Origin: an uncultured candidate division Zixibacteria bacterium
GTDB taxonomy: Bacteria > Zixibacteria > MSB-5A5 > RBG-16-43-9
Assembly: GCA_963713865.1 (NCBI GenBank)
Contig: OY970208.1
Span: 1,120,001 to 1,184,000 of the forward strand
Direction of reading: 5' to 3'
DNA: 64,000 nucleotides
Each line of letters starts with the position of its first letter. Within the stretch, counting starts at the first letter, position 1. The notes under the pieces are model-generated. The model made no database searches. It was not told the DNA's origin and worked only from the letters and a program-made list of their open reading frames with translations. Made by a program: the position numbers and the translations under genes. This document shows positions 1 through 64,000 of the stretch, one piece after another.

Positions 1-2
1 GA

Positions 3-1499
3 CGTATCTCTCAGATTCTTTTCCTGCTTTTCTTCTTTTACCTTTTCCTTAAAGCCAGCTTCCCTTTATCCACTAAAATTCCAGTTGACCTTTTTTTAAG
101 AGCTGACCCTCTGCTGGCAATATCTTCGATTTTATCAGCCAGAGTTTTAATCAACACCTTTCTTTTAGCTCTTATTTTTGTCATCATTACTTTACCCTTA
201 GGACGGGTTTTCTGCGGCTGGGCTTGTCCTTTAGGCACCAGCCTGGATATTTTCAGTTATCTTCTTAAAAATAAAATGGGGAAAAGCTTTAAAAAGCTTC
301 TCTCTTTAAAATATTATATTCTGATCTTCCTTTTAGTGGGAGCGATTTTATCCTCCCAGCTTATCTGGTTTTTGGATCCGATACCTTTATTTACCCGCTC
401 TATTACCCTTTCGATTTTTCCTATTATCACCGGATTATTTAATCTTATGCTTAATCTTTTGTTTCAGTTCATCTTTCTTCAAGACTGGCTGAGTAAAGTT
501 CAACTCCTTTTCTCCTCAACTCTTCTCCCCACACAGGTAAATTTTTTCAGGATGTCTTCCCTCTTTTTGATTATTATCCTGACAATATTCCTTTTGGAAT
601 TTATCTCCAGAAGGTTCTGGTGTAGAAATCTATGCCCCTTAGGAGCGCTTTATGCTTTTTTATCCAAATTCCAGCTCTTGAAAAGAAGGGTGGCTGAAGA
701 TTGTACTGAATGTGGTATCTGCAAAGATTTGTGTAAGATGGATGCAATTGAGAAAGATTTCAAGAAAACTTTAGACAGAGAATGTATCCTTTGCTATGAT
801 TGCGTTAAAGACTGTCCGGTCAGTGTTACTAAGATAAATTTCAAAGGGAGGTTTAAATCCCAGAGATTTGATCTTGGTCGCAGAAAGGTTTTATCTTCTA
901 CTGTCTTGGGTCTGGTCTCAGTTGGTCTTTTGAAGTCAACTTTTAAGGACAGGAATCTGAAAACCGGTTTGATCAGACCTCCAGGCTCAAGGGTTGAAAA
1001 TGAATTCTTAGATAGATGTATCCGCTGTCACGAATGTATTAAAGTTTGTTCTACTTCCGGTAATTTTTTACAGCCAGCTCTTTTAGAAGGAGGGTTAGAG
1101 GGTTTCTGGACTCCAGTGGGATATGCACGCACCGGTTATTGCGAGTATAACTGTATAATGTGCACCCAAGTCTGTCCTACCCAGGCGATTCATCCACTGG
1201 ATCTGGCTACCAAGAAAAAAACGGTTATCGGATTGGCTTTTATAGACCGGAATAAGTGTATCCCCTGGTATAAAAATGTGAACTGTCTGGTCTGCGAAGA
1301 GCATTGTCCCATCCCGGATAAGGCTATTAAATTGAAAGATGAAGAAGTGGTTCATTATGATGGGAGTTTAAAGAAGGTTAAAAGACCTTATGTGGTGGAA
1401 GATTTATGCATCGGGTGCGGGATCTGCGAGACCAAATGCCCGGTTGAAGGAAAATCTGCTATTTTTATCACACCGCAGGGGGAACAAAGATATAAATAA
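3..1499 (+). CDS. Membrane-bound 4Fe-4S polyferredoxin (NapH/MauN-like membrane part fused to a NapG/MauM-like ferredoxin), 5' truncated by the window edge
   Basis: Frame is open from position 3 (RISQILFLLFF...GRVFCGWACPLG), in frame with the ATG at 276. Motifs FCGWACPLG, FWCRNLCPLG, several CxxCxxCxxxC clusters and LIRPPG. Confidence 0.85.
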   Translation, partial: RISQILFLLFFFYLFLKASFPLSTKIPVDLFLRADPLLAISSILSARVLINTFLLALIFVIITLPLGRVFCGWACPLGTSLDIFSYLLKNKMGKSFKKLLSLKYYILIFLLVGAILSSQLIWFLDPIPLFTRSITLSIFPIITGLFNLMLNLLFQFIFLQDWLSKVQLLFSSTLLPTQVNFFRMSSLFLIIILTIFLLEFISRRFWCRNLCPLGALYAFLSKFQLLKRRVAEDCTECGICKDLCKMDAIEKDFKKTLDRECILCYDCVKDCPVSVTKINFKGRFKSQRFDLGRRKVLSSTVLGLVSVGLLKSTFKDRNLKTGLIRPPGSRVENEFLDRCIRCHECIKVCSTSGNFLQPALLEGGLEGFWTPVGYARTGYCEYNCIMCTQVCPTQAIHPLDLATKKKTVIGLAFIDRNKCIPWYKNVNCLVCEEHCPIPDKAIKLKDEEVVHYDGSLKKVKRPYVVEDLCIGCGICETKCPVEGKSAIFITPQGEQRYK

Positions 1500-1500
1500 T

Positions 1501-1540
1501 AAAAGTTCAAATGCTCAAAGGTTCAAAAGTTCAAGAGTAA
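1501..1540. repeat. Degenerate 8-nt tandem repeat (AAGTTCAA/AGGTTCAA)
   Basis: aaaagttcaaatgctcaaaggttcaaaagttcaagag; the same unit recurs at 60541-60578. Confidence 0.6.
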
Positions 1541-1558
1541 AAAATAAAGGGTAATCGT

Positions 1559-1712
1559 GTAGGGGTGGAGCTTGACTCCACCCGTTTTATATCATCGGAG
1601 AGGCATTGGTAGCCACAAGCTTTAGCTTGCGAATGGATGGACAAGCATAAAACCGCAGACTAAAGTCTGCGGCTACCGAGGATAAAAAAACGCCCGACAT
1701 CAAAGTCGGGCG
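1559..1712. repeat. Cluster of REP-like palindromes
   Basis: GGGTGGAG-cttga-CTCCACCC (1563-1583); GGTAGCC...CGCAGACTAAAGTCTGCGGCTACC (1608-1677); CGCCCGACatcaaaGTCGGGCG (1691-1712). Related copies at 4131, 8149, 47370 and 56682. Confidence 0.8.
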
Positions 1713-1779
1713 TTAAGCTTTCTATGGAGTGCATTAACCGTGTTAATGCAACATCCGTTTGGATGCAATCAATAATCTC

Positions 1780-3916
1780 TCAAATATTCCACAGATAAGT
1801 TGCCTTCAGCATCAGGACCCTTTGCTTAAGCCAGAATTTGCCGGCTGAATTATCCCTTTGCTCATTATAAGCTAAATAAAGGTAACTTCCCGGAAAATAG
1901 TTATATCCTACGAGGAAATTTAGCTGATGCTGATGAGAGTCCATATTCGTTTCTAAGAAGATGCGGGTGAAGATATCCTTAGTGATTTGGTATCTTACCC
2001 AGTAGTCCAAAATCCAGATATTATAAATTCTGTCCTTGTAATCATTTTGATACTGGCTCTGGTGATTGATGTTAGTCTCCAATTCTAAGTTCACCAAAGG
2101 CTTCACAGTCGCCCAGAGGGAAAAAGACCTATAAGTCCCTGGCTCGGTTCGGGTATAATCATCTTTATAAATATAGGCCTCCCCTTGATTGTAGCTAAAT
2201 CCCCCATCTAAGAAACCATGGGACTCTCTGTCAAAGTTCAGATAGAAGAAGTCATTGGTATAGACCTGATCACTCCAGAACCAGAACGCCATCCTGATAG
2301 ATCTGAGGTCTGTCTTTTTCCCTTCCGAATCCAAAATTGAAAAACCAATTCCTGACAAAATTGAAGTCAACCTCCGGGATAATTGCCTGATAGGTGGTAG
2401 CTCCTGAATGGTTCGAGGTATGATAGATACCGGTCCCTAAATTAAAAGTCTTCAAATCTAATTTAGTTGGCCTGAACTGATAACCCCACCAGGAGCTAAT
2501 CTTCTGGTAATCGGTCCGGCTCACGTATCCGGTCCTGGGTCGGAAATTCTTTTCCAGGTCATCATATTGCAGATTGAAATTGAAACCTTTATCTGGCGAG
2601 CGGTTTAACTGGAAAGCATAAGCCCAGTCATCTTTATTCACCCCTTTATTGAATACCTTTCCCCCGCTTAAGACCAGAAGATAAATATTCTTAAAGCGGG
2701 AATCATAACCCAACCGGAAAGATCGACTGTAATCATCCTTTGTATCCAAACTGGTTCCCATAAAAGCAATATTGCCTGACTTAGAAACATCTCTTTTTAT
2801 CTGGAATATGGTGAAATAATCATCTGGTGCATCCGGCACTTCATCTACTGCCTGAATAAATCCTAAGGTATATTTATCGATTTTGCCGGTAAGTTTCAGC
2901 CCCTCTATGGGATTTACTATCCTTCGACTGTAAAAAAGGTTAAAGCGAGAACTGAATATATCTGCCCGTTCCAGAAAAAATGGCCTTTTCTCATTGAAGT
3001 AGGTCTCATAGGGTGAAAGGTTTATCTGGTCCTGGTCAGATTCTATCTGTCCGAAATCGGGATTCAGGGTAAAATCCAAGGTCAGGTTGGAGGTGACCCC
3101 GTATTTGACGTCCAGACCGGTGTCGAACTTGTTTTTTTCTTTTAAATCGATCTGCTTTTCCGACCTGAAAGTTGAGTAGGGAAGAAACTCGAAATGGTAC
3201 CCTCTTTTAATATCTTTTAATCCGACCAGTTTTGCCGAATGATCCAGAAGCGGGTCTTCCCTAGGGAAGCTGGTATAGAAAATCTGCTCCCCTTTGCGTC
3301 TTATGATTCTCAGGAAATTAACTCCCCATTCCTGCTCGTTTTGAGGCGAGAATCTCAGACTTTTGAAGGGAATGGCCATCTCACCGGTCCAGCCATCTAT
3401 GGTTCTGTTTCCGTCTGAACGCCAGATAGCATCCCAGCTCTCATCCTGGCTATTACCATCGCCGACAAAATCACCTTGAATACCATAGGGGTTCAAAGCA
3501 AACCAGTATGAAAATCTCTTATCGTTAAAGGTGTCCAGAATAACACCGACTACGTCATCATTCGAGGCATAGTCCCGGCGGGTGATATGGGCGGTCACTT
3601 TCTTTGGCTCAGAATCATAACAACGAAAAGCGATATAGAGGTTGTTCTCATCATAACACATCCAGGCGCAAGTCTTCTCAGTAGGAGCTTCGCAATTTTT
3701 CGGATCGAATTGGACAAAATCGCACAACTCCTGAGATTCCTTCCAGCAGGGGTCATCCAACTTGCCATCGATTTTAGGGGGATTAGAAATCCGATGAACC
3801 TGGATTATTTTAACTGAAGTGCTATCCTCTCCGTTACTTTCATCTGTAAAAAAAATCGTGAAGAGGAAATTGAAAAACAGAAAGAAAAACAGGGAAATCA
3901 ATAGATATTTTTTCAT
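1780..3916 (-). CDS. Secreted/outer-membrane protein, CBM9-like (DOMON) N-terminal domain plus DUF5916-type beta-barrel; split by one frameshift near 2275-2287
   Basis: Signal peptide; PKIDGKLDDPCW; LDFTLNPDFGQIESD; EKRPFFLE; LFYSRRI; C-terminal aromatic strand KATYLWNI in the second ORF. The two ORFs overlap at CCAGAACCAGAAC. Confidence 0.8.
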
Positions 3917-4211
3917 TATACTTACACTCAAGGTAACTTTTCAATACAACTAATTTTTATATACGAGCAAGAAGGATTGTGGGTTTCAAAAAAGAAAGTT
4001 AGTCAGACTGTTTAAACTTTGAAGGAACTTCCCGACAAAATCTATGAACTTGTCCCTTCCCGTTAATTTTATCCCTCACCTGACCACTTTCCTGTGGATC
4101 AGTTTAGGAAAGAAAAGGGTGGAAATAAATCGCCCGACATTAAAGTCGGGCATTACGATTTCTATGCTGCTCAAAGATGTTATCACCTTCGACAAAGTCA
4201 AGAAAATCGAA

Positions 4212-5144
4212 TCAATATTTCTTCCTTCTCTCGATTATGTATTTGGAGCCGGGTAGGGATTTGGTATATTTTTTCAGGTCGTTGAGCATATGGAAGATCT
4301 CCCCGATATGCTTGAACATCCGGTTTTTGTTTATCACCACGGAGATAGAAAGAGTCAAAATGGGGAAGCGCTCCAACTGGCCTCTTCTGTTCTTGGTAAC
4401 GATATAACCGCGCTTTATATCCCTGGCTTTGTAGGTAGCTATAATCTTCTCGTCAAAAGTCCTTACAATCAGAGAACAGACCTTATCTACTTTATCTGAA
4501 GGAACGATGTAGATGAAATCGTCTCCGCCGATATGTCCCACAAACCCTTCCGGGCAATTTTCATAAACTATCTCCCTTATGATCTGGGAGCTCAGGCGGA
4601 TAAGCTTATCTCCATAGAGATAACCGTAATAGTCATTGTAAGCCTTGAAATCATCTAAGTCCGCATAACACAGGGCAAATTCCTCTCCTTTAAGAATAAG
4701 GCGATTGACCTCTTTTTCGATTATGCTGGTTCCGGGAAGGCGGGTAGAAGGGTTCACCCCTAAATCCCTCTGACTTCTACGCACAATCATCTTTAGCTTG
4801 GCGGAGAAAAGGTCTTTTTGCCAATCTCCAAAAAGGAACTCATCTGCCCCTTTGCCCAAGCCGTTAATGACTGTTTTCTTTTCTGGATGTGAATGATAAA
4901 GAACCAGAGGAATTAAGGAAAGATGGGTATCCTTTTTCAATTTTTCTACCAGCTGAAGTTCTTTCTTATAATTACCTTTTCCGGAAATAAATACCAGAGC
5001 CAGAAGATGTCGATTTATATGTTTGAAAAGATCTGGGCTATTTCTAAAATTAAAAAATTTAACCTTCTGGGGATAAAAGCTTTCCTTTAATTCTTTTTTT
5101 AGATTAATCCCCTTATCATATAAAGCCAGATTCAACATCTTCAT
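4212..5144 (-). CDS. Diguanylate cyclase with a degenerate N-terminal receiver-like domain
   Basis: DLDDFKAYNDYYG, GDKLI and HIGGDDF; GADEFL receiver-like tail, with no clear phosphoacceptor Asp. Confidence 0.85.
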   Translation of the reverse strand: MKMLNLALYDKGINLKKELKESFYPQKVKFFNFRNSPDLFKHINRHLLALVFISGKGNYKKELQLVEKLKKDTHLSLIPLVLYHSHPEKKTVINGLGKGADEFLFGDWQKDLFSAKLKMIVRRSQRDLGVNPSTRLPGTSIIEKEVNRLILKGEEFALCYADLDDFKAYNDYYGYLYGDKLIRLSSQIIREIVYENCPEGFVGHIGGDDFIYIVPSDKVDKVCSLIVRTFDEKIIATYKARDIKRGYIVTKNRRGQLERFPILTLSISVVINKNRMFKHIGEIFHMLNDLKKYTKSLPGSKYIIERRKKY

Positions 5145-5154
5145 CCGCTCCTAG

Positions 5155-6054
5155 CTATTTATGCGGTTTTTCTCTAGGATGATGGTCCAGGTGTTCCTGC
5201 TTTATAAATTCCCGGTCAATATGAGTATAGACCTGCGTAGTAGATATATCGGCATGTCCTAACATCTCCTGCACTGCCCTTAAGTCTGCTCCACCTTCCA
5301 AAAGATGGGTGGCAAATGAATGCCTGATCGTATGGGGGGTAACTCTTTTTTTGATCCCAGCGAGAAGTATGTATCTCTTTATAATCTTCCAGGCTCCCAT
5401 GCGGGATAATTTCTTACCTCTCCAGTTCAAAAACATAATGTCTTCGGATGAGGGCTTGGCTAAATGCGGCCGGGAGTATTTTAAATACTTTCTTAATGCT
5501 CTTTTCCCTTTGTTGCCAATTGGAATGAACCTTTCCTTGTTACCCTTACCAATTATTCGGACCCAACCAACCTCTGGGAGAAAATTCTTTCTTGTAAAAT
5601 TGATCATCTCAGAGATCCTTACCCCTGTAGCATAAAGAAATTCTAAGATTGCCTGATCTCTCCATCCCAAATAATCTTTTGGATAGGGTAGCTCCAATAT
5701 CTTTTTCATCTCATCTACGGTCAAAGTCCCAGGTAATCTTCTCCCTATCTTTGGAGAGTCGATGGTCTCAGTCGGGTTAGAATCAGAGTAGTCTTCATTC
5801 AAAAGGTAGGTATGAAAACTTTTGATCGCTGAAAGATTTCTGGAGATAGAAGTGGACTTGAGTTTTTTTCGGTAAAGTCTCAATATAAATTCGCTTATGT
5901 CCTCCGGTCTTATAGCCTTAAGATCAGGGATATTCTTCTTCTTCAGGAATTTAAAATACTTATGCAGGTCTAAACGGTAGCTCTCCAGGGTGTTTTGAGA
6001 TAAACCCCGGGATAGGTGCAGATGATGAAGAAACTCCTCTAACCTTTTCTGCAT
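5155..6054 (-). CDS. xerD: Site-specific tyrosine recombinase XerD
   Basis: LYATGVRISE, GKGNKER, HTIRHSFATHLLEGGADLRAVQEMLGHADISTTQVYTH. Confidence 0.9.
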   Translation of the reverse strand: MQKRLEEFLHHLHLSRGLSQNTLESYRLDLHKYFKFLKKKNIPDLKAIRPEDISEFILRLYRKKLKSTSISRNLSAIKSFHTYLLNEDYSDSNPTETIDSPKIGRRLPGTLTVDEMKKILELPYPKDYLGWRDQAILEFLYATGVRISEMINFTRKNFLPEVGWVRIIGKGNKERFIPIGNKGKRALRKYLKYSRPHLAKPSSEDIMFLNWRGKKLSRMGAWKIIKRYILLAGIKKRVTPHTIRHSFATHLLEGGADLRAVQEMLGHADISTTQVYTHIDREFIKQEHLDHHPREKPHK

Positions 6055-6084
6055 TTTTTAAGATATCTATCCTTTCTTCTTGTA

Positions 6085-6146
6085 TAGAGACGCATGCGAT
6101 GCGTCTCTACACCAGGAGGTAGGGGTGTATGGCAATACGCCCCTAC
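6085..6146. repeat. Two GTAG-type REP-like hairpins
   Basis: TAGAGACGCAT-gcg-ATGCGTCTCTA and GTAGGGGTGTATggcaATACGCCCCTAC; the second supplies the stop codon of the PP2C gene. A related copy lies near 62160. Confidence 0.75.
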
Positions 6147-7909
6147 AATACTTTTATCACAATCATGGTGAAATCATCCTGTCCAGGCTTATTCTCGGTG
6201 AACTCTTTTATCTCCTGGTAGATTTTATCCTGGATCTGGATGGCTTTTAAAGCATAATTTTCCAGAAGTATTTCTTCTAGTCTTTTTGTTCCGAACTCCT
6301 CTCCCGCTTTATTTTCAGCCTCGGTTACACCGTCAGTATAGAATAAGATAAGGTCACCCGGATTCAGACCTAATACCATTTCCTTGTAATCATGATTCCG
6401 AAGAATACCCAGAGCTACTCCCCCTTCAGTCAGATACTCGATTGTGCCTTCCTCTCTCCTCAAAATCGGAGGATTATGTCCAGCATTGGAGAAGGTGAAG
6501 ACTTTATTTTTTATATCTAAAACTCCATAGACTGCGGTAACGTAGTTTTCTCTTTCTATGCTTTCATACAGCAGATTATTAACCTTAAAAAAGATAGTAC
6601 CGATAGCATAATTATTTCTTATCTCCGCCTTCAAACTTGCACGGAAAGAAGCCATAATCAACGCTGCAGGTATCCCTTTGCCCGAGACGTCCCCTATAGC
6701 TATTCCGATCTGGTCTTCGACTATAGGAATGAAATCGTAATAATCTCCACCCACCTGCTCAGAAGGTATATTTATCCCTGAGATATCTAAACCAGCCAGC
6801 TCCGGATCTTTTGGAGGAAGAAAACTCTGCTGAATCTTTCGGGCGATCAGAAGTTCTTCCTCCAGTTTTTTCTTTATCAGGATTTCTTCATGCAATCTGG
6901 TCCTCTCTATAGCCACGGCACAATGACTGGCAAAAGCGGTTAAGAGGTTCAGATCCCCATAATCATAAGAGTTCACCCGATTGCTCTCCAGATTGAAAAC
7001 CCCGATAGTCCTTTGGTCGGTTATAATCGGTGCCACTATCTCAGATTTAGTCTCGTGTCGAGCCTCAATATATCTCGTATCTTTTTCCACATCCGGGACG
7101 ATCACGGTCTGTCTATTCACCGCTACCCAGCCAACCAATCCTTGACCTAACTTTAATATTAAATCTGGCTCTATGGCTGGATCGAACCCCTTGGTTTTTA
7201 TCTCGCCCACCTCCTTTTTTTCCTTATCTATCAGGAAAATGGCGGCGGCATCATATTTCACCAGTCTTTTCAAGGAATCTAAGATCAATTCCAGAACCTC
7301 ATCTAAATTCAGGGAAGAGGAGATTAACCGGTCAACGTCTAAAAGGATTTCCTTTTCCATTGTTTCCTTTTTAGCTTTGCGATAGAGGTAGGAGTTGTCC
7401 AGAGCGATTGCCACCTGGTCGGCTAAGGAGGAGAAAATCTTTAAATCGTCAGGAGTAAATTCCTTACCGTGAAGTTTATTCATCGCCACCACCACTCCAA
7501 AGAGCTTCTCTCTTCTTAAAAGGGGAACGCAGATTAGCGAATCTATCCTGAACCCGAACTTTTCTTCTAATTCTGCTGAAAAGCGGCGGTCTTTTCGTGC
7601 CTGGTTAGCGATCACCGGTTTCTGGTTTAGTGCTACCCAGCCTGAAATCCCCTGGCCCAGTTTCAAGGATAAATTTTTTCGCTCCCCTTCTTTTTTCCCG
7701 CTATAGAGATAGAGATTTAGCTCCTGAGTTTTTTTGTCTAAAAGGGAGATAGAGCTGAAAGAGGCTTCCATAGCTTTGGTGATTAACTCTAAGATTATAT
7801 CCAAAAGCTCCTCCAGCTCAAGGGTAGAATTTAAAAGCTTGGAGGTTTCCATGAAAACACATCTTTCCGGATGATAGATGATTTTCTCTTCTGTATTTTT
7901 CTGTTCCAT
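6143..7909 (-). CDS. GAF-GAF-PP2C (SpoIIE/RsbU-type) serine phosphatase
   Basis: Two GAF repeats; VGGDYYD, GDVSGKG, NAGHNPP, YTDGVTE and DDFT motifs. Confidence 0.9.
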   Translation of the reverse strand: MEQKNTEEKIIYHPERCVFMETSKLLNSTLELEELLDIILELITKAMEASFSSISLLDKKTQELNLYLYSGKKEGERKNLSLKLGQGISGWVALNQKPVIANQARKDRRFSAELEEKFGFRIDSLICVPLLRREKLFGVVVAMNKLHGKEFTPDDLKIFSSLADQVAIALDNSYLYRKAKKETMEKEILLDVDRLISSSLNLDEVLELILDSLKRLVKYDAAAIFLIDKEKKEVGEIKTKGFDPAIEPDLILKLGQGLVGWVAVNRQTVIVPDVEKDTRYIEARHETKSEIVAPIITDQRTIGVFNLESNRVNSYDYGDLNLLTAFASHCAVAIERTRLHEEILIKKKLEEELLIARKIQQSFLPPKDPELAGLDISGINIPSEQVGGDYYDFIPIVEDQIGIAIGDVSGKGIPAALIMASFRASLKAEIRNNYAIGTIFFKVNNLLYESIERENYVTAVYGVLDIKNKVFTFSNAGHNPPILRREEGTIEYLTEGGVALGILRNHDYKEMVLGLNPGDLILFYTDGVTEAENKAGEEFGTKRLEEILLENYALKAIQIQDKIYQEIKEFTENKPGQDDFTMIVIKVL

Positions 7910-7994
7910 CTTTTTTGCTTTCGAGAAATTTACGACAACTTATTTAATACGATTCAACCTGTCAATCTGTTTTTTTCTTAAAATCCCAGAAACT

Positions 7995-8172
7995 CACCCT
8001 AAATCCCTCTTTTAAAAAGAGAGGGACTTATTTCCCCCTTCTCTTTTTAAGTCGTAGATCCCGCTCTTCGACAGACTCAGGGTGGTAAGCGAAGTTCAAC
8101 CACTAAAAGCGGGGAGAAAGGGAAAGCGGGATGAGTTTAGCATAATAACGCAGATTCAAGTCTGCGGTTACC
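7995..8172. repeat. Nested intergenic palindromic repeats (TCCCTCT...AGAGGGA, CTTCGACAGACTCAGG and CGCAGA...TCTGCGGTTACC types)
   Basis: Several inverted repeats whose units recur elsewhere in the window. Confidence 0.65.
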
Positions 8173-8331
8173 ACTAAACTTTACTCAGATGTTACATAAA
8201 ATATGTCGAAAAAATTTTCCCACTTCAAGAAATTATTATTTATATTAGTGAGTTGATTAGTCTGGTTTAAAAGATTTTAATCCAGGATACTGGACTACTT
8301 AAAATTTAAAAATGTCTTCAAAGGATAATAT

Positions 8332-9430
8332 ATGAACGAACCAAAGAAAACCCCTTTTTACAAGATCCATCTGGATAACAAGGCAAAGATGGTGGAGTTT
8401 GCCGGATACTGGATGCCAATACAGTTCAAGGGGATAATGGAGGAGCACCGCAGGGTAAGGTCTACGGTCGGGCTTTTTGACATCACCCATATGGGAGAGT
8501 TTGAAGTGAGGGGAAAAGATTCTCTTGCTTTTCTGCAGAAGATGACCACTAATGACGTTTCCAAGCTTTCGGATTATCAGGTGCAGTACTCCTGTATGTG
8601 CTATGACGATGGCGGGATCGTGGATGATCTTCTGGTCTATAGATTACCGGACCGATTCTTTTTAGTGGTGAATGCAGCAAATATGGAAAAGGATTTTAAC
8701 TGGCTAAAAAGTCATCTTTTCGGGGATGTTAAATTAGAGGATTTAAGTGACCAGAACCGCACTTTTAGCTATTCAGGGACCAGTGGCGGAAAAGGTTATG
8801 GCGAAATTGACTTCTGTTGATTTGAAAAAGCTTCAATTCTACTGGGCAGCTAAGGGGAAAGTCACAGGGAAAGAGATACTTTTTTCCAGAACAGGATATA
8901 CCGGAGAAGATGGCTTTGAACTCTATATGCCCAACGAGTATGGTGAACACTTCTGGAATGCAATTATGCAGGCAGGTAAAGAGTTCGGAATGGAGCAAAT
9001 CGGACTTGGCGCCAGAGATTCCTTGAGGCTGGAGATGAAATATATGCTTTACGGAAACGATATAGACAAAACCACAAATCCCCTGGAAGCAGGGCTTGGC
9101 TGGATCGTCAAATTAGATAAAGGTGATTATACTGGTAAAGAGCCGACCCTTAAATTAAAAGAGAAAGGGATAAGAAGAAAGCTGGTTGCCTTTGAGCTTT
9201 CAGATAAAGCTTTTCCACGCCAGCATTACCCCGTAGAAAAGGATGGGAAAAAGATAGGCGAGGTAACTTCTGGCACATTTTCCCCTTCCTTAGAAAAAGG
9301 TATTGGATTAGGGTATGTGGAGGTAGGATACTCTGAGATCGGGACAAAACTGGATATAAATATCCGGGGTAAGAGCTTAGCAGCAGTGATAATTAAACCA
9401 CCATTTTACAAAGATTATACTCATAAATAA
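8332..9430 (+). CDS. gcvT: Glycine cleavage system aminomethyltransferase T; apparent +1 frameshift at 8751-8757
   Basis: MVEFAGYWMP, GLFDITHMGE, SRTGYTGEDGFE, GLGARDSLRLE. Deleting one A from CCAGAAC gives LSDQTALLAIQGP. Confidence 0.93.
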
Positions 9431-9432
9431 AA

Positions 9433-10161
9433 ATGAAAATTGGCCTTTTTTTTACTCCAAATGAAGTCAGGGAAGAGGAATTAAAGAATCGAACCGTTTT
9501 AGTGATCGATGTTTTAAGGGCATCTACCACTATTGCCTATGCTTTGCATAACGGATGCAAGGGGATTATCCCAGCTAACTCGATTGATGGGGCGATTGAC
9601 TTGTCCAAGAAAATAGGGAGAGATTCTGCCCTTTTATGCGGTGAAAGGGAGGGTATAAAGATAGAAGGGTTTGACCTGGGGAACTCTCCTTTTGAATATG
9701 AAGCCGAAAAGATCAAGGATAAAACCCTGATCTTTGCTACTACCAACGGCTCCAAAGCGATTGTAAAAGGTTCAAATGCCAATTTTTTAACAGTTGGCTC
9801 CTTTGTCAATTTCCAATCAACTTTTAACTATATTTCCTCCAGCCCAAATGACCTAACAATTATCTGCTCAGGGAAACTGGACCAATTCGCCATAGAGGAT
9901 GTAGTCTGTGGTGGGTTATATGTAAGCTCCTTCTTAAAAGAAGGAAAGTACGAGTTAAATGATGCGGCTTTTGCAGCTCTTAATCTTTATGAGAGATATA
10001 AAAATAATCTTTTAGAGATGTTGAAAGAATCCTCTCACGGCAGGTATCTAATCGAACTGGGGTTTGAAAAAGATTTATATTTATGCGCTGAGCTTAATTC
10101 CCTGAAAGTAATTCCTCTATTGGACCAAGGCAAGCTGATTAGCTACAATAATAATACATAG
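9433..10161 (+). CDS. comB: 2-phosphosulfolactate phosphatase family protein
   Basis: VIDVLRASTTI, GEREG, FDLGNSP, TTNGS. Confidence 0.85.
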   Translation: MKIGLFFTPNEVREEELKNRTVLVIDVLRASTTIAYALHNGCKGIIPANSIDGAIDLSKKIGRDSALLCGEREGIKIEGFDLGNSPFEYEAEKIKDKTLIFATTNGSKAIVKGSNANFLTVGSFVNFQSTFNYISSSPNDLTIICSGKLDQFAIEDVVCGGLYVSSFLKEGKYELNDAAFAALNLYERYKNNLLEMLKESSHGRYLIELGFEKDLYLCAELNSLKVIPLLDQGKLISYNNNT

Positions 10162-10175
10162 CAAAGAAAGTCAAG

Positions 10176-10598
10176 ATGAAAGATAAAAAGGATATTTACA
10201 GGATTCTGGATGCTAATCTGAATCGTGCGCGTGAGGGTTTAAGAGTAGTGGAAGAGGTAGTTCGATTCCTGTGGAAGGATGAAAAACTTTCCAAAAAATT
10301 GAAAAGCCTAAGACACAGGATAACCAAAATCTCTCAGGAGAATTTCGATCAGAAGCTTCTTCTGAAATACCGGGATAGCCAGAGTGATTTAGGAGCGAAA
10401 GGAATGGGTTTTTACGAGGGCAAAAGAAAAGATGTGACGACGATTGTGCAGGCAAACCTGAGAAGGACCGAAGAGGCTTTAAGGGTTTTGGAGGAGTTCG
10501 GGAAGCTGATAAAAAAAGATTCGGCTGAGTCTTTTAAAAATCTGAGGTTTAAAATCTATACCTTAGAAAAGGAGATTTGGAGTAAGTTGAAGGAATAA
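10176..10598 (+). CDS. Stand-alone ThiD2-like domain (N-terminal domain of cyanobacterial-type thiamine-phosphate synthase)
   Basis: RILDANLNRAREGLRVVEE, ANLRRTEEALRVLEEFGK, LRFKIYTLEK. Confidence 0.8.
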   Translation: MKDKKDIYRILDANLNRAREGLRVVEEVVRFLWKDEKLSKKLKSLRHRITKISQENFDQKLLLKYRDSQSDLGAKGMGFYEGKRKDVTTIVQANLRRTEEALRVLEEFGKLIKKDSAESFKNLRFKIYTLEKEIWSKLKE

Positions 10599-10605
10599 AA
10601 TCATC

Positions 10606-10652
10606 TGTTATTGCGAGGAATCCTGATGTATGCGGGACGACGAAGCAATCTG
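10606..10652. repeat. TGTYATTGCGAGG...GACGAAGCAATC dispersed repeat
   Basis: A near reverse-complement copy lies at 20400-20445. Confidence 0.75.
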
Positions 10653-10785
10653 CGTTTGTGTCCATCCTGATTTCTTTTACATCAAATTTATCTTGACTAC
10701 GTAAAAAGGAGCTATTATTATCTTTCGAGTCCTATGGTTTAGAATTGGGACGGTTTAACACCTGAATGATTCTTCCAGAAAAAAT

Positions 10786-11439
10786 ATGAGCACAATTCTT
10801 AAAACTAAAAAGGAAATAATAGAGATAGGGAAAAGGATGTATAATAAAGGGTATGTGGTGGCATCTGAGGGAAATATGAGTATCCGGCTGGGGGAAAATA
10901 AAATTCTGATCACTCCATCTGGTAAAAATAAAGGATTGCTTAAGGAGAAGGACTTAGTTGTAGTTGACCTGAAAGGAAAAAAACTTTCCGGTCCGCAGGA
11001 TCCAAATTCGGAAAATTTAAAACCTTCTTCTGAGCTTTTAATGCATCTTTTCGTCTATCAGAAAAGGAAAGATGTCAGTGCAGTGGTGCATGCTCATCCT
11101 CCCTATTCCTTAGCTTTTGCCTCTGCTCATCTTCCTTTAGCCCGAAATTTATTGCCGGAAGTGATTATGTTCTTAGGGGAAATTCCTTTAGCTGCTTATG
11201 CTACTCCCTCTACTGAAGAGGTCCCAAAATCTTTATCTTCATTCATAGAGAAGCATAATGCTTTCCTGCTTGAAAATCACGGGGTCTTAATCCTGGGTAA
11301 AGATATATTTGAAGCTTATAGTCGTCTGGAGATGGTAGAGCATTTAGCTGAGGTTAATTTATTATGCAGAATTTTAGGGAAAACAGAAGAGCTATCAAAA
11401 GAATCTTTAGATAAATTAGAAAAGTTGAAAAGGATATGA
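10786..11439 (+). CDS. Class II aldolase/adducin family protein (FucA-like)
   Basis: GNMSIR, ITPSG, KPSSELLMH, VVHAHPPY, LLENHG. Confidence 0.88.
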   Translation: MSTILKTKKEIIEIGKRMYNKGYVVASEGNMSIRLGENKILITPSGKNKGLLKEKDLVVVDLKGKKLSGPQDPNSENLKPSSELLMHLFVYQKRKDVSAVVHAHPPYSLAFASAHLPLARNLLPEVIMFLGEIPLAAYATPSTEEVPKSLSSFIEKHNAFLLENHGVLILGKDIFEAYSRLEMVEHLAEVNLLCRILGKTEELSKESLDKLEKLKRI

Positions 11440-12633
11440 GAAAAGTTATAGTGGAAAAAGCCGAAAGGTTAGAGAAGATCCCACCTTACCCCTTGTTTGA
11501 CATCAATCGAACCCTGAAGAGGCTGGATAAAAAAGGAGTGGAGATAATCGATTTAGGTCGATTCGATCCTGCTTTTTCTTTACCTGATTCAATTCAAAAG
11601 GTCTTGTCTTCGCTTTATACTAAAGAGAACTTCAGTTATGCCGAAGCTTCTGAGGTCTTAAAATTAAAAGAGATTTTTTCTGTTCTGGTTCAAAAAAAGA
11701 TATGGGATTCTGTTAAATCCTAAAACCGAGATTTTATTCTATACAAGCAAAAGAGAAATTATAGCTCAATTATCCCTCTTTTTCATCAACCCGGGGGATA
11801 AGGTTTTCATAACTGAGCCTTCCAGTCAGATTTACAAAGGTTGTACCCTGTTAGCTGAAGGAGAGATAGAAGTCCTTCCTCTTTTAGAAAGGAACGATTA
11901 TCTTCCGAATTTAAACCCTCTAAAAGGTCAAAGTAAAAATAAGCGTAAGTTTTTCTTTTTAAACTTTCCTCATAATCCTACGGGTTCTTTAGCTGATCTT
12001 TTTTTCTATCAAGAATTAGTCGAGATAGCTTTAAAAAATAATATCCGAATAGTACAGGATGCTACCTATAACGAAATCTATTTTGATGAGCATTTACCTC
12101 CCAGTCTGATGCAGGTTGAAGATGGTAAAAAGGTTGGAGTGGAATTGCATTCGCTTTCAGCTGGCACAGGTCTTTCAGGATTAGATTGTGGTTTTATAGT
12201 TGGGAACAGGGAGATGATCTTCGGGCTGGATTCCCAGAACAAACTGTTTAGCCAAAGGCAGAACAGGTTTATACTTAAATTAGCTGAAGCTCTTCTGCAG
12301 GAATATGAGTCGGTAATAAGCAGGAACCGGAATGAGTATAAAATTAGAAGAGATATTATGATAGAAATCCTTTTGGGTTTGGGCTGGAGAGCAAAGAAAC
12401 CCAAGGCAACGCCATTTTTCTGGGCTCAAATACCTGGCAGGTATTCATCCTTAGGTTTTTGCCGGATGCTTTTGAGGAGGACCGGAGTCTTAGCTTCTCC
12501 AGGTATAGAATATGGAGGAATTGGAGAGGGTTTTATCCGGCTTAGCTTGAATCAGCCTAAGGAAAAGCTTAAAGAGGCAGGGGAAAGGATAAAAGACCAT
12601 TTCCATATCTGGCAGAAGAAGTACCGGAGCTAA
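11436..12633 (+). CDS. Class I/II PLP-aminotransferase-fold protein (LL-DAP aminotransferase-like); frameshift near 11674-11688; catalytic Lys replaced
   Basis: RLEKIPPY, IIDLG; the shifted frame is open from 11686 (WFKKRYG, NPGD, LNFPHNPTG, QDATYNEI) to 12633. The canonical SLSK motif reads SLSA. Confidence 0.8.
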
Positions 12634-12637
12634 AGAG

Positions 12638-12994
12638 ATGGGTATAATCAGACTGCATAATATGATCTTCTACGGGTTTCACGGGGTTTCTTCTGCTGAA
12701 AAGGAGACGGGTAGGAGATTTGAGGTGGATCTGGAGCTTTCCTTAGATTTATCCAGGGCAGAGCAAAGTGACAGATTGAAAGACACAGTAAATTATAAGG
12801 AGGTCTATCAGACTGTAAATGAGATTATTACTGGAGAACACTTTTCCCTTATAGAGGCGCTTGCCAGCCGCATAGCGGATGCTGTATTACTAAAGTTTAA
12901 ACCTGATCTGGTCAGGGTAAAGGTAAGGAAGAAGATACCTCCAGTACCGGGTAATTTAGATGACATCGAAGTAGAGATCGAAAGAAAGAAGTAG
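12638..12994 (+). CDS. folB: Dihydroneopterin aldolase
   Basis: FYGFHGV, SDRLKDTVNY, LIEALA; adjacent to folK. Confidence 0.92.
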   Translation: MGIIRLHNMIFYGFHGVSSAEKETGRRFEVDLELSLDLSRAEQSDRLKDTVNYKEVYQTVNEIITGEHFSLIEALASRIADAVLLKFKPDLVRVKVRKKIPPVPGNLDDIEVEIERKK

Positions 12995-13019
12995 ATTTAA
13001 TATAAAGGAAGCGTGGAAA

Positions 13020-13520
13020 TTGGCAATCGTTTATCTCGGTCTGGGCTCGAATAAAGGGGATAGGGAAAAAAGTCTAAATCTGGCTTTAAAAGAGCTAAAA
13101 AGTTTAAAGCCTATTAAAATCCTAAAAATTTCATCTATCTACGAGACCGAGCCGGTGGGCTTTAAAGCTCAAAACTGGTTTCTAAATGCAGCGGTTAAAA
13201 TTAAGACCAAACTACCCCCCTTGGAACTATTCTATACCCTGCAGGGGATAGAAAGAAAAATGGGCAGAAGGAAAGGGAAAAGATGGGGTCCCAGAAAAAT
13301 AGACCTGGATATGCTCCTTTTTGACAGGATAGTTATGAAAGATGATAAACTCATCCTTCCCCATCCAGAGATGCACAAAAGAAGATTCGTCTTAATCCCT
13401 TTGATAGAATTAGGCGTAAGGTGGAAACACCCGGTTTTGAATTTGACTCCTAAAAGGCTTTTGGAGAATATTGAGAAAGTTCAGGAGATAAAATTATTTA
13501 AATCCTGCGGATCAAAATAG
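13020..13520 (+). CDS. folK: 2-amino-4-hydroxy-6-hydroxymethyldihydropteridine diphosphokinase
   Basis: YLGLGSNKGD, SSIYETEP, WGPRKIDLDML, LPHPEMHKRRFVL. Confidence 0.95.
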   Translation: MAIVYLGLGSNKGDREKSLNLALKELKSLKPIKILKISSIYETEPVGFKAQNWFLNAAVKIKTKLPPLELFYTLQGIERKMGRRKGKRWGPRKIDLDMLLFDRIVMKDDKLILPHPEMHKRRFVLIPLIELGVRWKHPVLNLTPKRLLENIEKVQEIKLFKSCGSK

Positions 13521-13527
13521 GAAGGAA

Positions 13528-14169
13528 ATGGCAGAGTTAAATTATATTGTTATAGAGGGGGCAATCGGGGCTGGAAAAACCAGCCTAGCTCAGCTTTTAG
13601 CTGAAAGGTTCGGAGCTTCTCTGGTATTAGAGGAAGTGGAGAAAAATCCTTTCTTAATGGATTTTTATAAAGACCGAAAAAGGTTTGCCTTTCAGACTCA
13701 GGTTTATTTTCTTTTGTCCAGGTTCAAACAGCAACAGGAGCTGCTGGAAAGGGACCTTTTCAGATCCAGGGTGATAAGCGATTACCTATTCTGGAAAGAC
13801 CGGATCTTCGCCTCCATAACTCTGAGCGAGAGGGAGCTTTATTTGTATGAAAAAATATTGCCCATATTGGAAAAAGACATATCCAAACCTGATCTGGTAA
13901 TTTATCTGCAAACCGCACCAGAGCTTCTACTTAAAAGAATCAAAGAAAAGGGAAGAGATTTTGAAAAGAGTTTGGATTCTGAATATATCTCTCATCTGGT
14001 GGAATCATATAACCATTTCTTTTTTCATTACAATTCAAGCCCTCTTTTGGTGGTGAAAAATGATAATTTAGACTTACAGCGAAAGCCAGGACAATTAGAG
14101 GACTTGATAAATATAATCAAAGAACAGAAAGAAGGGACCAGGTATTACGTGCCTGCAGTTGAAGGATGA
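13528..14169 (+). CDS. Deoxynucleoside kinase
   Basis: IEGAIGAGKT, NPFLMDFY, PDLVIYL; usual folK-panB context. Confidence 0.9.
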   Translation: MAELNYIVIEGAIGAGKTSLAQLLAERFGASLVLEEVEKNPFLMDFYKDRKRFAFQTQVYFLLSRFKQQQELLERDLFRSRVISDYLFWKDRIFASITLSERELYLYEKILPILEKDISKPDLVIYLQTAPELLLKRIKEKGRDFEKSLDSEYISHLVESYNHFFFHYNSSPLLVVKNDNLDLQRKPGQLEDLINIIKEQKEGTRYYVPAVEG

Positions 14170-15026
14170 ACTTTATGCCAGTTGACAAAAATCTTACAGC
14201 AGCTACGCCGGGCAAAGCTCCTCGGAGAGAAGAAAAAGTTACGGTTAAGACTTTCCTCAAGATGAAACAGAAGGGGGAAAAGATTGTTATCTTAACTGCT
14301 TATGATTTTTTCACTGCTAAAATCCTGGATGAGCTTGGAATAGATTCTATCTTAGTGGGAGATTCAGCCAACATGGTCTTTTACGGGGTAAAGAATACCC
14401 TTTCTATAACTTTAGAGCAAATGCTCTATCATACTAAAGCGGTCTCAAGTGCAGTTAAAAGAGCACTGGTCATAGGAGATATGCCCTTTCTATCCTATCA
14501 AACTTCAATTTCAGAGGCGATTTTGAATGCAGGGAGATTTTTGAAAGAGGGAGGGGCGGAGGGGGTAAAGATCGAAGGGGGAATAGAGATGGTTGAGACA
14601 GTCAAAAGGCTCATAGAAGTCGGGATACCAGTAATGGGCCATATCGGGATGACCCCTCAATCGACTGGTAAATTTGGAGGCTATTCTGTGCAGGGGAAAA
14701 ATGAGAAAGGGGCACAATATCTTTTAGATAGTGCTAAAGCCCTGGAAGAGGCGGGCTGTTTCTCTATAGTCTTAGAATGTATTCCGAAAGAGCTGGCAAA
14801 AAAGATAACATCTACCCTTAAAATTCCTACCATCGGAATCGGTGCGGGACTGGATTGCGATGGACAGGTGTTAGTAGTTAATGATATCTTGGGACTTTAT
14901 GAAGAGTTTAAACCCAAATTCGTAAGAAGATATGCGGAACTGGCTAAAGAGATAAGAAAAGCCTGCAAGAATTTCATAGAGGATGTGAAAGCTAAAAAAT
15001 ATCCTGCCGAAGAGGAGAGTTATTGA
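14166..15026 (+). CDS. panB: 3-methyl-2-oxobutanoate hydroxymethyltransferase
   Basis: LTAYD, LVGDS, DMPFLSY, VKIEGG, GHIGMTPQ, IGIGAG. Confidence 0.96.
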   Translation: MNFMPVDKNLTAATPGKAPRREEKVTVKTFLKMKQKGEKIVILTAYDFFTAKILDELGIDSILVGDSANMVFYGVKNTLSITLEQMLYHTKAVSSAVKRALVIGDMPFLSYQTSISEAILNAGRFLKEGGAEGVKIEGGIEMVETVKRLIEVGIPVMGHIGMTPQSTGKFGGYSVQGKNEKGAQYLLDSAKALEEAGCFSIVLECIPKELAKKITSTLKIPTIGIGAGLDCDGQVLVVNDILGLYEEFKPKFVRRYAELAKEIRKACKNFIEDVKAKKYPAEEESY

Positions 15027-15046
15027 GTAGCAAGGAGTTAGGGAAA

Positions 15047-15198
15047 AAGATTACTCAGGCATCTTTAGATGAACTCTATTATTATAGAATACTTTCAAGG
15101 GATTTGGGTTTTATTCAGGATAGTAAGAACTCTATGAACCAAATCGAAGAGACAGCAAAATGTTATCAGGGTTAATAAAATCTATTAAGACAAGATAA
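15047..15198 (+). pseudogene. C-terminal remnant of a four-helix-bundle (23S IVP/S23-like) protein gene
   Basis: Translates KITQASLDELYYYRILSRDLGFI...QIEETAK, then after a frameshift MLSGLIKSIKTR*. No N-terminal half or start codon. Confidence 0.6.
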
Positions 15199-15302
15199 GA
15201 ATGTTTTCCATCATACCAATCTACTCGTCACTCACTACTGGCATTAGCGTAATGTTAAGACGGAAAAGAAAATCCCAAAAGTGACACAGCCATTTTAAGA
15301 CT

Positions 15303-16151
15303 ATGCATCTAATCTCCTCCCCTAAAAAAATGCAACAGCTTGCCCTTTCCCTCAAACGGAAAGGTAAGAAAATCTCTTTTGTGCCTACGATGGGGGCTTT
15401 GCATCAGGGGCATTTGAGTTTGGTTAAAAGGGCAAAAAAATTGGGGGATTTTGTGGTGGCAAGTGTTTTTATTAATCCTACACAGTTTGGGCCTAAAGAG
15501 GATTATAAAAAATATCCCAGGGATTTTAAAAAGGATAAAGAATTGCTCCAAAAAGCTGGATGTGACCTTGTTTTTGCTCCGAGGGTAAAGGATATATATC
15601 CAGAAGTATATTTAACTTATGTTAATGTCGATGAACTCTCGGAGAAATTGGAAGGTGCTTCCAGGCCCGGGCATTTTAAAGGGGTATGCACGATTGTGGC
15701 TAAGCTTTTCAATATAGTTATGCCGGATTATGCTATTTTCGGGCAGAAGGATGCTCAGCAGGCGATTATCATCAAAAAAATGACAGAGGATTTGAACTTT
15801 CCGGTCAGGATAATCGTATCTCCAACAATAAGAGAAAAAGATGGACTTGCCTGTAGTTCCAGAAATAGTTATCTTAACCCTGAAGAGAGGAAACAGGCTA
15901 AAGTGTTGTACCAGGCTCTAAAACTGGGAGAGAAGCTGATTAAAGCTGGTGAAAAAAATCCGAAAAAAATCGTAAATAAGATGAGGAAGCTGATTAATAA
16001 GGAAAAACTGGCAAGAATAGATTATATTTCCCTGACCGATAATGAAAAATTGGAATCGATAGAGATAATCAAAGGTGAAATTCTTCTCTCTTTAGCGGTG
16101 AAATTCGGCAAGACCAGATTAATAGATAATATGAAACTAAAAGCAAAATAA
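15303..16151 (+). CDS. panC: Pantoate--beta-alanine ligase
   Basis: [48 protein letters not shown]. Confidence 0.96.
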
Positions 16152-16164
16152 AAGGTATAAATAT

Positions 16165-16518
16165 ATGATGATAGCGGTTTGCAAGTCGAAAATCCACCGG
16201 GTGAAGGTTACGGATGCCAATCTAAACTATGAAGGGAGTATAACCATCGATCAGGCACTTTTAAAAAAAGTGAATATAATCCCCTATGAGATGGTTCAGG
16301 TAGTTAATATCAATAACGGCGCCAGGTTTGAGACCTACGTTATTCCTGGAAAAGCAAATTCTGGAATAATCTGTCTTAATGGACCTGCTGCCCGGCTGGG
16401 CGAAGTCGGGGACATTTTAATCGTGATCTCCTATGCCTGGATGGAAAAAAAAGAAGCTTTTAGATTTAAACCAAAAGTTGTTTACGTCGATAAGAATAAT
16501 AAGCTCAAGAAAAGATGA
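16165..16518 (+). CDS. panD: Aspartate 1-decarboxylase
   Basis: [29 protein letters not shown]. Confidence 0.96.
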
Positions 16519-17303
16519 ATCCTGACTTAAAGAAGGTCGGTTGCGTAATCTTAGCTGCGGGCAAAGGGGTAAGGATGAAGTCCGACCTCCCCAAGGTTCT
16601 CCACAGATTAGCTGGAAAACCACTTTTATCTTATGTTTTAGATACAGTTCAAAGTTTAGGTCTGAAAAGAGTTGCCGTTGTAGTCGGGTATCAAGGAGAA
16701 AAGGTCGTTGATTTAACAAAAGGTAAAAATGTGGAGATCGTCTGGCAAAGGGAACAGTTAGGCACCGGGCATGCGGTTATGCAGGCTGAGCCACTATTCT
16801 CTGACTTCAAGGGGGACCTCCTGGTACTTTACGGTGACGTTCCCTTAATCCGAGCCCAAACCATAATTGACCTGGTCGAAATTCACCAGACGAAGAAAGC
16901 CAAAGCCACTGTGCTTACAGCCATATTGGAAGATCCTAAAAGGTATGGAAGGATAGTCCGGAAAAAAGATGGTACCCTGGATAGAATCGTAGAAGATAAA
17001 GATGCTACTCCCGAGGAGAAGAAGATAAAGGAGATCAATTCAGGGGAGATCTGTTTTTCTGCTCCGGACCTGTTTGGTGCTTTAAAAAAGGTGAAAAGGA
17101 ATAATCTGCAAAAGGAATATTATCTTACCGATGTTTTGAAGATATTGAGAGAAGGAGGTGAGACGGTAGAAGCGGTGCTGGTTAAAAATCGATGGGAAAC
17201 TGAAGGGATTAACTCCACTCTGGAATTGAAGCAGATGGAGGAATACCTTTCAAACAAGAAGATTGAATCTGGCGTAAATAAATTAAGCTTGACAAAAAAA
17301 TGA
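16515..17303 (+). CDS. Sugar-phosphate nucleotidyltransferase (GlmU N-terminal uridyltransferase domain only)
   Basis: [44 protein letters not shown]; no hexapeptide acetyltransferase domain. Confidence 0.85.
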
Positions 17304-17341
17304 AAGAAGTTATATTAAATTATTTCTGGCAAGAGGGGAAA

Positions 17342-17761
17342 ATGAAAAAGGTTTTATTTCTAAACCTGATTACAGTTTTACTTTTAGTCTTCTTCTCTAC
17401 GGGTTTTAGTCAGCAGGGAAGTGTAGACGAACCAGCTATCAAATTAAAAGGGTCAAGTTTACTTGATCCCAGCCGGATGAAACTATACCAGAGCTATTCT
17501 TTTTCTTACTTTTATTCTGGCAAGCAAAGCGGGACATTCGGACTCTATACCAATACCTTAGAATACAAGATCTCCGAGCCTTTACTGGTTCGGGTTGGAC
17601 TGGGTTATCTGCATCAGCCTCTCTCTTTACTCAATAGAGGTAGCCAGGATCTCAAAGGTGTTATCCTACCCAATTTCCAGCTCTTTTATCAGCCGAGCAA
17701 AAATTTTTCACTCCGCATCAATTATTCCAGTATACCTGGCTGGTTAGAGTATGGATATTGA
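17342..17761 (+). CDS. Secreted hypothetical protein, probably beta-rich
   Basis: RBS GAGGGG, signal peptide, alternating aromatic strands (QSYSFSYF). Confidence 0.6.
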   Translation: MKKVLFLNLITVLLLVFFSTGFSQQGSVDEPAIKLKGSSLLDPSRMKLYQSYSFSYFYSGKQSGTFGLYTNTLEYKISEPLLVRVGLGYLHQPLSLLNRGSQDLKGVILPNFQLFYQPSKNFSLRINYSSIPGWLEYGY

Positions 17762-17876
17762 TGAGAGGAAGGTCGCCTTAAATTCTTTATTTGGTTTTTT
17801 CTTATAACGGGTTTTATCTAATATAGATTTTCTAATAGACTTTCTGCAGTGATGGATTTAATCTTTTCCTGAAATT

Positions 17877-18389
17877 ATGTTCAAGAGAAAAGGGAAGGTA
17901 AAAAGTTACCGGTTTTACCGGAAAAGGTCTAAGAAGAAAAAAGGTAGCAGATTTCTGGATCTGGGAATAGCCCTTTTAGGGATATTAACCATTTTATTTG
18001 TGCTCTCTTCAGTCAAAAGGCTAACCCAAACTCAAGCTGAAGGTAGTTTGAGGACAACTCCTTTACGGATACAGGTTTTGAATGCCTCAGGTCAAAGGCT
18101 TAATCCAGAGATTATAAAGTTAAAAATAGAAGAAAAAGATTTGAACCCTTATTTTTTGGTGGTTGTGGAACAAAAAGATTTTTCTGATTCCTTAGTTAAA
18201 GAAAGTCTACTTCTGGATAGAATGGGGGGAAAAGGGATTTCCAAACAGGTAGCTGAAAAGTTAGGATTGAAAAGGGAGAATATCCTTTTGGAGAAATTAG
18301 AGGGGAATTATCTTAATATAAGTTATACTTTGATTCTGGGTCAGGATTACCAGAAGCTATTAAAACTAAATGATCAAAAGGAGGAATAA
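17877..18389 (+). CDS. Membrane-anchored LytR C-terminal domain protein
   Basis: Basic N-terminus, one TM helix, RIQVLNASG...TLILGQDY; typical position upstream of rsfS. Confidence 0.7.
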   Translation: MFKRKGKVKSYRFYRKRSKKKKGSRFLDLGIALLGILTILFVLSSVKRLTQTQAEGSLRTTPLRIQVLNASGQRLNPEIIKLKIEEKDLNPYFLVVVEQKDFSDSLVKESLLLDRMGGKGISKQVAEKLGLKRENILLEKLEGNYLNISYTLILGQDYQKLLKLNDQKEE

Positions 18390-18398
18390 AAGCTCAAG

Positions 18399-18773
18399 TT
18401 GAAAATCTCTTCCCGGAGTTTAGCTAATTTGGTTGGCAGTTATGCCCTGGAGAAAAAAGCCTCGAAGATAGAGATTTTAGACCTTCGAAAGCTTACCGAC
18501 ATCACTGACTATTTCGTGATCTGCTCAGCTGAGGTGGCTCTGCACGCCAGAGCGATAGCGGATCATATTACCGAAAACTTAGAAGAAAAGGGGATAAAGT
18601 CCTGGCATTGTGAGGGACATCAAAGCTCCAGATGGATACTTTTAGATTATGTGGATGTGGTGGTGCATATATTCTTAGAGGAGAGTCGGGAATTTTACGG
18701 ACTGGAGAAACTATGGGGGGATGCGAAGGTAAAAGAGGTTAAGGAAAAAATTAAATCACCATTAAAAGAATAG
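18399..18773 (+). CDS. rsfS: Ribosome silencing factor
   Basis: DYFVICS, WILLDYVDVVVHIF, REFYGLEKLW. Confidence 0.93.
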   Translation: MKISSRSLANLVGSYALEKKASKIEILDLRKLTDITDYFVICSAEVALHARAIADHITENLEEKGIKSWHCEGHQSSRWILLDYVDVVVHIFLEESREFYGLEKLWGDAKVKEVKEKIKSPLKE

Positions 18774-18876
18774 ATCGACCGCTTTTAGATATTTCCTCTA
18801 TTAAGCAAGTTAAATGTGGATAATAAAAATTCAAGTATGAGGACATTAATCAAAACAAAATTTAAGAGGAGAATTT

Positions 18877-20124
18877 ATGGATATAGTAGAGCTTAAAAGT
18901 AAAACCGTATCTGAACTTCTGCAATTAGCGGAGGAGTTAGATATACCCGGCTGTGCAGGGTTGAGGAAACAGGACCTGATCTTCAAAATCCTGGAAGCAA
19001 AGACGGAGAAAAACGGGCTTATTTTCGCAGAAGGGGTCCTGGAGATTTTACCAGAGGGTTATGGTTTCCTGCGTTCTCCGGATTATAACTATCTTCCCGG
19101 TCCGGACGATATCTATGTCTCCCCTTCCCAGATAAAGAGGTTCGATTTGAGAAAGGGGGATACTATTTCCGGTCAGGTCAGGCCTCCCAAAGATTCAGAG
19201 AGGTATTTTGCCCTTTTGAAAATCGAGGCGGTGAATTTCGAAAATCCGGAAGTGGCTAAGCATAAAATCCTTTTTGATAACTTAACTCCTCTTTATGCGC
19301 AGAAAAGGATTAAGTTAGAGACTGTTACTGAAGAAGTCTCTATGCGGATAATGGATTTGATTTGCCCGGTTGGAAAAGGGCAAAGGGGATTGATTGTTTC
19401 TCCTCCTAAAGCAGGTAAGACCATTCTTCTTCAAAAGATGGCCAATAGCATTACCGCCAACCATCCGGAGATAAAGCTTATAGTGCTTTTGATCGATGAA
19501 AGGCCGGAAGAGGTGACGGATATGAAACGCTCGGTTAAGGGTGAGGTGGTAAGCTCCACTTTCGATGAGCCGGCAGACCGGCACGTGCAGGTAGCAGATA
19601 TGGTCATAGAAAAAGCAAAGAGATTGGTTGAACATCAACAACATGTGGTTATCCTTTTAGATAGCATCACCCGTTTGGCCCGGGCGCATAATGCAGTTGT
19701 TCCGCATAGCGGTAAGATCCTTTCCGGTGGAGTGGATGCTAATGCTTTGCAGAGGCCTAAAAGATTTTTTGGAGCGGCTCGAAATATAGAGGAGGGTGGG
19801 AGCTTGACCATTATGGCAACTGCCCTGATTGAGACCGGAAGCCGGATGGATGAGGTTATCTTTGAGGAGTTTAAAGGAACTGGAAACATGGAAATAGTCT
19901 TAGATCGGAGGCTTCAAGATCGCAGGATTTTTCCGGCTATGGATATCAACCGTTCAGGCACCCGTAAGGAAGAGCTTTTATTAACTGAGGAGGAGTTGAG
20001 TAAAATCTGGATCTTGAGGAGATTCTTGAATGAGATGAACTCAGTTGAGGCTATGGAGTTTTTACTGGACAGGATAAGAAAGACCAAAAACAATGGTAAA
20101 TTTTTGGAGTCAATGAAGGACTAA
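18877..20124 (+). CDS. rho: Transcription termination factor Rho
   Basis: [52 protein letters not shown]. Confidence 0.98.
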
Positions 20125-20220
20125 TTTTTTTGGGGTTCGTTTAACCTGCCCCTTTTTTATATACCATAACATTATAGTTGCTTGATTTGGCAAGTTTGTT
20201 TTGCTGAAGCGAAACTTTAC

Positions 20221-20445
20221 CCCACCCTACCCTCCCCTTTCTAATGAGAGGGAAGGGAGAGGTTTTTCTGTTAGATGAGGGGAACCCAAATGGTTATGGA
20301 GACCTTTTCTTCGTTGTTGAGAACACCAATCCTGTGGATCCCCAATTTTGGGTCTTGATGAAAAATTCGGACGAAAAGCAAAATCTACTTTACCTGAGAC
20401 AGATTGCTTCGTCGTCCCACCTATGGAAGACTCCTCGCAATTACA
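20221..20445. repeat. Intergenic repeat cluster (CCTCCCC...GGGAGAGG type and GATTGCTTCGTC...CCTCGCAAT type)
   Basis: Units shared with 10606-10652, 55901-55971 and 60664-60702. Confidence 0.6.
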
Positions 20446-20588
20446 ATTGATCAATTCCCTCGGTTCGGGCAGGAATCGTACTCCTACCCGGGAATGGGGT
20501 AAAACCCCTATCTCAGTATGGTGACCACACCCCCACAGTTTAATTTTGTCTTGCGATTTTTTGAAATTTTCTATAAGTTAGTTTCAAT

Positions 20589-21614
20589 ATGAGAGGAATG
20601 CCGATTTTAGGTATCACTATGGGTGATCCAGCTGGAATAGGTCCAGAGGTGGTCTTTAAATCGATAATAAGTCCCCAGGTTAAAAAGGTTTGTATCCCTT
20701 TAGTCTTTGGTTCCAAAGACGTTTTCTCTGAGACGATGAATAAATACGCTAAAGGTTATAAGTTAAATCAAGTCTATTCAATAGAAGAACTTAATAGAGA
20801 TAAAAAGGTTATAAATATTTTACATTGCACCGATTTGGATTATAAGAAGGTAAAAATTGGAGAAATTAATAAAACCTCAGGTGATATGGCAGCTTGCTGT
20901 TTAGTTTATGCAGTTCAGTTCGCTTTAGCCCGGGAAATAGATGGGATGGTGACTGCACCTTTATCCAAGAAGGGTCTAAAATCAGCCGGTTATGATTTTC
21001 CAGGACAGACTGAGATGATCGCTTTCCTTACTGCTTCCACTAAATTCGGGATGATGTTTGTAAGAGAGGATTTAAAACTTATCCTGGTAACCACCCATTT
21101 ACCTTTATCCAGAGTGAGCAGAGAGATCAATTCTCGGAAAGTTTTTGAAAAGATTGAGCTGGCAGATAAGGTTTTAAGGTTTTTATTCCGAATAAAATCA
21201 CCCAAAATCGGTGTCTGTGCTTTAAACCCTCATTCTGGAGAGGAAGGGCTTTTTGGAAAAGAGGAAAAAGAAGCGATTATACCTGCTATTAAAAAAGCTC
21301 AAGGAAATAAGATAAGAGCATTTGGTCCTTTTGCAGCTGATTCTATATTCGGTAAAGAATTTTCAGCTAAGTTCAATTGTATAATAGCGATGTATCATGA
21401 TCAAGGGCTTATTCCGATGAAAATAAACGGAGTAGGGAGCTCGATTAATCTCTCAGTTGGTATTCCAATCATCCGTACCTCTCCGGATTTCGGTACCGCC
21501 CTGGATATTGCAGGTAAAGGAAAGGCAGATCCAAAAGGGATGATTAAGGCTATAATTTTAGCGGTCAATTTGACAAAATCTGCAAAATATTTAGAGAAGG
21601 TCTGGTCTAATTAA
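20589..21614 (+). CDS. pdxA: 4-hydroxythreonine-4-phosphate dehydrogenase PdxA family
   Basis: ITMGDPAGIGPE, TAPLSK, TTHLPL, LNPHSGE, MYHDQG, IRTSPD; pdxJ is in the same window. Confidence 0.85.
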   Translation: MRGMPILGITMGDPAGIGPEVVFKSIISPQVKKVCIPLVFGSKDVFSETMNKYAKGYKLNQVYSIEELNRDKKVINILHCTDLDYKKVKIGEINKTSGDMAACCLVYAVQFALAREIDGMVTAPLSKKGLKSAGYDFPGQTEMIAFLTASTKFGMMFVREDLKLILVTTHLPLSRVSREINSRKVFEKIELADKVLRFLFRIKSPKIGVCALNPHSGEEGLFGKEEKEAIIPAIKKAQGNKIRAFGPFAADSIFGKEFSAKFNCIIAMYHDQGLIPMKINGVGSSINLSVGIPIIRTSPDFGTALDIAGKGKADPKGMIKAIILAVNLTKSAKYLEKVWSN

Positions 21615-21624
21615 AGGTAATTAA

Positions 21625-22290
21625 ATGAAAGATATTATTATAAAAGCACAGGGTATCACTAAAATCTATGAGGGCTTTAAAATCGCTTTGAAAAATATTG
21701 ATCTGGAAATAGAAAAGGGTGAATTCCTTTTCCTGGTTGGATTGAACGGGGCCGGGAAAACCACGTTACTTAAACTTCTCTGGATGGAGGAGGAACCAAG
21801 TTCAGGTATGGTCTTCATAGATGGATGCAGTACTCTGGAAAAAGATAAAAAAAGGGTTTCAGATTTAAAACGGAAATTGGGGCTGGTGTTCGAAGATTTA
21901 AAGCTTATGAGGAAGAAAACTTTAGAAGATAATTTAGCTTTTCCTTTGAGGGTTCTGGGTAAAAATGAAAAATATATTAAATCAAAAGTAGCTGAGCTTT
22001 TGGGAACTTTTAACCTCTACTCCAAAAGGAGACTTTTACCAGAAGAGATTTCAGCCGGGGAAAGGAAAAAACTGGCTATTGCCCGGGCAGTGATAAACGA
22101 GCCGCTGATAATTTTAGGGGATGAACCTTTCGGAGGGTTAGATGAAAACTACTCCTCTGAGATAATCGACTTTTTTAAACAAGTAAATTTTAAAGGCACT
22201 ACCGTGTTTTTAGCTACCCATAGAACTAACCTTGTCAGAAATTTTAAAGGGAGAGTAATCCAGTTAGAGAATGGGGAGATAAGAAGATGA
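21625..22290 (+). CDS. ftsE: Cell division ABC ATPase FtsE
   Basis: GLNGAGKTT, DEP, GTTVFLATH; overlaps ftsX. Confidence 0.82.
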   Translation: MKDIIIKAQGITKIYEGFKIALKNIDLEIEKGEFLFLVGLNGAGKTTLLKLLWMEEEPSSGMVFIDGCSTLEKDKKRVSDLKRKLGLVFEDLKLMRKKTLEDNLAFPLRVLGKNEKYIKSKVAELLGTFNLYSKRRLLPEEISAGERKKLAIARAVINEPLIILGDEPFGGLDENYSSEIIDFFKQVNFKGTTVFLATHRTNLVRNFKGRVIQLENGEIRR

Positions 22291-23138
22291 GCTTAGTTTT
22301 CTGGTTAAAGGAGTCGTTTGCCGGGTTTTTCAGGGAAAAAGGCTCTGCTTTTATATCTTTCTTCGTCAACACCTTTTTCTTTCTGATCTTCGCCATTTTC
22401 CTTTTAGTTACTTATAATCTTTACACCTTCACCCAGAAGGTAAAACAAAAGATGGAGATAGACGTCTATGTATCTGAGGGATTAACAGACAAAGAGAACG
22501 AGGAGTTAAAGTCTAAAATTATAAAAATAGAAGGGGTGGAGGGTGCTATATTTCGTACCAAAGAAAAAGCTCTGCAGGAACTTAAAAATTATTTAGGTAA
22601 GGATATCTTAGAAGGTCTGGAATCTAATCCTTTGCCTTCTTCCTGGGTAGTGAAATTAAAGCCAGCTCATCAGAACTTAGAGAAGATGCAAAAAATCTCT
22701 TCCCAGATAGCAAAGATCAAAGGGGTAGAGGAGACAGACTACGGAAAGTTCTGGGTAGAAAAAATGGATCAACTTTTCGAAATCTTCCTCTGGGTAAATT
22801 TAGTTTTAGGGATTCTGATAATTTCGGGCTCTTTGTTTTTGATGATTCATACCTTAAGAACTATCCGCCAGTCTAAAGCTGAGGAGCTTACTCTTTTAAA
22901 TCTTTTAGGCGCAGAAAGAGGTTTCTTAAGAAAGGTTTTTCTTTTCGAAGGAATTATGCATGGCGGAGTGTGCGCATTTTTAAGCTTATTAATCCTTTAC
23001 ATACTTCACAGATTATTTATTTATTTCGGATTCGAGCTCAGCTTTTTGTCCTTGTCCCTTTCGATTACCTTTGTTTTCTTCGGATTTCTCTTAGGCGGAT
23101 CTGCCGGGCTTTTGTCCGGTGGGAAAAAATTAAGTTGA
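22287..23138 (+). CDS. ftsX: Cell division permease FtsX
   Basis: Four-TM layout with a periplasmic loop, NPLPSS, LLGA motif; between ftsE and envC. Confidence 0.85.
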   Translation: MSLVFWLKESFAGFFREKGSAFISFFVNTFFFLIFAIFLLVTYNLYTFTQKVKQKMEIDVYVSEGLTDKENEELKSKIIKIEGVEGAIFRTKEKALQELKNYLGKDILEGLESNPLPSSWVVKLKPAHQNLEKMQKISSQIAKIKGVEETDYGKFWVEKMDQLFEIFLWVNLVLGILIISGSLFLMIHTLRTIRQSKAEELTLLNLLGAERGFLRKVFLFEGIMHGGVCAFLSLLILYILHRLFIYFGFELSFLSLSLSITFVFFGFLLGGSAGLLSGGKKLS

Positions 23139-23201
23139 TACAGTAAGACAGGAATTTCAGGTTGGAGCAGGGCAATTGCCCTGTCCCAGCGGAAAAGATG
23201 T

Positions 23202-24383
23202 ATGATGAAAGGGTTTTTCAAATTAAGCGTCGTCCTTTTTCTTTCTTTTTTAAGTTCAGGGATTTTATTATATTCTGCTAATAAAGGTAAAGTCCGGGCT
23301 CAAGGTCTGGATGATAGAATCACTGAACAAAAAGATGAATTAGAGAAGATCAGAAAAGAGTTAGAAGGAAAAAGAGAGAAGGTTAAGAAGCTTTCCAAGA
23401 AAGAGTCCTCGGTTTTCATCGAGATAAAGAATTTAGAGGAAGAGCTTGAGCTTATAGATAAACTACTTTTGAGGCTTAATCAGAAATCTAAAAAGGTGGG
23501 GAAAGATATTATAACCACGGAGACGCTTTTGGGGAAATCTCAATTGAGATTTCAAGCTAAAAGGGAGGAGTTAGGGTGTCGCCTCAGAGATATTTACAAA
23601 TATATGAGGTTCAGGGAATATGAGATCCTCACCGGTGCCTCATCCCCGCTTGATCTGATGAGGAGGTTGAAATATATGAAGCTTATCACCCGACAGGATC
23701 AGACTTTAATTCAGGAGATCTCAAAAGAGATTAAGAACATAGAAGAAAACAAAAAATCCTTGGAGTCAAAAAGGAAGGAACTAACTTCTTTGATTAAGGA
23801 AAAGGATAAAGAGGAAAAGAAAAGGAATCAGGAGAAAAGCAAGAGAGAGAAACTTCTGAAAACGATTAGATCGGAAAAGGAAATCTATCTTCAATCGGTT
23901 AAGGAATTAGAGAAAAGCGCTCAGGAGATTGAAAAACTTTTAACCTCCTTAGAAAAAGAAAGGTTTAAAAAAGAAGTTGAGACCACAACCGGTCTATTCC
24001 GGGCTTTAAAGGGTAGGCTCCCCTGGCCGATTACAGGAAGAATAGTCTTAGGTTTTGGTGAGCAGAAGGAGGCAAGGTTTAATACCAAGCTTTTTAATCC
24101 CGGAATCGATATCTCACCTTCTTCAGATCTGGAGGTGAAAGCGGTAGCGGATGGCAGGGTAGTCTATTCATCCTGGCTCAGGGGTTATGGTAACTTTATC
24201 ATACTCCAGCATGATGATGGTTATTATACAGTTTATGCCAATCTAAAAGAGATTCTGGTAGGGGTAGGTGAAAATGTAGGGAGAGCCCAAACCATTGCCC
24301 GGTTAAATGGTTCTGAAAACAATTTTCATTTTGAGATAAGGAAGGGGAAAGAACAGCTTGACCCCTTAGAGTGGTTAAAATAA
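23202..24383 (+). CDS. envC: Murein hydrolase activator EnvC (coiled coil plus degenerate M23 domain)
   Basis: Signal peptide, long coiled coil, KGRLPWP, GIDI, GYGN, HFEIR; zinc-binding His residues are degenerate. Confidence 0.82.
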   Translation: MMKGFFKLSVVLFLSFLSSGILLYSANKGKVRAQGLDDRITEQKDELEKIRKELEGKREKVKKLSKKESSVFIEIKNLEEELELIDKLLLRLNQKSKKVGKDIITTETLLGKSQLRFQAKREELGCRLRDIYKYMRFREYEILTGASSPLDLMRRLKYMKLITRQDQTLIQEISKEIKNIEENKKSLESKRKELTSLIKEKDKEEKKRNQEKSKREKLLKTIRSEKEIYLQSVKELEKSAQEIEKLLTSLEKERFKKEVETTTGLFRALKGRLPWPITGRIVLGFGEQKEARFNTKLFNPGIDISPSSDLEVKAVADGRVVYSSWLRGYGNFIILQHDDGYYTVYANLKEILVGVGENVGRAQTIARLNGSENNFHFEIRKGKEQLDPLEWLK

Positions 24384-25522
24384 TGGTCATTAAAGATATT
24401 TTAGATCAGGAAGTTGTCAAAAAGATTTTGCAGGGAGCCTTGAGGGAGAAAAGGATTGCTCATTCCTATCTTTTTACCGGTCCAGCCGGCACTGGCAAGT
24501 GGTTTACTGCGATTGAATTAGCCAAAGCAGTCAATTGTTTAAAAGGTGGGTTTGATTCCTGTGAAGAATGTTTAGCCTGTAAGAAAATCAATCGTTTGAT
24601 CCATCCGGATTTGTCTTTAATCTTCCCGCTTCCACCCTCCTCTTCGGGCAAAAAAAGCAAAAAAGAAAAAGAGGAGGAGGAACAGAAAAACCGGACTAAA
24701 TTTAAAGAGGAAAAACTTTCCAATCCGTATAAGATCGTTAAATACGAAAAACCAGGCTCGATCTCCATAGAAGAAGTGAGAAACGCTCAGAAAAATCTAC
24801 GGTACACTCCAGTAGAAGGCAAATATAAAGTTTTGATAGTACAGGAGCCAGAGAAGATGTCATTGGCAGCGGAGAACTGTTTTCTTAAAACCTTAGAGGA
24901 ACCGCCCAGAGATTCTCTTTTGATCTTTTTAAGCTCTGAGCCGGAAAAGCTTTTACCTACGATAGTGTCCCGCTGTCAGAGGATAAGGTTCAAAAGGATC
25001 TCAGAGGAGCTTATTGCCTTGAGACTTGAAGAAATCTTTAAGTTCTCCGGAGATAAAGCCCTTCATTATGCCAGACTCTCAGAAGGGAGCTTGGGGATGG
25101 CTTTTTCCTTAGCGGAAGGAGGTAGGGATGAGATTCGCTTCAATGGGGTGGAGTTCTTAAAAGTAGTTCATAATAAGGATAGAATAAAATTGGTTGAGTT
25201 CGTAGAGCAAATCCTAAGGGATTACGAAAGAGAATCTCTTTTAGAGCTTTTAAATTTTCTTTCAGGTCTGTTGAGAGACATCTACGTTTTTTCTGAAACC
25301 CAGAAGGAAGAGAGGTTTTTAAATCCGGACCTGAGGAAGGAGATAAAAGCTTTTGTCCAGTATTTCAAAGGGAGAGAAGAATTAGAAAAGACATTAGAAC
25401 TGGTTGAAAAAATTCGGGAAGACCTTTTGAGGAATGTTAATTTGAAGTTAGCCCTTTTAAACTTAGGATTTGAGCTGAGGAAGATAACCTCAGGCTTAAG
25501 GAGAGAGAAGCTGGTTACGTAA
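24383..25522 (+). CDS. holB: DNA polymerase III subunit delta'
   Basis: HSYLFTGPAGTGK, zinc-binding cysteines, HPD, LKTLEEPP, LLPTIVSRC. Confidence 0.9.
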   Translation: MVIKDILDQEVVKKILQGALREKRIAHSYLFTGPAGTGKWFTAIELAKAVNCLKGGFDSCEECLACKKINRLIHPDLSLIFPLPPSSSGKKSKKEKEEEEQKNRTKFKEEKLSNPYKIVKYEKPGSISIEEVRNAQKNLRYTPVEGKYKVLIVQEPEKMSLAAENCFLKTLEEPPRDSLLIFLSSEPEKLLPTIVSRCQRIRFKRISEELIALRLEEIFKFSGDKALHYARLSEGSLGMAFSLAEGGRDEIRFNGVEFLKVVHNKDRIKLVEFVEQILRDYERESLLELLNFLSGLLRDIYVFSETQKEERFLNPDLRKEIKAFVQYFKGREELEKTLELVEKIREDLLRNVNLKLALLNLGFELRKITSGLRREKLVT

Positions 25523-25553
25523 TATCATTATATAGTTAAAGAAAATAAAGGAG

Positions 25554-26384
25554 ATGGAAATGGAGTTATATTTAGTGGAATTCAAGGGTTCGAGAAAACA
25601 ATATTTTTTAAATCCAGAAAACTTTTCAGTAAAATTAGGGGATTATGTAATAGTTCAGGCAGAAAGAGGAGAGGATTTGGGGAAATTAGTCAAAAAGATA
25701 GAGATAGAAGATCCTTCGGGTATAATAGAAAAGCCTTTGAATCTTCTGAGACTCTCTACCCCGGAGGATTTACAGAGGATGAGGGAAAATCAGGAGAGAG
25801 GGGGAAAAGCCTTAGAGGAGTGTCAAAGGCTGATTGAGGAAAGGAATTTGGAAATGAAGCTGGTGGATACGGAATATCAATTCGACGGGAGCAAGCTCAC
25901 CTTTTTCTTCACCGCTGAGAAAAGGATAGATTTCAGGGAACTGGTAAAAGAGTTAGCCTCAATTTACCGTACCCGTATAGAACTCAGACAGATTGGGGTA
26001 AGGGATGAAGCTAAAAGATTAGGAGGTTATGGATGCTGCGGTCTGAAGCTCTGCTGTACCACCTTTATCCAGGAATTCTGTCCTATAACCACTCAAATCG
26101 CCAAGGAGCAGAACCTGTCTTTGAATCCAGCCAAGCTCTCCGGGAACTGCGGAAGACTTTTATGCTGTCTTTTATATGAAAAAGATTTTTATGAAAAGAG
26201 TATGGGGCTCTATCCTAAGGTCGGCTCAAAATTCCAAACCGACAAGGGAGAAGGGGTAGTGGAGAAGGTTAATCTGTTTAAAGAATATATTGTGGTGAAA
26301 CATGAGGATGGGGAGGAACAAAAGGTAGGTTTAGCTGAACTTAAAAAAAGGTTAAAGAAATCAAGAGGCGTTCAGCCCGTTTAA
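25554..26384 (+). CDS. PSP1 / YaaT (RicT) family protein
   Basis: RIDFRELVKELA, RIELRQIGVRDEAK, CGLKLCC, KLSGNCGRLLCCL. Confidence 0.92.
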   Translation: MEMELYLVEFKGSRKQYFLNPENFSVKLGDYVIVQAERGEDLGKLVKKIEIEDPSGIIEKPLNLLRLSTPEDLQRMRENQERGGKALEECQRLIEERNLEMKLVDTEYQFDGSKLTFFFTAEKRIDFRELVKELASIYRTRIELRQIGVRDEAKRLGGYGCCGLKLCCTTFIQEFCPITTQIAKEQNLSLNPAKLSGNCGRLLCCLLYEKDFYEKSMGLYPKVGSKFQTDKGEGVVEKVNLFKEYIVVKHEDGEEQKVGLAELKKRLKKSRGVQPV

Positions 26385-26424
26385 AACGATTACGAATTCT
26401 TAAAGTTAGTAGAAGGAGGAAATC

Positions 26425-28378
26425 TTGACTGAGCTGAAGACTAATTCAAGCAAAAGAAGGTATTTCATAACAACCCCGATATATTATGTGAATGACAAGC
26501 CGCATATCGGGCATACCCGCCCTACAGTTGCCGCAGATATCCTCTCCCGCTTTCACCGGATTAAAGGGGATGAGGTATTTTTCTTAACCGGCACAGATGA
26601 GCATGGGAGTAAAGTGGCAGAGGAAGCAGAGAAATTGGGGATTTCTCCACAGGAGCTTTGCGATAGAAATAGCCAGCTTTATAAAGGTGCCTGGAAAAAG
26701 CTTAATATCTCTTATGATTATTTTGTGCGAACCACAGACCAGAGGCATATCCAGGCAGTGGAAAAGCTTTTGGAAAAGCTCAATCGGGCAATAGATGATA
26801 AAAGTCAGAAAATTGTTTATCCGGGAGAATATTCAGGATTATACTGTGTGGGATGCGAAAAATTCATCACTGAGAAAGATTTAGTAAATGGGCTATGCCC
26901 GAACCATCTTAAACCTCCGCAAAAAGTCTCAGAAAAGAACTATTTTTTCAGGCTATCCTCTTTTCTTCCTTTAGTGGAGAAACTCATCTCTGGGGATAAA
27001 ATCAAAATCCTACCTGAGGAGAAAAAAAACGAGACCCTGGGGCTTTTCAAACAGGAGCTGGAGGATTTCTCTATTTCCAGAGAGAAAGTTACCTGGGGTG
27101 TAGCTCTACCCTTTGATCCTTCTCAGAAGACTTATGTTCTGGGTGGATGCCCTTCCCAATTATATCTCGGCAATCGGATATGGGGATAATCCGGATGAAT
27201 TCAGAAAATGGTGGACGGACGGCTATGTGATTCATCTTTTAGGAAAAGATATTTTGAAATTCCACAATATATACTGGCCAGCGATGCTCCTCGCTCTCGG
27301 AGAAAAAACACCAGACATACTTTTCATCCACGGGTTTTTCACAGTTAATGGTCAAAAAATGGGAAAGTCTCTGGGCAACGTGATTGATCCTTATTATCTG
27401 GCAGAAAAATACGGCTCAGATGCTACCCGCTATCTGCTTTTGACCCATTTTCCATTCGGGCAGGATGGGGATATTCAGGAGAAAAGGTTAGAGGAGAAAT
27501 ACAATTCAGATTTAGCAAACGATTTCGGGAATTTAGCCAGCCGGGTCTTAAAACTTATAAAAGAAAATTTTCAAGGGGAGATTCCCCAGCCTTCGGATTA
27601 TCAGACAGAGGAGAGGGAGCTGCAGGATTTAGCAGAAAAGACAGTGGATGTGGTTTTTGATTCGATAGAAGAGTTGAATATCAACCAGGCGTTAGACGAG
27701 GTTTTAAAGTTAGTCCGATACACCAACCGCTATGTGGATAAAACCGCTCCCTGGAATTTGGCTAAACTTAAAGACAAATCACGTCTGGGAACGGTTCTAT
27801 ACGCTTCTGCCGAGACCTTGAGATTTATCAGCTTTCTTTTCTACCCGGCTCTGCCGGAGAAATGTCAGAAACTAAGAGAGATTCTGGGTCTGAGCAAAGA
27901 AGAAAGTATTCCTGATTTAAGAAAGGAAAAAAACTGGGGGTATCTAAAGCCGGGAACGAAAATAGGGGAGATCGTTCCTTTATTCCCGCGTCTGTCAGAA
28001 AAGACACAAATTGTAAAAGAAACAAAAGGAATTGGAGTGGAAGAAGAAAAAAAGAACGAGGTTAGTATTGAAGATTTCGCTAAATTAGATATCAGGGTGG
28101 CAAAGGTTTTAGAGGTGGAAAGAGTTGAAGGAGCAAAAAAGCTTTTAAAATTAAAAATAGAGTTCGGAGAGGAGAAAAGAGAGATAGTTGCCGGGATTGC
28201 TGAATATTATAAACCAGAAGAGTTAATTGGAAAAGAGATTATCCTGCTTGCCAATCTGAAACCAGCCAGGATAAGAGGGATAGAGTCAAAAGGGATGCTC
28301 CTTGCCGCTCAGGACGGGGAAGCTCTGACTATTCTTACTATAGATAAAAAAGTAAAGCCCGGAGCGAAGATTAGTTGA
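26425..28378 (+). CDS. metG: Methionyl-tRNA synthetase with C-terminal tRNA-binding domain; apparent +1 frameshift at 27136-27142
   Basis: TTPIYYVN, HIGH, TGTDEHG, KMGKS. Deleting one T from TATGTTCTGG restores YVWVDAL. Confidence 0.95.
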
Positions 28379-28388
28379 GAAAAATTAT

Positions 28389-29156
28389 ATGATTAAAACA
28401 CACAACTGGGCAGAACAAGAATTAATAGTTGTGTTTAATCTCTACTGCAAACTTCCATTTGGTCAATATCATAAAGGGAATAAAAAAGTAATTGAACTTG
28501 CACATATTCTTGGAAGAACTCCAAGTGCTGTAGCTTTAAAGTTATGCAATTTTGCTCGATTTGATCCTCTCCTCCAAAAACGAGGAATAAAAGGGATGCA
28601 ACATGGTAGTAAATTAGACGAAAAAATCTGGAAGGAATTTAATCACAACTGGGAAGAACTTGCCTATAGAAGTGAATTTGTTCTTGCTGACCTGAAAGGT
28701 GAAAAACCTTACGCTGAAATTGAATTTGAGCAAGAACAATACCCTATGGGAAAAGAAAGAGAAGCCCTTGTTAAGATAAGAGTAAATCAAAATTTCTTTC
28801 GTCAATTGATCTTGGCAAGTTATAGAAATAGATGTGCTGTATGTTTACTCCCTGAAGCAGACTTACTTGTAGCTAGTCATATTGTTCCATGGTCAGTTGA
28901 TGTGTCTCTACGCATGAATCCAAAAAATGGAATTTGCATGTGTGCTTTACATGATAAGGCTTTTGATAAAGGTTTGATTTCCGTTAATAATGATTATGAG
29001 CTAATAATTTCTGAGACTATTAAAATACTATTTAAGGAACCTTCAGTACAAAGAGGATTCATACCCTACGAAGGTGAAGAAATTGCACTGCCTGATAGAT
29101 TTATACCTGATAAAAAATATTTAGAATTTCATCGAAATAATATTTTTATTTCATAA
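28389..29156 (+). CDS. HNH endonuclease, putative restriction/defence nuclease
   Basis: RVNQNFFR, YRNRCAVC, LVASHIVPW, NPKNGICMCALHDKAFDKG, YLEFHR; inserted between metG and tatD. Confidence 0.85.
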   Translation: MIKTHNWAEQELIVVFNLYCKLPFGQYHKGNKKVIELAHILGRTPSAVALKLCNFARFDPLLQKRGIKGMQHGSKLDEKIWKEFNHNWEELAYRSEFVLADLKGEKPYAEIEFEQEQYPMGKEREALVKIRVNQNFFRQLILASYRNRCAVCLLPEADLLVASHIVPWSVDVSLRMNPKNGICMCALHDKAFDKGLISVNNDYELIISETIKILFKEPSVQRGFIPYEGEEIALPDRFIPDKKYLEFHRNNIFIS

Positions 29157-29177
29157 CAAAAAAGTGAATACTCCTCA

Positions 29178-29945
29178 ATGATCGATACGCATGCCCACTT
29201 AGATTTTCCGCAGTATGATAAGGACAGGGATAAAGTAATTGAAGAGGCTTTTTCTTCAGGACTAAAAGCGATTATCAATATCGGGGTGGATTTAGATTCA
29301 TCTGAAAAATCGATTAAATTAGCTGAGAAATATAATAATATTTATGCCACTGTCGGGTTTCATCCTCATGATGCTTCAAAGTTAAATAAAGATGCATTTA
29401 TTAAATTAGAAAAACTTGCCTCTTACCCAAAAGTAGTTGCAATCGGTGAAATCGGTCTGGACTTTTATAGAAATCTTTCTCCTGAAGAGGTACAGATAAA
29501 AGCTTTTAAAGAGCAGATTGGATTAGCTAAAAAATTAAAGCTTCCAATTGTCGTTCATATCAGAAACGCTTATAAAAAAGCGCTGGAAATTCTCTCAGAG
29601 AATGGCAGAGGATTAAAAGGGGTGCTTCATTGTTTTTCAGGGGATGAAAATGAGGCAAGGGAAGTTCTGGAAATGGGTTTTTATCTTTCTTTTAACGGAA
29701 CCTTAACCTATAAAAATTCCAGGTCAGCAGAGCTGGTAAAAAAAATCCCCTTGAGTTCGATTCTGGTTGAGACCGATTGTCCCTACCTTACACCTGAACC
29801 TCTGCGAGGCAAGCGAAATGAACCAAAATTAGTCAGGCTGGTTACCCAGAAAATAGCAGAGCTTTCAGCTTCGAATACTTTTAAAGAGTTAGATGAGATC
29901 TTCACTCAAAATGCAGTAGAATTTTTTAATCTCGATTTAAAATGA
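29178..29945 (+). CDS. tatD: TatD family nuclease
   Basis: IDTHAHL, GFHPH, AIGEIGLD, VLHCFSG, VETDCPYL. Confidence 0.92.
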   Translation: MIDTHAHLDFPQYDKDRDKVIEEAFSSGLKAIINIGVDLDSSEKSIKLAEKYNNIYATVGFHPHDASKLNKDAFIKLEKLASYPKVVAIGEIGLDFYRNLSPEEVQIKAFKEQIGLAKKLKLPIVVHIRNAYKKALEILSENGRGLKGVLHCFSGDENEAREVLEMGFYLSFNGTLTYKNSRSAELVKKIPLSSILVETDCPYLTPEPLRGKRNEPKLVRLVTQKIAELSASNTFKELDEIFTQNAVEFFNLDLK

Positions 29946-30775
29946 AATCTTTCTCTCCATCAGAAAAAAAAGACAAAAAGATTTACCCCAAAAAAAGATT
30001 CAGCCAGAATTTTTTAGTCAATCTGAAAGCGGCAAAAAGGATTGTCGATTATCTGGATTTAAGTTATAACGAGAAGGTCTTAGAAATAGGTCCGGGAAAA
30101 GGTGTTCTAACCCAGTTCCTTTTAGAGAAAGCAAAAAAAGTCTATGGGGTGGAGCTGGACAGGAATCTATGTTCTTACCTTCAGGAAAAATTCAAGGGAA
30201 ACGAAAACCTGGAGATTATAAATCAGGATATATTGAAATTCGATTTAAAAAAACTTACGGATAGAGAAGGGAGTTTAAAAGTAATCGGGAATATTCCTTA
30301 TAAGGTTACAACTCCAATTTTAGAATATCTCATTCAGAACCGGGAATATATCGACTTTGCTATATTGACTGTGCAGAAAGAGGTGGCTAAACGCATCTGT
30401 GCCAGGCCCGGTACTTCCGACTGGTCTCCGCTTTCCATCGGGATACAGCTTTTTTCAGACTCGGAGATTTTGTTTATCTTAAAACCGAACTCTTTTTTCC
30501 CACCTCCAAAAGTAGATTCTGCGGTGATAAAACTTAAGTTTTTTAAAGAACCCAGGATTGAGGTTGAGCTACCTTTTTTCTTTGATCTGGTAAAGTCCAT
30601 TTTCTCCCAGAGGAGGAAAAATCTTTTGAACAGTTTATGCAGAACTTTAAACTTGAATAAAGATAAACTTAAAGTTATTTTACAGGATGCGGGAATAGAT
30701 TTTAAAAGGAGGGGTGAGACTTTAAACCTGGAAGAGTTAGGGAAATTAGTCAAGTTAATTTCTGCAGGTAAATGA
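29942..30775 (+). CDS. rsmA: 16S rRNA adenine dimethyltransferase
   Basis: QNFL, LEIGPGKG, GNIPY, QKEVA, FFPPPKVDSAV, QRRK. Confidence 0.95.
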   Translation: MKSFSPSEKKDKKIYPKKRFSQNFLVNLKAAKRIVDYLDLSYNEKVLEIGPGKGVLTQFLLEKAKKVYGVELDRNLCSYLQEKFKGNENLEIINQDILKFDLKKLTDREGSLKVIGNIPYKVTTPILEYLIQNREYIDFAILTVQKEVAKRICARPGTSDWSPLSIGIQLFSDSEILFILKPNSFFPPPKVDSAVIKLKFFKEPRIEVELPFFFDLVKSIFSQRRKNLLNSLCRTLNLNKDKLKVILQDAGIDFKRRGETLNLEELGKLVKLISAGK

Positions 30776-32571
30776 AGAAAGTATATTTATTATCTCTGGT
30801 CTTTACTCTTTTCCTGAACCAGCCTCTTTACGCCTCTAATCTGAAACTGGATTTCTCTCAGAATAACCAGACCTATAACTGGAACAACCGTTTGGAATAT
30901 TTTTATAATAAAGACCCGAAATTATCCTGGGAACTCATTTTTTCCCTGAATTCGCTTTTGATTAAAAAAGCTATCCAGGACCGCTGGCAGGAAGACGGCA
31001 ACCTGAAGCTGAAATTCGATTATCTGGTAAAAAAGGATTTCAAAACCGGGGTGCTTCTTAACCACAAATTGAGCTCCTTAGGTGATAGAAAAATTACCTC
31101 CCAGGATTATCTGGTTACCTCTGAGCTGAATTTCTGGCAAAGGTTCAAACTTTCTCAAAACCTGGGGATAAGCTCACTGGCCCGAAAGTCTGATAAAGAA
31201 AAAGGGGAGGAGAGTGGTTTGAATTACTCTTTTAACCTGGGATTTGGACCGGTGATCTGGAAGAGGGCAGAGCTTACTCTCGATTTAGGTCAGGATGTTA
31301 TAGATCTGGAAAAAATTCCCACCCAGGACAGGAACTTGAGATTCAACCTTCAGAGAAATTTGTCAGAAAAGGATAGTTTGAACCTTGAATATGAGGAGGG
31401 ATGGTCGAAAAAAAGCTTCTTCTCCGGAGGAGGGTCCCAGACCTACACCCAGAAAAGGAAAGAAAGGGTTTTAAGGCTGGGCACCACCAGAAAGATAATC
31501 CTTAACCTTTTGCTTAAATTCGAATATAACTTCCTGCGGAATAATTACCGTTATCAAGCAGAGGAGGATACGTTGGCTGACCCTCTTTCCTTAAGAGATA
31601 ACTCTCTTTCCTCACAGGATTATACCGTAAGCTTGAACAAAACTTTTTTTAACAGGGCTAATTTAGAAGGGTTTTATAAATACTTATCCGGGGAGGAAGA
31701 CTACGGGTTGAAAGAAAGGAATCAAGATATGAAGAGCGGGGAGTTAGGTGGGAGGCTCTCCACGAAATTCAGCAGTTCCGATTCTGTTTTCGTTACAGCC
31801 TCTATGGGGGTAACTTCGTTTTATACCTCGCCGGGCTCTTTTTTCAACGACCGGGACATACTGACCAAAATACTTCACCTGGAATACCTGCATATTTTCA
31901 GCCAGTCTTTCAATTTGAAAATCAAGACCGGGTTCAAGAATTTTCACCAGGTCTATGTTTCCAGCCAGAAGTCAGCCAATAACAATTATAACGAGACCTA
32001 TATCCTTTCACCGGCATTAAGCTGGAAGATAACCCCGAAGCTCGGACTTTTTCAGGAATACCAGATTCAGGCAAATTATATTTCTTACGATTTTCAAAAA
32101 GAGACCGAGAGTAACCAGAACAAGATCTTCAGGCGGGCTTCGACTTTTACCCGGCTGAGTTACATTCCCTATAGAAGGTTAGAAGGGGAGTTCAGCTATC
32201 TTTATAAATTTGAGGATTTTGGCCAGCTACTATGGAAAGACGAATGGGTGAGAAGGCCTGGCTGGGAAAGGAAAACCCAGGGGTTTGGCCTGGCTTTGAG
32301 GTATAAACCGACCAAGAGTTTGATTTTTTCATCTGAATATAACTACGAGAAAAGAAAGGAATGGAAGATCTACCTGGATTTGCCTACCGGAAAAGAAAAG
32401 AAGGTTTACAGTTACAAATTCTATAGAAATTTGCTCACTTTTTCCTTAGATTATATGACAGATGACAGGAATTATTTGAAGCTCTTGTGGACCATAAGAG
32501 CTCAGAAGGAGATGGAACAAAAAGAAGAATTATCTAATTTCATAACCATCTCCCTGGGAAGGAACTGGTGA
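30772..32571 (+). CDS. Predicted outer-membrane beta-barrel protein of unknown function
   Basis: Signal peptide, many amphipathic aromatic strands, C-terminal ISLGRNW. Confidence 0.6.
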   Translation: MKKVYLLSLVFTLFLNQPLYASNLKLDFSQNNQTYNWNNRLEYFYNKDPKLSWELIFSLNSLLIKKAIQDRWQEDGNLKLKFDYLVKKDFKTGVLLNHKLSSLGDRKITSQDYLVTSELNFWQRFKLSQNLGISSLARKSDKEKGEESGLNYSFNLGFGPVIWKRAELTLDLGQDVIDLEKIPTQDRNLRFNLQRNLSEKDSLNLEYEEGWSKKSFFSGGGSQTYTQKRKERVLRLGTTRKIILNLLLKFEYNFLRNNYRYQAEEDTLADPLSLRDNSLSSQDYTVSLNKTFFNRANLEGFYKYLSGEEDYGLKERNQDMKSGELGGRLSTKFSSSDSVFVTASMGVTSFYTSPGSFFNDRDILTKILHLEYLHIFSQSFNLKIKTGFKNFHQVYVSSQKSANNNYNETYILSPALSWKITPKLGLFQEYQIQANYISYDFQKETESNQNKIFRRASTFTRLSYIPYRRLEGEFSYLYKFEDFGQLLWKDEWVRRPGWERKTQGFGLALRYKPTKSLIFSSEYNYEKRKEWKIYLDLPTGKEKKVYSYKFYRNLLTFSLDYMTDDRNYLKLLWTIRAQKEMEQKEELSNFITISLGRNW

Positions 32572-32575
32572 AAAT

Positions 32576-33178
32576 ATGATAAGAAGATATTTATGGATTA
32601 CATTAATGGCGGGATTAATACTCTTCAGCTGTAAAAATCCTTTTAAAATTAGGTCTTCTCCTGCACCTTCAGGTCCGAGGGGAACTTTTAATCCTCCCAC
32701 TGCACCGGAGATTGTCCTCCAGAACCTGTATTATGCTTATACTGAGAAGATCATCGACAACTACCTTTCCTGCTTTTCCGATTCTTTTATCTTCTCTGCG
32801 CCTGAGGATTCCTTAGAGGCAATATCCCAGAACCGGCCTGATCTTTTCTGGAACTGGAATTTATCAGTGGAAAGGAATGTTACCAATGCGCTTTTCAATC
32901 TCTATACTTCAGGCTCGAAGAGGTCGGTTATCCTTCTGAGCAAAAACCCTGATCAGGCGGATATATCAGGTGATTCCAGTGCTGTACTTTACCGGAATTA
33001 TACCATTTATTTATACGATTTTAGCCTGAACGAACCTTTGATCGGAACGGCTCAGGGAAACTCCACTTTCTATTTAAGGGAGTCTTCGTACGATTTCTGG
33101 AATATATATTTCTGGGAAGACCGTCCCCTTTTAACTGGAGGATTTGACTGGGCGGATTTAAAAGCTCAATTTAGGTAA
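32576..33178 (+). CDS. Lipoprotein of unknown function, paralog of the next gene
   Basis: Lipobox LFSC followed by KNPF; PEIVLQNLYYAY; WNIYFWED. Confidence 0.7.
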   Translation: MIRRYLWITLMAGLILFSCKNPFKIRSSPAPSGPRGTFNPPTAPEIVLQNLYYAYTEKIIDNYLSCFSDSFIFSAPEDSLEAISQNRPDLFWNWNLSVERNVTNALFNLYTSGSKRSVILLSKNPDQADISGDSSAVLYRNYTIYLYDFSLNEPLIGTAQGNSTFYLRESSYDFWNIYFWEDRPLLTGGFDWADLKAQFR

Positions 33179-33184
33179 TGGAAG

Positions 33185-33736
33185 ATGGTAAAAAAGTCTT
33201 TTTTATTGATTATCTTAATTTTATTTTCAGGATTAGCCTGTTATAACCCGTTCTCACCTCCGGTGGTTGGTCCGGGATTTATGGTACCGATTGCCCTGCA
33301 GACTGACCCGGACAGCGTTTTACAGAATTTTAAATATGCTTATGAGTACAGGGATATTATCACTTATGAAAACTGTCTGGACAAGCAATTTGTTTTCTAC
33401 TACATTGATCAGGATAACCAGACTGGGGAGATAAGAGAGTGGCCTGTTTCACGGGACGATGATATTGACAGGACAAAGGGGGTTTTCAAGGTTTTCGATG
33501 ATATCCGCTTTGAGACCTGGGAGGTTTTTCCTCTTCCCTCAGAATACGATTCTTCATTTCAGGAGGAAAGGAAAGTAAGGCAGGTAAATTTCCATCTGGT
33601 TCTGAGAGATATCGACGGGGACTTTAATTACGAACACCTGGAAGCAACCGGATTTGCACTGTTTAAATTCAGAAGGTCCGAGGATGGTTACTGGCGGATA
33701 GTTTACTGGAAGGATAATTCCATTCAAGGTTTTTAG
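33185..33736 (+). CDS. Lipoprotein of unknown function (NTF2/SnoaL-like pattern)
   Basis: Lipobox GLAC followed by YNPF; PDSVLQNFKYAY; WRIVYWKD. Confidence 0.7.
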   Translation: MVKKSFLLIILILFSGLACYNPFSPPVVGPGFMVPIALQTDPDSVLQNFKYAYEYRDIITYENCLDKQFVFYYIDQDNQTGEIREWPVSRDDDIDRTKGVFKVFDDIRFETWEVFPLPSEYDSSFQEERKVRQVNFHLVLRDIDGDFNYEHLEATGFALFKFRRSEDGYWRIVYWKDNSIQGF

Positions 33737-33784
33737 AGTTTAAAGTCCGTCTAAGTAGGATATTATATATAGAGAGGAGAGTTT

Positions 33785-34504
33785 ATGATTAAATTGAGCG
33801 TTAATATCGATCACGTGGCTACCTTAAGGGAGGCAAGAAAATCTTTTGAACCGGACCCAGTTGCGGCGGCAATAATGGCAGAATTAGCCGGAGCAGATGG
33901 GATCACGATTCATTTGAGGCAGGATCGCCGTCATATAAAAGACAGGGATTTAAAAATTTTGAGAGAAGTTGTGAAAACCAGCTTGAATTTAGAGATGGCA
34001 TCTGTTCAGGAGATGTTGGAAAAAGCTTTAGAGATCAAACCGGATATGGCAACTTTAGTGCCTGAGAAGGAAGGGGAGATAACCACAGAAGGGGGATTAA
34101 ATGTGCAGGATAACTTCGATAACTTATCCCAGATTATACCCCGGCTACAGATTAACGGGATTTTAGTCAGCCTTTTCGTTAATCCGGAGATAGAGTCGAT
34201 AAAAGCTGCTGCCAAGCTTAAAACCGATTTTGTGGAGATAAATACGGCTAAATATTCAGATGCTAAGAACTTAGGCGAGAAGATTGAGGAGCTGGAAAAA
34301 ATAGAGAGTATGGTGGAGTTAGCCTACAGGCTGAATTTAGGGATCAATGCCGGGCATGGATTGAATTACAAAAATATCGTGGATATAGTAAAGATAAAAC
34401 ATATAGACGAGTTCTCCATTGGGCATTCGATTGTAGCCCGGGCAGTCTTAGTTGGTTTTGAAAGAGCGGTGAAGGAGATGTTAGAGCTGGTTAAAGAAGG
34501 TTAA
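33785..34504 (+). CDS. pdxJ: Pyridoxine 5'-phosphate synthase
   Basis: LSVNIDHVATLREAR, ITIHLRQDRRHI, TTEGG, NAGHGL, IGHSIVARA. Confidence 0.96.
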   Translation: MIKLSVNIDHVATLREARKSFEPDPVAAAIMAELAGADGITIHLRQDRRHIKDRDLKILREVVKTSLNLEMASVQEMLEKALEIKPDMATLVPEKEGEITTEGGLNVQDNFDNLSQIIPRLQINGILVSLFVNPEIESIKAAAKLKTDFVEINTAKYSDAKNLGEKIEELEKIESMVELAYRLNLGINAGHGLNYKNIVDIVKIKHIDEFSIGHSIVARAVLVGFERAVKEMLELVKEG

Positions 34505-34655
34505 TAAATTTGTAGGGACGTTCAATTGAACGCTCTTACCTACTACACCTTCGTACGGAAATTGGAATTCCCGTCCGGGAATGATGAGTATATGCAGATC
34601 TATTCGGATATAAGCATGTTATATACCATTTCCTTAAAGCAAAGGAGATAAGAAT

Positions 34656-35018
34656 ATGACTCAGATCTTACTTTATTTATTCCTGGGCTTAATAGCCGGG
34701 ATTATTAGTGGACTTATTGGTATTGGTGGAGGGGTAATCATTGTCCCGGCATTAATCTTTATGTTTGGTTTGTCCCAGCATCAGGCACAAGGAACTACAT
34801 TGGCATTATTAGTTCCTCCAATTGGTTTGCTTGCTGCATGGACATATTATAAGCAAGGGTACGTAGACTTGAGAATAGCACTTTTTGTTTGTTTGGGTTT
34901 CTTCTTGGGTGGATTATTTGGTGCCAAGATAGCAACCTCATTATCAAGCGAAGTTTTAGAAAAGGTATTCGGGATAGCGTTACTGTTGATTGCATTGAAG
35001 ATGATATTCATTAAATGA
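34656..35018 (+). CDS. Half-size TauE/SafE (TSUP) family exporter
   Basis: GLIGIGGGVIIVPAL, AQGTTLA; 120 aa, hydrophobic. Confidence 0.85.
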   Translation: MTQILLYLFLGLIAGIISGLIGIGGGVIIVPALIFMFGLSQHQAQGTTLALLVPPIGLLAAWTYYKQGYVDLRIALFVCLGFFLGGLFGAKIATSLSSEVLEKVFGIALLLIALKMIFIK

Positions 35019-35090
35019 GAAAACAACGTGTAAAAGCATGTTCTTTTCTGTTCTGTCAGGAGCTACTCCTAACAGTTAATAAAATATGAG

Positions 35091-35567
35091 ATGACTGATT
35101 CTGAAGGCGCAAGGCTGGCGAGATTTTCTGAAGCAGTAAGGGAATCCAGTTTAAAGCGATTACGTTTAGTTCCAGAAAGAACTGAGAACTGGCGTCCTGC
35201 ACCTAAGGCTATGAGCTTTGCTGATATTTCTCAGCATCTGATCAATGCAGATAATTGGTTATTCAAGATGTTAGACCTGAAGAACTTGAAACCTATAGCA
35301 GGTAAGCCTGGCCTGGTGGAAGTAATCCATCGCAGCCAATATCTTAAACTGCTTGACCAACTAAGGCAAACAGGGGTTCATCGTAGTCAATTACTTGAGA
35401 GCATCACCTCTGATCAACTTTCAGAGATGATTTTTGATCACCGTTATGGAAAAGAGGTCAGCGTTTGGTGGATCATCGTTCGTGGTAATTTAGATCACGA
35501 AATACATCACAGGGGACAGATAGCGACATATTTAAGGATTCTCGACAGGTCAAACATTTCTTTTTAA
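35091..35567 (+). CDS. DinB family protein
   Basis: WRPAPKAMS...H; HEIHHRGQIATYLR. Confidence 0.85.
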   Translation: MTDSEGARLARFSEAVRESSLKRLRLVPERTENWRPAPKAMSFADISQHLINADNWLFKMLDLKNLKPIAGKPGLVEVIHRSQYLKLLDQLRQTGVHRSQLLESITSDQLSEMIFDHRYGKEVSVWWIIVRGNLDHEIHHRGQIATYLRILDRSNISF

Positions 35568-35648
35568 TACAATGAACAGGCAGGATGCCTGTTCTACCGC
35601 TGTTTAAAGAGATTGTCGGCATATTTAATAATTTACCAGGAGGTAAAG

Positions 35649-37235
35649 ATGCATAGTAGATATATAATCGTTTTTATCTTGCTCACAATACTTTTGTCAA
35701 GTTTAAGCAATGCTGGAGTAGAAAAACTTTCTTATCCGAAAGAGGTGACTGCGGTTCTTGATTCTTCGGGTGCTAATCACACTGATCTGGAAAAGATCCT
35801 GTCGCATTATTCAAATGCCAAAGATTCACTTAAACTGAAAGCTGCATATTTTTTGATTTCTAATATGGAAGGGCACAGCTATATGAAGTATGCTCTCAAA
35901 GATTCTACCGAAAAGGAGATTGATTTTAATCCTCTTGATTATCCTGATTACAATACTCTGGAATCTGCATTTGACACTTTAAAATCCAGATACGGTGAGC
36001 TTGATTTCAAAAAGAAAGAAGAAATTTTCGACCTGGATACCATCACCGCTGATTTTTTGATTAACCAGATCGATTATGCTTTCAGAGCCTGGGGTGAAAA
36101 GCCCTGGGCAAAGAACCTTTCCTTTGAAAATTTTCGCGAGTATGTGCTCCCTTATCGCGGGAGCAATGAACCTTTGGAGAACTGGCGTGAAGTATTCTGG
36201 GAAAAGTACAATGATATTAAAAATAAAATGACAGAACCTTCTAATCCGGTTGAAGCGGCCAGATTGATCAATGATGATGTCAAGTCCTGGTTTTCGTTCG
36301 ACCCGCGTTTTTATTATCATCCAACTGACCAGGGATTGTCCGAGATGCTTAAGAATAAACTGGGGAGATGCGAAGATATGACCAACCTGACGATCTATGC
36401 TATGAGAGCTAATGGACTGGCAGTTACCAGTGACTATACACCAGTTTGGGCAGATTTCGGGAATAACCATGCCTGGAATGCCATTGTCACCCCGGACGGC
36501 AGGGTGATACCATTTATGGGGGCTGAAGCCAATCCGGGTGAATATCGTCTTGCCCATAAGCCGGCTAAGGTTTATCGCAAGATGTTTGGCAAACAGGAAG
36601 AGAATCTTATCTTTCAAAAAAGGAAACAGGAGAAGATACCCGGCTGGCTTGCAGGTAAAAATTACTTAGATGTTACCGCAGAGTATGAAGATGTTTGTAA
36701 TATAACCATACCGTTCAAACGAGAAATTCCCGATTCAGTTGATGTCGCCTATCTCTGTGTTTTCAATGACGGTGAATGGAAACCGATTCACTGGGGCTGG
36801 ATCAAAAACGGCGAGGTGGTATTCACCGATATGGGCAGAGAGATTGCATATCTTCCAGCACTTTACCTCGACGAAAAAGTAGTCCCTTTTGGGACACCTT
36901 TTATTCTTCAAAAAGACTGCACAATCCGGGAGCTAGAACCTGAACCCCTGAAAACAATATCAGTTAAACTGTTTGCTGTAGCTCAGCCAAAACAGGAAAT
37001 TTCAACTGGGGGGATTGAAAAAACTTTTCTTACTCCTGGGAAGGCGTATGAACTATATTTCTGGAAAGATGAATGGAAACTTTTAGGAAGTTCAGTTGCC
37101 AGCGAGAAACCCCTTGTTTCCGAAAAAGTTCCTGCAGGTTCTCTTTACTGGCTGGTTCCCGAAGGTTCTGATAAAGAAGAGGAGAGGATTTTTACAATCG
37201 AAGATGGGAAGCAGGTTCTGGTGGTGATTTTGTAG
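35649..37235 (+). CDS. Secreted transglutaminase-like domain protein; true stop probably 37227 (GKQVWW*)
   Basis: Signal peptide; EYVLPYR, GRCED, NHAWN. Removing one T at 37215-37221 gives the C-terminus ERIFTIEDGKQVWW*. Confidence 0.78.
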   Translation: MHSRYIIVFILLTILLSSLSNAGVEKLSYPKEVTAVLDSSGANHTDLEKILSHYSNAKDSLKLKAAYFLISNMEGHSYMKYALKDSTEKEIDFNPLDYPDYNTLESAFDTLKSRYGELDFKKKEEIFDLDTITADFLINQIDYAFRAWGEKPWAKNLSFENFREYVLPYRGSNEPLENWREVFWEKYNDIKNKMTEPSNPVEAARLINDDVKSWFSFDPRFYYHPTDQGLSEMLKNKLGRCEDMTNLTIYAMRANGLAVTSDYTPVWADFGNNHAWNAIVTPDGRVIPFMGAEANPGEYRLAHKPAKVYRKMFGKQEENLIFQKRKQEKIPGWLAGKNYLDVTAEYEDVCNITIPFKREIPDSVDVAYLCVFNDGEWKPIHWGWIKNGEVVFTDMGREIAYLPALYLDEKVVPFGTPFILQKDCTIRELEPEPLKTISVKLFAVAQPKQEISTGGIEKTFLTPGKAYELYFWKDEWKLLGSSVASEKPLVSEKVPAGSLYWLVPEGSDKEEERIFTIEDGKQVLVVIL

Positions 37236-37354
37236 GTTGGGTAGCTACCCAACCTACAGTTGTTATATTTGTAGTGCGACCCTTTTAGGATCGCCCAAGC
37301 GAGGCTGAAAGCCTCGCACTACGAAATGCATCATCACGGATGATGCACTCTCCA
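37232..37354. repeat. GTAG-type REP-like hairpin cluster between convergent genes
   Basis: GTAGGTTGGGTAGCTACCCAACCTAC (perfect palindrome); GTAGTGCGA...GCGAGGCTGAAAGCCTCGCACTAC; TGCATCATCacgGATGATGCA. Confidence 0.8.
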
Positions 37355-37362
37355 TAGAATAA

Positions 37363-39975
37363 TTAATCTTTTTTGCCCACCACGGCTAAAACATAATTTT
37401 TAGTATCCAGATATTTTTGTGCGACTTCTTGAACCTTCTCTATGGTTACAGCTCTTATTTTCTCAAGATAGTTTTCATCATAATCATAACCCAGACCCAA
37501 GAATTCATTTACTCCCATATAATAAGCCTGATTTATCCGTGAAAGCCGGTAAAAAAGTAAATTTCCCCATAAGGAATTTTTTGCTCTTTCCAGCTCTTTT
37601 TCCGTAACGGGATTTTCTTTTAACTGATTTATCTCATTTAAGATTCCATCCAGAGCATCCTTGTAATTTTTTGGTTTGGTTCCGATTGAGGCTATAAACC
37701 AGCCAAAGTCTTTATCGAAATTTACTGAAGAACCAATTGAATATGCCAGCCCTTTTTTTTCTCTCAAATTCAATCCCAATCTGGTAGATAAGATAGAGTT
37801 TGCTACCTCCAAAGCTGGTGCATCAGGATTGTTTAATCCTGGCAGGAGGTTCCCCAAGTAAATATATACCTGCTCCTTCTTCATCTCTTTTTTAACTTCT
37901 ACGGGCGAGGTTATCATTTTGGGTTGAGGGATAGAAGGTGAGCTGAAATCTTCTGGAGGTAAATCTCCGAAATTGCTTTTTATTAAAGTTAAAACTTTAT
38001 CTGGTGGGAGGCTGGTAACTACAGTTAAAATCATATTTTTGGGTGAATAGAATTTCTTATGAAACTCTACCAAATCGTTTTGAGTTATGGAATTGATGGT
38101 GTTCTCATCTCCCAGGATAGTTTTACCATAAGGATGATCCTTGAAAATCTCTGAATAGAAAAGGTTTTTGCAGGTCTGGGAGGTTGACTCGTTCTCCCTT
38201 TTGACAATGCTCAACATCTCCTTTCTGGTTTTCTCAACTTCTTCAGTCGGGAATCTGGAATTTTTCACCAGATCGGATAAAAGCTCAACCCCCTGCAGAG
38301 CGAATTCATCCAGGGTCTCGAAGCGGATGAAAGAGTATAGCCGGGAAGTATAAATATCATCATAGGGAATATTAGGGTCATCTGTTAATTTCAGTTCAGC
38401 ACCGATGGAAGCAAGCTCCTGCGTGATCTGTTCAGGATTTCTCCTGGAAGTTCCTTTGACTAACATCCGGTTGATGAAATCGACTATCCCGGTCTTGTCT
38501 TCAGGCTCTGATAAAGAGCGGTTTTTCCCCAGTATATTTAAAGCAAAGACCTTCGAATCAGGGTTGGAGCGGATTATAACCTCTAAGCCATTGGGTAAGA
38601 TTTCTTTTAAATATTTTGATTTGGGTGAGGAAGTTTCAGGATCCTTTTTCTTTTCCTCCTTCGGTGTTATAACTGTACCTTTGTATACTGGATTGGAGAA
38701 GTATCTTTTAGCTGCAGTTTGAATTTTTCCAGGAGTGACTTTTTCCAGATTCGGGATATAGGATTCCAAAAATTCATATCCACAATTGACTAAAACTGGA
38801 GCTATCATCATCCCGTAAATGTAGAGCTTCTCCTCCTGATAATATTGATTGGCTTTGGTGGAGACGATTATATTTTTAAGGGTGGTTGGATCCAGTTTCG
38901 TTCTGGTTAAGCCTTTTAGGGTTTCGGTCGTTGTTGCAATTATCTTTTCCACTTTTTGTGGGGAGTCGGTTATTATGGAAAAATTCAAAGCTGAAAACTC
39001 TTTCTGGGTTTCTAAGGATACGGATAAATCGGTTATCAGAGGTTCTTTATCTTCGGGCAAAGCTTTGTAAAGCGGAGAGGTTGGCCCTGAACTTAAAACC
39101 TGAGTTAAAAGGTCAAAAGCGAAATAGTCCGGATCAGAAAAATGAGGGACTTTAAAGGAAAGGTTAACATAGCAGTTTTTAGTTTCTGCTTCTTTATATT
39201 TGATTATGCTCTTTTCAGGTGGATTAAGGATTATCTTTTCTGTAGCGGGTAGAGGTTGAACCGGGATGTTGCCGAAATATTTTTCAACTAAAGCAAGCAT
39301 CTTCTCGGTCTCGAAATCGCCTATCATAAGGGCTATCATATTGTTCGGCTTGTAATAGGTTTGGTAATACCGGATTATCTCGTCCCTGGGGATGGTGGCG
39401 ATGATATTCTCATAACCGATTACCGGACGGGCATAGGGAGTACCAGCATAAACCTGGGAGTCAAAGAATTTTTCCACCTGGTAGTCGATATTATCCTCGT
39501 CCTTTTTTATCTCCTCAATTACGATATTTCTTTCTTTGGCGAGCTCGGAATCCGGAAAGATGGAATTGAAGAGCATATCTGACTGGATATCCAGACCATC
39601 TTCGATAAAATCCTTGGGTAGTATCACCAGATAACAAGTTAGCTCTTTACGGGTGAAAGCATTGAAAAAAGAGGAGCCTTTGCTTTTCATCCCTTCGGAT
39701 ATTTCCTCTCTGGTTCTTCTCTTGGTTCCGTCAAAAAGAAGATGCTCTAAAAGATGGGTTACCCCGTTATTGTAATCGGTCTCATATTTGCTGCCAGCAT
39801 TAACATAAATCATCGAGGTAATAACCGGGTTGGCATGTTTTTCTTTGAGGATGACTTTCATTCCATTGGATAAGGTGAATATAGAGGCTTCTTTTTCTTC
39901 TAATTCCTGAGAGAACAGTCCTTGAACAGAAAATAGCGTTAAAACCAACGCTATGACAACAATCCTATTAAACAT
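37363..39975 (-). CDS. Secreted M16 (pitrilysin/PqqL-like) zinc peptidase
   Basis: Signal peptide, HLLEH (HXXEH), NAFT, second half with LREKKGLAY. Confidence 0.9.
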   Translation of the reverse strand: MFNRIVVIALVLTLFSVQGLFSQELEEKEASIFTLSNGMKVILKEKHANPVITSMIYVNAGSKYETDYNNGVTHLLEHLLFDGTKRRTREEISEGMKSKGSSFFNAFTRKELTCYLVILPKDFIEDGLDIQSDMLFNSIFPDSELAKERNIVIEEIKKDEDNIDYQVEKFFDSQVYAGTPYARPVIGYENIIATIPRDEIIRYYQTYYKPNNMIALMIGDFETEKMLALVEKYFGNIPVQPLPATEKIILNPPEKSIIKYKEAETKNCYVNLSFKVPHFSDPDYFAFDLLTQVLSSGPTSPLYKALPEDKEPLITDLSVSLETQKEFSALNFSIITDSPQKVEKIIATTTETLKGLTRTKLDPTTLKNIIVSTKANQYYQEEKLYIYGMMIAPVLVNCGYEFLESYIPNLEKVTPGKIQTAAKRYFSNPVYKGTVITPKEEKKKDPETSSPKSKYLKEILPNGLEVIIRSNPDSKVFALNILGKNRSLSEPEDKTGIVDFINRMLVKGTSRRNPEQITQELASIGAELKLTDDPNIPYDDIYTSRLYSFIRFETLDEFALQGVELLSDLVKNSRFPTEEVEKTRKEMLSIVKRENESTSQTCKNLFYSEIFKDHPYGKTILGDENTINSITQNDLVEFHKKFYSPKNMILTVVTSLPPDKVLTLIKSNFGDLPPEDFSSPSIPQPKMITSPVEVKKEMKKEQVYIYLGNLLPGLNNPDAPALEVANSILSTRLGLNLREKKGLAYSIGSSVNFDKDFGWFIASIGTKPKNYKDALDGILNEINQLKENPVTEKELERAKNSLWGNLLFYRLSRINQAYYMGVNEFLGLGYDYDENYLEKIRAVTIEKVQEVAQKYLDTKNYVLAVVGKKD

Positions 39976-40164
39976 AAAAATCCTCCTTTAAAACGTTTAG
40001 AAGAATTACGTTGAACAAACAAAAATTGTCAAGAAGTTTTATAGTTTTTTGCTGTAAGGACAGAATCCAATTGAGACGGATTCTGTCCCTACATATCAAA
40101 AAAATAACCTTGTTTATCCCCTTTGAAGTCATTATTATTTAACTTGAATTGAGATGGAGGAGTT

Positions 40165-42327
40165 ATGTTCAAAAAAATCTTTTTTACTTTTTTGTTTCTA
40201 TCTTTTTTGTCTTTAAACTCTTTTGCGGATGAGGGGATGTGGCTCTTAGATTCGATTGATAAGCTGCCGATCGATAGTCTAAAAGCTCGAGGATTAAAGT
40301 TGAGTCCAGTTGAAATCTATAATCCAGAAGGGGGCGGGATTTCAGATGCGGTGGTTCAGATCGGCGCAACCTCTTCTTTTGTATCTCCGGAAGGGTTGAT
40401 TATCACCAATCACCACGTTGCTTTTGGAGCTATCCAGAGACAGAGCACACCGGAGCATAATTATGTTAGAGATGGTTTTTATGCAAAGACCAGAGAAGAG
40501 GAGATACCGGCTATCGGGACAAATGTCTATATCACCAAATCCTTTCAGGATGTAACGGATAGAGTTTTAAAAGTGGTAAATGAAAAGATGAGCGATTTAG
40601 AAAGGTATAAGGCGATTGAAAAGATTACAAAAATAATCATAAAAGAATGCGAAAAAGGTGAAGAGATAAAATGCAGGCTCGCAAGTACGTATGAGGGGAA
40701 AGAGTATTATCTGTTTACTTCTTTCAAAATCCGGGATGTAAGACTGGTATTTGCCCCGCCTCGCTCCATCGGGGATTACGGCGGAGAAATAGATAACTGG
40801 ATGTGGCCCAGGCATGCGGGCGATTTCTCTATTTTACGTGCTTATGTTGCTCCAGATGGAAAGTCGGCTGAATATTCCAAAGAGAATGTCCCATATAATT
40901 CAAAAACTTATCTAAAAATTTCCTCTGCAGGAGTAAAAGAGGGGGATTTTGTTATGCTTATTGGTTTTCCGGGTACGACCAGGAGGTATGAAAGCTCTTT
41001 TTTTATCGATAATATGGTGAATCATGATTATCCTCAGGATATTAAAACCCGACTGGATTTGATTTCGATTTTAGAGAAATCATCAGCAGAAGACTCTTCT
41101 GTTGCCCTAAGGTTATCCTCCAGGATTAAAGGTTTATATAATTATCTGAAAAAGAATCAGGGGATGTTAGACGGGTTCAAAAAGTTTGGTCTTTTATCAA
41201 AAAAGATGGAAGAAGAGAAATTACTGACTGAGTTTTTAAATAAAAATCCAGAGCTTGAGACAAAATACGGGCAGGTACTTTCGGAACTGGATAGTCTATA
41301 TCAGGAACATAAAAAATTTCAGGATAAGGAGTTTCTTATGGACTGGATGACCTCTTATACTGATTTTCTCGATTTCGCCTCTACCATCTATAAATGGAGT
41401 TTAGAAAAAGAGAAAAAAGATTTCGATAGAGAACCGGGGTATCAAAACCGTGATACCTCAGAAATAAAAGAATCGTTAAAAGAAGCCCAGATCAATTTGG
41501 TCCCTTCTACCGATAAAAAAGTTTTAACCTACTTCTTGAAAAAGGCACTTGAACTCCCAACTGGTCAGAAGATTCTGGCAATAGAGAAAATTTTTACGGG
41601 GAAGGAAAAACAGGACAAAGAGAAAATAATAGAAAATTTCGTTTCTTATCTATATCAGAACACAAAGCTCGGTTCAATTGAAGATCGATTAAAGATGTTA
41701 AGTATGAGCAGAAAGGAATTAGAGAAGCAAGGTGATTGGTATATCGATTTTGCCAGGGATTTAGAAGTAGAAAGAGAGGAGATAAGGATAAGAAACAAGG
41801 AGTTCTCTGGTGCTCTAAAAAGATTACAGCCCAAACTGATTCAGGCTTATGCTGAGTGGAAAAAAAGGAAGTTATACCCGGATGCTAACGGCACTATCCG
41901 TTTTAACTACGGCGAGGTTAAAGGGTATAGTCCAGAAGATGCAGTTGATTATAAATATATAACCACGCTCTCCGGGGTTATGGAGAAAAATACCAGTGAG
42001 GAGCCTTTTGATGCTCCAAAAGAGCTTCAGGATGTCTATAATAAAAAAGATTTTGGCTCATATTTTAATAAAACGCTTGGAGATGTCCCAATAGATTTCC
42101 TTTCTACCAACGATATCACCAATGGAAATTCCGGCAGTCCGGTGATGAATGGCAAGGGGGAATTGGTTGGCTTGGCTTTTGACGGGAATTACGAAGCGAT
42201 GACCTCAGATTACGAGTTCGACCCTAAGATAACCCGTGCAATTAATGTAGATATCCGCTATGTTCTTTTTCTTTTGGATAAAGTGTATCATGCAGAGGGG
42301 TTGCTGAAAGAGCTTACCATTCGGTAA
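40165..42327 (+). CDS. S46 family dipeptidyl peptidase
   Basis: ADEGMW, TNHHV, DNWMWPRH, YPDANGT, DITNGNSGSP, FDGNYE. Confidence 0.93.
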   Translation: MFKKIFFTFLFLSFLSLNSFADEGMWLLDSIDKLPIDSLKARGLKLSPVEIYNPEGGGISDAVVQIGATSSFVSPEGLIITNHHVAFGAIQRQSTPEHNYVRDGFYAKTREEEIPAIGTNVYITKSFQDVTDRVLKVVNEKMSDLERYKAIEKITKIIIKECEKGEEIKCRLASTYEGKEYYLFTSFKIRDVRLVFAPPRSIGDYGGEIDNWMWPRHAGDFSILRAYVAPDGKSAEYSKENVPYNSKTYLKISSAGVKEGDFVMLIGFPGTTRRYESSFFIDNMVNHDYPQDIKTRLDLISILEKSSAEDSSVALRLSSRIKGLYNYLKKNQGMLDGFKKFGLLSKKMEEEKLLTEFLNKNPELETKYGQVLSELDSLYQEHKKFQDKEFLMDWMTSYTDFLDFASTIYKWSLEKEKKDFDREPGYQNRDTSEIKESLKEAQINLVPSTDKKVLTYFLKKALELPTGQKILAIEKIFTGKEKQDKEKIIENFVSYLYQNTKLGSIEDRLKMLSMSRKELEKQGDWYIDFARDLEVEREEIRIRNKEFSGALKRLQPKLIQAYAEWKKRKLYPDANGTIRFNYGEVKGYSPEDAVDYKYITTLSGVMEKNTSEEPFDAPKELQDVYNKKDFGSYFNKTLGDVPIDFLSTNDITNGNSGSPVMNGKGELVGLAFDGNYEAMTSDYEFDPKITRAINVDIRYVLFLLDKVYHAEGLLKELTIR

Positions 42328-42512
42328 TATGGAGCGAATCCCGTCATAGACGGAAATCACTCCAAAATCTGCATACCCACGTTGCCCACAGCGTGGGTTA
42401 TTATTAGCAGGGGCACGTTGTCCCGCCAAAGGCGGGATGCCCCTGACACACCTTTAGTATTGATAAATTCTTCCGATAAAATATAAGTAACCAATTATTG
42501 AGGAGTTATTTT

Positions 42513-43946
42513 ATGGAATCCGAAAAAAGAGGTACTAGAAGAATTAGAACCAATTTCAACTTTGACTTCAGGGTGCCGGATTCAACTAATGCTTCGGTTT
42601 TCACTAATTCCAAGACCAAGAATATTTCCGCCTCCGGCATGCAATTTCTCTCCCCTTTTCCTTTAAATATCGGCTCAAGCATGGAGATTAAACTTTTCCT
42701 TGCCAAAGCGTCTGAACCTTTAATTGTGATTGGCAAGACGATTTACATCTCCCAGGCGGATAAGGAGCAGTATATCATTGGAGTAGCTTTCACTCATATC
42801 GAGCCAGAAGTCAAGGAGGTTTTGAAAAAGCAGATTGAAAACATCGATATTTATCCTCTCTTAGAACAGATGGTAACCCTGCAGGCATCAGATTTACACC
42901 TGACTGCAAAACATCCTCCTACTTTCAGGGTTGACCGGGAATTGAAGGGCTGGAGCAATAAATCCTTGTCCCCAAACGAAGTCAAAAGGTTGGTTTTTTC
43001 AGTTATGACTTCTGAGCAGATCAGCACTTTCGACAAGATGAAGGAGTCAAACTTTGCTTATTCCCTTCCAGGTTTAGGAAGGTGGAGGGTAAATGTTCAT
43101 TTTCAGCAGGGGAATGTGGAATCGGCTTTCCGCTTAATCAAACCGCCGGATAAAAGCATTGTGGATCTGGGACTCCCGATAGTTGTAGAAGAGCTTGCCA
43201 GACAGAACGATGGGTTGGTGGTTGTGTCCGGTCCAGCCGGGGTAGGGAAAAGCACTACCATCGCTGCCATGATAGAGCTAATCAATAAGGAATTCAAGAA
43301 GGTAATTATTACCTTAGAAGACCCGATTGAATTTTTGCATGAGAGTAAAAAATCATTAATCAAACAGAGAGAAATTGGAATCGATACTCATTCGTTCAAA
43401 CATGGCTTGAAACATGTTTTGAGACAGGATCCTAACGTGATATTCATCGGAGAGGTCAGAGACCTGGAGACCATGGTAACTGCCCTGACGGCAGCAGAGA
43501 CCGGGCATCTGGTCTTCACCACTTTGCATACAAGCGATGCTTCCCAGACGATTAACCGGATCCTGGGAATTTTCCCTCATGACCAGAGGCAGGGAGCGGC
43601 ATTACAGCTTTCCTCCTGTCTTAAAGGAGTCATTTGTCAGAAGCTTCTTCCCAGGAGGGATAATCAAGGTCTTGTGCCGGCAACTGAGGTTTTGATAGGC
43701 ACACCCGCAGTCAAAGGGACTATAAGGCAGATGAAGATCGAACAATTACAATCCTTAATCCAAACCGGAGCCCAGGATCAGATGCACAGTATGGATAATT
43801 CGATTTTCCACTTATATGAGAAAAAACTGATTACCTATGAAACTGCAGCTAACTGGATAAAGGAGAGTGCGGTATTAACAGCGTTAGTCGAGAAAAGAAG
43901 ACAGGAACAACTAACCTCACAGAGATTAGTCTCAAAGATACGGTAA
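42513..43946 (+). CDS. PilZ-domain fused PilT/PilU type IV pilus retraction ATPase
   Basis: N-terminal RGTRR and NISASG (PilZ); ASDLHL, GPAGVGKST, LEDPIE, LRQDPNVIFIGEVRD, AAETGHLVFTTLHT. Confidence 0.88.
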   Translation: MESEKRGTRRIRTNFNFDFRVPDSTNASVFTNSKTKNISASGMQFLSPFPLNIGSSMEIKLFLAKASEPLIVIGKTIYISQADKEQYIIGVAFTHIEPEVKEVLKKQIENIDIYPLLEQMVTLQASDLHLTAKHPPTFRVDRELKGWSNKSLSPNEVKRLVFSVMTSEQISTFDKMKESNFAYSLPGLGRWRVNVHFQQGNVESAFRLIKPPDKSIVDLGLPIVVEELARQNDGLVVVSGPAGVGKSTTIAAMIELINKEFKKVIITLEDPIEFLHESKKSLIKQREIGIDTHSFKHGLKHVLRQDPNVIFIGEVRDLETMVTALTAAETGHLVFTTLHTSDASQTINRILGIFPHDQRQGAALQLSSCLKGVICQKLLPRRDNQGLVPATEVLIGTPAVKGTIRQMKIEQLQSLIQTGAQDQMHSMDNSIFHLYEKKLITYETAANWIKESAVLTALVEKRRQEQLTSQRLVSKIR

Positions 43947-43964
43947 GGAATGGGTAGAGGGAGG

Positions 43965-43998
43965 AAAAGGGGAGAGTTATAAAAACTCTCCCCTTTTT
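43965..43998. terminator. Intrinsic terminator, probably bidirectional
   Basis: AAAAGGGGAGAGTT-ataaa-AACTCTCCCCTTTTT. Confidence 0.85.
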
Positions 43999-44290
43999 AA
44001 TTTTGCGAAAAAAATTACATATCCAATCAAAATATCAACCAGTCTTTCAAGCATGGTTGACCTACTTTTTGTGCAGGTTTTATAATTTCAGTCGGGTCAG
44101 GGACCCGACTGACACCAGTTTTTACAGGTCGGGCTGCAAAGCTACCCGATGCTGATTATAAGATTATGTCGGGCAGTTCCATCAAAGCCAAATAGCCCAA
44201 CCTGCCAACTAACTCCCGCAGGTGATTCCCTTAGAATAACAATTGGTAAGAGCGTTCAATCCGAGAAACGGAGCAGCAGGGTTGACACCC

Positions 44291-45532
44291 CTACTTTTCT
44301 GAAATCATGATTACGTCTTTAGGTAACTTCTTTTCCAGCCAGATAAAGCCAGCGGCAGCAATAATGCCTAAAATGGAGATAATCCCCCAGAGGGTTACTG
44401 GCTTAGTGCTGAACAAGTCTATTAAAATCCCACCAATTAAAGGTCCGATTGACCAGCCCAGAGCATAGGAAAGCCCATACCCACCCATATACAACCCGTG
44501 ATGTTTTTCCCTGGAAAGATTGGCTGCTATTGCCATTGAGGCAGGCAGGACCATGATCTCTGAAAACGAGATGATAACCATACAGAACAGGAGCCAGCCA
44601 AAAGAGCCGGAAAATCCAAATAAGAAATATCCCAAAGAATATCCAATACTACCCCAGAAAATGACCCGGGTTAAGATTTTAGACTGGGAAAACTTAGATG
44701 CCGGTAACTGAAACAGAATAACGATGGAACCATTAACGGCAAAAAGAAATCCTAACTGAGCTTCAGAGATACCTACATAATCTACGGAGAAGACTGATAT
44801 GGTTGAAACCAGTTGCCCGATCACGACAAAGATGATAAGTGAGACAGCACAATAGAGGAGAAAAAGATGGTCAGCTCTTAGCTTGCCCAGGTCCTTAAAG
44901 GTAAATTTCTCATTAGAGGAATCGATTTTAATCGTTTCAGGTAAAAAGAAGAAAACAAGGGCAGAGGAGACAAAGGTCAAGACCCCACCGAAAATAAAAA
45001 GGAGTGGATAGGAAGCTGAGGCTAAAAAACCGCCAATCACAGGACCAAAAGCCCAGCCGGTATTACCCCCTATTCTCAATAGACTATATGCCTCTACTCT
45101 TTTCTCCTTAGGGACTATGTCTGCAGCCATGGCATTAGCAACTGGCTGGTAAAACCCGCCAAACATCCAGCTCAATACGATAGTCAAAGACCAGATAGAA
45201 AAACTTGCTCCTCTATAGGCAAGTGCTGCCATAAAAAGGAAGGAAAGCCCTCTAAGAAACTGAGCCACACCCATTATCTTTACCCTGCCAACTTTATCCG
45301 AAAGATGTCCACCAATTAAACCAAAAAGGGCACGACTGATTGCGGCAACTCCGAAAAGTAACCCGACCTTGGTCATAGGGATTTTCATCTGGTTATGGAA
45401 ATAGATGCTCAAATAGGGGATGGCCATAGCAAACCCCATAGCGGATATCATCCAGCCAGAAACCAGAATCCACAACCGGTAATCATAGCTTTTGAGAAAA
45501 GATGATATTTTTGAGAAGTTAAGCTGGGGCAT
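44291..45532 (-). CDS. MFS transporter
   Basis: About 12 hydrophobic segments, GHLSDKVGR motif A; start reassigned to MPQLNF. Confidence 0.9.
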   Translation of the reverse strand: MPQLNFSKISSFLKSYDYRLWILVSGWMISAMGFAMAIPYLSIYFHNQMKIPMTKVGLLFGVAAISRALFGLIGGHLSDKVGRVKIMGVAQFLRGLSFLFMAALAYRGASFSIWSLTIVLSWMFGGFYQPVANAMAADIVPKEKRVEAYSLLRIGGNTGWAFGPVIGGFLASASYPLLFIFGGVLTFVSSALVFFFLPETIKIDSSNEKFTFKDLGKLRADHLFLLYCAVSLIIFVVIGQLVSTISVFSVDYVGISEAQLGFLFAVNGSIVILFQLPASKFSQSKILTRVIFWGSIGYSLGYFLFGFSGSFGWLLFCMVIISFSEIMVLPASMAIAANLSREKHHGLYMGGYGLSYALGWSIGPLIGGILIDLFSTKPVTLWGIISILGIIAAAGFIWLEKKLPKDVIMISEK

Positions 45533-45883
45533 ATTAATACAACCAAGCAGACTAAATTTCTGCCAAGATAAGATAGACCGGGTAATTTTGCAATAATTAA
45601 ATGACAAAGGATATATGACGAATAAAGGATAAAGAATAAAAGCAATAGGTATCCCACCTTGGAGCAAGATGGGATTACAGATTTTATAGGGGACGGATCT
45701 ATTTAGATGCACTCTAAAGTCAAAGCTGTCATGCTGAGCGTAGCGAAGCATCTACAATCAAAAAAAGGATTTTTAGTCCTCTCAGGGGATCCAGAATAAC
45801 AGGTAGAATTATTTTTGACATTTATCTTCAAATTAGATATATTTTTCCTGTCCTGCGGATCCGAAATTCAGAAAGGAATTTTT

Positions 45884-46870
45884 ATGCCGGCTAATTTAAC
45901 CCCTCAATATTTAGAGGCGGAAAGTAAGTATAAAGAAGCAAAAACCCCGGAGGATAAACTTTCTGCCTTAGAGGAGATGCTTGCCACTATACCAAAACAT
46001 AAGGGGACGGAAAAGCTTCAAGCAGATATAAAAAGAAGAATCTCAAACCTTAAAGAACAGGATAAGAAAAGTAAAGGTGCGAAAAGGGAAGATCATTATT
46101 ATATTAAAAAGGAGGGGGCTGGGCAGGTAGTGATGATCGGTCCTCCAAATGCAGGAAAATCCCAGCTCTTAGCCTCTTTAACTCATGCTAAGCCAGAGGT
46201 TGCTCCATTCCCCTTCACTACTCAAAAACCCTTAGCCGGAATGATGCCTTATGAGAATATCCAGATCCAGTTAATCGATACCCCTCCGATCTCCTCGGAT
46301 TTTTTTGAGAGCGGGATCCTGGGGGTTATCCGTAATGCAGATATTATCTGGTTAGTGATCGATTTAAGTTCTGACGATCCATCAGTTGAATTAGAGATAG
46401 TCAGGAAAAGATTAGAGGAGAAGAAGGTTAAATTATACAGAGATGAAAAAGGGGTACCTTTAGAAACCGGAGAGGTTTGCAAAAAGACTATGCTTTTAGG
46501 TAACAAAAATGATTTAGAGAACGCTCCGGAGAACTGGGAGATAATAAAGGGGTTGTATAGTTCTTCTTTCCTCTTGTATTCTATCTCTGCTGAAAAAAAA
46601 CATGGTTTAGAAGAACTGAAAATAAAGACTTTTAATAATTTAGAGATACTACGGGTTTATACTAAAATCCCTGGAAAACCTGCTGATTATACCAATCCGG
46701 TGATTTTAAAAAAGGGGCATAAGTTGATGGATGCCGCTTTGGCTATTCATAAAGATTTTGCCCATAATTTAAAATATGCCCGGATCTGGGGGAAGGGTAA
46801 ATACGAGGGACAGATGGTTCATCGGGACCAGATTTTAGAGGATGGTGATGTGATAGAGTTTCATATTTAG
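45884..46870 (+). CDS. DRG/OBG-family GTPase with C-terminal TGS domain
   Basis: MPANLTPQY, PKHKGTEK, GPPNAGKS, PFTT, DTP, NKND, YARIWG, LEDGDVIEFH. Confidence 0.88.
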   Translation: MPANLTPQYLEAESKYKEAKTPEDKLSALEEMLATIPKHKGTEKLQADIKRRISNLKEQDKKSKGAKREDHYYIKKEGAGQVVMIGPPNAGKSQLLASLTHAKPEVAPFPFTTQKPLAGMMPYENIQIQLIDTPPISSDFFESGILGVIRNADIIWLVIDLSSDDPSVELEIVRKRLEEKKVKLYRDEKGVPLETGEVCKKTMLLGNKNDLENAPENWEIIKGLYSSSFLLYSISAEKKHGLEELKIKTFNNLEILRVYTKIPGKPADYTNPVILKKGHKLMDAALAIHKDFAHNLKYARIWGKGKYEGQMVHRDQILEDGDVIEFHI

Positions 46871-47018
46871 TTTTTTCAAATAGAACAAACTACTTGTCTG
46901 TTCTATTTGTCAGAGAGTGAAACCTGTTTTACGAAGGTGAAGTCACAGGAATGTCTGGTCTACTTTGCGGGCGAGGCAACCTCGCCCCTACAAAAAAACA
47001 TTTTCAGAAGGTATCTAT

Positions 47019-47354
47019 ATGAAAAAAGTTATAGTGATAAATAATGAAAGGATGGGACAGGGGGAGTTTGAGTTAACTACTCTCTTGATGGGAAATTTCT
47101 TGAGGGCTTTGATCAGTTCATCTAAAAAACCAGATTACTTAATTTTTTATGGAGCTGGGGTTAAATTGGTCTCAGATAGCTCGCCTTATCTTGAAGTACT
47201 TGCCACCCTCGAGAATATGAGAGTTGAATTACTTTCCTGTTCCACCCGTCTTAATTATTATGGTCTTGTAGACAAAGTTAAAGTGGGAAGAAAGAGTAAT
47301 ATGGCTGAAATAGTAGAAGTCTTATTAAAATCCGATGGTACAATTACAATGTAG
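47019..47354 (+). CDS. YedF/DsrE-like sulfurtransferase-related protein
   Basis: MGQGEFEL, LMGNFL, GVKL, LNYYGL, VGRKSNM; the expected CxxC reads CSTR. Confidence 0.7.
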   Translation: MKKVIVINNERMGQGEFELTTLLMGNFLRALISSSKKPDYLIFYGAGVKLVSDSSPYLEVLATLENMRVELLSCSTRLNYYGLVDKVKVGRKSNMAEIVEVLLKSDGTITM

Positions 47355-47369
47355 CAAGCTATAAAAGCT

Positions 47370-47454
47370 GGTAGCCGAAGACCTTATGTCTTCGTTATTA
47401 TACTTGTTCACAAGCTGAAGTCCGTGAAGCGGATCCGTAGGACTTACGGCTACC
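47370..47454. repeat. GGTAGCCG...CGGCTACC REP-like element
   Basis: Same terminal inverted repeats as 1608-1677 and 56682-56740. Confidence 0.7.
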
Positions 47455-47470
47455 GAGAGCGAGATCGGTT

Positions 47471-48064
47471 ATGTCAAAAAAAGAATATTTTGATAGGTAT
47501 GCTCACAGATGGGATCAGTTTTATGACTTAGAGACGAAGAATAAATTAGGAGAGCTGGTCAACAGTTTCAGACTTGAAAAAGGCTCACAGGTTTTAGATT
47601 TGGGATGCGGGACCGGTATTTTATTTCCGTCAATCTTGAGAGCTATTGGCAAAAAAGGGAGACTCTTCGGCGTAGATTTTTCAACCAAGATGCTCTTGGA
47701 AGCCCGGAGAAAATTTCAGGATGTAAATATCGTATTGGTCTGTGCTCCTGCAGAGAACCTTCCTTTTCTGCCCGAGTCTTTTGATTACGTGATCGCTTTT
47801 GCATCTTTTCCTCACTTCCAAAATAAGGCTAAAGCTATAGAAGAGATAAGCAGAGTCCTGAAAAAAAGAGGGAAACTTTTTATTGCCCATCTTCTGAGTA
47901 GAAAAGAGTTAAAAGAACATCATCGCCAATCTGGAGATAAAGAGGTCAGAAATGACGTTCTACCTGCAGAGAAAATTTTAAGATGTATGTTGAAGAAAAA
48001 AGGGTTTAAAAAAATTACGATAGTGGATGAACCCTCTTTATATCTTGCCTGTGGGTTAAAATGA
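47471..48064 (+). CDS. Class I SAM-dependent methyltransferase
   Basis: VLDLGCGTG, GVDFS, AENLPF, SFDYV, RVLKKRG. Confidence 0.9.
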   Translation: MSKKEYFDRYAHRWDQFYDLETKNKLGELVNSFRLEKGSQVLDLGCGTGILFPSILRAIGKKGRLFGVDFSTKMLLEARRKFQDVNIVLVCAPAENLPFLPESFDYVIAFASFPHFQNKAKAIEEISRVLKKRGKLFIAHLLSRKELKEHHRQSGDKEVRNDVLPAEKILRCMLKKKGFKKITIVDEPSLYLACGLK

Positions 48065-48585
48065 AGATTTCTCCCAAACAGATTAGTCTGAGTGCCCTTT
48101 TTGTCTCCCTGGGTATTATTTTTCCATTTTTATTTCATCAGTTTGGTTTAGCAGGCAGGATTTTCTCACCGATGCATTTCCCGGTTTTTTTCGCTGGAAT
48201 TCTGATTGGACCTTTAAGCGGTGCCGTAGTTGGTATTTTATCTCCTATTCTGAGCTTTTTTCTTACCGGAATGCCACCTCCTTATGCAGTTCCTTTAATG
48301 GCTTTAGAGCTTCCTACTTACGGGGCAACCATAGGATTCTTTTACAGATATGTAAAAATCCCCTTGATAATGAGTCTTTTACTTTCTATGATTGCCGGGC
48401 GGGTAGCCTTTGCTATAGGGATATTTATTATCGGAACTTTTGTTAAACTTCCTGTAAGTTTTTACTCATTTTTAGAAGCCTCCTTTATTACTGGGCTCCC
48501 TGGTATACTCCTGCAGTTAATCTTGATCCCGATTTTAAGTTTTAGGTTAAAAAGAATTTTTTCTCATAACTTCCCCAAGGATTAA
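48061..48585 (+). CDS. ECF transporter S component
   Basis: Hydrophobic; PMHFPV, GILSP, GMPP, MALEL, GLPGILLQL. Confidence 0.85.
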   Translation: MKISPKQISLSALFVSLGIIFPFLFHQFGLAGRIFSPMHFPVFFAGILIGPLSGAVVGILSPILSFFLTGMPPPYAVPLMALELPTYGATIGFFYRYVKIPLIMSLLLSMIAGRVAFAIGIFIIGTFVKLPVSFYSFLEASFITGLPGILLQLILIPILSFRLKRIFSHNFPKD

Positions 48586-48632
48586 GCTTTAGTCAATTTT
48601 TCCGAAAATAATACAATAGGGGGAATTCCCAT

Positions 48633-50615
48633 ATGAAAAATATTCAGAGAGAGATGAAAAAAATCGAGAGAAAAGATTGGTACCTCTGGATTCTGACTTC
48701 TATGGTCTTTTTAATCTTCACAGCTTTTATTCTACTTTTAATCTTCTATTCAGATCTTAGAGATTTTTACGAGGAGGAGCTTTCCAGCAGTACCTTTAAT
48801 GTCCTTTTCGTTGGATTTACCGGCATATCTCTACTCTTCTTAGCCTACATCCTTCTCAAAGAGAAGTCTATAAAAAAGCTGCGGGACGAATTGATAAAAG
48901 AGAAGATTTTAACTCAATCTTTAGAAGAGCACTTTCAAGAATTAAAAGCTTTGTTTGAGGTGAGCACCCTGGTAAATTCTGAGATCGAACTGACTTTAGC
49001 CCTGGATTTGATTTCCAAGACAGTCTTGAACTCCCTGCAAGCTGACAGGTCATCACTTTTACTTTTTAATAAAGAGAAAAACAAACTGGTCTGTGTCTCT
49101 GCTCATGGAAAATCAAGTGAAAAGATAAAATATATAGAACTGAATCCAGATGAAGGTGTAGCTGGATGGGTTATGACTCATAGGGAGCCGCTTCTTTTAG
49201 GAGAAGAGCTGCAAAGGGATAAGTTTAAAAACTATATTCCCAAAGAGGAGAAGATATTTTCCTCTTTAAGCGTCCCCTTGAAAGTGAAAAAAGAGATAAT
49301 CGGGGTATTAAATGTCAGCTCGATGACTGAAGAAAAGGAATTCAATGAGGTTGATTTGAAATTGATCTCGATATTTGCCCAGAATGCTGCAATTGCCATT
49401 GAAAAGGGAGAGTTATACTTAGAGTTAAAAGAACAGGCTGAGGCTTTGAAAAAGACCTTAGAGGATTTGAGAAACACCCAGAAACAGTTAGTTCAATCTG
49501 AAAAAATGAGAGCTTTAGGGGATCTAGCTGGAGGAGTAGCGCATGACTTCAATAATATATTAGGGAGTATAACAGGACGGGCTGAACTGCTTTTAAGACA
49601 GTCTAAAGAGGAAGAGTTTAAAAAAGGATTGATGCTGATTATATCGGTAGCAAATGACGGGGCAGAAATAATCAGAAGATTGCAGGAATACACTAAAGTC
49701 GGTAAAGAAGCAATTTTCGTTAAAGTAGACTTAAACAAGATAATCCAGCAGGTAGTGGAGATAACCCGGTTCAAGTGGAAAGACGAAGCTTTAGCTAAGG
49801 GGATTAAGATCAATATTGATATGGACTTAAAACAGATAGGATCTATCGCGGGTAATCCTTCGGAGTTGAGAGAAATATTGATTAACTTGATCCTGAATGC
49901 AATTGAAGCCCTGCCCAAGGGAGGGAATATCACCTTGAAAACCTGGATGGAAAATAGTGATGTCTTCACCTCTGTTAAAGATGATGGTATAGGTATGAAT
50001 GAGGAGGTTAAAGCTAATATCTTTGAACCTTTTTTTACCATGAAAGGTGCAACAGGAACCGGTTTAGGTTTATCTATAGTTTACGGGATAGTTTCCAAAC
50101 ATCAGGGTAGTATAACGGTTGACTCAGAACCGGGTAAAGGGACTAACTTCGTTCTTAAATTTCCGCTTGCTAGTCTGACCCAGAAGGAAGAAAAAGAGAT
50201 CTCGATTATTGATTTTCAACCGGCCAACATATTAGTCATCGATGATGAGAAAAATATACGGGATATGGTCTTAGAGATGCTAACCATACAAGGACATTCT
50301 GTTACCTTAGCTGTGGATGGGATACAAGGGATTGAATTTTTTAAAAGAAAAGATTACGATTTAGTTTTAACTGATCTAACTATGCCCGATATAACTGGCT
50401 GGGAGGTTTCAAAGGTAATCAAATCTATAAACACATCTGTCAAAGTGGCATTGATGACTGGCTGGGGAGTTCAGATAGAAAAGGAAGAAGCAAAGCTCAA
50501 AGGAATTGATTATCTGATCTCAAAACCTTTTAAAGAGAATCAATTGCTCTTTGTAGTCTCTGAAGCACTGAAAGCAAAGAAGAATTATTTACCCGAAAAA
50601 CCTGTTTCAGTTTGA
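48633..50615 (+). CDS. Hybrid sensor kinase (2 TM-GAF-HisKA-HATPase-REC)
   Basis: GVAHDFNN, NLILNA, DDGIG, FEPFFT, GTGLGL, C-terminal IDDE and TDLTMP. Confidence 0.92.
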   Translation: MKNIQREMKKIERKDWYLWILTSMVFLIFTAFILLLIFYSDLRDFYEEELSSSTFNVLFVGFTGISLLFLAYILLKEKSIKKLRDELIKEKILTQSLEEHFQELKALFEVSTLVNSEIELTLALDLISKTVLNSLQADRSSLLLFNKEKNKLVCVSAHGKSSEKIKYIELNPDEGVAGWVMTHREPLLLGEELQRDKFKNYIPKEEKIFSSLSVPLKVKKEIIGVLNVSSMTEEKEFNEVDLKLISIFAQNAAIAIEKGELYLELKEQAEALKKTLEDLRNTQKQLVQSEKMRALGDLAGGVAHDFNNILGSITGRAELLLRQSKEEEFKKGLMLIISVANDGAEIIRRLQEYTKVGKEAIFVKVDLNKIIQQVVEITRFKWKDEALAKGIKINIDMDLKQIGSIAGNPSELREILINLILNAIEALPKGGNITLKTWMENSDVFTSVKDDGIGMNEEVKANIFEPFFTMKGATGTGLGLSIVYGIVSKHQGSITVDSEPGKGTNFVLKFPLASLTQKEEKEISIIDFQPANILVIDDEKNIRDMVLEMLTIQGHSVTLAVDGIQGIEFFKRKDYDLVLTDLTMPDITGWEVSKVIKSINTSVKVALMTGWGVQIEKEEAKLKGIDYLISKPFKENQLLFVVSEALKAKKNYLPEKPVSV

Positions 50616-50625
50616 GACAATAGAT

Positions 50626-50672
50626 ATTCTATATTTTGAGTTTTATATTTCATTGAAACACAATATATTGTG
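50626..50672 (+). promoter_or_regulatory. Tandem NrdR boxes upstream of thyX-nrdJ
   Basis: ACACAATATATTGTG (50658-50672) matches acaCwAtATaTwGtg; a weaker ATTCTATATTTTGAG starts 32 bp upstream. Confidence 0.78.
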
Positions 50673-50701
50673 ATTTTTTTCAATAAAATAAAAATTTTTC
50701 C

Positions 50702-50729
50702 TTGACATCTTTTCTGATTTAGTTAAAAT
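50702..50729 (+). promoter_or_regulatory. Sigma70-type promoter candidate for thyX-nrdJ
   Basis: TTGACA-16 nt-TAAAAT. Confidence 0.5.
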
Positions 50730-50844
50730 AGATTATAGAAAGTTAGCAGAAGTTTTTGGTGGTATCCCACCAATTATTTATCCAATTTTTGCTCTTTAGA
50801 ATAAAATTCTTTAAAGGAAAATTATCGTCTAAAAAGGTATAAAT

Positions 50845-51501
50845 ATGAAAGTAGAATTGATGGCTATAACTCCTCAGGCTGAAGATGTGATTGAAAAAGC
50901 CTGTCGCACCTGTTATCTTTCCTTTCACCGTTATAATCCTCCTTCATCCACTGAAGAGTTGATAAAAAAAATTATCAGGAAAGGGCATCACTCGGTTTTA
51001 GAACATGCCTATGCCACCTTCAGGATCAAAGGTGGCTCAAGGGTATTTACCCATGAGATGGTCAGGCACCGGCTTATGTCCCCTTCCCAGGAGAGCCAGA
51101 GATATGTGGAATATGGTAAGACCAAAGAGTTTGAATTTGTAATTCCACCAACCATAGAGAAAACCTCTTTTAAAGATAGATTTAAAAAAGTAGCTTTAGA
51201 GCTTAAAGATTTTTATGAGGAGATGGTGAGAACCGAAATCCCAAAGGAAGATGCCAGATATATCCTTCCGAATGCTACTGTCTCCGAAATAGTGGTATCT
51301 GCCAATTTCCGGGAGTTGAGACATATCTTTGAAGTAAGATGCGTGGAAAGAGCACACTGGGAGATAAGAGAAATTTGTCTGGAAATGCTTAAGATAATGA
51401 AAAAGGAAGCTCCCATAGTTTTCTGGGACTTTAAAATAGATGAGAATAATAAAATAGCCCTATCCGTAGGAGAGGAGGAAATAAATGCAGGGGACAGTTG
51501 A
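50845..51501 (+). CDS. thyX: FAD-dependent thymidylate synthase
   Basis: GHHSVLEH, HEMVRHR, SQESQRYV, EDARYILP, NFREL, AHWEIR. Confidence 0.95.
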   Translation: MKVELMAITPQAEDVIEKACRTCYLSFHRYNPPSSTEELIKKIIRKGHHSVLEHAYATFRIKGGSRVFTHEMVRHRLMSPSQESQRYVEYGKTKEFEFVIPPTIEKTSFKDRFKKVALELKDFYEEMVRTEIPKEDARYILPNATVSEIVVSANFRELRHIFEVRCVERAHWEIREICLEMLKIMKKEAPIVFWDFKIDENNKIALSVGEEEINAGDS

Positions 51502-53686
51502 CCTTACCCCCAATTCTCTTAAAGTTTTAGAGAGGAGGTATCTGAAAAAAGATGATTCCGGGAAGGTAATGGAAACTCCAGAAGAACTATTCTGGAGGGT
51601 AGCTTTAACCATTGCTCAAACAGAAAAAATTTACGGGGCAAGTGATAAGAAAATTGAGCAGTTAGCCCAGGAATTCTATTCTTTTATGAGCCACTTAGAG
51701 TTCTTACCTAACTCACCCACTTTGATGAATGCCGGGAGAGCCTTAGGTCAGCTCTCAGCTTGTTTTGTTCTGCCGATTGAGGACAGTATGGAGTCGATCT
51801 TCGATGCGGTAAAAAATACAGCTTTGATTCACAAAAGTGGTGGAGGAACCGGTTTTTCCTTCTCCCGTCTCCGACCCAAGAACTCAGTTGTGGCATCTAC
51901 CTCTGGAGTTGCCTCAGGACCTATCTCTTTTATGAAGGTGATAAATGCGGCTACTGAGGCGGTCAAACAGGGAGGGACCAGAAGGGGTGCTAATATGGGA
52001 ATCCTGAAGGTGGACCATCCGGATATCTTTGAGTTTATCTCCTGTAAAGATGATTTAAAGGAGCTGAATAACTTCAATATCTCTGTGGCGGTGACTGAGG
52101 ATTTTATAGCAAAGGTGGAACAAGATGAAGAATATGAACTTTTCGATCCACGCACCAGAAAACCTTATGAGAAAGATGGTCAGGTGGTAAAATACAGAGC
52201 TAAAGAAGTATTTGACTTGATAGTGGAACATGCCTGGGGTAGTGGTGAACCAGGTGTCATCTTCTTAGACCGGGTAAATGAATCCAATCCTACGCCCAAG
52301 CTGGGTAAAATCGAATCAACCAACCCCTGTGGCGAGCAACCTCTTTTACCCTATGAGAGCTGTAATTTAGGCTCAATTAACCTCTCAAAGATGATAAAGC
52401 TCGAACAGGGGGAGATGGGTATAGATTGGGAAAAGTTAGAAAAGACTATCAGGCTTTCAGTCCATTTCTTAGATAATGTTATCGATGCCAATAAATATCC
52501 CCTTCCTCAGATTGAGAAGATGACCTTAGCTAACCGGAAGATCGGTTTGGGTGTTATGGGCTGGGCTGATATGCTCTTGCAGCTGGGGATCCCTTATGAT
52601 TCAGAAGAGGCTTTAGAGTTAGGGGAGAAGGTTATGGATTTTATCCTGAAAGAGTCTCACCAGTGCTCCTCAGAGTTAGCAGAGAATAGGGGAAATTTCT
52701 CTAATTGGGAGAAGAGTACTTTTTACGATAAAAAGATTCCGATGAGGAACGCAACTGTTACCACCATTGCTCCTGCAGGAACCATAAGTATCATCGCTGG
52801 CTGTTCCTCTGGAATTGAGCCCTTATATGCAGTCTCCTATATTCGAACGGTTATGGATCAAACCAGGATGGTCGAGGTAAATCCTTTCTTTGAAAAAAGG
52901 GCAAAAGAAGAAGGCTTTTATAGTGAAGATCTTATGGAAAAAATAGCTCAAAAAGGGTCAATTCAGAGCTTCCCGGAAATACCGGAGGAGATAAAAAGAA
53001 TGTTCGTAACCGCCTATGATGTTTCTCCTGAATGGCATGTGAGAATGCAGTCTGCTTTTCAGAAATATACTGATAATGCGGTTTCAAAGACCATAAATCT
53101 CCCTAATAAAGCTACCTTAGAAGAGGTAGGAGAAGCTTATATTTTAGCCTATAAATCCGGCTGTAAAGGGATTACAATTTATCGGGATGGAAGTAGAAAA
53201 GAGCAGGTCTTAACTACCAAAAGGGAAAACGAAGGTGAGGTAATAGTTCAAGACCGTCCAGAGACTCTTACTGGAATAACTGAAAAGATAAAAACTGGCT
53301 ACGGTAACCTTTATGTAACAATTAATAGTGTAAATAATAAACCGTTTGAGGTTTTCGCTCAAATAGGGAAGTCTGGTTATTCCACTATGGCAGACACTGA
53401 GGCTATTTGCAGACTGGTCTCCTTAGCATTACGCAGTGGAGTGGCAGTGGATAAGATCATAGAGCAATTGATAGGGATAGGTGGTTCTTCTCCAGTTTTC
53501 GGGAATGGTGAGCTTATAATGTCAATCCCGGATGCAATTGCTAAAGTTTTAAAGAAGCATTTTGGAAACGGGAAGCCAAATTCAGATAGAGATATAAACT
53601 TAGAGTTCTGTCCGGATTGTGGGGCTAAATTAGAATATAAAGAAGGATGTATCCTCTGTCAGGAATGTGGATTTTCAAAGTGCTAA
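51485..53686 (+). CDS. nrdJ: Class II (B12-dependent) ribonucleotide reductase with C-terminal TSCPD/zinc-ribbon region
   Basis: [53 protein letters not shown]-terminal CxxC...CxxCGFSKC; no nrdB nearby. Confidence 0.92.
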
Positions 53687-53720
53687 CTCTTCATAAAAAT
53701 TAAACCTTTTATCGTAATAG

Positions 53721-54335
53721 ATGGGATTTATCGCTCCAGCAGGTAGAACCTCTTCACTGACCTGGGAAGGGAAAGTCTTTCAGGTCCAGACTGAATTTGT
53801 AACCCGACCTAACCCCAAGGTAGTCTCCTCGATCATCTTAGATGGAAAGCTGATCCATAAAGTGGAGAAGATGTGGAAAGGGAAGTTGAATGAAGAGAAT
53901 CAGGAGAAATTAGAGCAATTTCTAAAAAAAGAACACGAATCAGTTACTCGGGCTTTGAAAAAGAACCCGTTCGATTTTCTATCCGGGAAGGAAGAGGTGT
54001 TTCAAAGTCAGATAGACAAGCTTTCTAATTTAAAAGAGATAGAAAACCCTTTCATTTTAAGGTATAATGGTTCTATTCTCTATACGGATAAAAAAGAGGA
54101 TAAGTTTCTGGATGGTGTTTCCAAGATCTTAGCCCAATCCTTAAGAATCGGGCAAGCCCTGACTGATTCTTCCAAATTAGGGGAGATAAAGTCAGGTGTT
54201 TTAGACTTCCCATCTCATAAGATCATCTGGGTTTATTATAACGAAAAGCTCTGGGCAGCCTTTCTGAAAAAAGGTTCACCTATAGACGATACCATTAAAA
54301 CGATGGGGAGTTTAATCCAGGAAAGCTATGAATAA
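53721..54335 (+). CDS. Hypothetical protein; N-terminal QVQTE-motif domain plus possible Roadblock/profilin-like C-terminal domain
   Basis: Intact ORF overlapping the next gene; fold guessed only from the residue pattern. Confidence 0.5.
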   Translation: MGFIAPAGRTSSLTWEGKVFQVQTEFVTRPNPKVVSSIILDGKLIHKVEKMWKGKLNEENQEKLEQFLKKEHESVTRALKKNPFDFLSGKEEVFQSQIDKLSNLKEIENPFILRYNGSILYTDKKEDKFLDGVSKILAQSLRIGQALTDSSKLGEIKSGVLDFPSHKIIWVYYNEKLWAAFLKKGSPIDDTIKTMGSLIQESYE

Positions 54336-55080
54336 AACCCTTCAGGAGATCAAATCGGTTCAGGGTGTAACCGGAGTCTTAGTTTTAGATAAGAAAGAAG
54401 GGATAACCTACCAGCTTACCCCAGTCTCTTTTCCCACAGAGGGGTTAAAGGAGTTAGGGGTTAGACTTTCAAGGCTGGTGAAGCTTCTCTCAACTGAGAT
54501 TAAATTGGAGCTGAAGTTTGAAAACGGAATCGCTTTCTTCTATAATTTAGAGCGAGGAGCAATATTGATATTCGGTCGTCCAGGGATTAATCTGCCGATC
54601 TTGAATCTGGTCTTAAAATCTGCCTTTTTAGCCATTGAAAGAAAACTGGCCAAAAGAGAAGAAGAGCCTCATACAGTTGAAGAGAAGAAAGGGTCTTTTC
54701 TATTGGATAAAATCTATTTAGAGCATCTCCTTTTAGCTTTAAACCAGATAGCTAAAATCTATAAACAGAAGCTGGGGACCTATCTGGTTACCCAGAATTT
54801 GAGAAGGTCTAAAGAGGAGCTTCTGCCTAAATTCAGTCTACTACAGAATTTCTTTGTGGATAATAATGGCATAGTTTCCATAATACGGGGAAAAGAGGAG
54901 GAGGATCTCCCTTTTGATAGCATCAAAGCGTTTGCCATCTGGATCAGTTTTTTCATACACTTATGTTCCAGCCATAGCCCGGAGCTTTTAACTGATATAA
55001 AAGAGCTTACTAAAGGGTTGGAGGAAAACTTAGAGCAGATGGGTTTTTATGAGAGCTATGAAAGGCTTAAAAAGAGTTAG
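54328..55080 (+). CDS. Hypothetical protein with N-terminal Roadblock/LC7 (MglB-like) domain
   Basis: LQEIKSVQGVTGVLVLDKKEG start resembles Roadblock domains. Confidence 0.55.
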   Translation: MNKTLQEIKSVQGVTGVLVLDKKEGITYQLTPVSFPTEGLKELGVRLSRLVKLLSTEIKLELKFENGIAFFYNLERGAILIFGRPGINLPILNLVLKSAFLAIERKLAKREEEPHTVEEKKGSFLLDKIYLEHLLLALNQIAKIYKQKLGTYLVTQNLRRSKEELLPKFSLLQNFFVDNNGIVSIIRGKEEEDLPFDSIKAFAIWISFFIHLCSSHSPELLTDIKELTKGLEENLEQMGFYESYERLKKS

Positions 55081-55089
55081 ATCTTATAG

Positions 55090-55123
55090 AAAACCCCTCC
55101 ACCCGAAGGGTGAAGGGGTTTTT
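55090..55123. terminator. Bidirectional intrinsic terminator
   Basis: AAAACCCCTCCACCCGAAGGGTGAAGGGGTTTTT; CUUCGG loop on the minus strand. Confidence 0.85.
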
Positions 55124-55124
55124 C

Positions 55125-55295
55125 GGAAAGGGATAAGGATTTGAAAAAACACTCTTGAAAGAATACAATAAAGGGTTTTTATAGCCACCCGGGATCTTTT
55201 GCTTTCGCTCTCCCGAAGGGTCGTCGCGTACGCGCAACCCCAGGGGACAACCTTAATCGCATCACTGTTAAAGGTTTTTCAAATGATCCCTTTCC
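55125..55295 (-). ncRNA. 171-nt structured RNA, 6S RNA-like candidate
   Basis: Ends pair (GGAAAGGGAU/AUCCCUUUCC; AUUUGAAAAAC/GUUUUUUCAAAU); internal bubble; apical stem with CUUCGG and GCGAAAGC tetraloops; upstream TTGCTT-16-TATTAT; terminator directly downstream. Confidence 0.6.
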
Positions 55296-55522
55296 AGCTT
55301 TATAATATAGATAAAAATAAAAAAAGCAAGTTATTTTTTAAGAAATTTTTATAAGATAGATGAAAAGCTCAAATTTTTGGGAAGAACCAATGGAGTGTAT
55401 CCGCCTGAGGCGGATAGCTTTACCAAAAACCTATTAAAAATAGGAAAATATATTCAGGCAAACCTGTCCTATAAACGGATCCGCAGGAAAGGTTTGCACT
55501 CCATTTTCCATATAGAGAAACT

Positions 55523-55891
55523 ATGATAGAAGCCTTAGGGATAGATTTAATCGAAGTAAAAAGGATAAAAAAAGCTTTAGAAAGATGGGGGAAAAGATTC
55601 TTAGAGAGGGTTTATACTCCTAAGGAGTTATCATACTGTTTAAAGAAAAGGTATCCGGAAAGCTCTCTGGCAGGCAGGTTTGCGGCAAAGGAGGCAGTGA
55701 TGAAAGCTTTAGGAACCGGGCTTTCCTCAGGCGTGAGCTGGAAGGATATAGAGATTGTGAATAATAAAAAAGGCAAGCCAGAGGTTTTTTTATGCGGGAA
55801 GACCAAGAGGATTTTAGGTAAAGGAAAGATTCTTATTAGTATCTCTCATACTAAAGAGGATGCTATTGCCCAGGCGATATTGATAAGGTAG
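55523..55891 (+). CDS. acpS: Holo-ACP synthase
   Basis: GIDLIE, LAGRFAAKEAVMKALGTG, GKP, ISISH. Confidence 0.95.
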   Translation: MIEALGIDLIEVKRIKKALERWGKRFLERVYTPKELSYCLKKRYPESSLAGRFAAKEAVMKALGTGLSSGVSWKDIEIVNNKKGKPEVFLCGKTKRILGKGKILISISHTKEDAIAQAILIR

Positions 55892-55900
55892 TTGTTTACG

Positions 55901-55971
55901 TTCCCTCTCCCTTTGAGGGAGAGGGACAGGGAGAGGGTTACCCTCCCTTTATCCCTCCCGTCAAGGGAGGG
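55901..55971. repeat. CCCTCTCCC...GGGAGAGGG palindromic repeats
   Basis: Two adjacent hairpins; same family as 7995, 20221 and 60664. Confidence 0.7.
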
Positions 55972-56017
55972 AAATAAAATCTGGAAATTAATAACAAACA
56001 TAAAAAAGGAAAAATAA

Positions 56018-56593
56018 ATGGAACAAAAGGAAATCATAGATATCTTTAAAAAGTCAAAAGCTCTTTTAAATGGTCATTTTCTATTGTCCTCAGGTCTGCA
56101 CAGCGATATCTATTTTGAAAAGTTTCAGGTGCTGCAGTATCCTGAATATGTGGAGCTTTTATGTGAAGAGTTAGCCAGGCTTTTCAAGAAGGAGAAGATT
56201 CAGGTGGTAGTGGGACCGACCACTGGCGGGATTATTATTGCTTATGAAGTGGCAAAGAGTTTAAAGGTCAGGTCGATTTTCGCTGAGATGGAAGAAGGAA
56301 AAAGGGTTTTCAAACGAGGGTTTGATCTGCAAGAGAATGAGAGGGTTTTGATTGTGGATGATATTCTGACAACCGGCAAATCAGTGCAGGAAGTTATAGA
56401 TTTGGTAAATAGATATAAAGCTAAAATAATAGGGATCGGAGTCCTTTTAGATAGAAGCGGAAGCAAAGTTCAATTTGCTTATCCTTTAAAACCTTTAGCC
56501 TCTGTTGTTGCCAAAACCTTCAAACCTGAAGAGTGCCCCCTGTGTAAAGAAGGGAAAGTTTTAGTTAAGCCGGGAAGCAGGAAGATGGTTTGA
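56018..56593 (+). CDS. pyrE: Orotate phosphoribosyltransferase
   Basis: GHFLLSSGLHS, VLIVDDILTTGKS, CPLCK, KPGSR. Confidence 0.92.
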   Translation: MEQKEIIDIFKKSKALLNGHFLLSSGLHSDIYFEKFQVLQYPEYVELLCEELARLFKKEKIQVVVGPTTGGIIIAYEVAKSLKVRSIFAEMEEGKRVFKRGFDLQENERVLIVDDILTTGKSVQEVIDLVNRYKAKIIGIGVLLDRSGSKVQFAYPLKPLASVVAKTFKPEECPLCKEGKVLVKPGSRKMV

Positions 56594-56607
56594 GGTTGTT
56601 TTTATCA

Positions 56608-56740
56608 GGAGTGTAAACCTTTAAGTTTACCAAATAGTGTGGTAACCCCGCCTTGTCTTCAAGGCGGGGTTTGTTTGAATAGTAGCCGCAACCTTTAGTT
56701 CGCGAAAAAAGAAAAACGCAGACTTAAGTCTGCGGCTACC
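56608..56740. repeat. REP-like hairpin cluster
   Basis: GTAAACctttaaGTTTAC; ACCCCGCCTTG...CAAGGCGGGGT; GTAGCCGC...CGCAGACTTAAGTCTGCGGCTAC. Confidence 0.78.
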
Positions 56741-56746
56741 GGTTGA

Positions 56747-57199
56747 TTATTTCAGGCTGAACTTAACTTTGTACTTCACCCAGACTGCTACTGGGTTACC
56801 TGCACTGAGAGCTGGTTTGTATTCATACTGCAGAGCAGATTTTGTTGCTGGCTCGCAGAAGATATACGGCTTATCACTCGAATCTCTCAGGCACTCCACA
56901 TCCCTGACTTTTCCCTGTCTGTCGATTAGCGCCTTAATCCAGACCTCTCCTTCTATCCCTGCTTTTTTAGCTGAGTCAGGATAGACTGGCTGGACAGTTT
57001 TTATCGGTTGTGGTGCCTCATCATAGGTAACAAATTCATCCGGGGAAGGAAGGGAGTCCTCACTCAGGGCTTGAGCTTTTCCTGCAGAGGTGGTAGTATC
57101 TTCTCCAGCCATCTTCTCTTTGTTCGCACTCTGTTTCTGGCAATAAAATGCTGTGGACAGTAGAAAAAGAGCGATAAGAAGAAGTATTACTTTTTTCAT
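56747..57199 (-). CDS. TonB C-terminal domain protein
   Basis: Signal/anchor, PVYPDSAKKAGIEGEV, YKPA...GNPVAVW..VKFSL. Confidence 0.85.
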   Translation of the reverse strand: MKKVILLLIALFLLSTAFYCQKQSANKEKMAGEDTTTSAGKAQALSEDSLPSPDEFVTYDEAPQPIKTVQPVYPDSAKKAGIEGEVWIKALIDRQGKVRDVECLRDSSDKPYIFCEPATKSALQYEYKPALSAGNPVAVWVKYKVKFSLK

Positions 57200-57284
57200 C
57201 TTGATCCTCCTTTCGGTTAAGATTTGTTTTTGTTTGCGTGTAAAGATATTAACATAGACTAAAATTTGTTGCTACCTGCTTTTA

Positions 57285-58418
57285 TTAAATTTTCATTTCA
57301 TAAATCCTGTATTTCTTATAAAGCTTAGCCCCGAATGTTTCCAGGGCGTGATTGATTAGAAAGTTGTCCTCTAAATTCCAGGACATCTCTGCCCATTTAT
57401 ACCCTTTCTTCACCCCATTCGTATAGGTGTCTATATAAAATACGGTATCGATCCCCCTCTTCTGATATTTATGAATTACGCCCATAGTTAAAAGTCTAAG
57501 CCCATCGATTACCTTATGAAATTTGGTGAACCAGAGAAGCTTGAAAATTCCAAAAGGGAAAAGCCTGCCATTTAGCTTAATCAACAATTGATTTATATCC
57601 GGCAAAGCCATTGAAAAACCAGCCGGCTCTCCATCTACCTCAGCAATAAAGACTAAATCCGGGTCAACTATCTTTTTGAAATCTTTGGCTAAATGCTCAA
57701 ACTCCTCATCCGTCATAGGGATTGCTCCCCAGTTTTCGCTCCAGGCTAAATTATAGATCTTTTTTATCTTTTCTATCTCACCTTCAAAATCATTTAAATT
57801 CAGTTTACGAACAACTATATTCTTCTTTTTTCTCACCAGCTCAGCTATCCTTTTGAACCTTTCAGGGGGCCGAATACTTTTTTCCATGTAAAAAGCATAT
57901 AGGTCTTTGGCTTTTACCATACCGTATTTTTCCATAAAATCCAGGTAATATTTAGGATTGTAGGTCATCATAAAAACCGGTGGAAAATCAAACCCTTCTA
58001 TGAGGAAGCCGAGCTCGTCATTAACCGAGAAATTCATCGGTCCACGCATAAGCACCATACCTCTGGATTTAAGCCAATCTTTAACTTTATCCAGCAATTT
58101 TTTTGCCACTGCGAAATCCTCGATTGACTCAAAGAAGCCGAAAAATCCAGCTTTTTCCTGATGGGTCTCTATATGTTTGAAGTTCACCAGACCGGCGATT
58201 CGGCCGACTATCTTTTTATCTTTTTCTGCTAAGAATAGAATTACATCAGCATGTTTATAAAATGGATTTTTTTCCGGATTGAAAAAGGCTTTTCTTTCGG
58301 AGATCAAAGGAGGGACCCAGTTTTTATCATATTTATAGATTTTCCAGGGAAATTGGATGAAATCGAGTAAATCCTTTTTGTTTTCCACTACTCTTATTTT
58401 AAGCTCTTCTTTTTCCAT
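57285..58418 (-). CDS. GNAT-fold (YghO-like) N-acyltransferase
   Basis: WVPPL, VGRIAG, FFGFFES, YNPKYY, NWGAIP, YQKRG, EMSWNLEDN. Confidence 0.8.
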   Translation of the reverse strand: MEKEELKIRVVENKKDLLDFIQFPWKIYKYDKNWVPPLISERKAFFNPEKNPFYKHADVILFLAEKDKKIVGRIAGLVNFKHIETHQEKAGFFGFFESIEDFAVAKKLLDKVKDWLKSRGMVLMRGPMNFSVNDELGFLIEGFDFPPVFMMTYNPKYYLDFMEKYGMVKAKDLYAFYMEKSIRPPERFKRIAELVRKKKNIVVRKLNLNDFEGEIEKIKKIYNLAWSENWGAIPMTDEEFEHLAKDFKKIVDPDLVFIAEVDGEPAGFSMALPDINQLLIKLNGRLFPFGIFKLLWFTKFHKVIDGLRLLTMGVIHKYQKRGIDTVFYIDTYTNGVKKGYKWAEMSWNLEDNFLINHALETFGAKLYKKYRIYEMKI

Positions 58419-58702
58419 CGAATAAGCTACCTCTCTTTTATCTGAAGACTCGCTTTTGGTAAGTTTATTTCCTGAACTAAGTCAAAAAAGAAATTAACAC
58501 TTGAGTTTGGGTAAGGCAATAGTTTTTTTAGTATTAAGATTTTTAGTGGTATAACAATATATGCTATATAGGATTGTTGCTTAATTCTTTTTTGGAGATA
58601 TCTTATTTAAGGATAGGGTTTGTCCCTGTCCTAATCCTAATAAGGACAACAATATGAGTTGTCTCTGAATTAAATTCATCATCAACTAAAGAAATTTATA
58701 AT

Positions 58703-58826
58703 AAAAGAAGGGAGCCTGCTTAGAAGACTATCTGGCGGGGGCACAAGTCTATGTCTAATTCTTCACTTAGCGGAATTACCTGTGCGTAGTCCTCGAAAGA
58801 GCAGCGCTCCCAAAAAAAGTTATCCT
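58703..58826 (-). ncRNA. Predicted sigma54-dependent structured small RNA
   Basis: Nested helices 58710-58811 (GGGAGC/GCUCCC, GAGGACUA/UAGUCUUC, GCACAGGU/ACUUGUGC, AAUUC/GAAUU). G-U pairs form only on the minus strand; followed by UUCUUUU. Confidence 0.55.
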
Positions 58827-58837
58827 CAAAAAATATA

Positions 58838-58853
58838 AGCAACTTTTATGCCA
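58838..58853 (-). promoter_or_regulatory. Sigma54 (-24/-12) promoter
   Basis: TGGCATAAAAGTTGCT matches TGGCAY-N5-TTGCW with exact spacing. Confidence 0.7.
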
Positions 58854-58900
58854 GTTGTATATAAAAAGGAGACAATTGTAACCTTATGTTTAACATATAC

Positions 58901-58930
58901 TTGACTTTAACTTTCTTTCTTTGCTATAAC
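58901..58930 (+). promoter_or_regulatory. Sigma70-type promoter candidate facing the portal gene
   Basis: TTGACT-18 nt-TATAAC with extended -10 TGn. Confidence 0.4.
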
Positions 58931-58945
58931 ATGTTAATTTAAAAA

Positions 58946-59038
58946 TGTTCAATTTTTAGACACTTTAGATCTTTACAGATTATATCCTTAATTCTATCTT
59001 AAAGTTACATAATAGTTTTTTTGTCAATTATATTGACA
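58946..59038. promoter_or_regulatory. Two TGT-N11-ACA palindromes, enhancer-binding-protein-like sites
   Basis: TGTTCAATTTTTAGACA (58946-58962) and TGTCAATTATATTGACA (59022-59038), about 95-185 bp upstream of the sigma54 element. Confidence 0.5.
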
Positions 59039-59215
59039 CTAAAACAGCTTAAGTGTTTTTGTCAGAGGCAGATTAACCTCGCCTGGGCGATTTTGAATAG
59101 GGCTACACTATAAAATAGAAGAATAAATAATATTATACCTGACAAACTTACCTTTAACAAATTCAAAAAATCTACTTTTATGATGGAAAAGATGAAAAAT
59201 AACCAGATTTAGAAG

Positions 59216-60532
59216 ATGAAAATCAAAAAATTTTTCAAAAATTTAATAATAAAAGGAAGCCTTCCATCTAAAAAGGAAAACAACAAATCTTTTCCCCTTC
59301 AGGAAAAGGTTCTCAGCTCATACAGACATCTACCATCAACACCACTTTCTAAAGGTTCATTTAGTTCTGAGGATAATGATATTATTCTTCCATCCCGGCA
59401 ACTTTACGATCGTACCTTTAAAATCAAGCTTTACAGATTATTAAGAGATAATATTCCTGCAATAAATTCAGCTATCTGGACCTGGACCAGGCTCTCCTCT
59501 GCTCCCTCTTCTTACAAGCTAAAAGGGAGCGAGGACCAGGATATTCTAAATCAGGCTTCAAAAATAATCTCGAACTTAGACCGAAGAGTCTACCAGCACT
59601 CCTTCCACAAATTTGGTGGAATTGAAGCTTTGCTTACTCAATTCTTCTACTCCCTTTTCACGGATGGGGCGGTATGTGGAGAATTAGTTTTAAACCCTTC
59701 GCAAAATCGTTTAGATAAGTTCTATTTTATCGATCCCTCTACCATAAGGTTCAAGTTATCCAGAACAAACTATGAGCTTTATCAAGAAATTGATGGGGAA
59801 ATGATTAGACTGAATCAGAATTCAACTTACTATTATGGTTTGGACCCTGATCCGGAAGACCCTTGTGGGAGAAGCATTTTATCCTCTATCCCTTTTGTTA
59901 CCAGGATTGAACAGAGATTGCTTTCGGATATGCAGAAAAGTATGCATAATGCCGGGTATCATCGTCTGCATGTAAAGCTAAAACCACCAGAAAGGTTGCC
60001 TTCTGAATCGAATGAGGCTTATATCGGTAGAGCTAATCGTTATTTTGAGGATACTGTGGAGATGATGAGAAAAATTTCGGTGGAAGATAATCCGATAACC
60101 TGGAACGATGTGCAGATAGATTATATCGGACCCCAGGGGGGTTATGCTGCCACCACTTCCTGGTATATTAATCATAAAGCCTTAATTGAGGAGATCTGTG
60201 CAGGTGTTCACTTAGATCCGTTTATCTTAGGGTATTCTTATGGAGCGCCCTATAGCTGGGCACAGATAAAATATGAGATGATTCAAAGGAACATAATCTC
60301 CATCCAGGCTTCCGCTAAACGCTTTATGGAATGGATACACAATTTAGAGCTGGCGCTTCAAGGGTTAGATTTAGAATACGAGCATCATTTTGATAACCGA
60401 AAGACTTTTGGTCTATTAGAACAAAGACAGGCAGAGAAAATCGCTCTGGAGAATATTATTTTGAAAAAGAATACCGGATTGATAGATGAAGAAGAGGCGA
60501 AAAGGGAAATAAAAATAACTGATGACAAATGA
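59216..60532 (+). CDS. Phage portal-like protein
   Basis: 438 aa; portal-like progression LYRLLRD..AINSAI, DGAVCGELV, IDPSTIRF, PCGRSILSS, C-terminal GLIDEEEAKREI; directly upstream of a terminase. Confidence 0.65.
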   Translation: MKIKKFFKNLIIKGSLPSKKENNKSFPLQEKVLSSYRHLPSTPLSKGSFSSEDNDIILPSRQLYDRTFKIKLYRLLRDNIPAINSAIWTWTRLSSAPSSYKLKGSEDQDILNQASKIISNLDRRVYQHSFHKFGGIEALLTQFFYSLFTDGAVCGELVLNPSQNRLDKFYFIDPSTIRFKLSRTNYELYQEIDGEMIRLNQNSTYYYGLDPDPEDPCGRSILSSIPFVTRIEQRLLSDMQKSMHNAGYHRLHVKLKPPERLPSESNEAYIGRANRYFEDTVEMMRKISVEDNPITWNDVQIDYIGPQGGYAATTSWYINHKALIEEICAGVHLDPFILGYSYGAPYSWAQIKYEMIQRNIISIQASAKRFMEWIHNLELALQGLDLEYEHHFDNRKTFGLLEQRQAEKIALENIILKKNTGLIDEEEAKREIKITDDK

Positions 60533-60540
60533 CAGATAAA

Positions 60541-60702
60541 TAAAGGTTCAAAGGTTCAAAAACTCAATGGTTTAAAGGGAAATGAAAAAAGAAGATTAAA
60601 ACATAGAAGTTAAAATGTTTCAGTGCTTATCAGTTCCTATGAGGTAGAAATACCTCGGGGATTTATCCCCTCTCCTTTTTAAGGAGAGGGTCGGAGTGAG
60701 GT
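60541..60702. repeat. Host-type intergenic repeats between portal and terminase
   Basis: AAAGGTTC tandem as at 1501-1540; CCCTCTCCTT..AAGGAGAGGG hairpin as at 55901. Confidence 0.65.
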
Positions 60703-60815
60703 TATTTTTTCGCTCACATCTTTTTTTCATCCTTCGGCATCCGTCGTTAGTAGTTATTTTTTTAATCTGTCATCTTCTATTTTGCTTTCGTTATTTTCTA
60801 TTTGTAGGTGATTTA

Positions 60816-62147
60816 TTGGATAAACAATATCTCTGGAGAAAAGCGCTTAAAGACCCGCTCTATTTTGCCCGTGAATTCTTAGAGATTGAGCCTCATCCCG
60901 GTCAGGCCCTCTGGCTAAAGAGCTCAATCAAACCAGAAAACGCACTGCACACCGGGAATCGCTGGGGGAAAAGCCTTTGCCAGGCGATAAAAATCGTTCA
61001 TCGCTCGATTTTTAAAATCCGCAAGACTAGATATAATACCACAGAAAAATATACGGCAGTAAATGTATCTGTAACCCTTGACCAGGCAAAGATAATCTTC
61101 GATAAAGCAGTCGGTTTTTTAAAAGGGAAAAAGATATTAGAGCCTTTGGTTCAGGATATAAGGTCAACTCCGTTTCCACATATCGTCTTCTCCAATTCTG
61201 CGGTTTTCTGGGCACGCTCCACTCAGAGAAAAGGGGAATATCTTTTAGGATATGATTATGACTATTGTAATTTCGATGAAGTTGCCTTTGAGCCTCATCC
61301 TGAATATGTGGTTAATAATGTGATTATGATGAGACTTTGTGATCGAGCCGGGATGTTAGATTATACTTCTACCCCTAAGGGTAAAAACTGGTTCTATCGC
61401 AAATGCTTAGAGTTAAAATCTCATCTAGAATATGGATATGTCCAGGGGGGCGACACCCGGGAAAATTCTCATATCTCCACTGAGTATATTCAAAGGAAAT
61501 TGAAAACACTGTCAAATTCCAAGGTCGAGCAGAATATAATGGGAAATTTTATAGATGACCCGGATCAGGTTATAGAGGAAAAATATATCAGTCAGGCAAC
61601 CTCAAATTCTTCTGGACTTTCTTCTCCTAAAGAAGGACATCGCTATTCAACTGGATGGGATTTAGCGCGAAAAAGAAACTATACCGTAGGGATAACTTTA
61701 GACATTTCCAGCAAGCCATACCAGCTGGTCTCCCTGGAGAGATTTCAAAGGGGTTGGAAAGAGACGATTGAGTCGATCAGGAAAAGAAAGAAGGATTATG
61801 GGGGAGAGGTTTTGATAGATTCAACTGGTTTAGGGGATGTGATCTTAGAGGAGTTAAAAGATATAAATGTTAGAGGGTTTAATTTCGGGGAAAAAGGGGG
61901 AAAGGTTAAATCTGAGCTTATTGCCAATTTGCAAAAGGAGCATTCATTAAGTAATATTGCTTATCCTTATGTTGAGTTTATAGAAGAAGACGGTTCCCTG
62001 TGGTCTTTACAGGATGAATTAAGGGATTTTACTTGGGATACTAAGGAAAACTGTGATGCGGTGATGGCACTAGCGTTAGCCCTGTGGAATGTGAGAACCC
62101 CGGAACAGCTTCCCCTGATTCTGGTGCCGAGGGTGGAAAAAATCTAA
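60816..62147 (+). CDS. Phage terminase large subunit-like protein
   Basis: PHPGQ; Walker A GNRWGKS; Walker B NFDEVAF; STPKGKNWFY; nuclease motifs GWDLA, IDSTGLGD, DAVMALALA. Start reassigned to TTG 60816 after TAGGTGA. Confidence 0.85.
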   Translation: MDKQYLWRKALKDPLYFAREFLEIEPHPGQALWLKSSIKPENALHTGNRWGKSLCQAIKIVHRSIFKIRKTRYNTTEKYTAVNVSVTLDQAKIIFDKAVGFLKGKKILEPLVQDIRSTPFPHIVFSNSAVFWARSTQRKGEYLLGYDYDYCNFDEVAFEPHPEYVVNNVIMMRLCDRAGMLDYTSTPKGKNWFYRKCLELKSHLEYGYVQGGDTRENSHISTEYIQRKLKTLSNSKVEQNIMGNFIDDPDQVIEEKYISQATSNSSGLSSPKEGHRYSTGWDLARKRNYTVGITLDISSKPYQLVSLERFQRGWKETIESIRKRKKDYGGEVLIDSTGLGDVILEELKDINVRGFNFGEKGGKVKSELIANLQKEHSLSNIAYPYVEFIEEDGSLWSLQDELRDFTWDTKENCDAVMALALALWNVRTPEQLPLILVPRVEKI

Positions 62148-62188
62148 ATTATAGAGGCAAGGGTGTATGGCATTACATCCCTATTTAT

Positions 62189-62833
62189 CTAAAAAGGTAG
62201 AATCTCTTTTATCTTTGGCAGAAAAGTCTTGAGAAAATCTTCAAGCACAAGCTGAGCTTCTTTTTCCGAGATCTGGTTTAGAGACAGGTTTATGCGGACA
62301 AGGACGGCATCAGTAGGTGCTCTTTTTAACGAATTTAAAACCAGATCTAGTTTCAATCCTAACTCGCTGGTTATTATCCTGCTTCTGGTTTGAAACCAGT
62401 AATACATAACTTCTCTGGACAGCTTATCGGAGATCAAAAGTTTATTTACCTTAAGGTCTGAGCCTGTATCTGTTTTGATCAGAATCTTCCTTCGACTCAT
62501 AATCTTCCAGCCGCTACCGGGCAGGCAGTTCTTGGGGGAGTGAATCTGTGAACCATATTTCTGGCTCTTAAAATAGGCGATGAAAAGCCAGAGTTCTTTT
62601 CCTTCACTACTGGTATATTTCCTGAAAGCATAAGTATCAGCTTTGAGGACCTGGTTGGTCTCATCAGAAAAGAAATATTCCTGACCGTTCCAGTCTGCGT
62701 ACTGAAGAGGGAGAGAGGAAAAGAGAGGGAATCTCTTCGATTCGACTCGAGAGTAGCGCAGGATATTTATCAGTATCCCGGTTAGAACAAAAAGGATCAG
62801 GACTATCCAGAATTCTTTTTTTTTAAAGCCCAT
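62189..62833 (-). CDS. epsI: EpsI family (exosortase-associated) protein
   Basis: N-terminal TM helix, LFIAYFKSQ, IHSPKNCLPGSGW, YYWFQ, DAVLVR. Confidence 0.85.
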   Translation of the reverse strand: MGFKKKEFWIVLILFVLTGILINILRYSRVESKRFPLFSSLPLQYADWNGQEYFFSDETNQVLKADTYAFRKYTSSEGKELWLFIAYFKSQKYGSQIHSPKNCLPGSGWKIMSRRKILIKTDTGSDLKVNKLLISDKLSREVMYYWFQTRSRIITSELGLKLDLVLNSLKRAPTDAVLVRINLSLNQISEKEAQLVLEDFLKTFLPKIKEILPF

Positions 62834-62882
62834 AACTTTAACCTCAGAGGAAATATAAAAAAGGATAGGGAAAAGTCAACCC

Positions 62883-64000
62883 TTAGAGTATAAATTCAGA
62901 AAGGTCTATCTTATATTTCTGGGGATCCAGGCACCTCACTGGCATCTTAGATTCCTCCATTTCCGCAGGATATTCTGAGCTTTGGCCCAAATCCAGAGTC
63001 TCAGGTGTTTTTTTAATCCCATTCTGGTCTGCGATAATTTTTAGTTTGGGTAGAGTGAGGTTCTCCGGATTATTTTTTATCACTATCCCTATCTCCCCGG
63101 TATTTAAAAGGACCAGGGAGCCCACCGGATAAACCCCCAAGATATTTATAAAAAGTTTCAACAAGCAGGAATCATAAACTTTATCCCGGGCATAAAACAT
63201 CTTCCTCAAAGCTTCATCCGGCAGATAAGGGGTTTTAATATATACCCGGCCCGAGGTCATAGCATCATAAGCATCGGCAATGCTTACTATACGGGAGAAC
63301 AGGTTTAACTCTCTTTTGTTTTTAACCTTAGGATAACCGGAAAGGTCGAGGTTCAGATGGTGTTCAAAACTAACCAGCATAGCCCTCATTGAAAAGGGAT
63401 CGAACTTTAAACTGATTAAAAGGTTTTTTACTCCCCAGATCGGGTGTTTTTTCATCCTCGTCCATTCGGATTCATTGAATTCAGAAGGTTTGTTTAAAAG
63501 CTCCAAGGGTAAATTTGTTTTTCCAATATCGTGAAACAGGGCGGCAAGGCCTAATTCGCTTAACTTCTTTTTGTTTAAACCCAATCTCAATCCCAGGATT
63601 AAGGAGAGGATACAGACGTTGGTAGAATGGAGATAAGTATATTCATCGTAGTTTCTTAAAGAAGAAAGCTCTAAGAAGATCTCCTCGTTCAGCAGGAGCT
63701 GATCTACTAAAGATTGAACTACCCTTTTCACTTTAACCAGATTTATCTCTTTACCTGCCTGAGCTCTCTGGCTGATCTCTCGCACCATAGAGAAAGCTTT
63801 GGTGAAAGTTTTTTTCGCAACCTTTCGCTGGTCTAAAGAGATCTGGTCAGCTTCTAAAACGGAAGACTCTTTTTCCTTTTCCAGGTGAAGGTTCTGGAGA
63901 TTTTCCTCAAAGATTTTTTTCTCCAAACTTTCAAATGGCTCCATATCCTCAGTATCTATTTGTGCTAGAATATAGATCAAGCTTTGCAAATCCTTCTGGG
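62883..64000 (-). CDS. HD-GYP phosphodiesterase, 5' end beyond the window
   Basis: YTYLHSTNV, FHDIGK, EHH, SGYP, IADAYDAMTS; the frame stays open to the window edge. Confidence 0.9.
   Translation of the reverse strand, partial: QKDLQSLIYILAQIDTEDMEPFESLEKKIFEENLQNLHLEKEKESSVLEADQISLDQRKVAKKTFTKAFSMVREISQRAQAGKEINLVKVKRVVQSLVDQLLLNEEIFLELSSLRNYDEYTYLHSTNVCILSLILGLRLGLNKKKLSELGLAALFHDIGKTNLPLELLNKPSEFNESEWTRMKKHPIWGVKNLLISLKFDPFSMRAMLVSFEHHLNLDLSGYPKVKNKRELNLFSRIVSIADAYDAMTSGRVYIKTPYLPDEALRKMFYARDKVYDSCLLKLFINILGVYPVGSLVLLNTGEIGIVIKNNPENLTLPKLKIIADQNGIKKTPETLDLGQSSEYPAEMEESKMPVRCLDPQKYKIDLSEFIL

Follow-up and report, generated by a model that had tools for sequence, protein, structure and literature searches.

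A portal and large terminase gene pair in Zixibacteria as the probable packaging motor of a domesticated phage particle

Introduction

What are a phage portal gene and a large terminase (TerL) gene doing side by side among the ordinary host genes of a Zixibacteria chromosome? We asked this of a 64,000-nucleotide stretch of DNA (the window; contig OY970208.1, positions 1,120,001 to 1,184,000) from the closed, 2.72-Mb chromosome of an uncultured Zixibacteria bacterium, here called G000. An earlier note on this DNA had described an "orphan" pair and read it as a packaging motor that has long been resident in the host and is kept by it, perhaps within a dispersed gene transfer agent (GTA) or else as a repurposed translocase, and not as a decaying prophage. 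According to passages of PMC12946183, few GTAs are known and most occur in Alphaproteobacteria; among the papers listed by a search of article full texts, none describes such a Zixibacteria element. We propose, with a probability of roughly 0.7, that the pair is the packaging motor of a domesticated tailed-phage particle that is vertically inherited and GTA-like.

The portal and large terminase genes

The upstream gene of the pair (59216..60532, + strand, ATG start) encodes a 438-aa protein that matches the PHROG families phrog_3753, "portal protein" (E 5.7e-36), and phrog_30703 (E 5.2e-17). It has no Pfam match, and its profile gave no PDB sequence match. An AlphaFold2 model built from 42 sequences (mean pLDDT 75.2, pTM 0.64) was compared with the PDB using Foldseek, which returned 126 matches with E <= 0.001; the matches listed were all portal or neck complexes (best E 2.5e-12, TM 0.41-0.47). 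The predicted monomer fold thus matches solved portals, and the product of 59216-60532 is, on this model, a protein with the tailed-phage portal fold.

The downstream gene was first listed as a 483-aa open frame from a GTG codon (60696-62147, +). Because TerL proteins of relatives align only from residue 40-45 of this frame, and because AGGTGA (60806-60811) precedes a TTG at 60816, translation more likely begins at TTG 60816 than at GTG 60696, with the frame remaining open back to the GTG. The two intact co-directional frames of the earlier note are present as described, with a TerL gene that probably spans 60816..62147 (+) and encodes 443 residues. The protein matches phrog_2, "terminase large subunit" (E 2.8e-27), and its family profile finds PDB chains titled "Phage terminase large subunit" for both the nuclease (5tge, 7.5e-14) and the ATPase (4znj, 5.6e-8); the TerL of a relative, L169, matches Pfam Terminase_6N (1.5e-9). 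As had been claimed, the catalytic motifs are complete. In the 443-aa numbering, the ATPase motifs, comprising Walker A (TGNRWGKS, 46-53), Walker B (D154-E155) and the coupling motif (S185-T186-P187-x-G189), and the nuclease aspartates (D282, D335, D341 and D414) are invariant in 11/11 aligned sequences.

Surroundings of the pair

The pair, which we call locus A, is flanked by genes for TonB_C, GNAT, DUF3485/EpsI and HD-GYP proteins, confirming that its neighbours are ordinary host genes. The absence of an integrase or att repeat beside it was likewise borne out: Phage_integrase matches in G000 lie only at 1125215, 1580377/1580759 and 753928, the nearest being 54 kb upstream of the pair, and a search for flanking direct repeats gave four chance-like pairs of 14-31 nt and none that was convincing. 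No tRNA was found in 50000-64000. With the integrase at least 54 kb off, no tRNA, no flanking repeats and host neighbours, the locus does not have the make-up of a functional temperate prophage.

A TerL start at 60816 leaves a 283-bp spacer behind the portal gene (60533..60815, +), whereas portal and TerL are 4 bp apart in the canonical operon of L169. The spacer holds two tandem copies of AAGGTTCA (60543-60558) and a REP-like hairpin, CCCTCTCC-N7-GGAGAGGG (60668-60690). Both had been taken for repeats that recur between housekeeping genes. The hairpin does recur, with 33 instances of its pattern in the genome, two of them in the window; recurrence of the tandem, which as an exact 16-mer is unique in the genome, was not confirmed. 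A homologue of REP-associated tyrosine transposases is encoded at positions 1278386-1278988 of G000.

Upstream, the supposed regulatory region of ~800 bp exists as a 797-bp gap (58419..59215) that separates the portal gene from the divergently oriented GNAT gene; its GNAT-proximal ~400 bp are almost identical across the three genomes of the genus. Consensus scans of 58400-62300, which we did not use as evidence, gave fewer promoter-like matches than shuffled sequence (6 against a mean of 11.1) and 6 terminator-like sites against a shuffle mean of 3.7. A structured RNA-like element (58710..58811, +) lies ~400 nt upstream of the portal start and occupies the same position in 9/9 genomes of family f1, despite a differing upstream gene. 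Of the 31 pairs in its consensus fold, 5 show compensatory changes (MFE -38.8 kcal/mol, z -2.5), and an Rfam scan of 58300-60900 at E <= 1 gave no match. A covariance model found the element in single copy in G000 and nothing above noise in 46 relatives' loci of other families (49 sources), so we rejected it as a common signal of the other loci of G000 or of the phylum. It is tied to the operon by position only.

Partner genes of the pair

The pair is part of a small set of phage-derived particle genes, which in G000 occupies three chromosomal loci. Besides locus A, these are locus B (1255332-1257623 of G000), which includes a protease-like gene, and locus C (1289279-1304379), which includes the major capsid gene. 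The note had suggested a search for dispersed capsid and tail genes; capsid and tail-like genes were indeed found, 73 kb and 107 kb downstream, and the pair is therefore no orphan. Together the loci span ~125 kb, and between them lie housekeeping genes for MurQ, PPDK, Lon, pyruvate kinase, GlmM, GlmS, Pst/Pho, PrfA, PrmC and others. A scan of 99 ORFs, covering these intervals and the immediate outer flanks of the loci, gave no phage or integrase match at E <= 1e-10. Separated in this way by housekeeping genes, the set of G000 could hardly move as one unit. Module genes range in GC content from 0.37 to 0.46, around the mean of all genomic ORFs (0.408, sd 0.03). Of the 23 sequencing runs listed, 20 contain part of the stretch as DNA, and no RNA run with the stretch was among them.

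In most Zixibacteria the portal and TerL genes head a larger co-directional operon of ~13 kb, exemplified by 15 tightly packed ORFs over 13.2 kb in L169. They are followed by genes for a prohead-protease-like protein, one or two small proteins, a decoration-like protein and the major capsid protein, and then for a sialidase-like beta-propeller, a tail-tube-like protein, two small proteins, a size-variable protein and proteins of ~470 and ~115 aa. Beside the named genes there are 4-5 unknowns, and 6 or 7 conserved operon genes have no family match in PHROG, Pfam or NCBIfam. The same gene order follows TerL in 35 of 55 family-labelled loci, and a capsid gene lies downstream of TerL in 37 of 79 genome-collection loci, many of the remaining loci stopping at contig edges.

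The capsid protein (1290089-1291210 of G000) matches phrog_3922, "major head protein" (E 1.4e-59), and that of a relative matches Pfam Phage_capsid_4 (2.7e-7); the capsid profile gave no PDB sequence match. The decoration-like protein matches phrog_4588 (2.5e-6), and its L169 homologue phrog_122, "head decoration" (9.3e-4). The gene that follows TerL in relatives, and lies in locus B in G000, may encode an HK97-type prohead protease, a statistically weak assignment from sequence comparison. Among Atlas clusters the nearest is Peptidase_S78_2, at a score of 0.85, which we treat as no more than a lead; one of 36 homologues matches Pfam S78 (E 0.074), and hhalign aligned the family weakly with HK97 gp4 (E 0.025, probability 2%). 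This weak alignment places H82 and S135, invariant in 36 aligned homologues, on gp4 residues 65 and 114, which we take to be the catalytic His and Ser. The long, variable C-terminal part carries an ATP-dependent DNA ligase domain in 6/36 and LigD_N in 3/36 homologues.

The beta-propeller protein resembles BNR_2 clusters (TM 0.59). Its gene is unbroken in three further genera of the family and interrupted in the genus of G000, at about residue 210 in G000 and, with a TAA, at about residue 147 in a second genome (G001). The fragments still show dN/dS of 0.12-0.22. Since other host genes of G000 are also split (tdh and a SufS-like gene), assembly error is possible there; the genus may otherwise have a defective particle. 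The tail-tube-like protein has a partial, below-cut-off match to NCBIfam tail_tube_6XGR (2.1e-9). Its 278-aa model matched the 6xgr major tail protein in Foldseek (4.6e-4) and a "major tail protein" in BFVD (2.4e-9), in partial-domain matches at TM ~0.27, and we did not accept a clear tail-tube fold. A gp6-like adaptor, suggested by the N-terminal helix of this family, was also rejected, as hhalign gave no match to HK97 gp6.

A 684-aa protein had no PDB sequence match and a 472-aa protein chance-level matches only. Within locus C, G000 also encodes a peptidoglycan hydrolase (Glucosaminidase 1.6e-15, NF052335 1.8e-33). Scans with PHROG, Pfam and NCBIfam recognised no small terminase among the small cluster ORFs and no tape measure, baseplate, holin or regulator in the module. 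Among the ORFs scanned in the relatives' 13-kb operon, no integration, replication or lysogeny gene was recognised, so that relatives carry a structural operon and no full prophage at this locus.

Distribution, descent and selection

A TerL match, mostly one per genome, is present in 264/285 genomes of the phylum, including 190/198 high-quality genomes, and in 124/130 genera and 18/20 families. The portal was found in 37/41 relatives and the capsid gene in 68/71 high-quality genomes, so the distribution is not patchy. Family f8 lacks the set (TerL 0/2 genomes; the single sampled genome is also without portal and capsid), and one complete genome, G067, has a capsid gene and no TerL match. In other genomes with a split set, the capsid gene is intact and lies 16 kb, 102 kb or 1.41 Mb away from TerL, or else on a separate contig. 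The cluster sits in long chromosomal contigs and in closed chromosomes, including G000, G029, G109, G186 and G226, with flanks that are syntenic within a genus and differ between families.

TerL identity falls with taxonomic rank, from 91-93% within the genus through 80-84% (family) and 66-71% (order) to 44-58% (class). In a tree of 56 Zixibacteria TerL rows, each of the 16 sampled families is monophyletic, the three that belong to the same order cluster together, and family labels change 15 times, which is the minimum (shuffled mean 42.8; 0/200 shuffles as low). Against 8 viral TerLs the 56 rows form one clade (SH-aLRT 98). Judged from these sequences, the set is vertically transmitted and has co-evolved with its host, and it has probably been resident in Zixibacteria since near the phylum root.

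The distribution outside the phylum rests on a pattern-based scan and on IMG/VR. The scan confirmed 241 of 292 matched stretches, and the best 80 were all Zixibacteria-type or had mislabelled titles. TerL identity reached at most 39% in true viral contigs of IMG/VR, and cultured phages showed at most 25% for the portal and 33% for the capsid, placing the nearest homologues outside complete prophages.

Selection was measured by NG86 on G000 against two genus-mates, that is, on two close pairs of non-independent kin, since dS is saturated beyond the genus. The dN/dS values were 0.067 and 0.076 for TerL, 0.18 and 0.16 for the portal, and 0.039, the lowest of the set, for the capsid gene. Thirteen flanking host genes gave 0.06-0.26, so that the portal and TerL (0.07-0.18) are constrained like their neighbours and selection is not relaxed. 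These results support the earlier view that the packaging motor has long been resident and is retained by the host, perhaps as one part of a dispersed GTA, and is not a prophage in decay; none of the findings that the note had named as refuting this view was made.

Proposed function and alternatives

The structural genes are Caudoviricete-derived and reside in a cellular genome. In the mechanism that we envisage, the portal would form the capsid entry ring, and TerL, with its ATPase and nuclease, would pump and cut DNA. A single co-directional operon of ~13 kb would be the ancestral state, broken into three loci in G000, whose products may assemble into DNA-filled particles under host control. 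The particles could package DNA of the host and carry it into other cells, as GTAs do; particle function and DNA transfer are putative, and it is conservation that suggests them. In principle, the 13-kb operon of relatives could fit in the head. That Zixibacteria own an independently domesticated GTA, fixed near the phylum root, we regard as a tentative proposal at somewhat less than even odds.

The strongest competitor is a domesticated particle whose selected role is not gene transfer, with DNA packaged as a by-product. It could be a PBSX-like killer or defective phage, a means of DNA release into biofilm or an anti-phage decoy. The same conservation evidence fits such a particle, a sialidase-like propeller would suit surface attack, and the peptidoglycan hydrolase lies inside locus C, although no such gene turned up next to the relatives' clusters. 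DNA filling is unnecessary for a particle that only kills, such as a tailocin, whereas here all TerL catalytic motifs are kept under strong constraint, which argues that filling matters. PBSX, in passages of PMC12946183 that cite it as GTA-like, packages 13.4-kb chromosomal fragments. The present evidence fits a non-transfer particle and gene transfer alike, and we consider the former unlikely overall.

Far less probable is a decaying, functionless prophage remnant, kept because deletion is slow. The lack of any integrase, lysogeny or replication gene found, the fragmented cluster of G000, the interrupted propeller gene of G000 and G001 and the REP-like hairpins that invaded the spacer would all suit decay. 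Against this, the vast majority of the 264 genomes with a match keep intact frames, few stops being listed, and dN/dS (0.04-0.18) equals that of host genes. The monophyly of 16/16 families implies retention over the depth of the phylum, and neutral remnants do not survive so long.

We hold it to be just as improbable that the set is a live, co-speciating temperate phage or satellite, such as a capsid-forming island, or viral contigs misbinned into MAGs. Capsid-forming satellites are similar in content, and the compact operon has a phage-like order. One "viral" IMG/VR contig, L121, carries the same cluster (TerL identity 52%); it is, however, an 11-kb fragment with chromosomal gene order. The location of the cluster in long chromosomal contigs and closed chromosomes also speaks against misbinning, and a live element is at odds with the mostly single copy, the flanks that vary between families and are syntenic within a genus, genes scattered up to 1.41 Mb apart and the lack of a nearby integrase in G000.

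Least probable of all is a portal and TerL repurposed alone as a DNA translocase unrelated to capsids, as the earlier note had also considered: the pair does stand alone in the genus of G000, f19 and f20, with no other module genes in the stretches examined, up to ~16 kb downstream, and in family f1 has its own upstream region with the conserved RNA-like element, but partner capsid and tail-like genes are retained, the capsid gene is intact in 5/5 split genomes examined and has the lowest dN/dS of the set in G000, and the genes for TerL, portal and capsid occur together throughout the class.

The domesticated, GTA-like particle that we favour has several implications. A phylum-wide, vertically inherited particle set would mean that phage domestication also happened independently in this uncultured phylum of sediments and soils. 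It would offer a sequence marker with which to look for Zixibacteria DNA among virus-like particles, and would point to a way in which genes may be exchanged in anoxic sediments. Annotation is affected too, since the cluster can be taken for a virus by programs that call prophages and viruses, L121 being an instance. Repeated operon splitting with the parts still constrained is a natural experiment in which host control replaces operon linkage. Were the set a GTA, it would be among the most broadly conserved viriforms known, with an unusual portal-first operon without a recognisable small terminase, repeated break-up into unlinked, still-constrained loci and a structured RNA that is family-specific and precedes the packaging genes. 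It would also have a prohead-protease-like head protein that in some families carries fused ATP-dependent DNA ligase and 3'-phosphoesterase parts, which might enter the recipient together with the DNA and help to join it there.

Comparison with known systems

By the definition in the abstract of PMC9662315, GTAs and other viriforms pass vertically from host to host and enclose no more than part of their own genome. The Zixibacteria set resembles RcGTA (Rhodogtaviriformidae) in being a small head-tail structural cluster (~13 kb in Zixibacteria), inherited vertically under purifying selection, broadly present in a large clade, without recognised integration and replication genes and able to spread over several loci. 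No sequence family common to the two was recognised: 0/15 module proteins match GTA-named NCBIfam models (E <= 0.01), and none matches in Pfam either. The Zixibacteria set further differs in placing the portal before TerL, in having no recognised small terminase, and in being a phylum-wide system of another, uncultured phylum, known here from its genes alone.

The head module of the HK97 lineage shares the portal fold, the TerL ATPase and nuclease, the capsid family and perhaps, on a weak hhalign match, a protease-like domain in which the His and Ser align. Gene order is portal-TerL in Zixibacteria, TerS-TerL-portal in HK97 and TerL-portal in a viral contig (L129). Unlike the HK97 module, the Zixibacteria set is chromosomal and apparently immobile, and its protease-like protein has long, variable C-terminal parts.

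PBSX of Bacillus subtilis is a contiguous element of ~28 kb, not known outside close relatives, with a contractile tail and killing activity. Like the Zixibacteria set it consists of chromosomally fixed phage-like particle genes; in the latter, module scans recognised no sheath or baseplate gene. The host DNA fragments packaged by PBSX measure 13.4 kb, as cited in passages of PMC12946183.

A close parallel in layout is FpGTA of Faecalibacterium, which has a main operon of ~10.5 kb and a second operon ~125 kb away in a closed genome (PMC12946183), as loci A to C of G000 span ~125 kb. Both would be GTA-like systems outside Alphaproteobacteria with a split layout. For FpGTA, the same passages report sequenced packaged DNA in fragments of 8.4-8.9 kb and a single genus; the Zixibacteria set, by comparison, is known from genes alone and is far more widely conserved.

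The packaging pair in the window

The earlier note described two co-directional genes, for a portal protein and a large terminase (TerL), and both frames were present as claimed, each with PHROG matches. The portal ORF (59216–60532, +; 438 aa, ATG start) matched portal families in PHROG (E 5.7e-36 and 5.2e-17); a Pfam search with it gave no match. We modelled the protein with AlphaFold2 from 42 sequences (pLDDT 75.2, pTM 0.64), and the Foldseek matches listed for the model were portal/neck entries throughout (best E 2.5e-12; 126 matches with E ≤ 0.001), including those of Pakpunavirus P7-1, phage 812, T4, G20c, HK97 and lambda. These matches therefore place the protein in the portal fold, whose absence had been named beforehand as an argument against a packaging module.

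The TerL open frame (60696–62147, +; 483 aa, GTG start) matched the PHROG annotation “terminase large subunit” (E 2.8e-27). A stretch of hydrophobic codons makes up its initial ~40 residues. As relatives could be aligned only from residue 40–45, and a TTG at 60816 is preceded by AGGTGA at 60806–60811, we take the gene to be 60816–62147 (443 aa). The identity and motifs first assigned to TerL thus stand, but its start moves from GTG 60696 to TTG 60816. An 11-sequence alignment showed invariant Walker A (TGNRWGKS), Walker B (D154–E155) and S185-T186-P187-x-G189 motifs and four C-terminal aspartates. Against solved chains named “Phage terminase large subunit”, the alignment profile matched a nuclease (5tge, 7.5e-14) and an ATPase (4znj, 5.6e-8).

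Host flanks and repeats

The pair sits between ordinary host genes, as had been read from the sequence: a TonB_C gene and a GNAT-domain gene upstream on the opposite strand, and DUF3485/EpsI and HD-GYP genes downstream. No tRNA was found in a search of window positions 50000–64000. Only four short, chance-like pairs of direct repeats occur around the pair, and the nearest Phage_integrase match in the genome is 54 kb upstream of the portal gene, the rest being hundreds of kb distant. That nearest match belongs to two adjoining ORFs of ~300 aa each (4212–6054, −), the second of which (5155–6054; E 2.7e-44 to Phage_integrase) is probably a Xer-type recombinase.

The 283-bp spacer between portal and TerL genes contains a tandem AAGGTTCA x2 and a hairpin, CCCTCTCC-N7-GGAGAGGG. 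The latter, sought as CCCTCTCC-N3-12-GGAGAGGG, has 33 copies in the genome (at 55903 and 60668 in the window), and its 8-mers each occur ~119 times against ~18 expected; the exact 16-mer of the tandem has no second copy. Of the two spacer repeats said to recur elsewhere, the hairpin does so, and recurrence of the tandem was not confirmed. Given these 33 copies and a REP-associated tyrosine transposase homologue encoded at G000:1278386–1278988 (G000 being the source genome, a single contig of 2.72 Mb with the window at G000:C1:1120001–1184000), the hairpins are probably host REP-type repeats of a REP/RAYT-like system.

Partner genes are retained at two further loci

In class-level relatives, portal and TerL genes are followed by a conserved gene run. 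When the genes of this run were compared with G000 by tblastn, they were found at two further places: locus B (G000:1255332–1257623), with three genes identified by tblastn, and locus C (G000:1289279–1304379), the contents of which were assigned with PHROG and Pfam. Locus C encodes a virion structural/decoration-like protein (phrog_4588, 2.5e-6), the major head protein, or capsid (phrog_3922, 1.4e-59), a ~470-aa protein that occupies two frames in G000, a 278-aa protein, and proteins of 114, 89, 684, 472 and 120 aa. The pair, which we call locus A, is accordingly not the “orphan” it was taken for. The suggested whole-genome search for dispersed genes recovered capsid, protease-like and tail-tube-like genes; no small terminase was recognised among the cluster proteins. 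Two host genes with SBBP beta-propeller repeats and dockerin (G000:1291421–1292677 and 1295443–1296987, both −) are inserted in locus C on the opposite strand, and a glucosaminidase-type peptidoglycan hydrolase gene (G000:1303345–1303887; L038:18345–18887) lies between its last two module genes; no such gene was seen next to the cluster in relatives.

Offsets from the TerL start, collected at 79 loci of the genome collection and 55 family-labelled loci, give one ancestral gene order: portal (−1.3 kb), TerL (0), the protease-like “B416” (+1.8), a ~100-aa protein (+3.6), the decoration-like protein (+4.4), capsid (+4.9), a ~470-aa beta-propeller protein (+6.0), proteins of ~270 aa (+7.4), ~125 aa (+8.3) and ~95 aa (+8.6), and finally a size-variable protein (given without an offset), a second ~470-aa protein (+10) and one of ~112 aa (+11.6). 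The capsid gene fell within the fetched stretch at 35 of the 55 family-labelled and 37 of the 79 collection loci, many of the others being short or stopping at contig edges. At one locus from a closed genome (L169), 15 ORFs span positions 2600–15990, their ends overlapping or almost touching.

Break-up of this operon is progressive. In other genera of the source family (f1), locus-B genes are found in inverted orientation 5–9 kb upstream of portal, with the capsid gene 16 kb downstream; in the source genus both are farther from the portal and TerL genes. Independent splits occurred in families f19 and f20 and in parts of f10, f7 and f2. The capsid gene was intact in all five split genomes examined, 16 kb, 102 kb or 1.41 Mb away from TerL, or else on a separate contig. 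In a relative, G034, three ORFs separate portal from TerL (L028:9184–10629, −). One of the three encodes a transposase zinc ribbon of the IS1595 type, and the pair was therefore parted by an insertion; immediately downstream of this TerL is a gene with a SocA/Panacea antitoxin domain. The 99 ORFs between and just beyond the three loci in G000 include MurQ, LL-DAP aminotransferase, pyruvate phosphate dikinase, Lon, pyruvate kinase, GlmM, PhoU-PstBAC, PhoR/PhoB, GlmS, PrfA, PrmC, TldD/PmbA and others, with UvrC just after locus C, and none of the 99 gave a phage or integrase match at E ≤ 1e-10.

Protease-like, beta-propeller and tail-like proteins

B416 has a conserved N-terminal domain of ~200 aa with invariant H82, S135 (in CSIGF) and a CxxC...CxH cluster across 36 homologues. 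Its nearest Atlas cluster is Peptidase_S78_2 (0.85, a lead only), and one of the 36 members matched Pfam Peptidase_S78 weakly (E 0.074). In an hhalign comparison with HK97 gp4, itself poor (E 0.025, probability 2%), H82 and S135 aligned on gp4 residues 65 and 114, which we take to be the catalytic pair. On balance, we lean towards a prohead protease. The C-terminal part is variable, with an ATP-dependent DNA ligase domain in six of the 36 and LigD_N as well in three of the 36 (LigD denoting a 3′-phosphoesterase domain); the G000 copy has neither. Such fusions occur in families f2 and f4 (L026:4808–7141, −; L033:4979–7294, −; L034:13983–16187, +); a ligase borne by a phage head protein is unusual.

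The ~470-aa product of the gene that follows capsid is a beta-propeller of sialidase/BNR-like type (TM 0.59–0.72 to BNR_2 clusters by Atlas structure comparison). A single break interrupts its gene in G000 (near residue 210; G000:1293439–1294864), and another, at a different place, does so in G001 (near residue 147, by one TAA; G001:C41:11617–13033). The gene is whole in G003, G004 and G007, which represent three further genera of this family. For the fragments, dN/dS is still 0.12–0.22. The interruption reflects either assembly error or recent damage, and it counts against a working particle in this genus. Split host genes, namely threonine dehydrogenase (tdh; 139 + 227 aa, G000:1247926–1248973, L180:7926–8973) and a SufS-like gene (203 + 177 aa, G000:1199938–1201073, L036:15938–17073), suggest frameshift errors in the single-contig G000 assembly.

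The 278-aa protein was modelled with high confidence (pLDDT 89.6) as a beta-rich domain between one helix at the N terminus and three at the C terminus. This domain partially matched a section of the YSD1 major tail protein (Foldseek 4.6e-4, TM ~0.27) and viral “major tail protein” and “tail protein/RBP” models (likewise partial, TM ~0.27), and the protein matched NCBIfam tail_tube_6XGR at 2.1e-9, below the cut-off. The remaining cluster proteins had no family match in the searches made.

Distribution, descent and selection

Across the phylum, the TerL profile matched 264 of 285 genomes (190 of the 198 that are at least 90% complete), most of them once. These represent 124 of 130 genera and 18 of 20 families. 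The portal was found in 37 of 41 relatives, and the capsid profile in 68 of 71 high-quality genomes of the class (16 of 17 families). Families without a TerL match are f3 (0 of 1, a genome 65% complete) and f8 (0 of 2, G037 and G239). G037, which is 95% complete, had no TerL, portal or capsid match, and the complete 2.1-Mb genome G067 (family f13) has kept the capsid gene and has no TerL match; the f8 and G067 absences are possibly losses.

TerL identity to the source protein falls with rank, from 91–93% within the genus to 80–84% in the family, 66–71% in the order and 44–58% in the class; portal and capsid proteins behave alike. For a maximum-likelihood TerL tree, 56 rows from 16 families were hand-picked from the profile survey (2–9 per family; f3, f8, f12 and f18 left out). 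Each family formed one side of a branch, the three families of the source order were united, and family labels changed 15 times, the minimum possible, against a shuffled mean of 42.8 (0 of 200 shuffles as low). When eight IMG/VR TerLs were added as an outgroup, all 56 rows grouped in a single clade (SH-aLRT 98; quick search, LG+G4). Nei–Gojobori dN/dS between G000 and two genus-mates (dS being saturated beyond the genus) was 0.18 and 0.16 for portal, 0.067 and 0.076 for TerL and 0.039 for capsid, compared with 0.06–0.26 for 13 flanking host genes. Synonymous divergence is similar in module and host genes, and the mean GC of the ORFs, 0.408 (sd 0.03), falls within the range of the module genes (0.37–0.46).

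A conserved element upstream of the portal gene

Within the 797-bp gap upstream of the portal gene, the GNAT-proximal ~400 bp are nearly identical across three genomes of the genus. Inside this stretch, a segment of ~100 nt (58710–58811, +) is conserved in 9 of 9 genomes of family f1, ~340–460 nt upstream of the portal gene, and is kept even where the upstream gene changes. It is predicted to adopt a branched fold of 31 pairs, five with compensatory changes (MFE −38.8 kcal/mol, z −2.5). The element is single-copy in G000, has no match in Rfam, and was not found in 46 relatives' loci of other families (among 49 sources searched). We conjecture that it may act as a leader or small RNA and that it originated as portal and TerL came to stand on their own.

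Nearest viruses and gene transfer agents

The best IMG/VR match to TerL (52%; IMGVR_UViG_3300027896_005586, L121) is an 11-kb fragment with the gene order of the chromosomal cluster. It is labelled “viral” yet is a fragment of that cluster, indicating that virus callers can take the module for a virus. Other IMG/VR matches have only TerL in common, at 30–39%, except L129, in which a portal at 32% is located after TerL. In the cultured and deposited phage collection, best identities were 33% for the capsid protein and 25% for the portal.

Distribution, vertical descent, constraint and dispersed partners together support the host-retained, dispersed packaging module resembling a gene transfer agent (GTA) that the earlier note had put forward. 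We therefore favour a new GTA-like particle system, domesticated independently in Zixibacteria, with its packaging motor in the window and its function inferred. Full-text literature searches found no paper describing such an element in Zixibacteria. According to PMC9662315, GTAs derive from caudoviricetes, package no more than a portion of their own genome, undergo induction in subpopulations and are passed on vertically. The Zixibacteria set shares the caudoviricete origin and vertical transmission, and the 125 kb over which its genes are spread in G000 would agree with self-encapsidation that is at most partial. Characterised GTAs named in PMC12946183 come from Rhodobacterales, Desulfovibrio, Brachyspira, Bartonella, Caulobacter and Methanococcus voltae. 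The closest architectural parallel to loci A–C is FpGTA of Faecalibacterium, with a 10.5-kb operon and a second operon ~125 kb away (PMC12946183).
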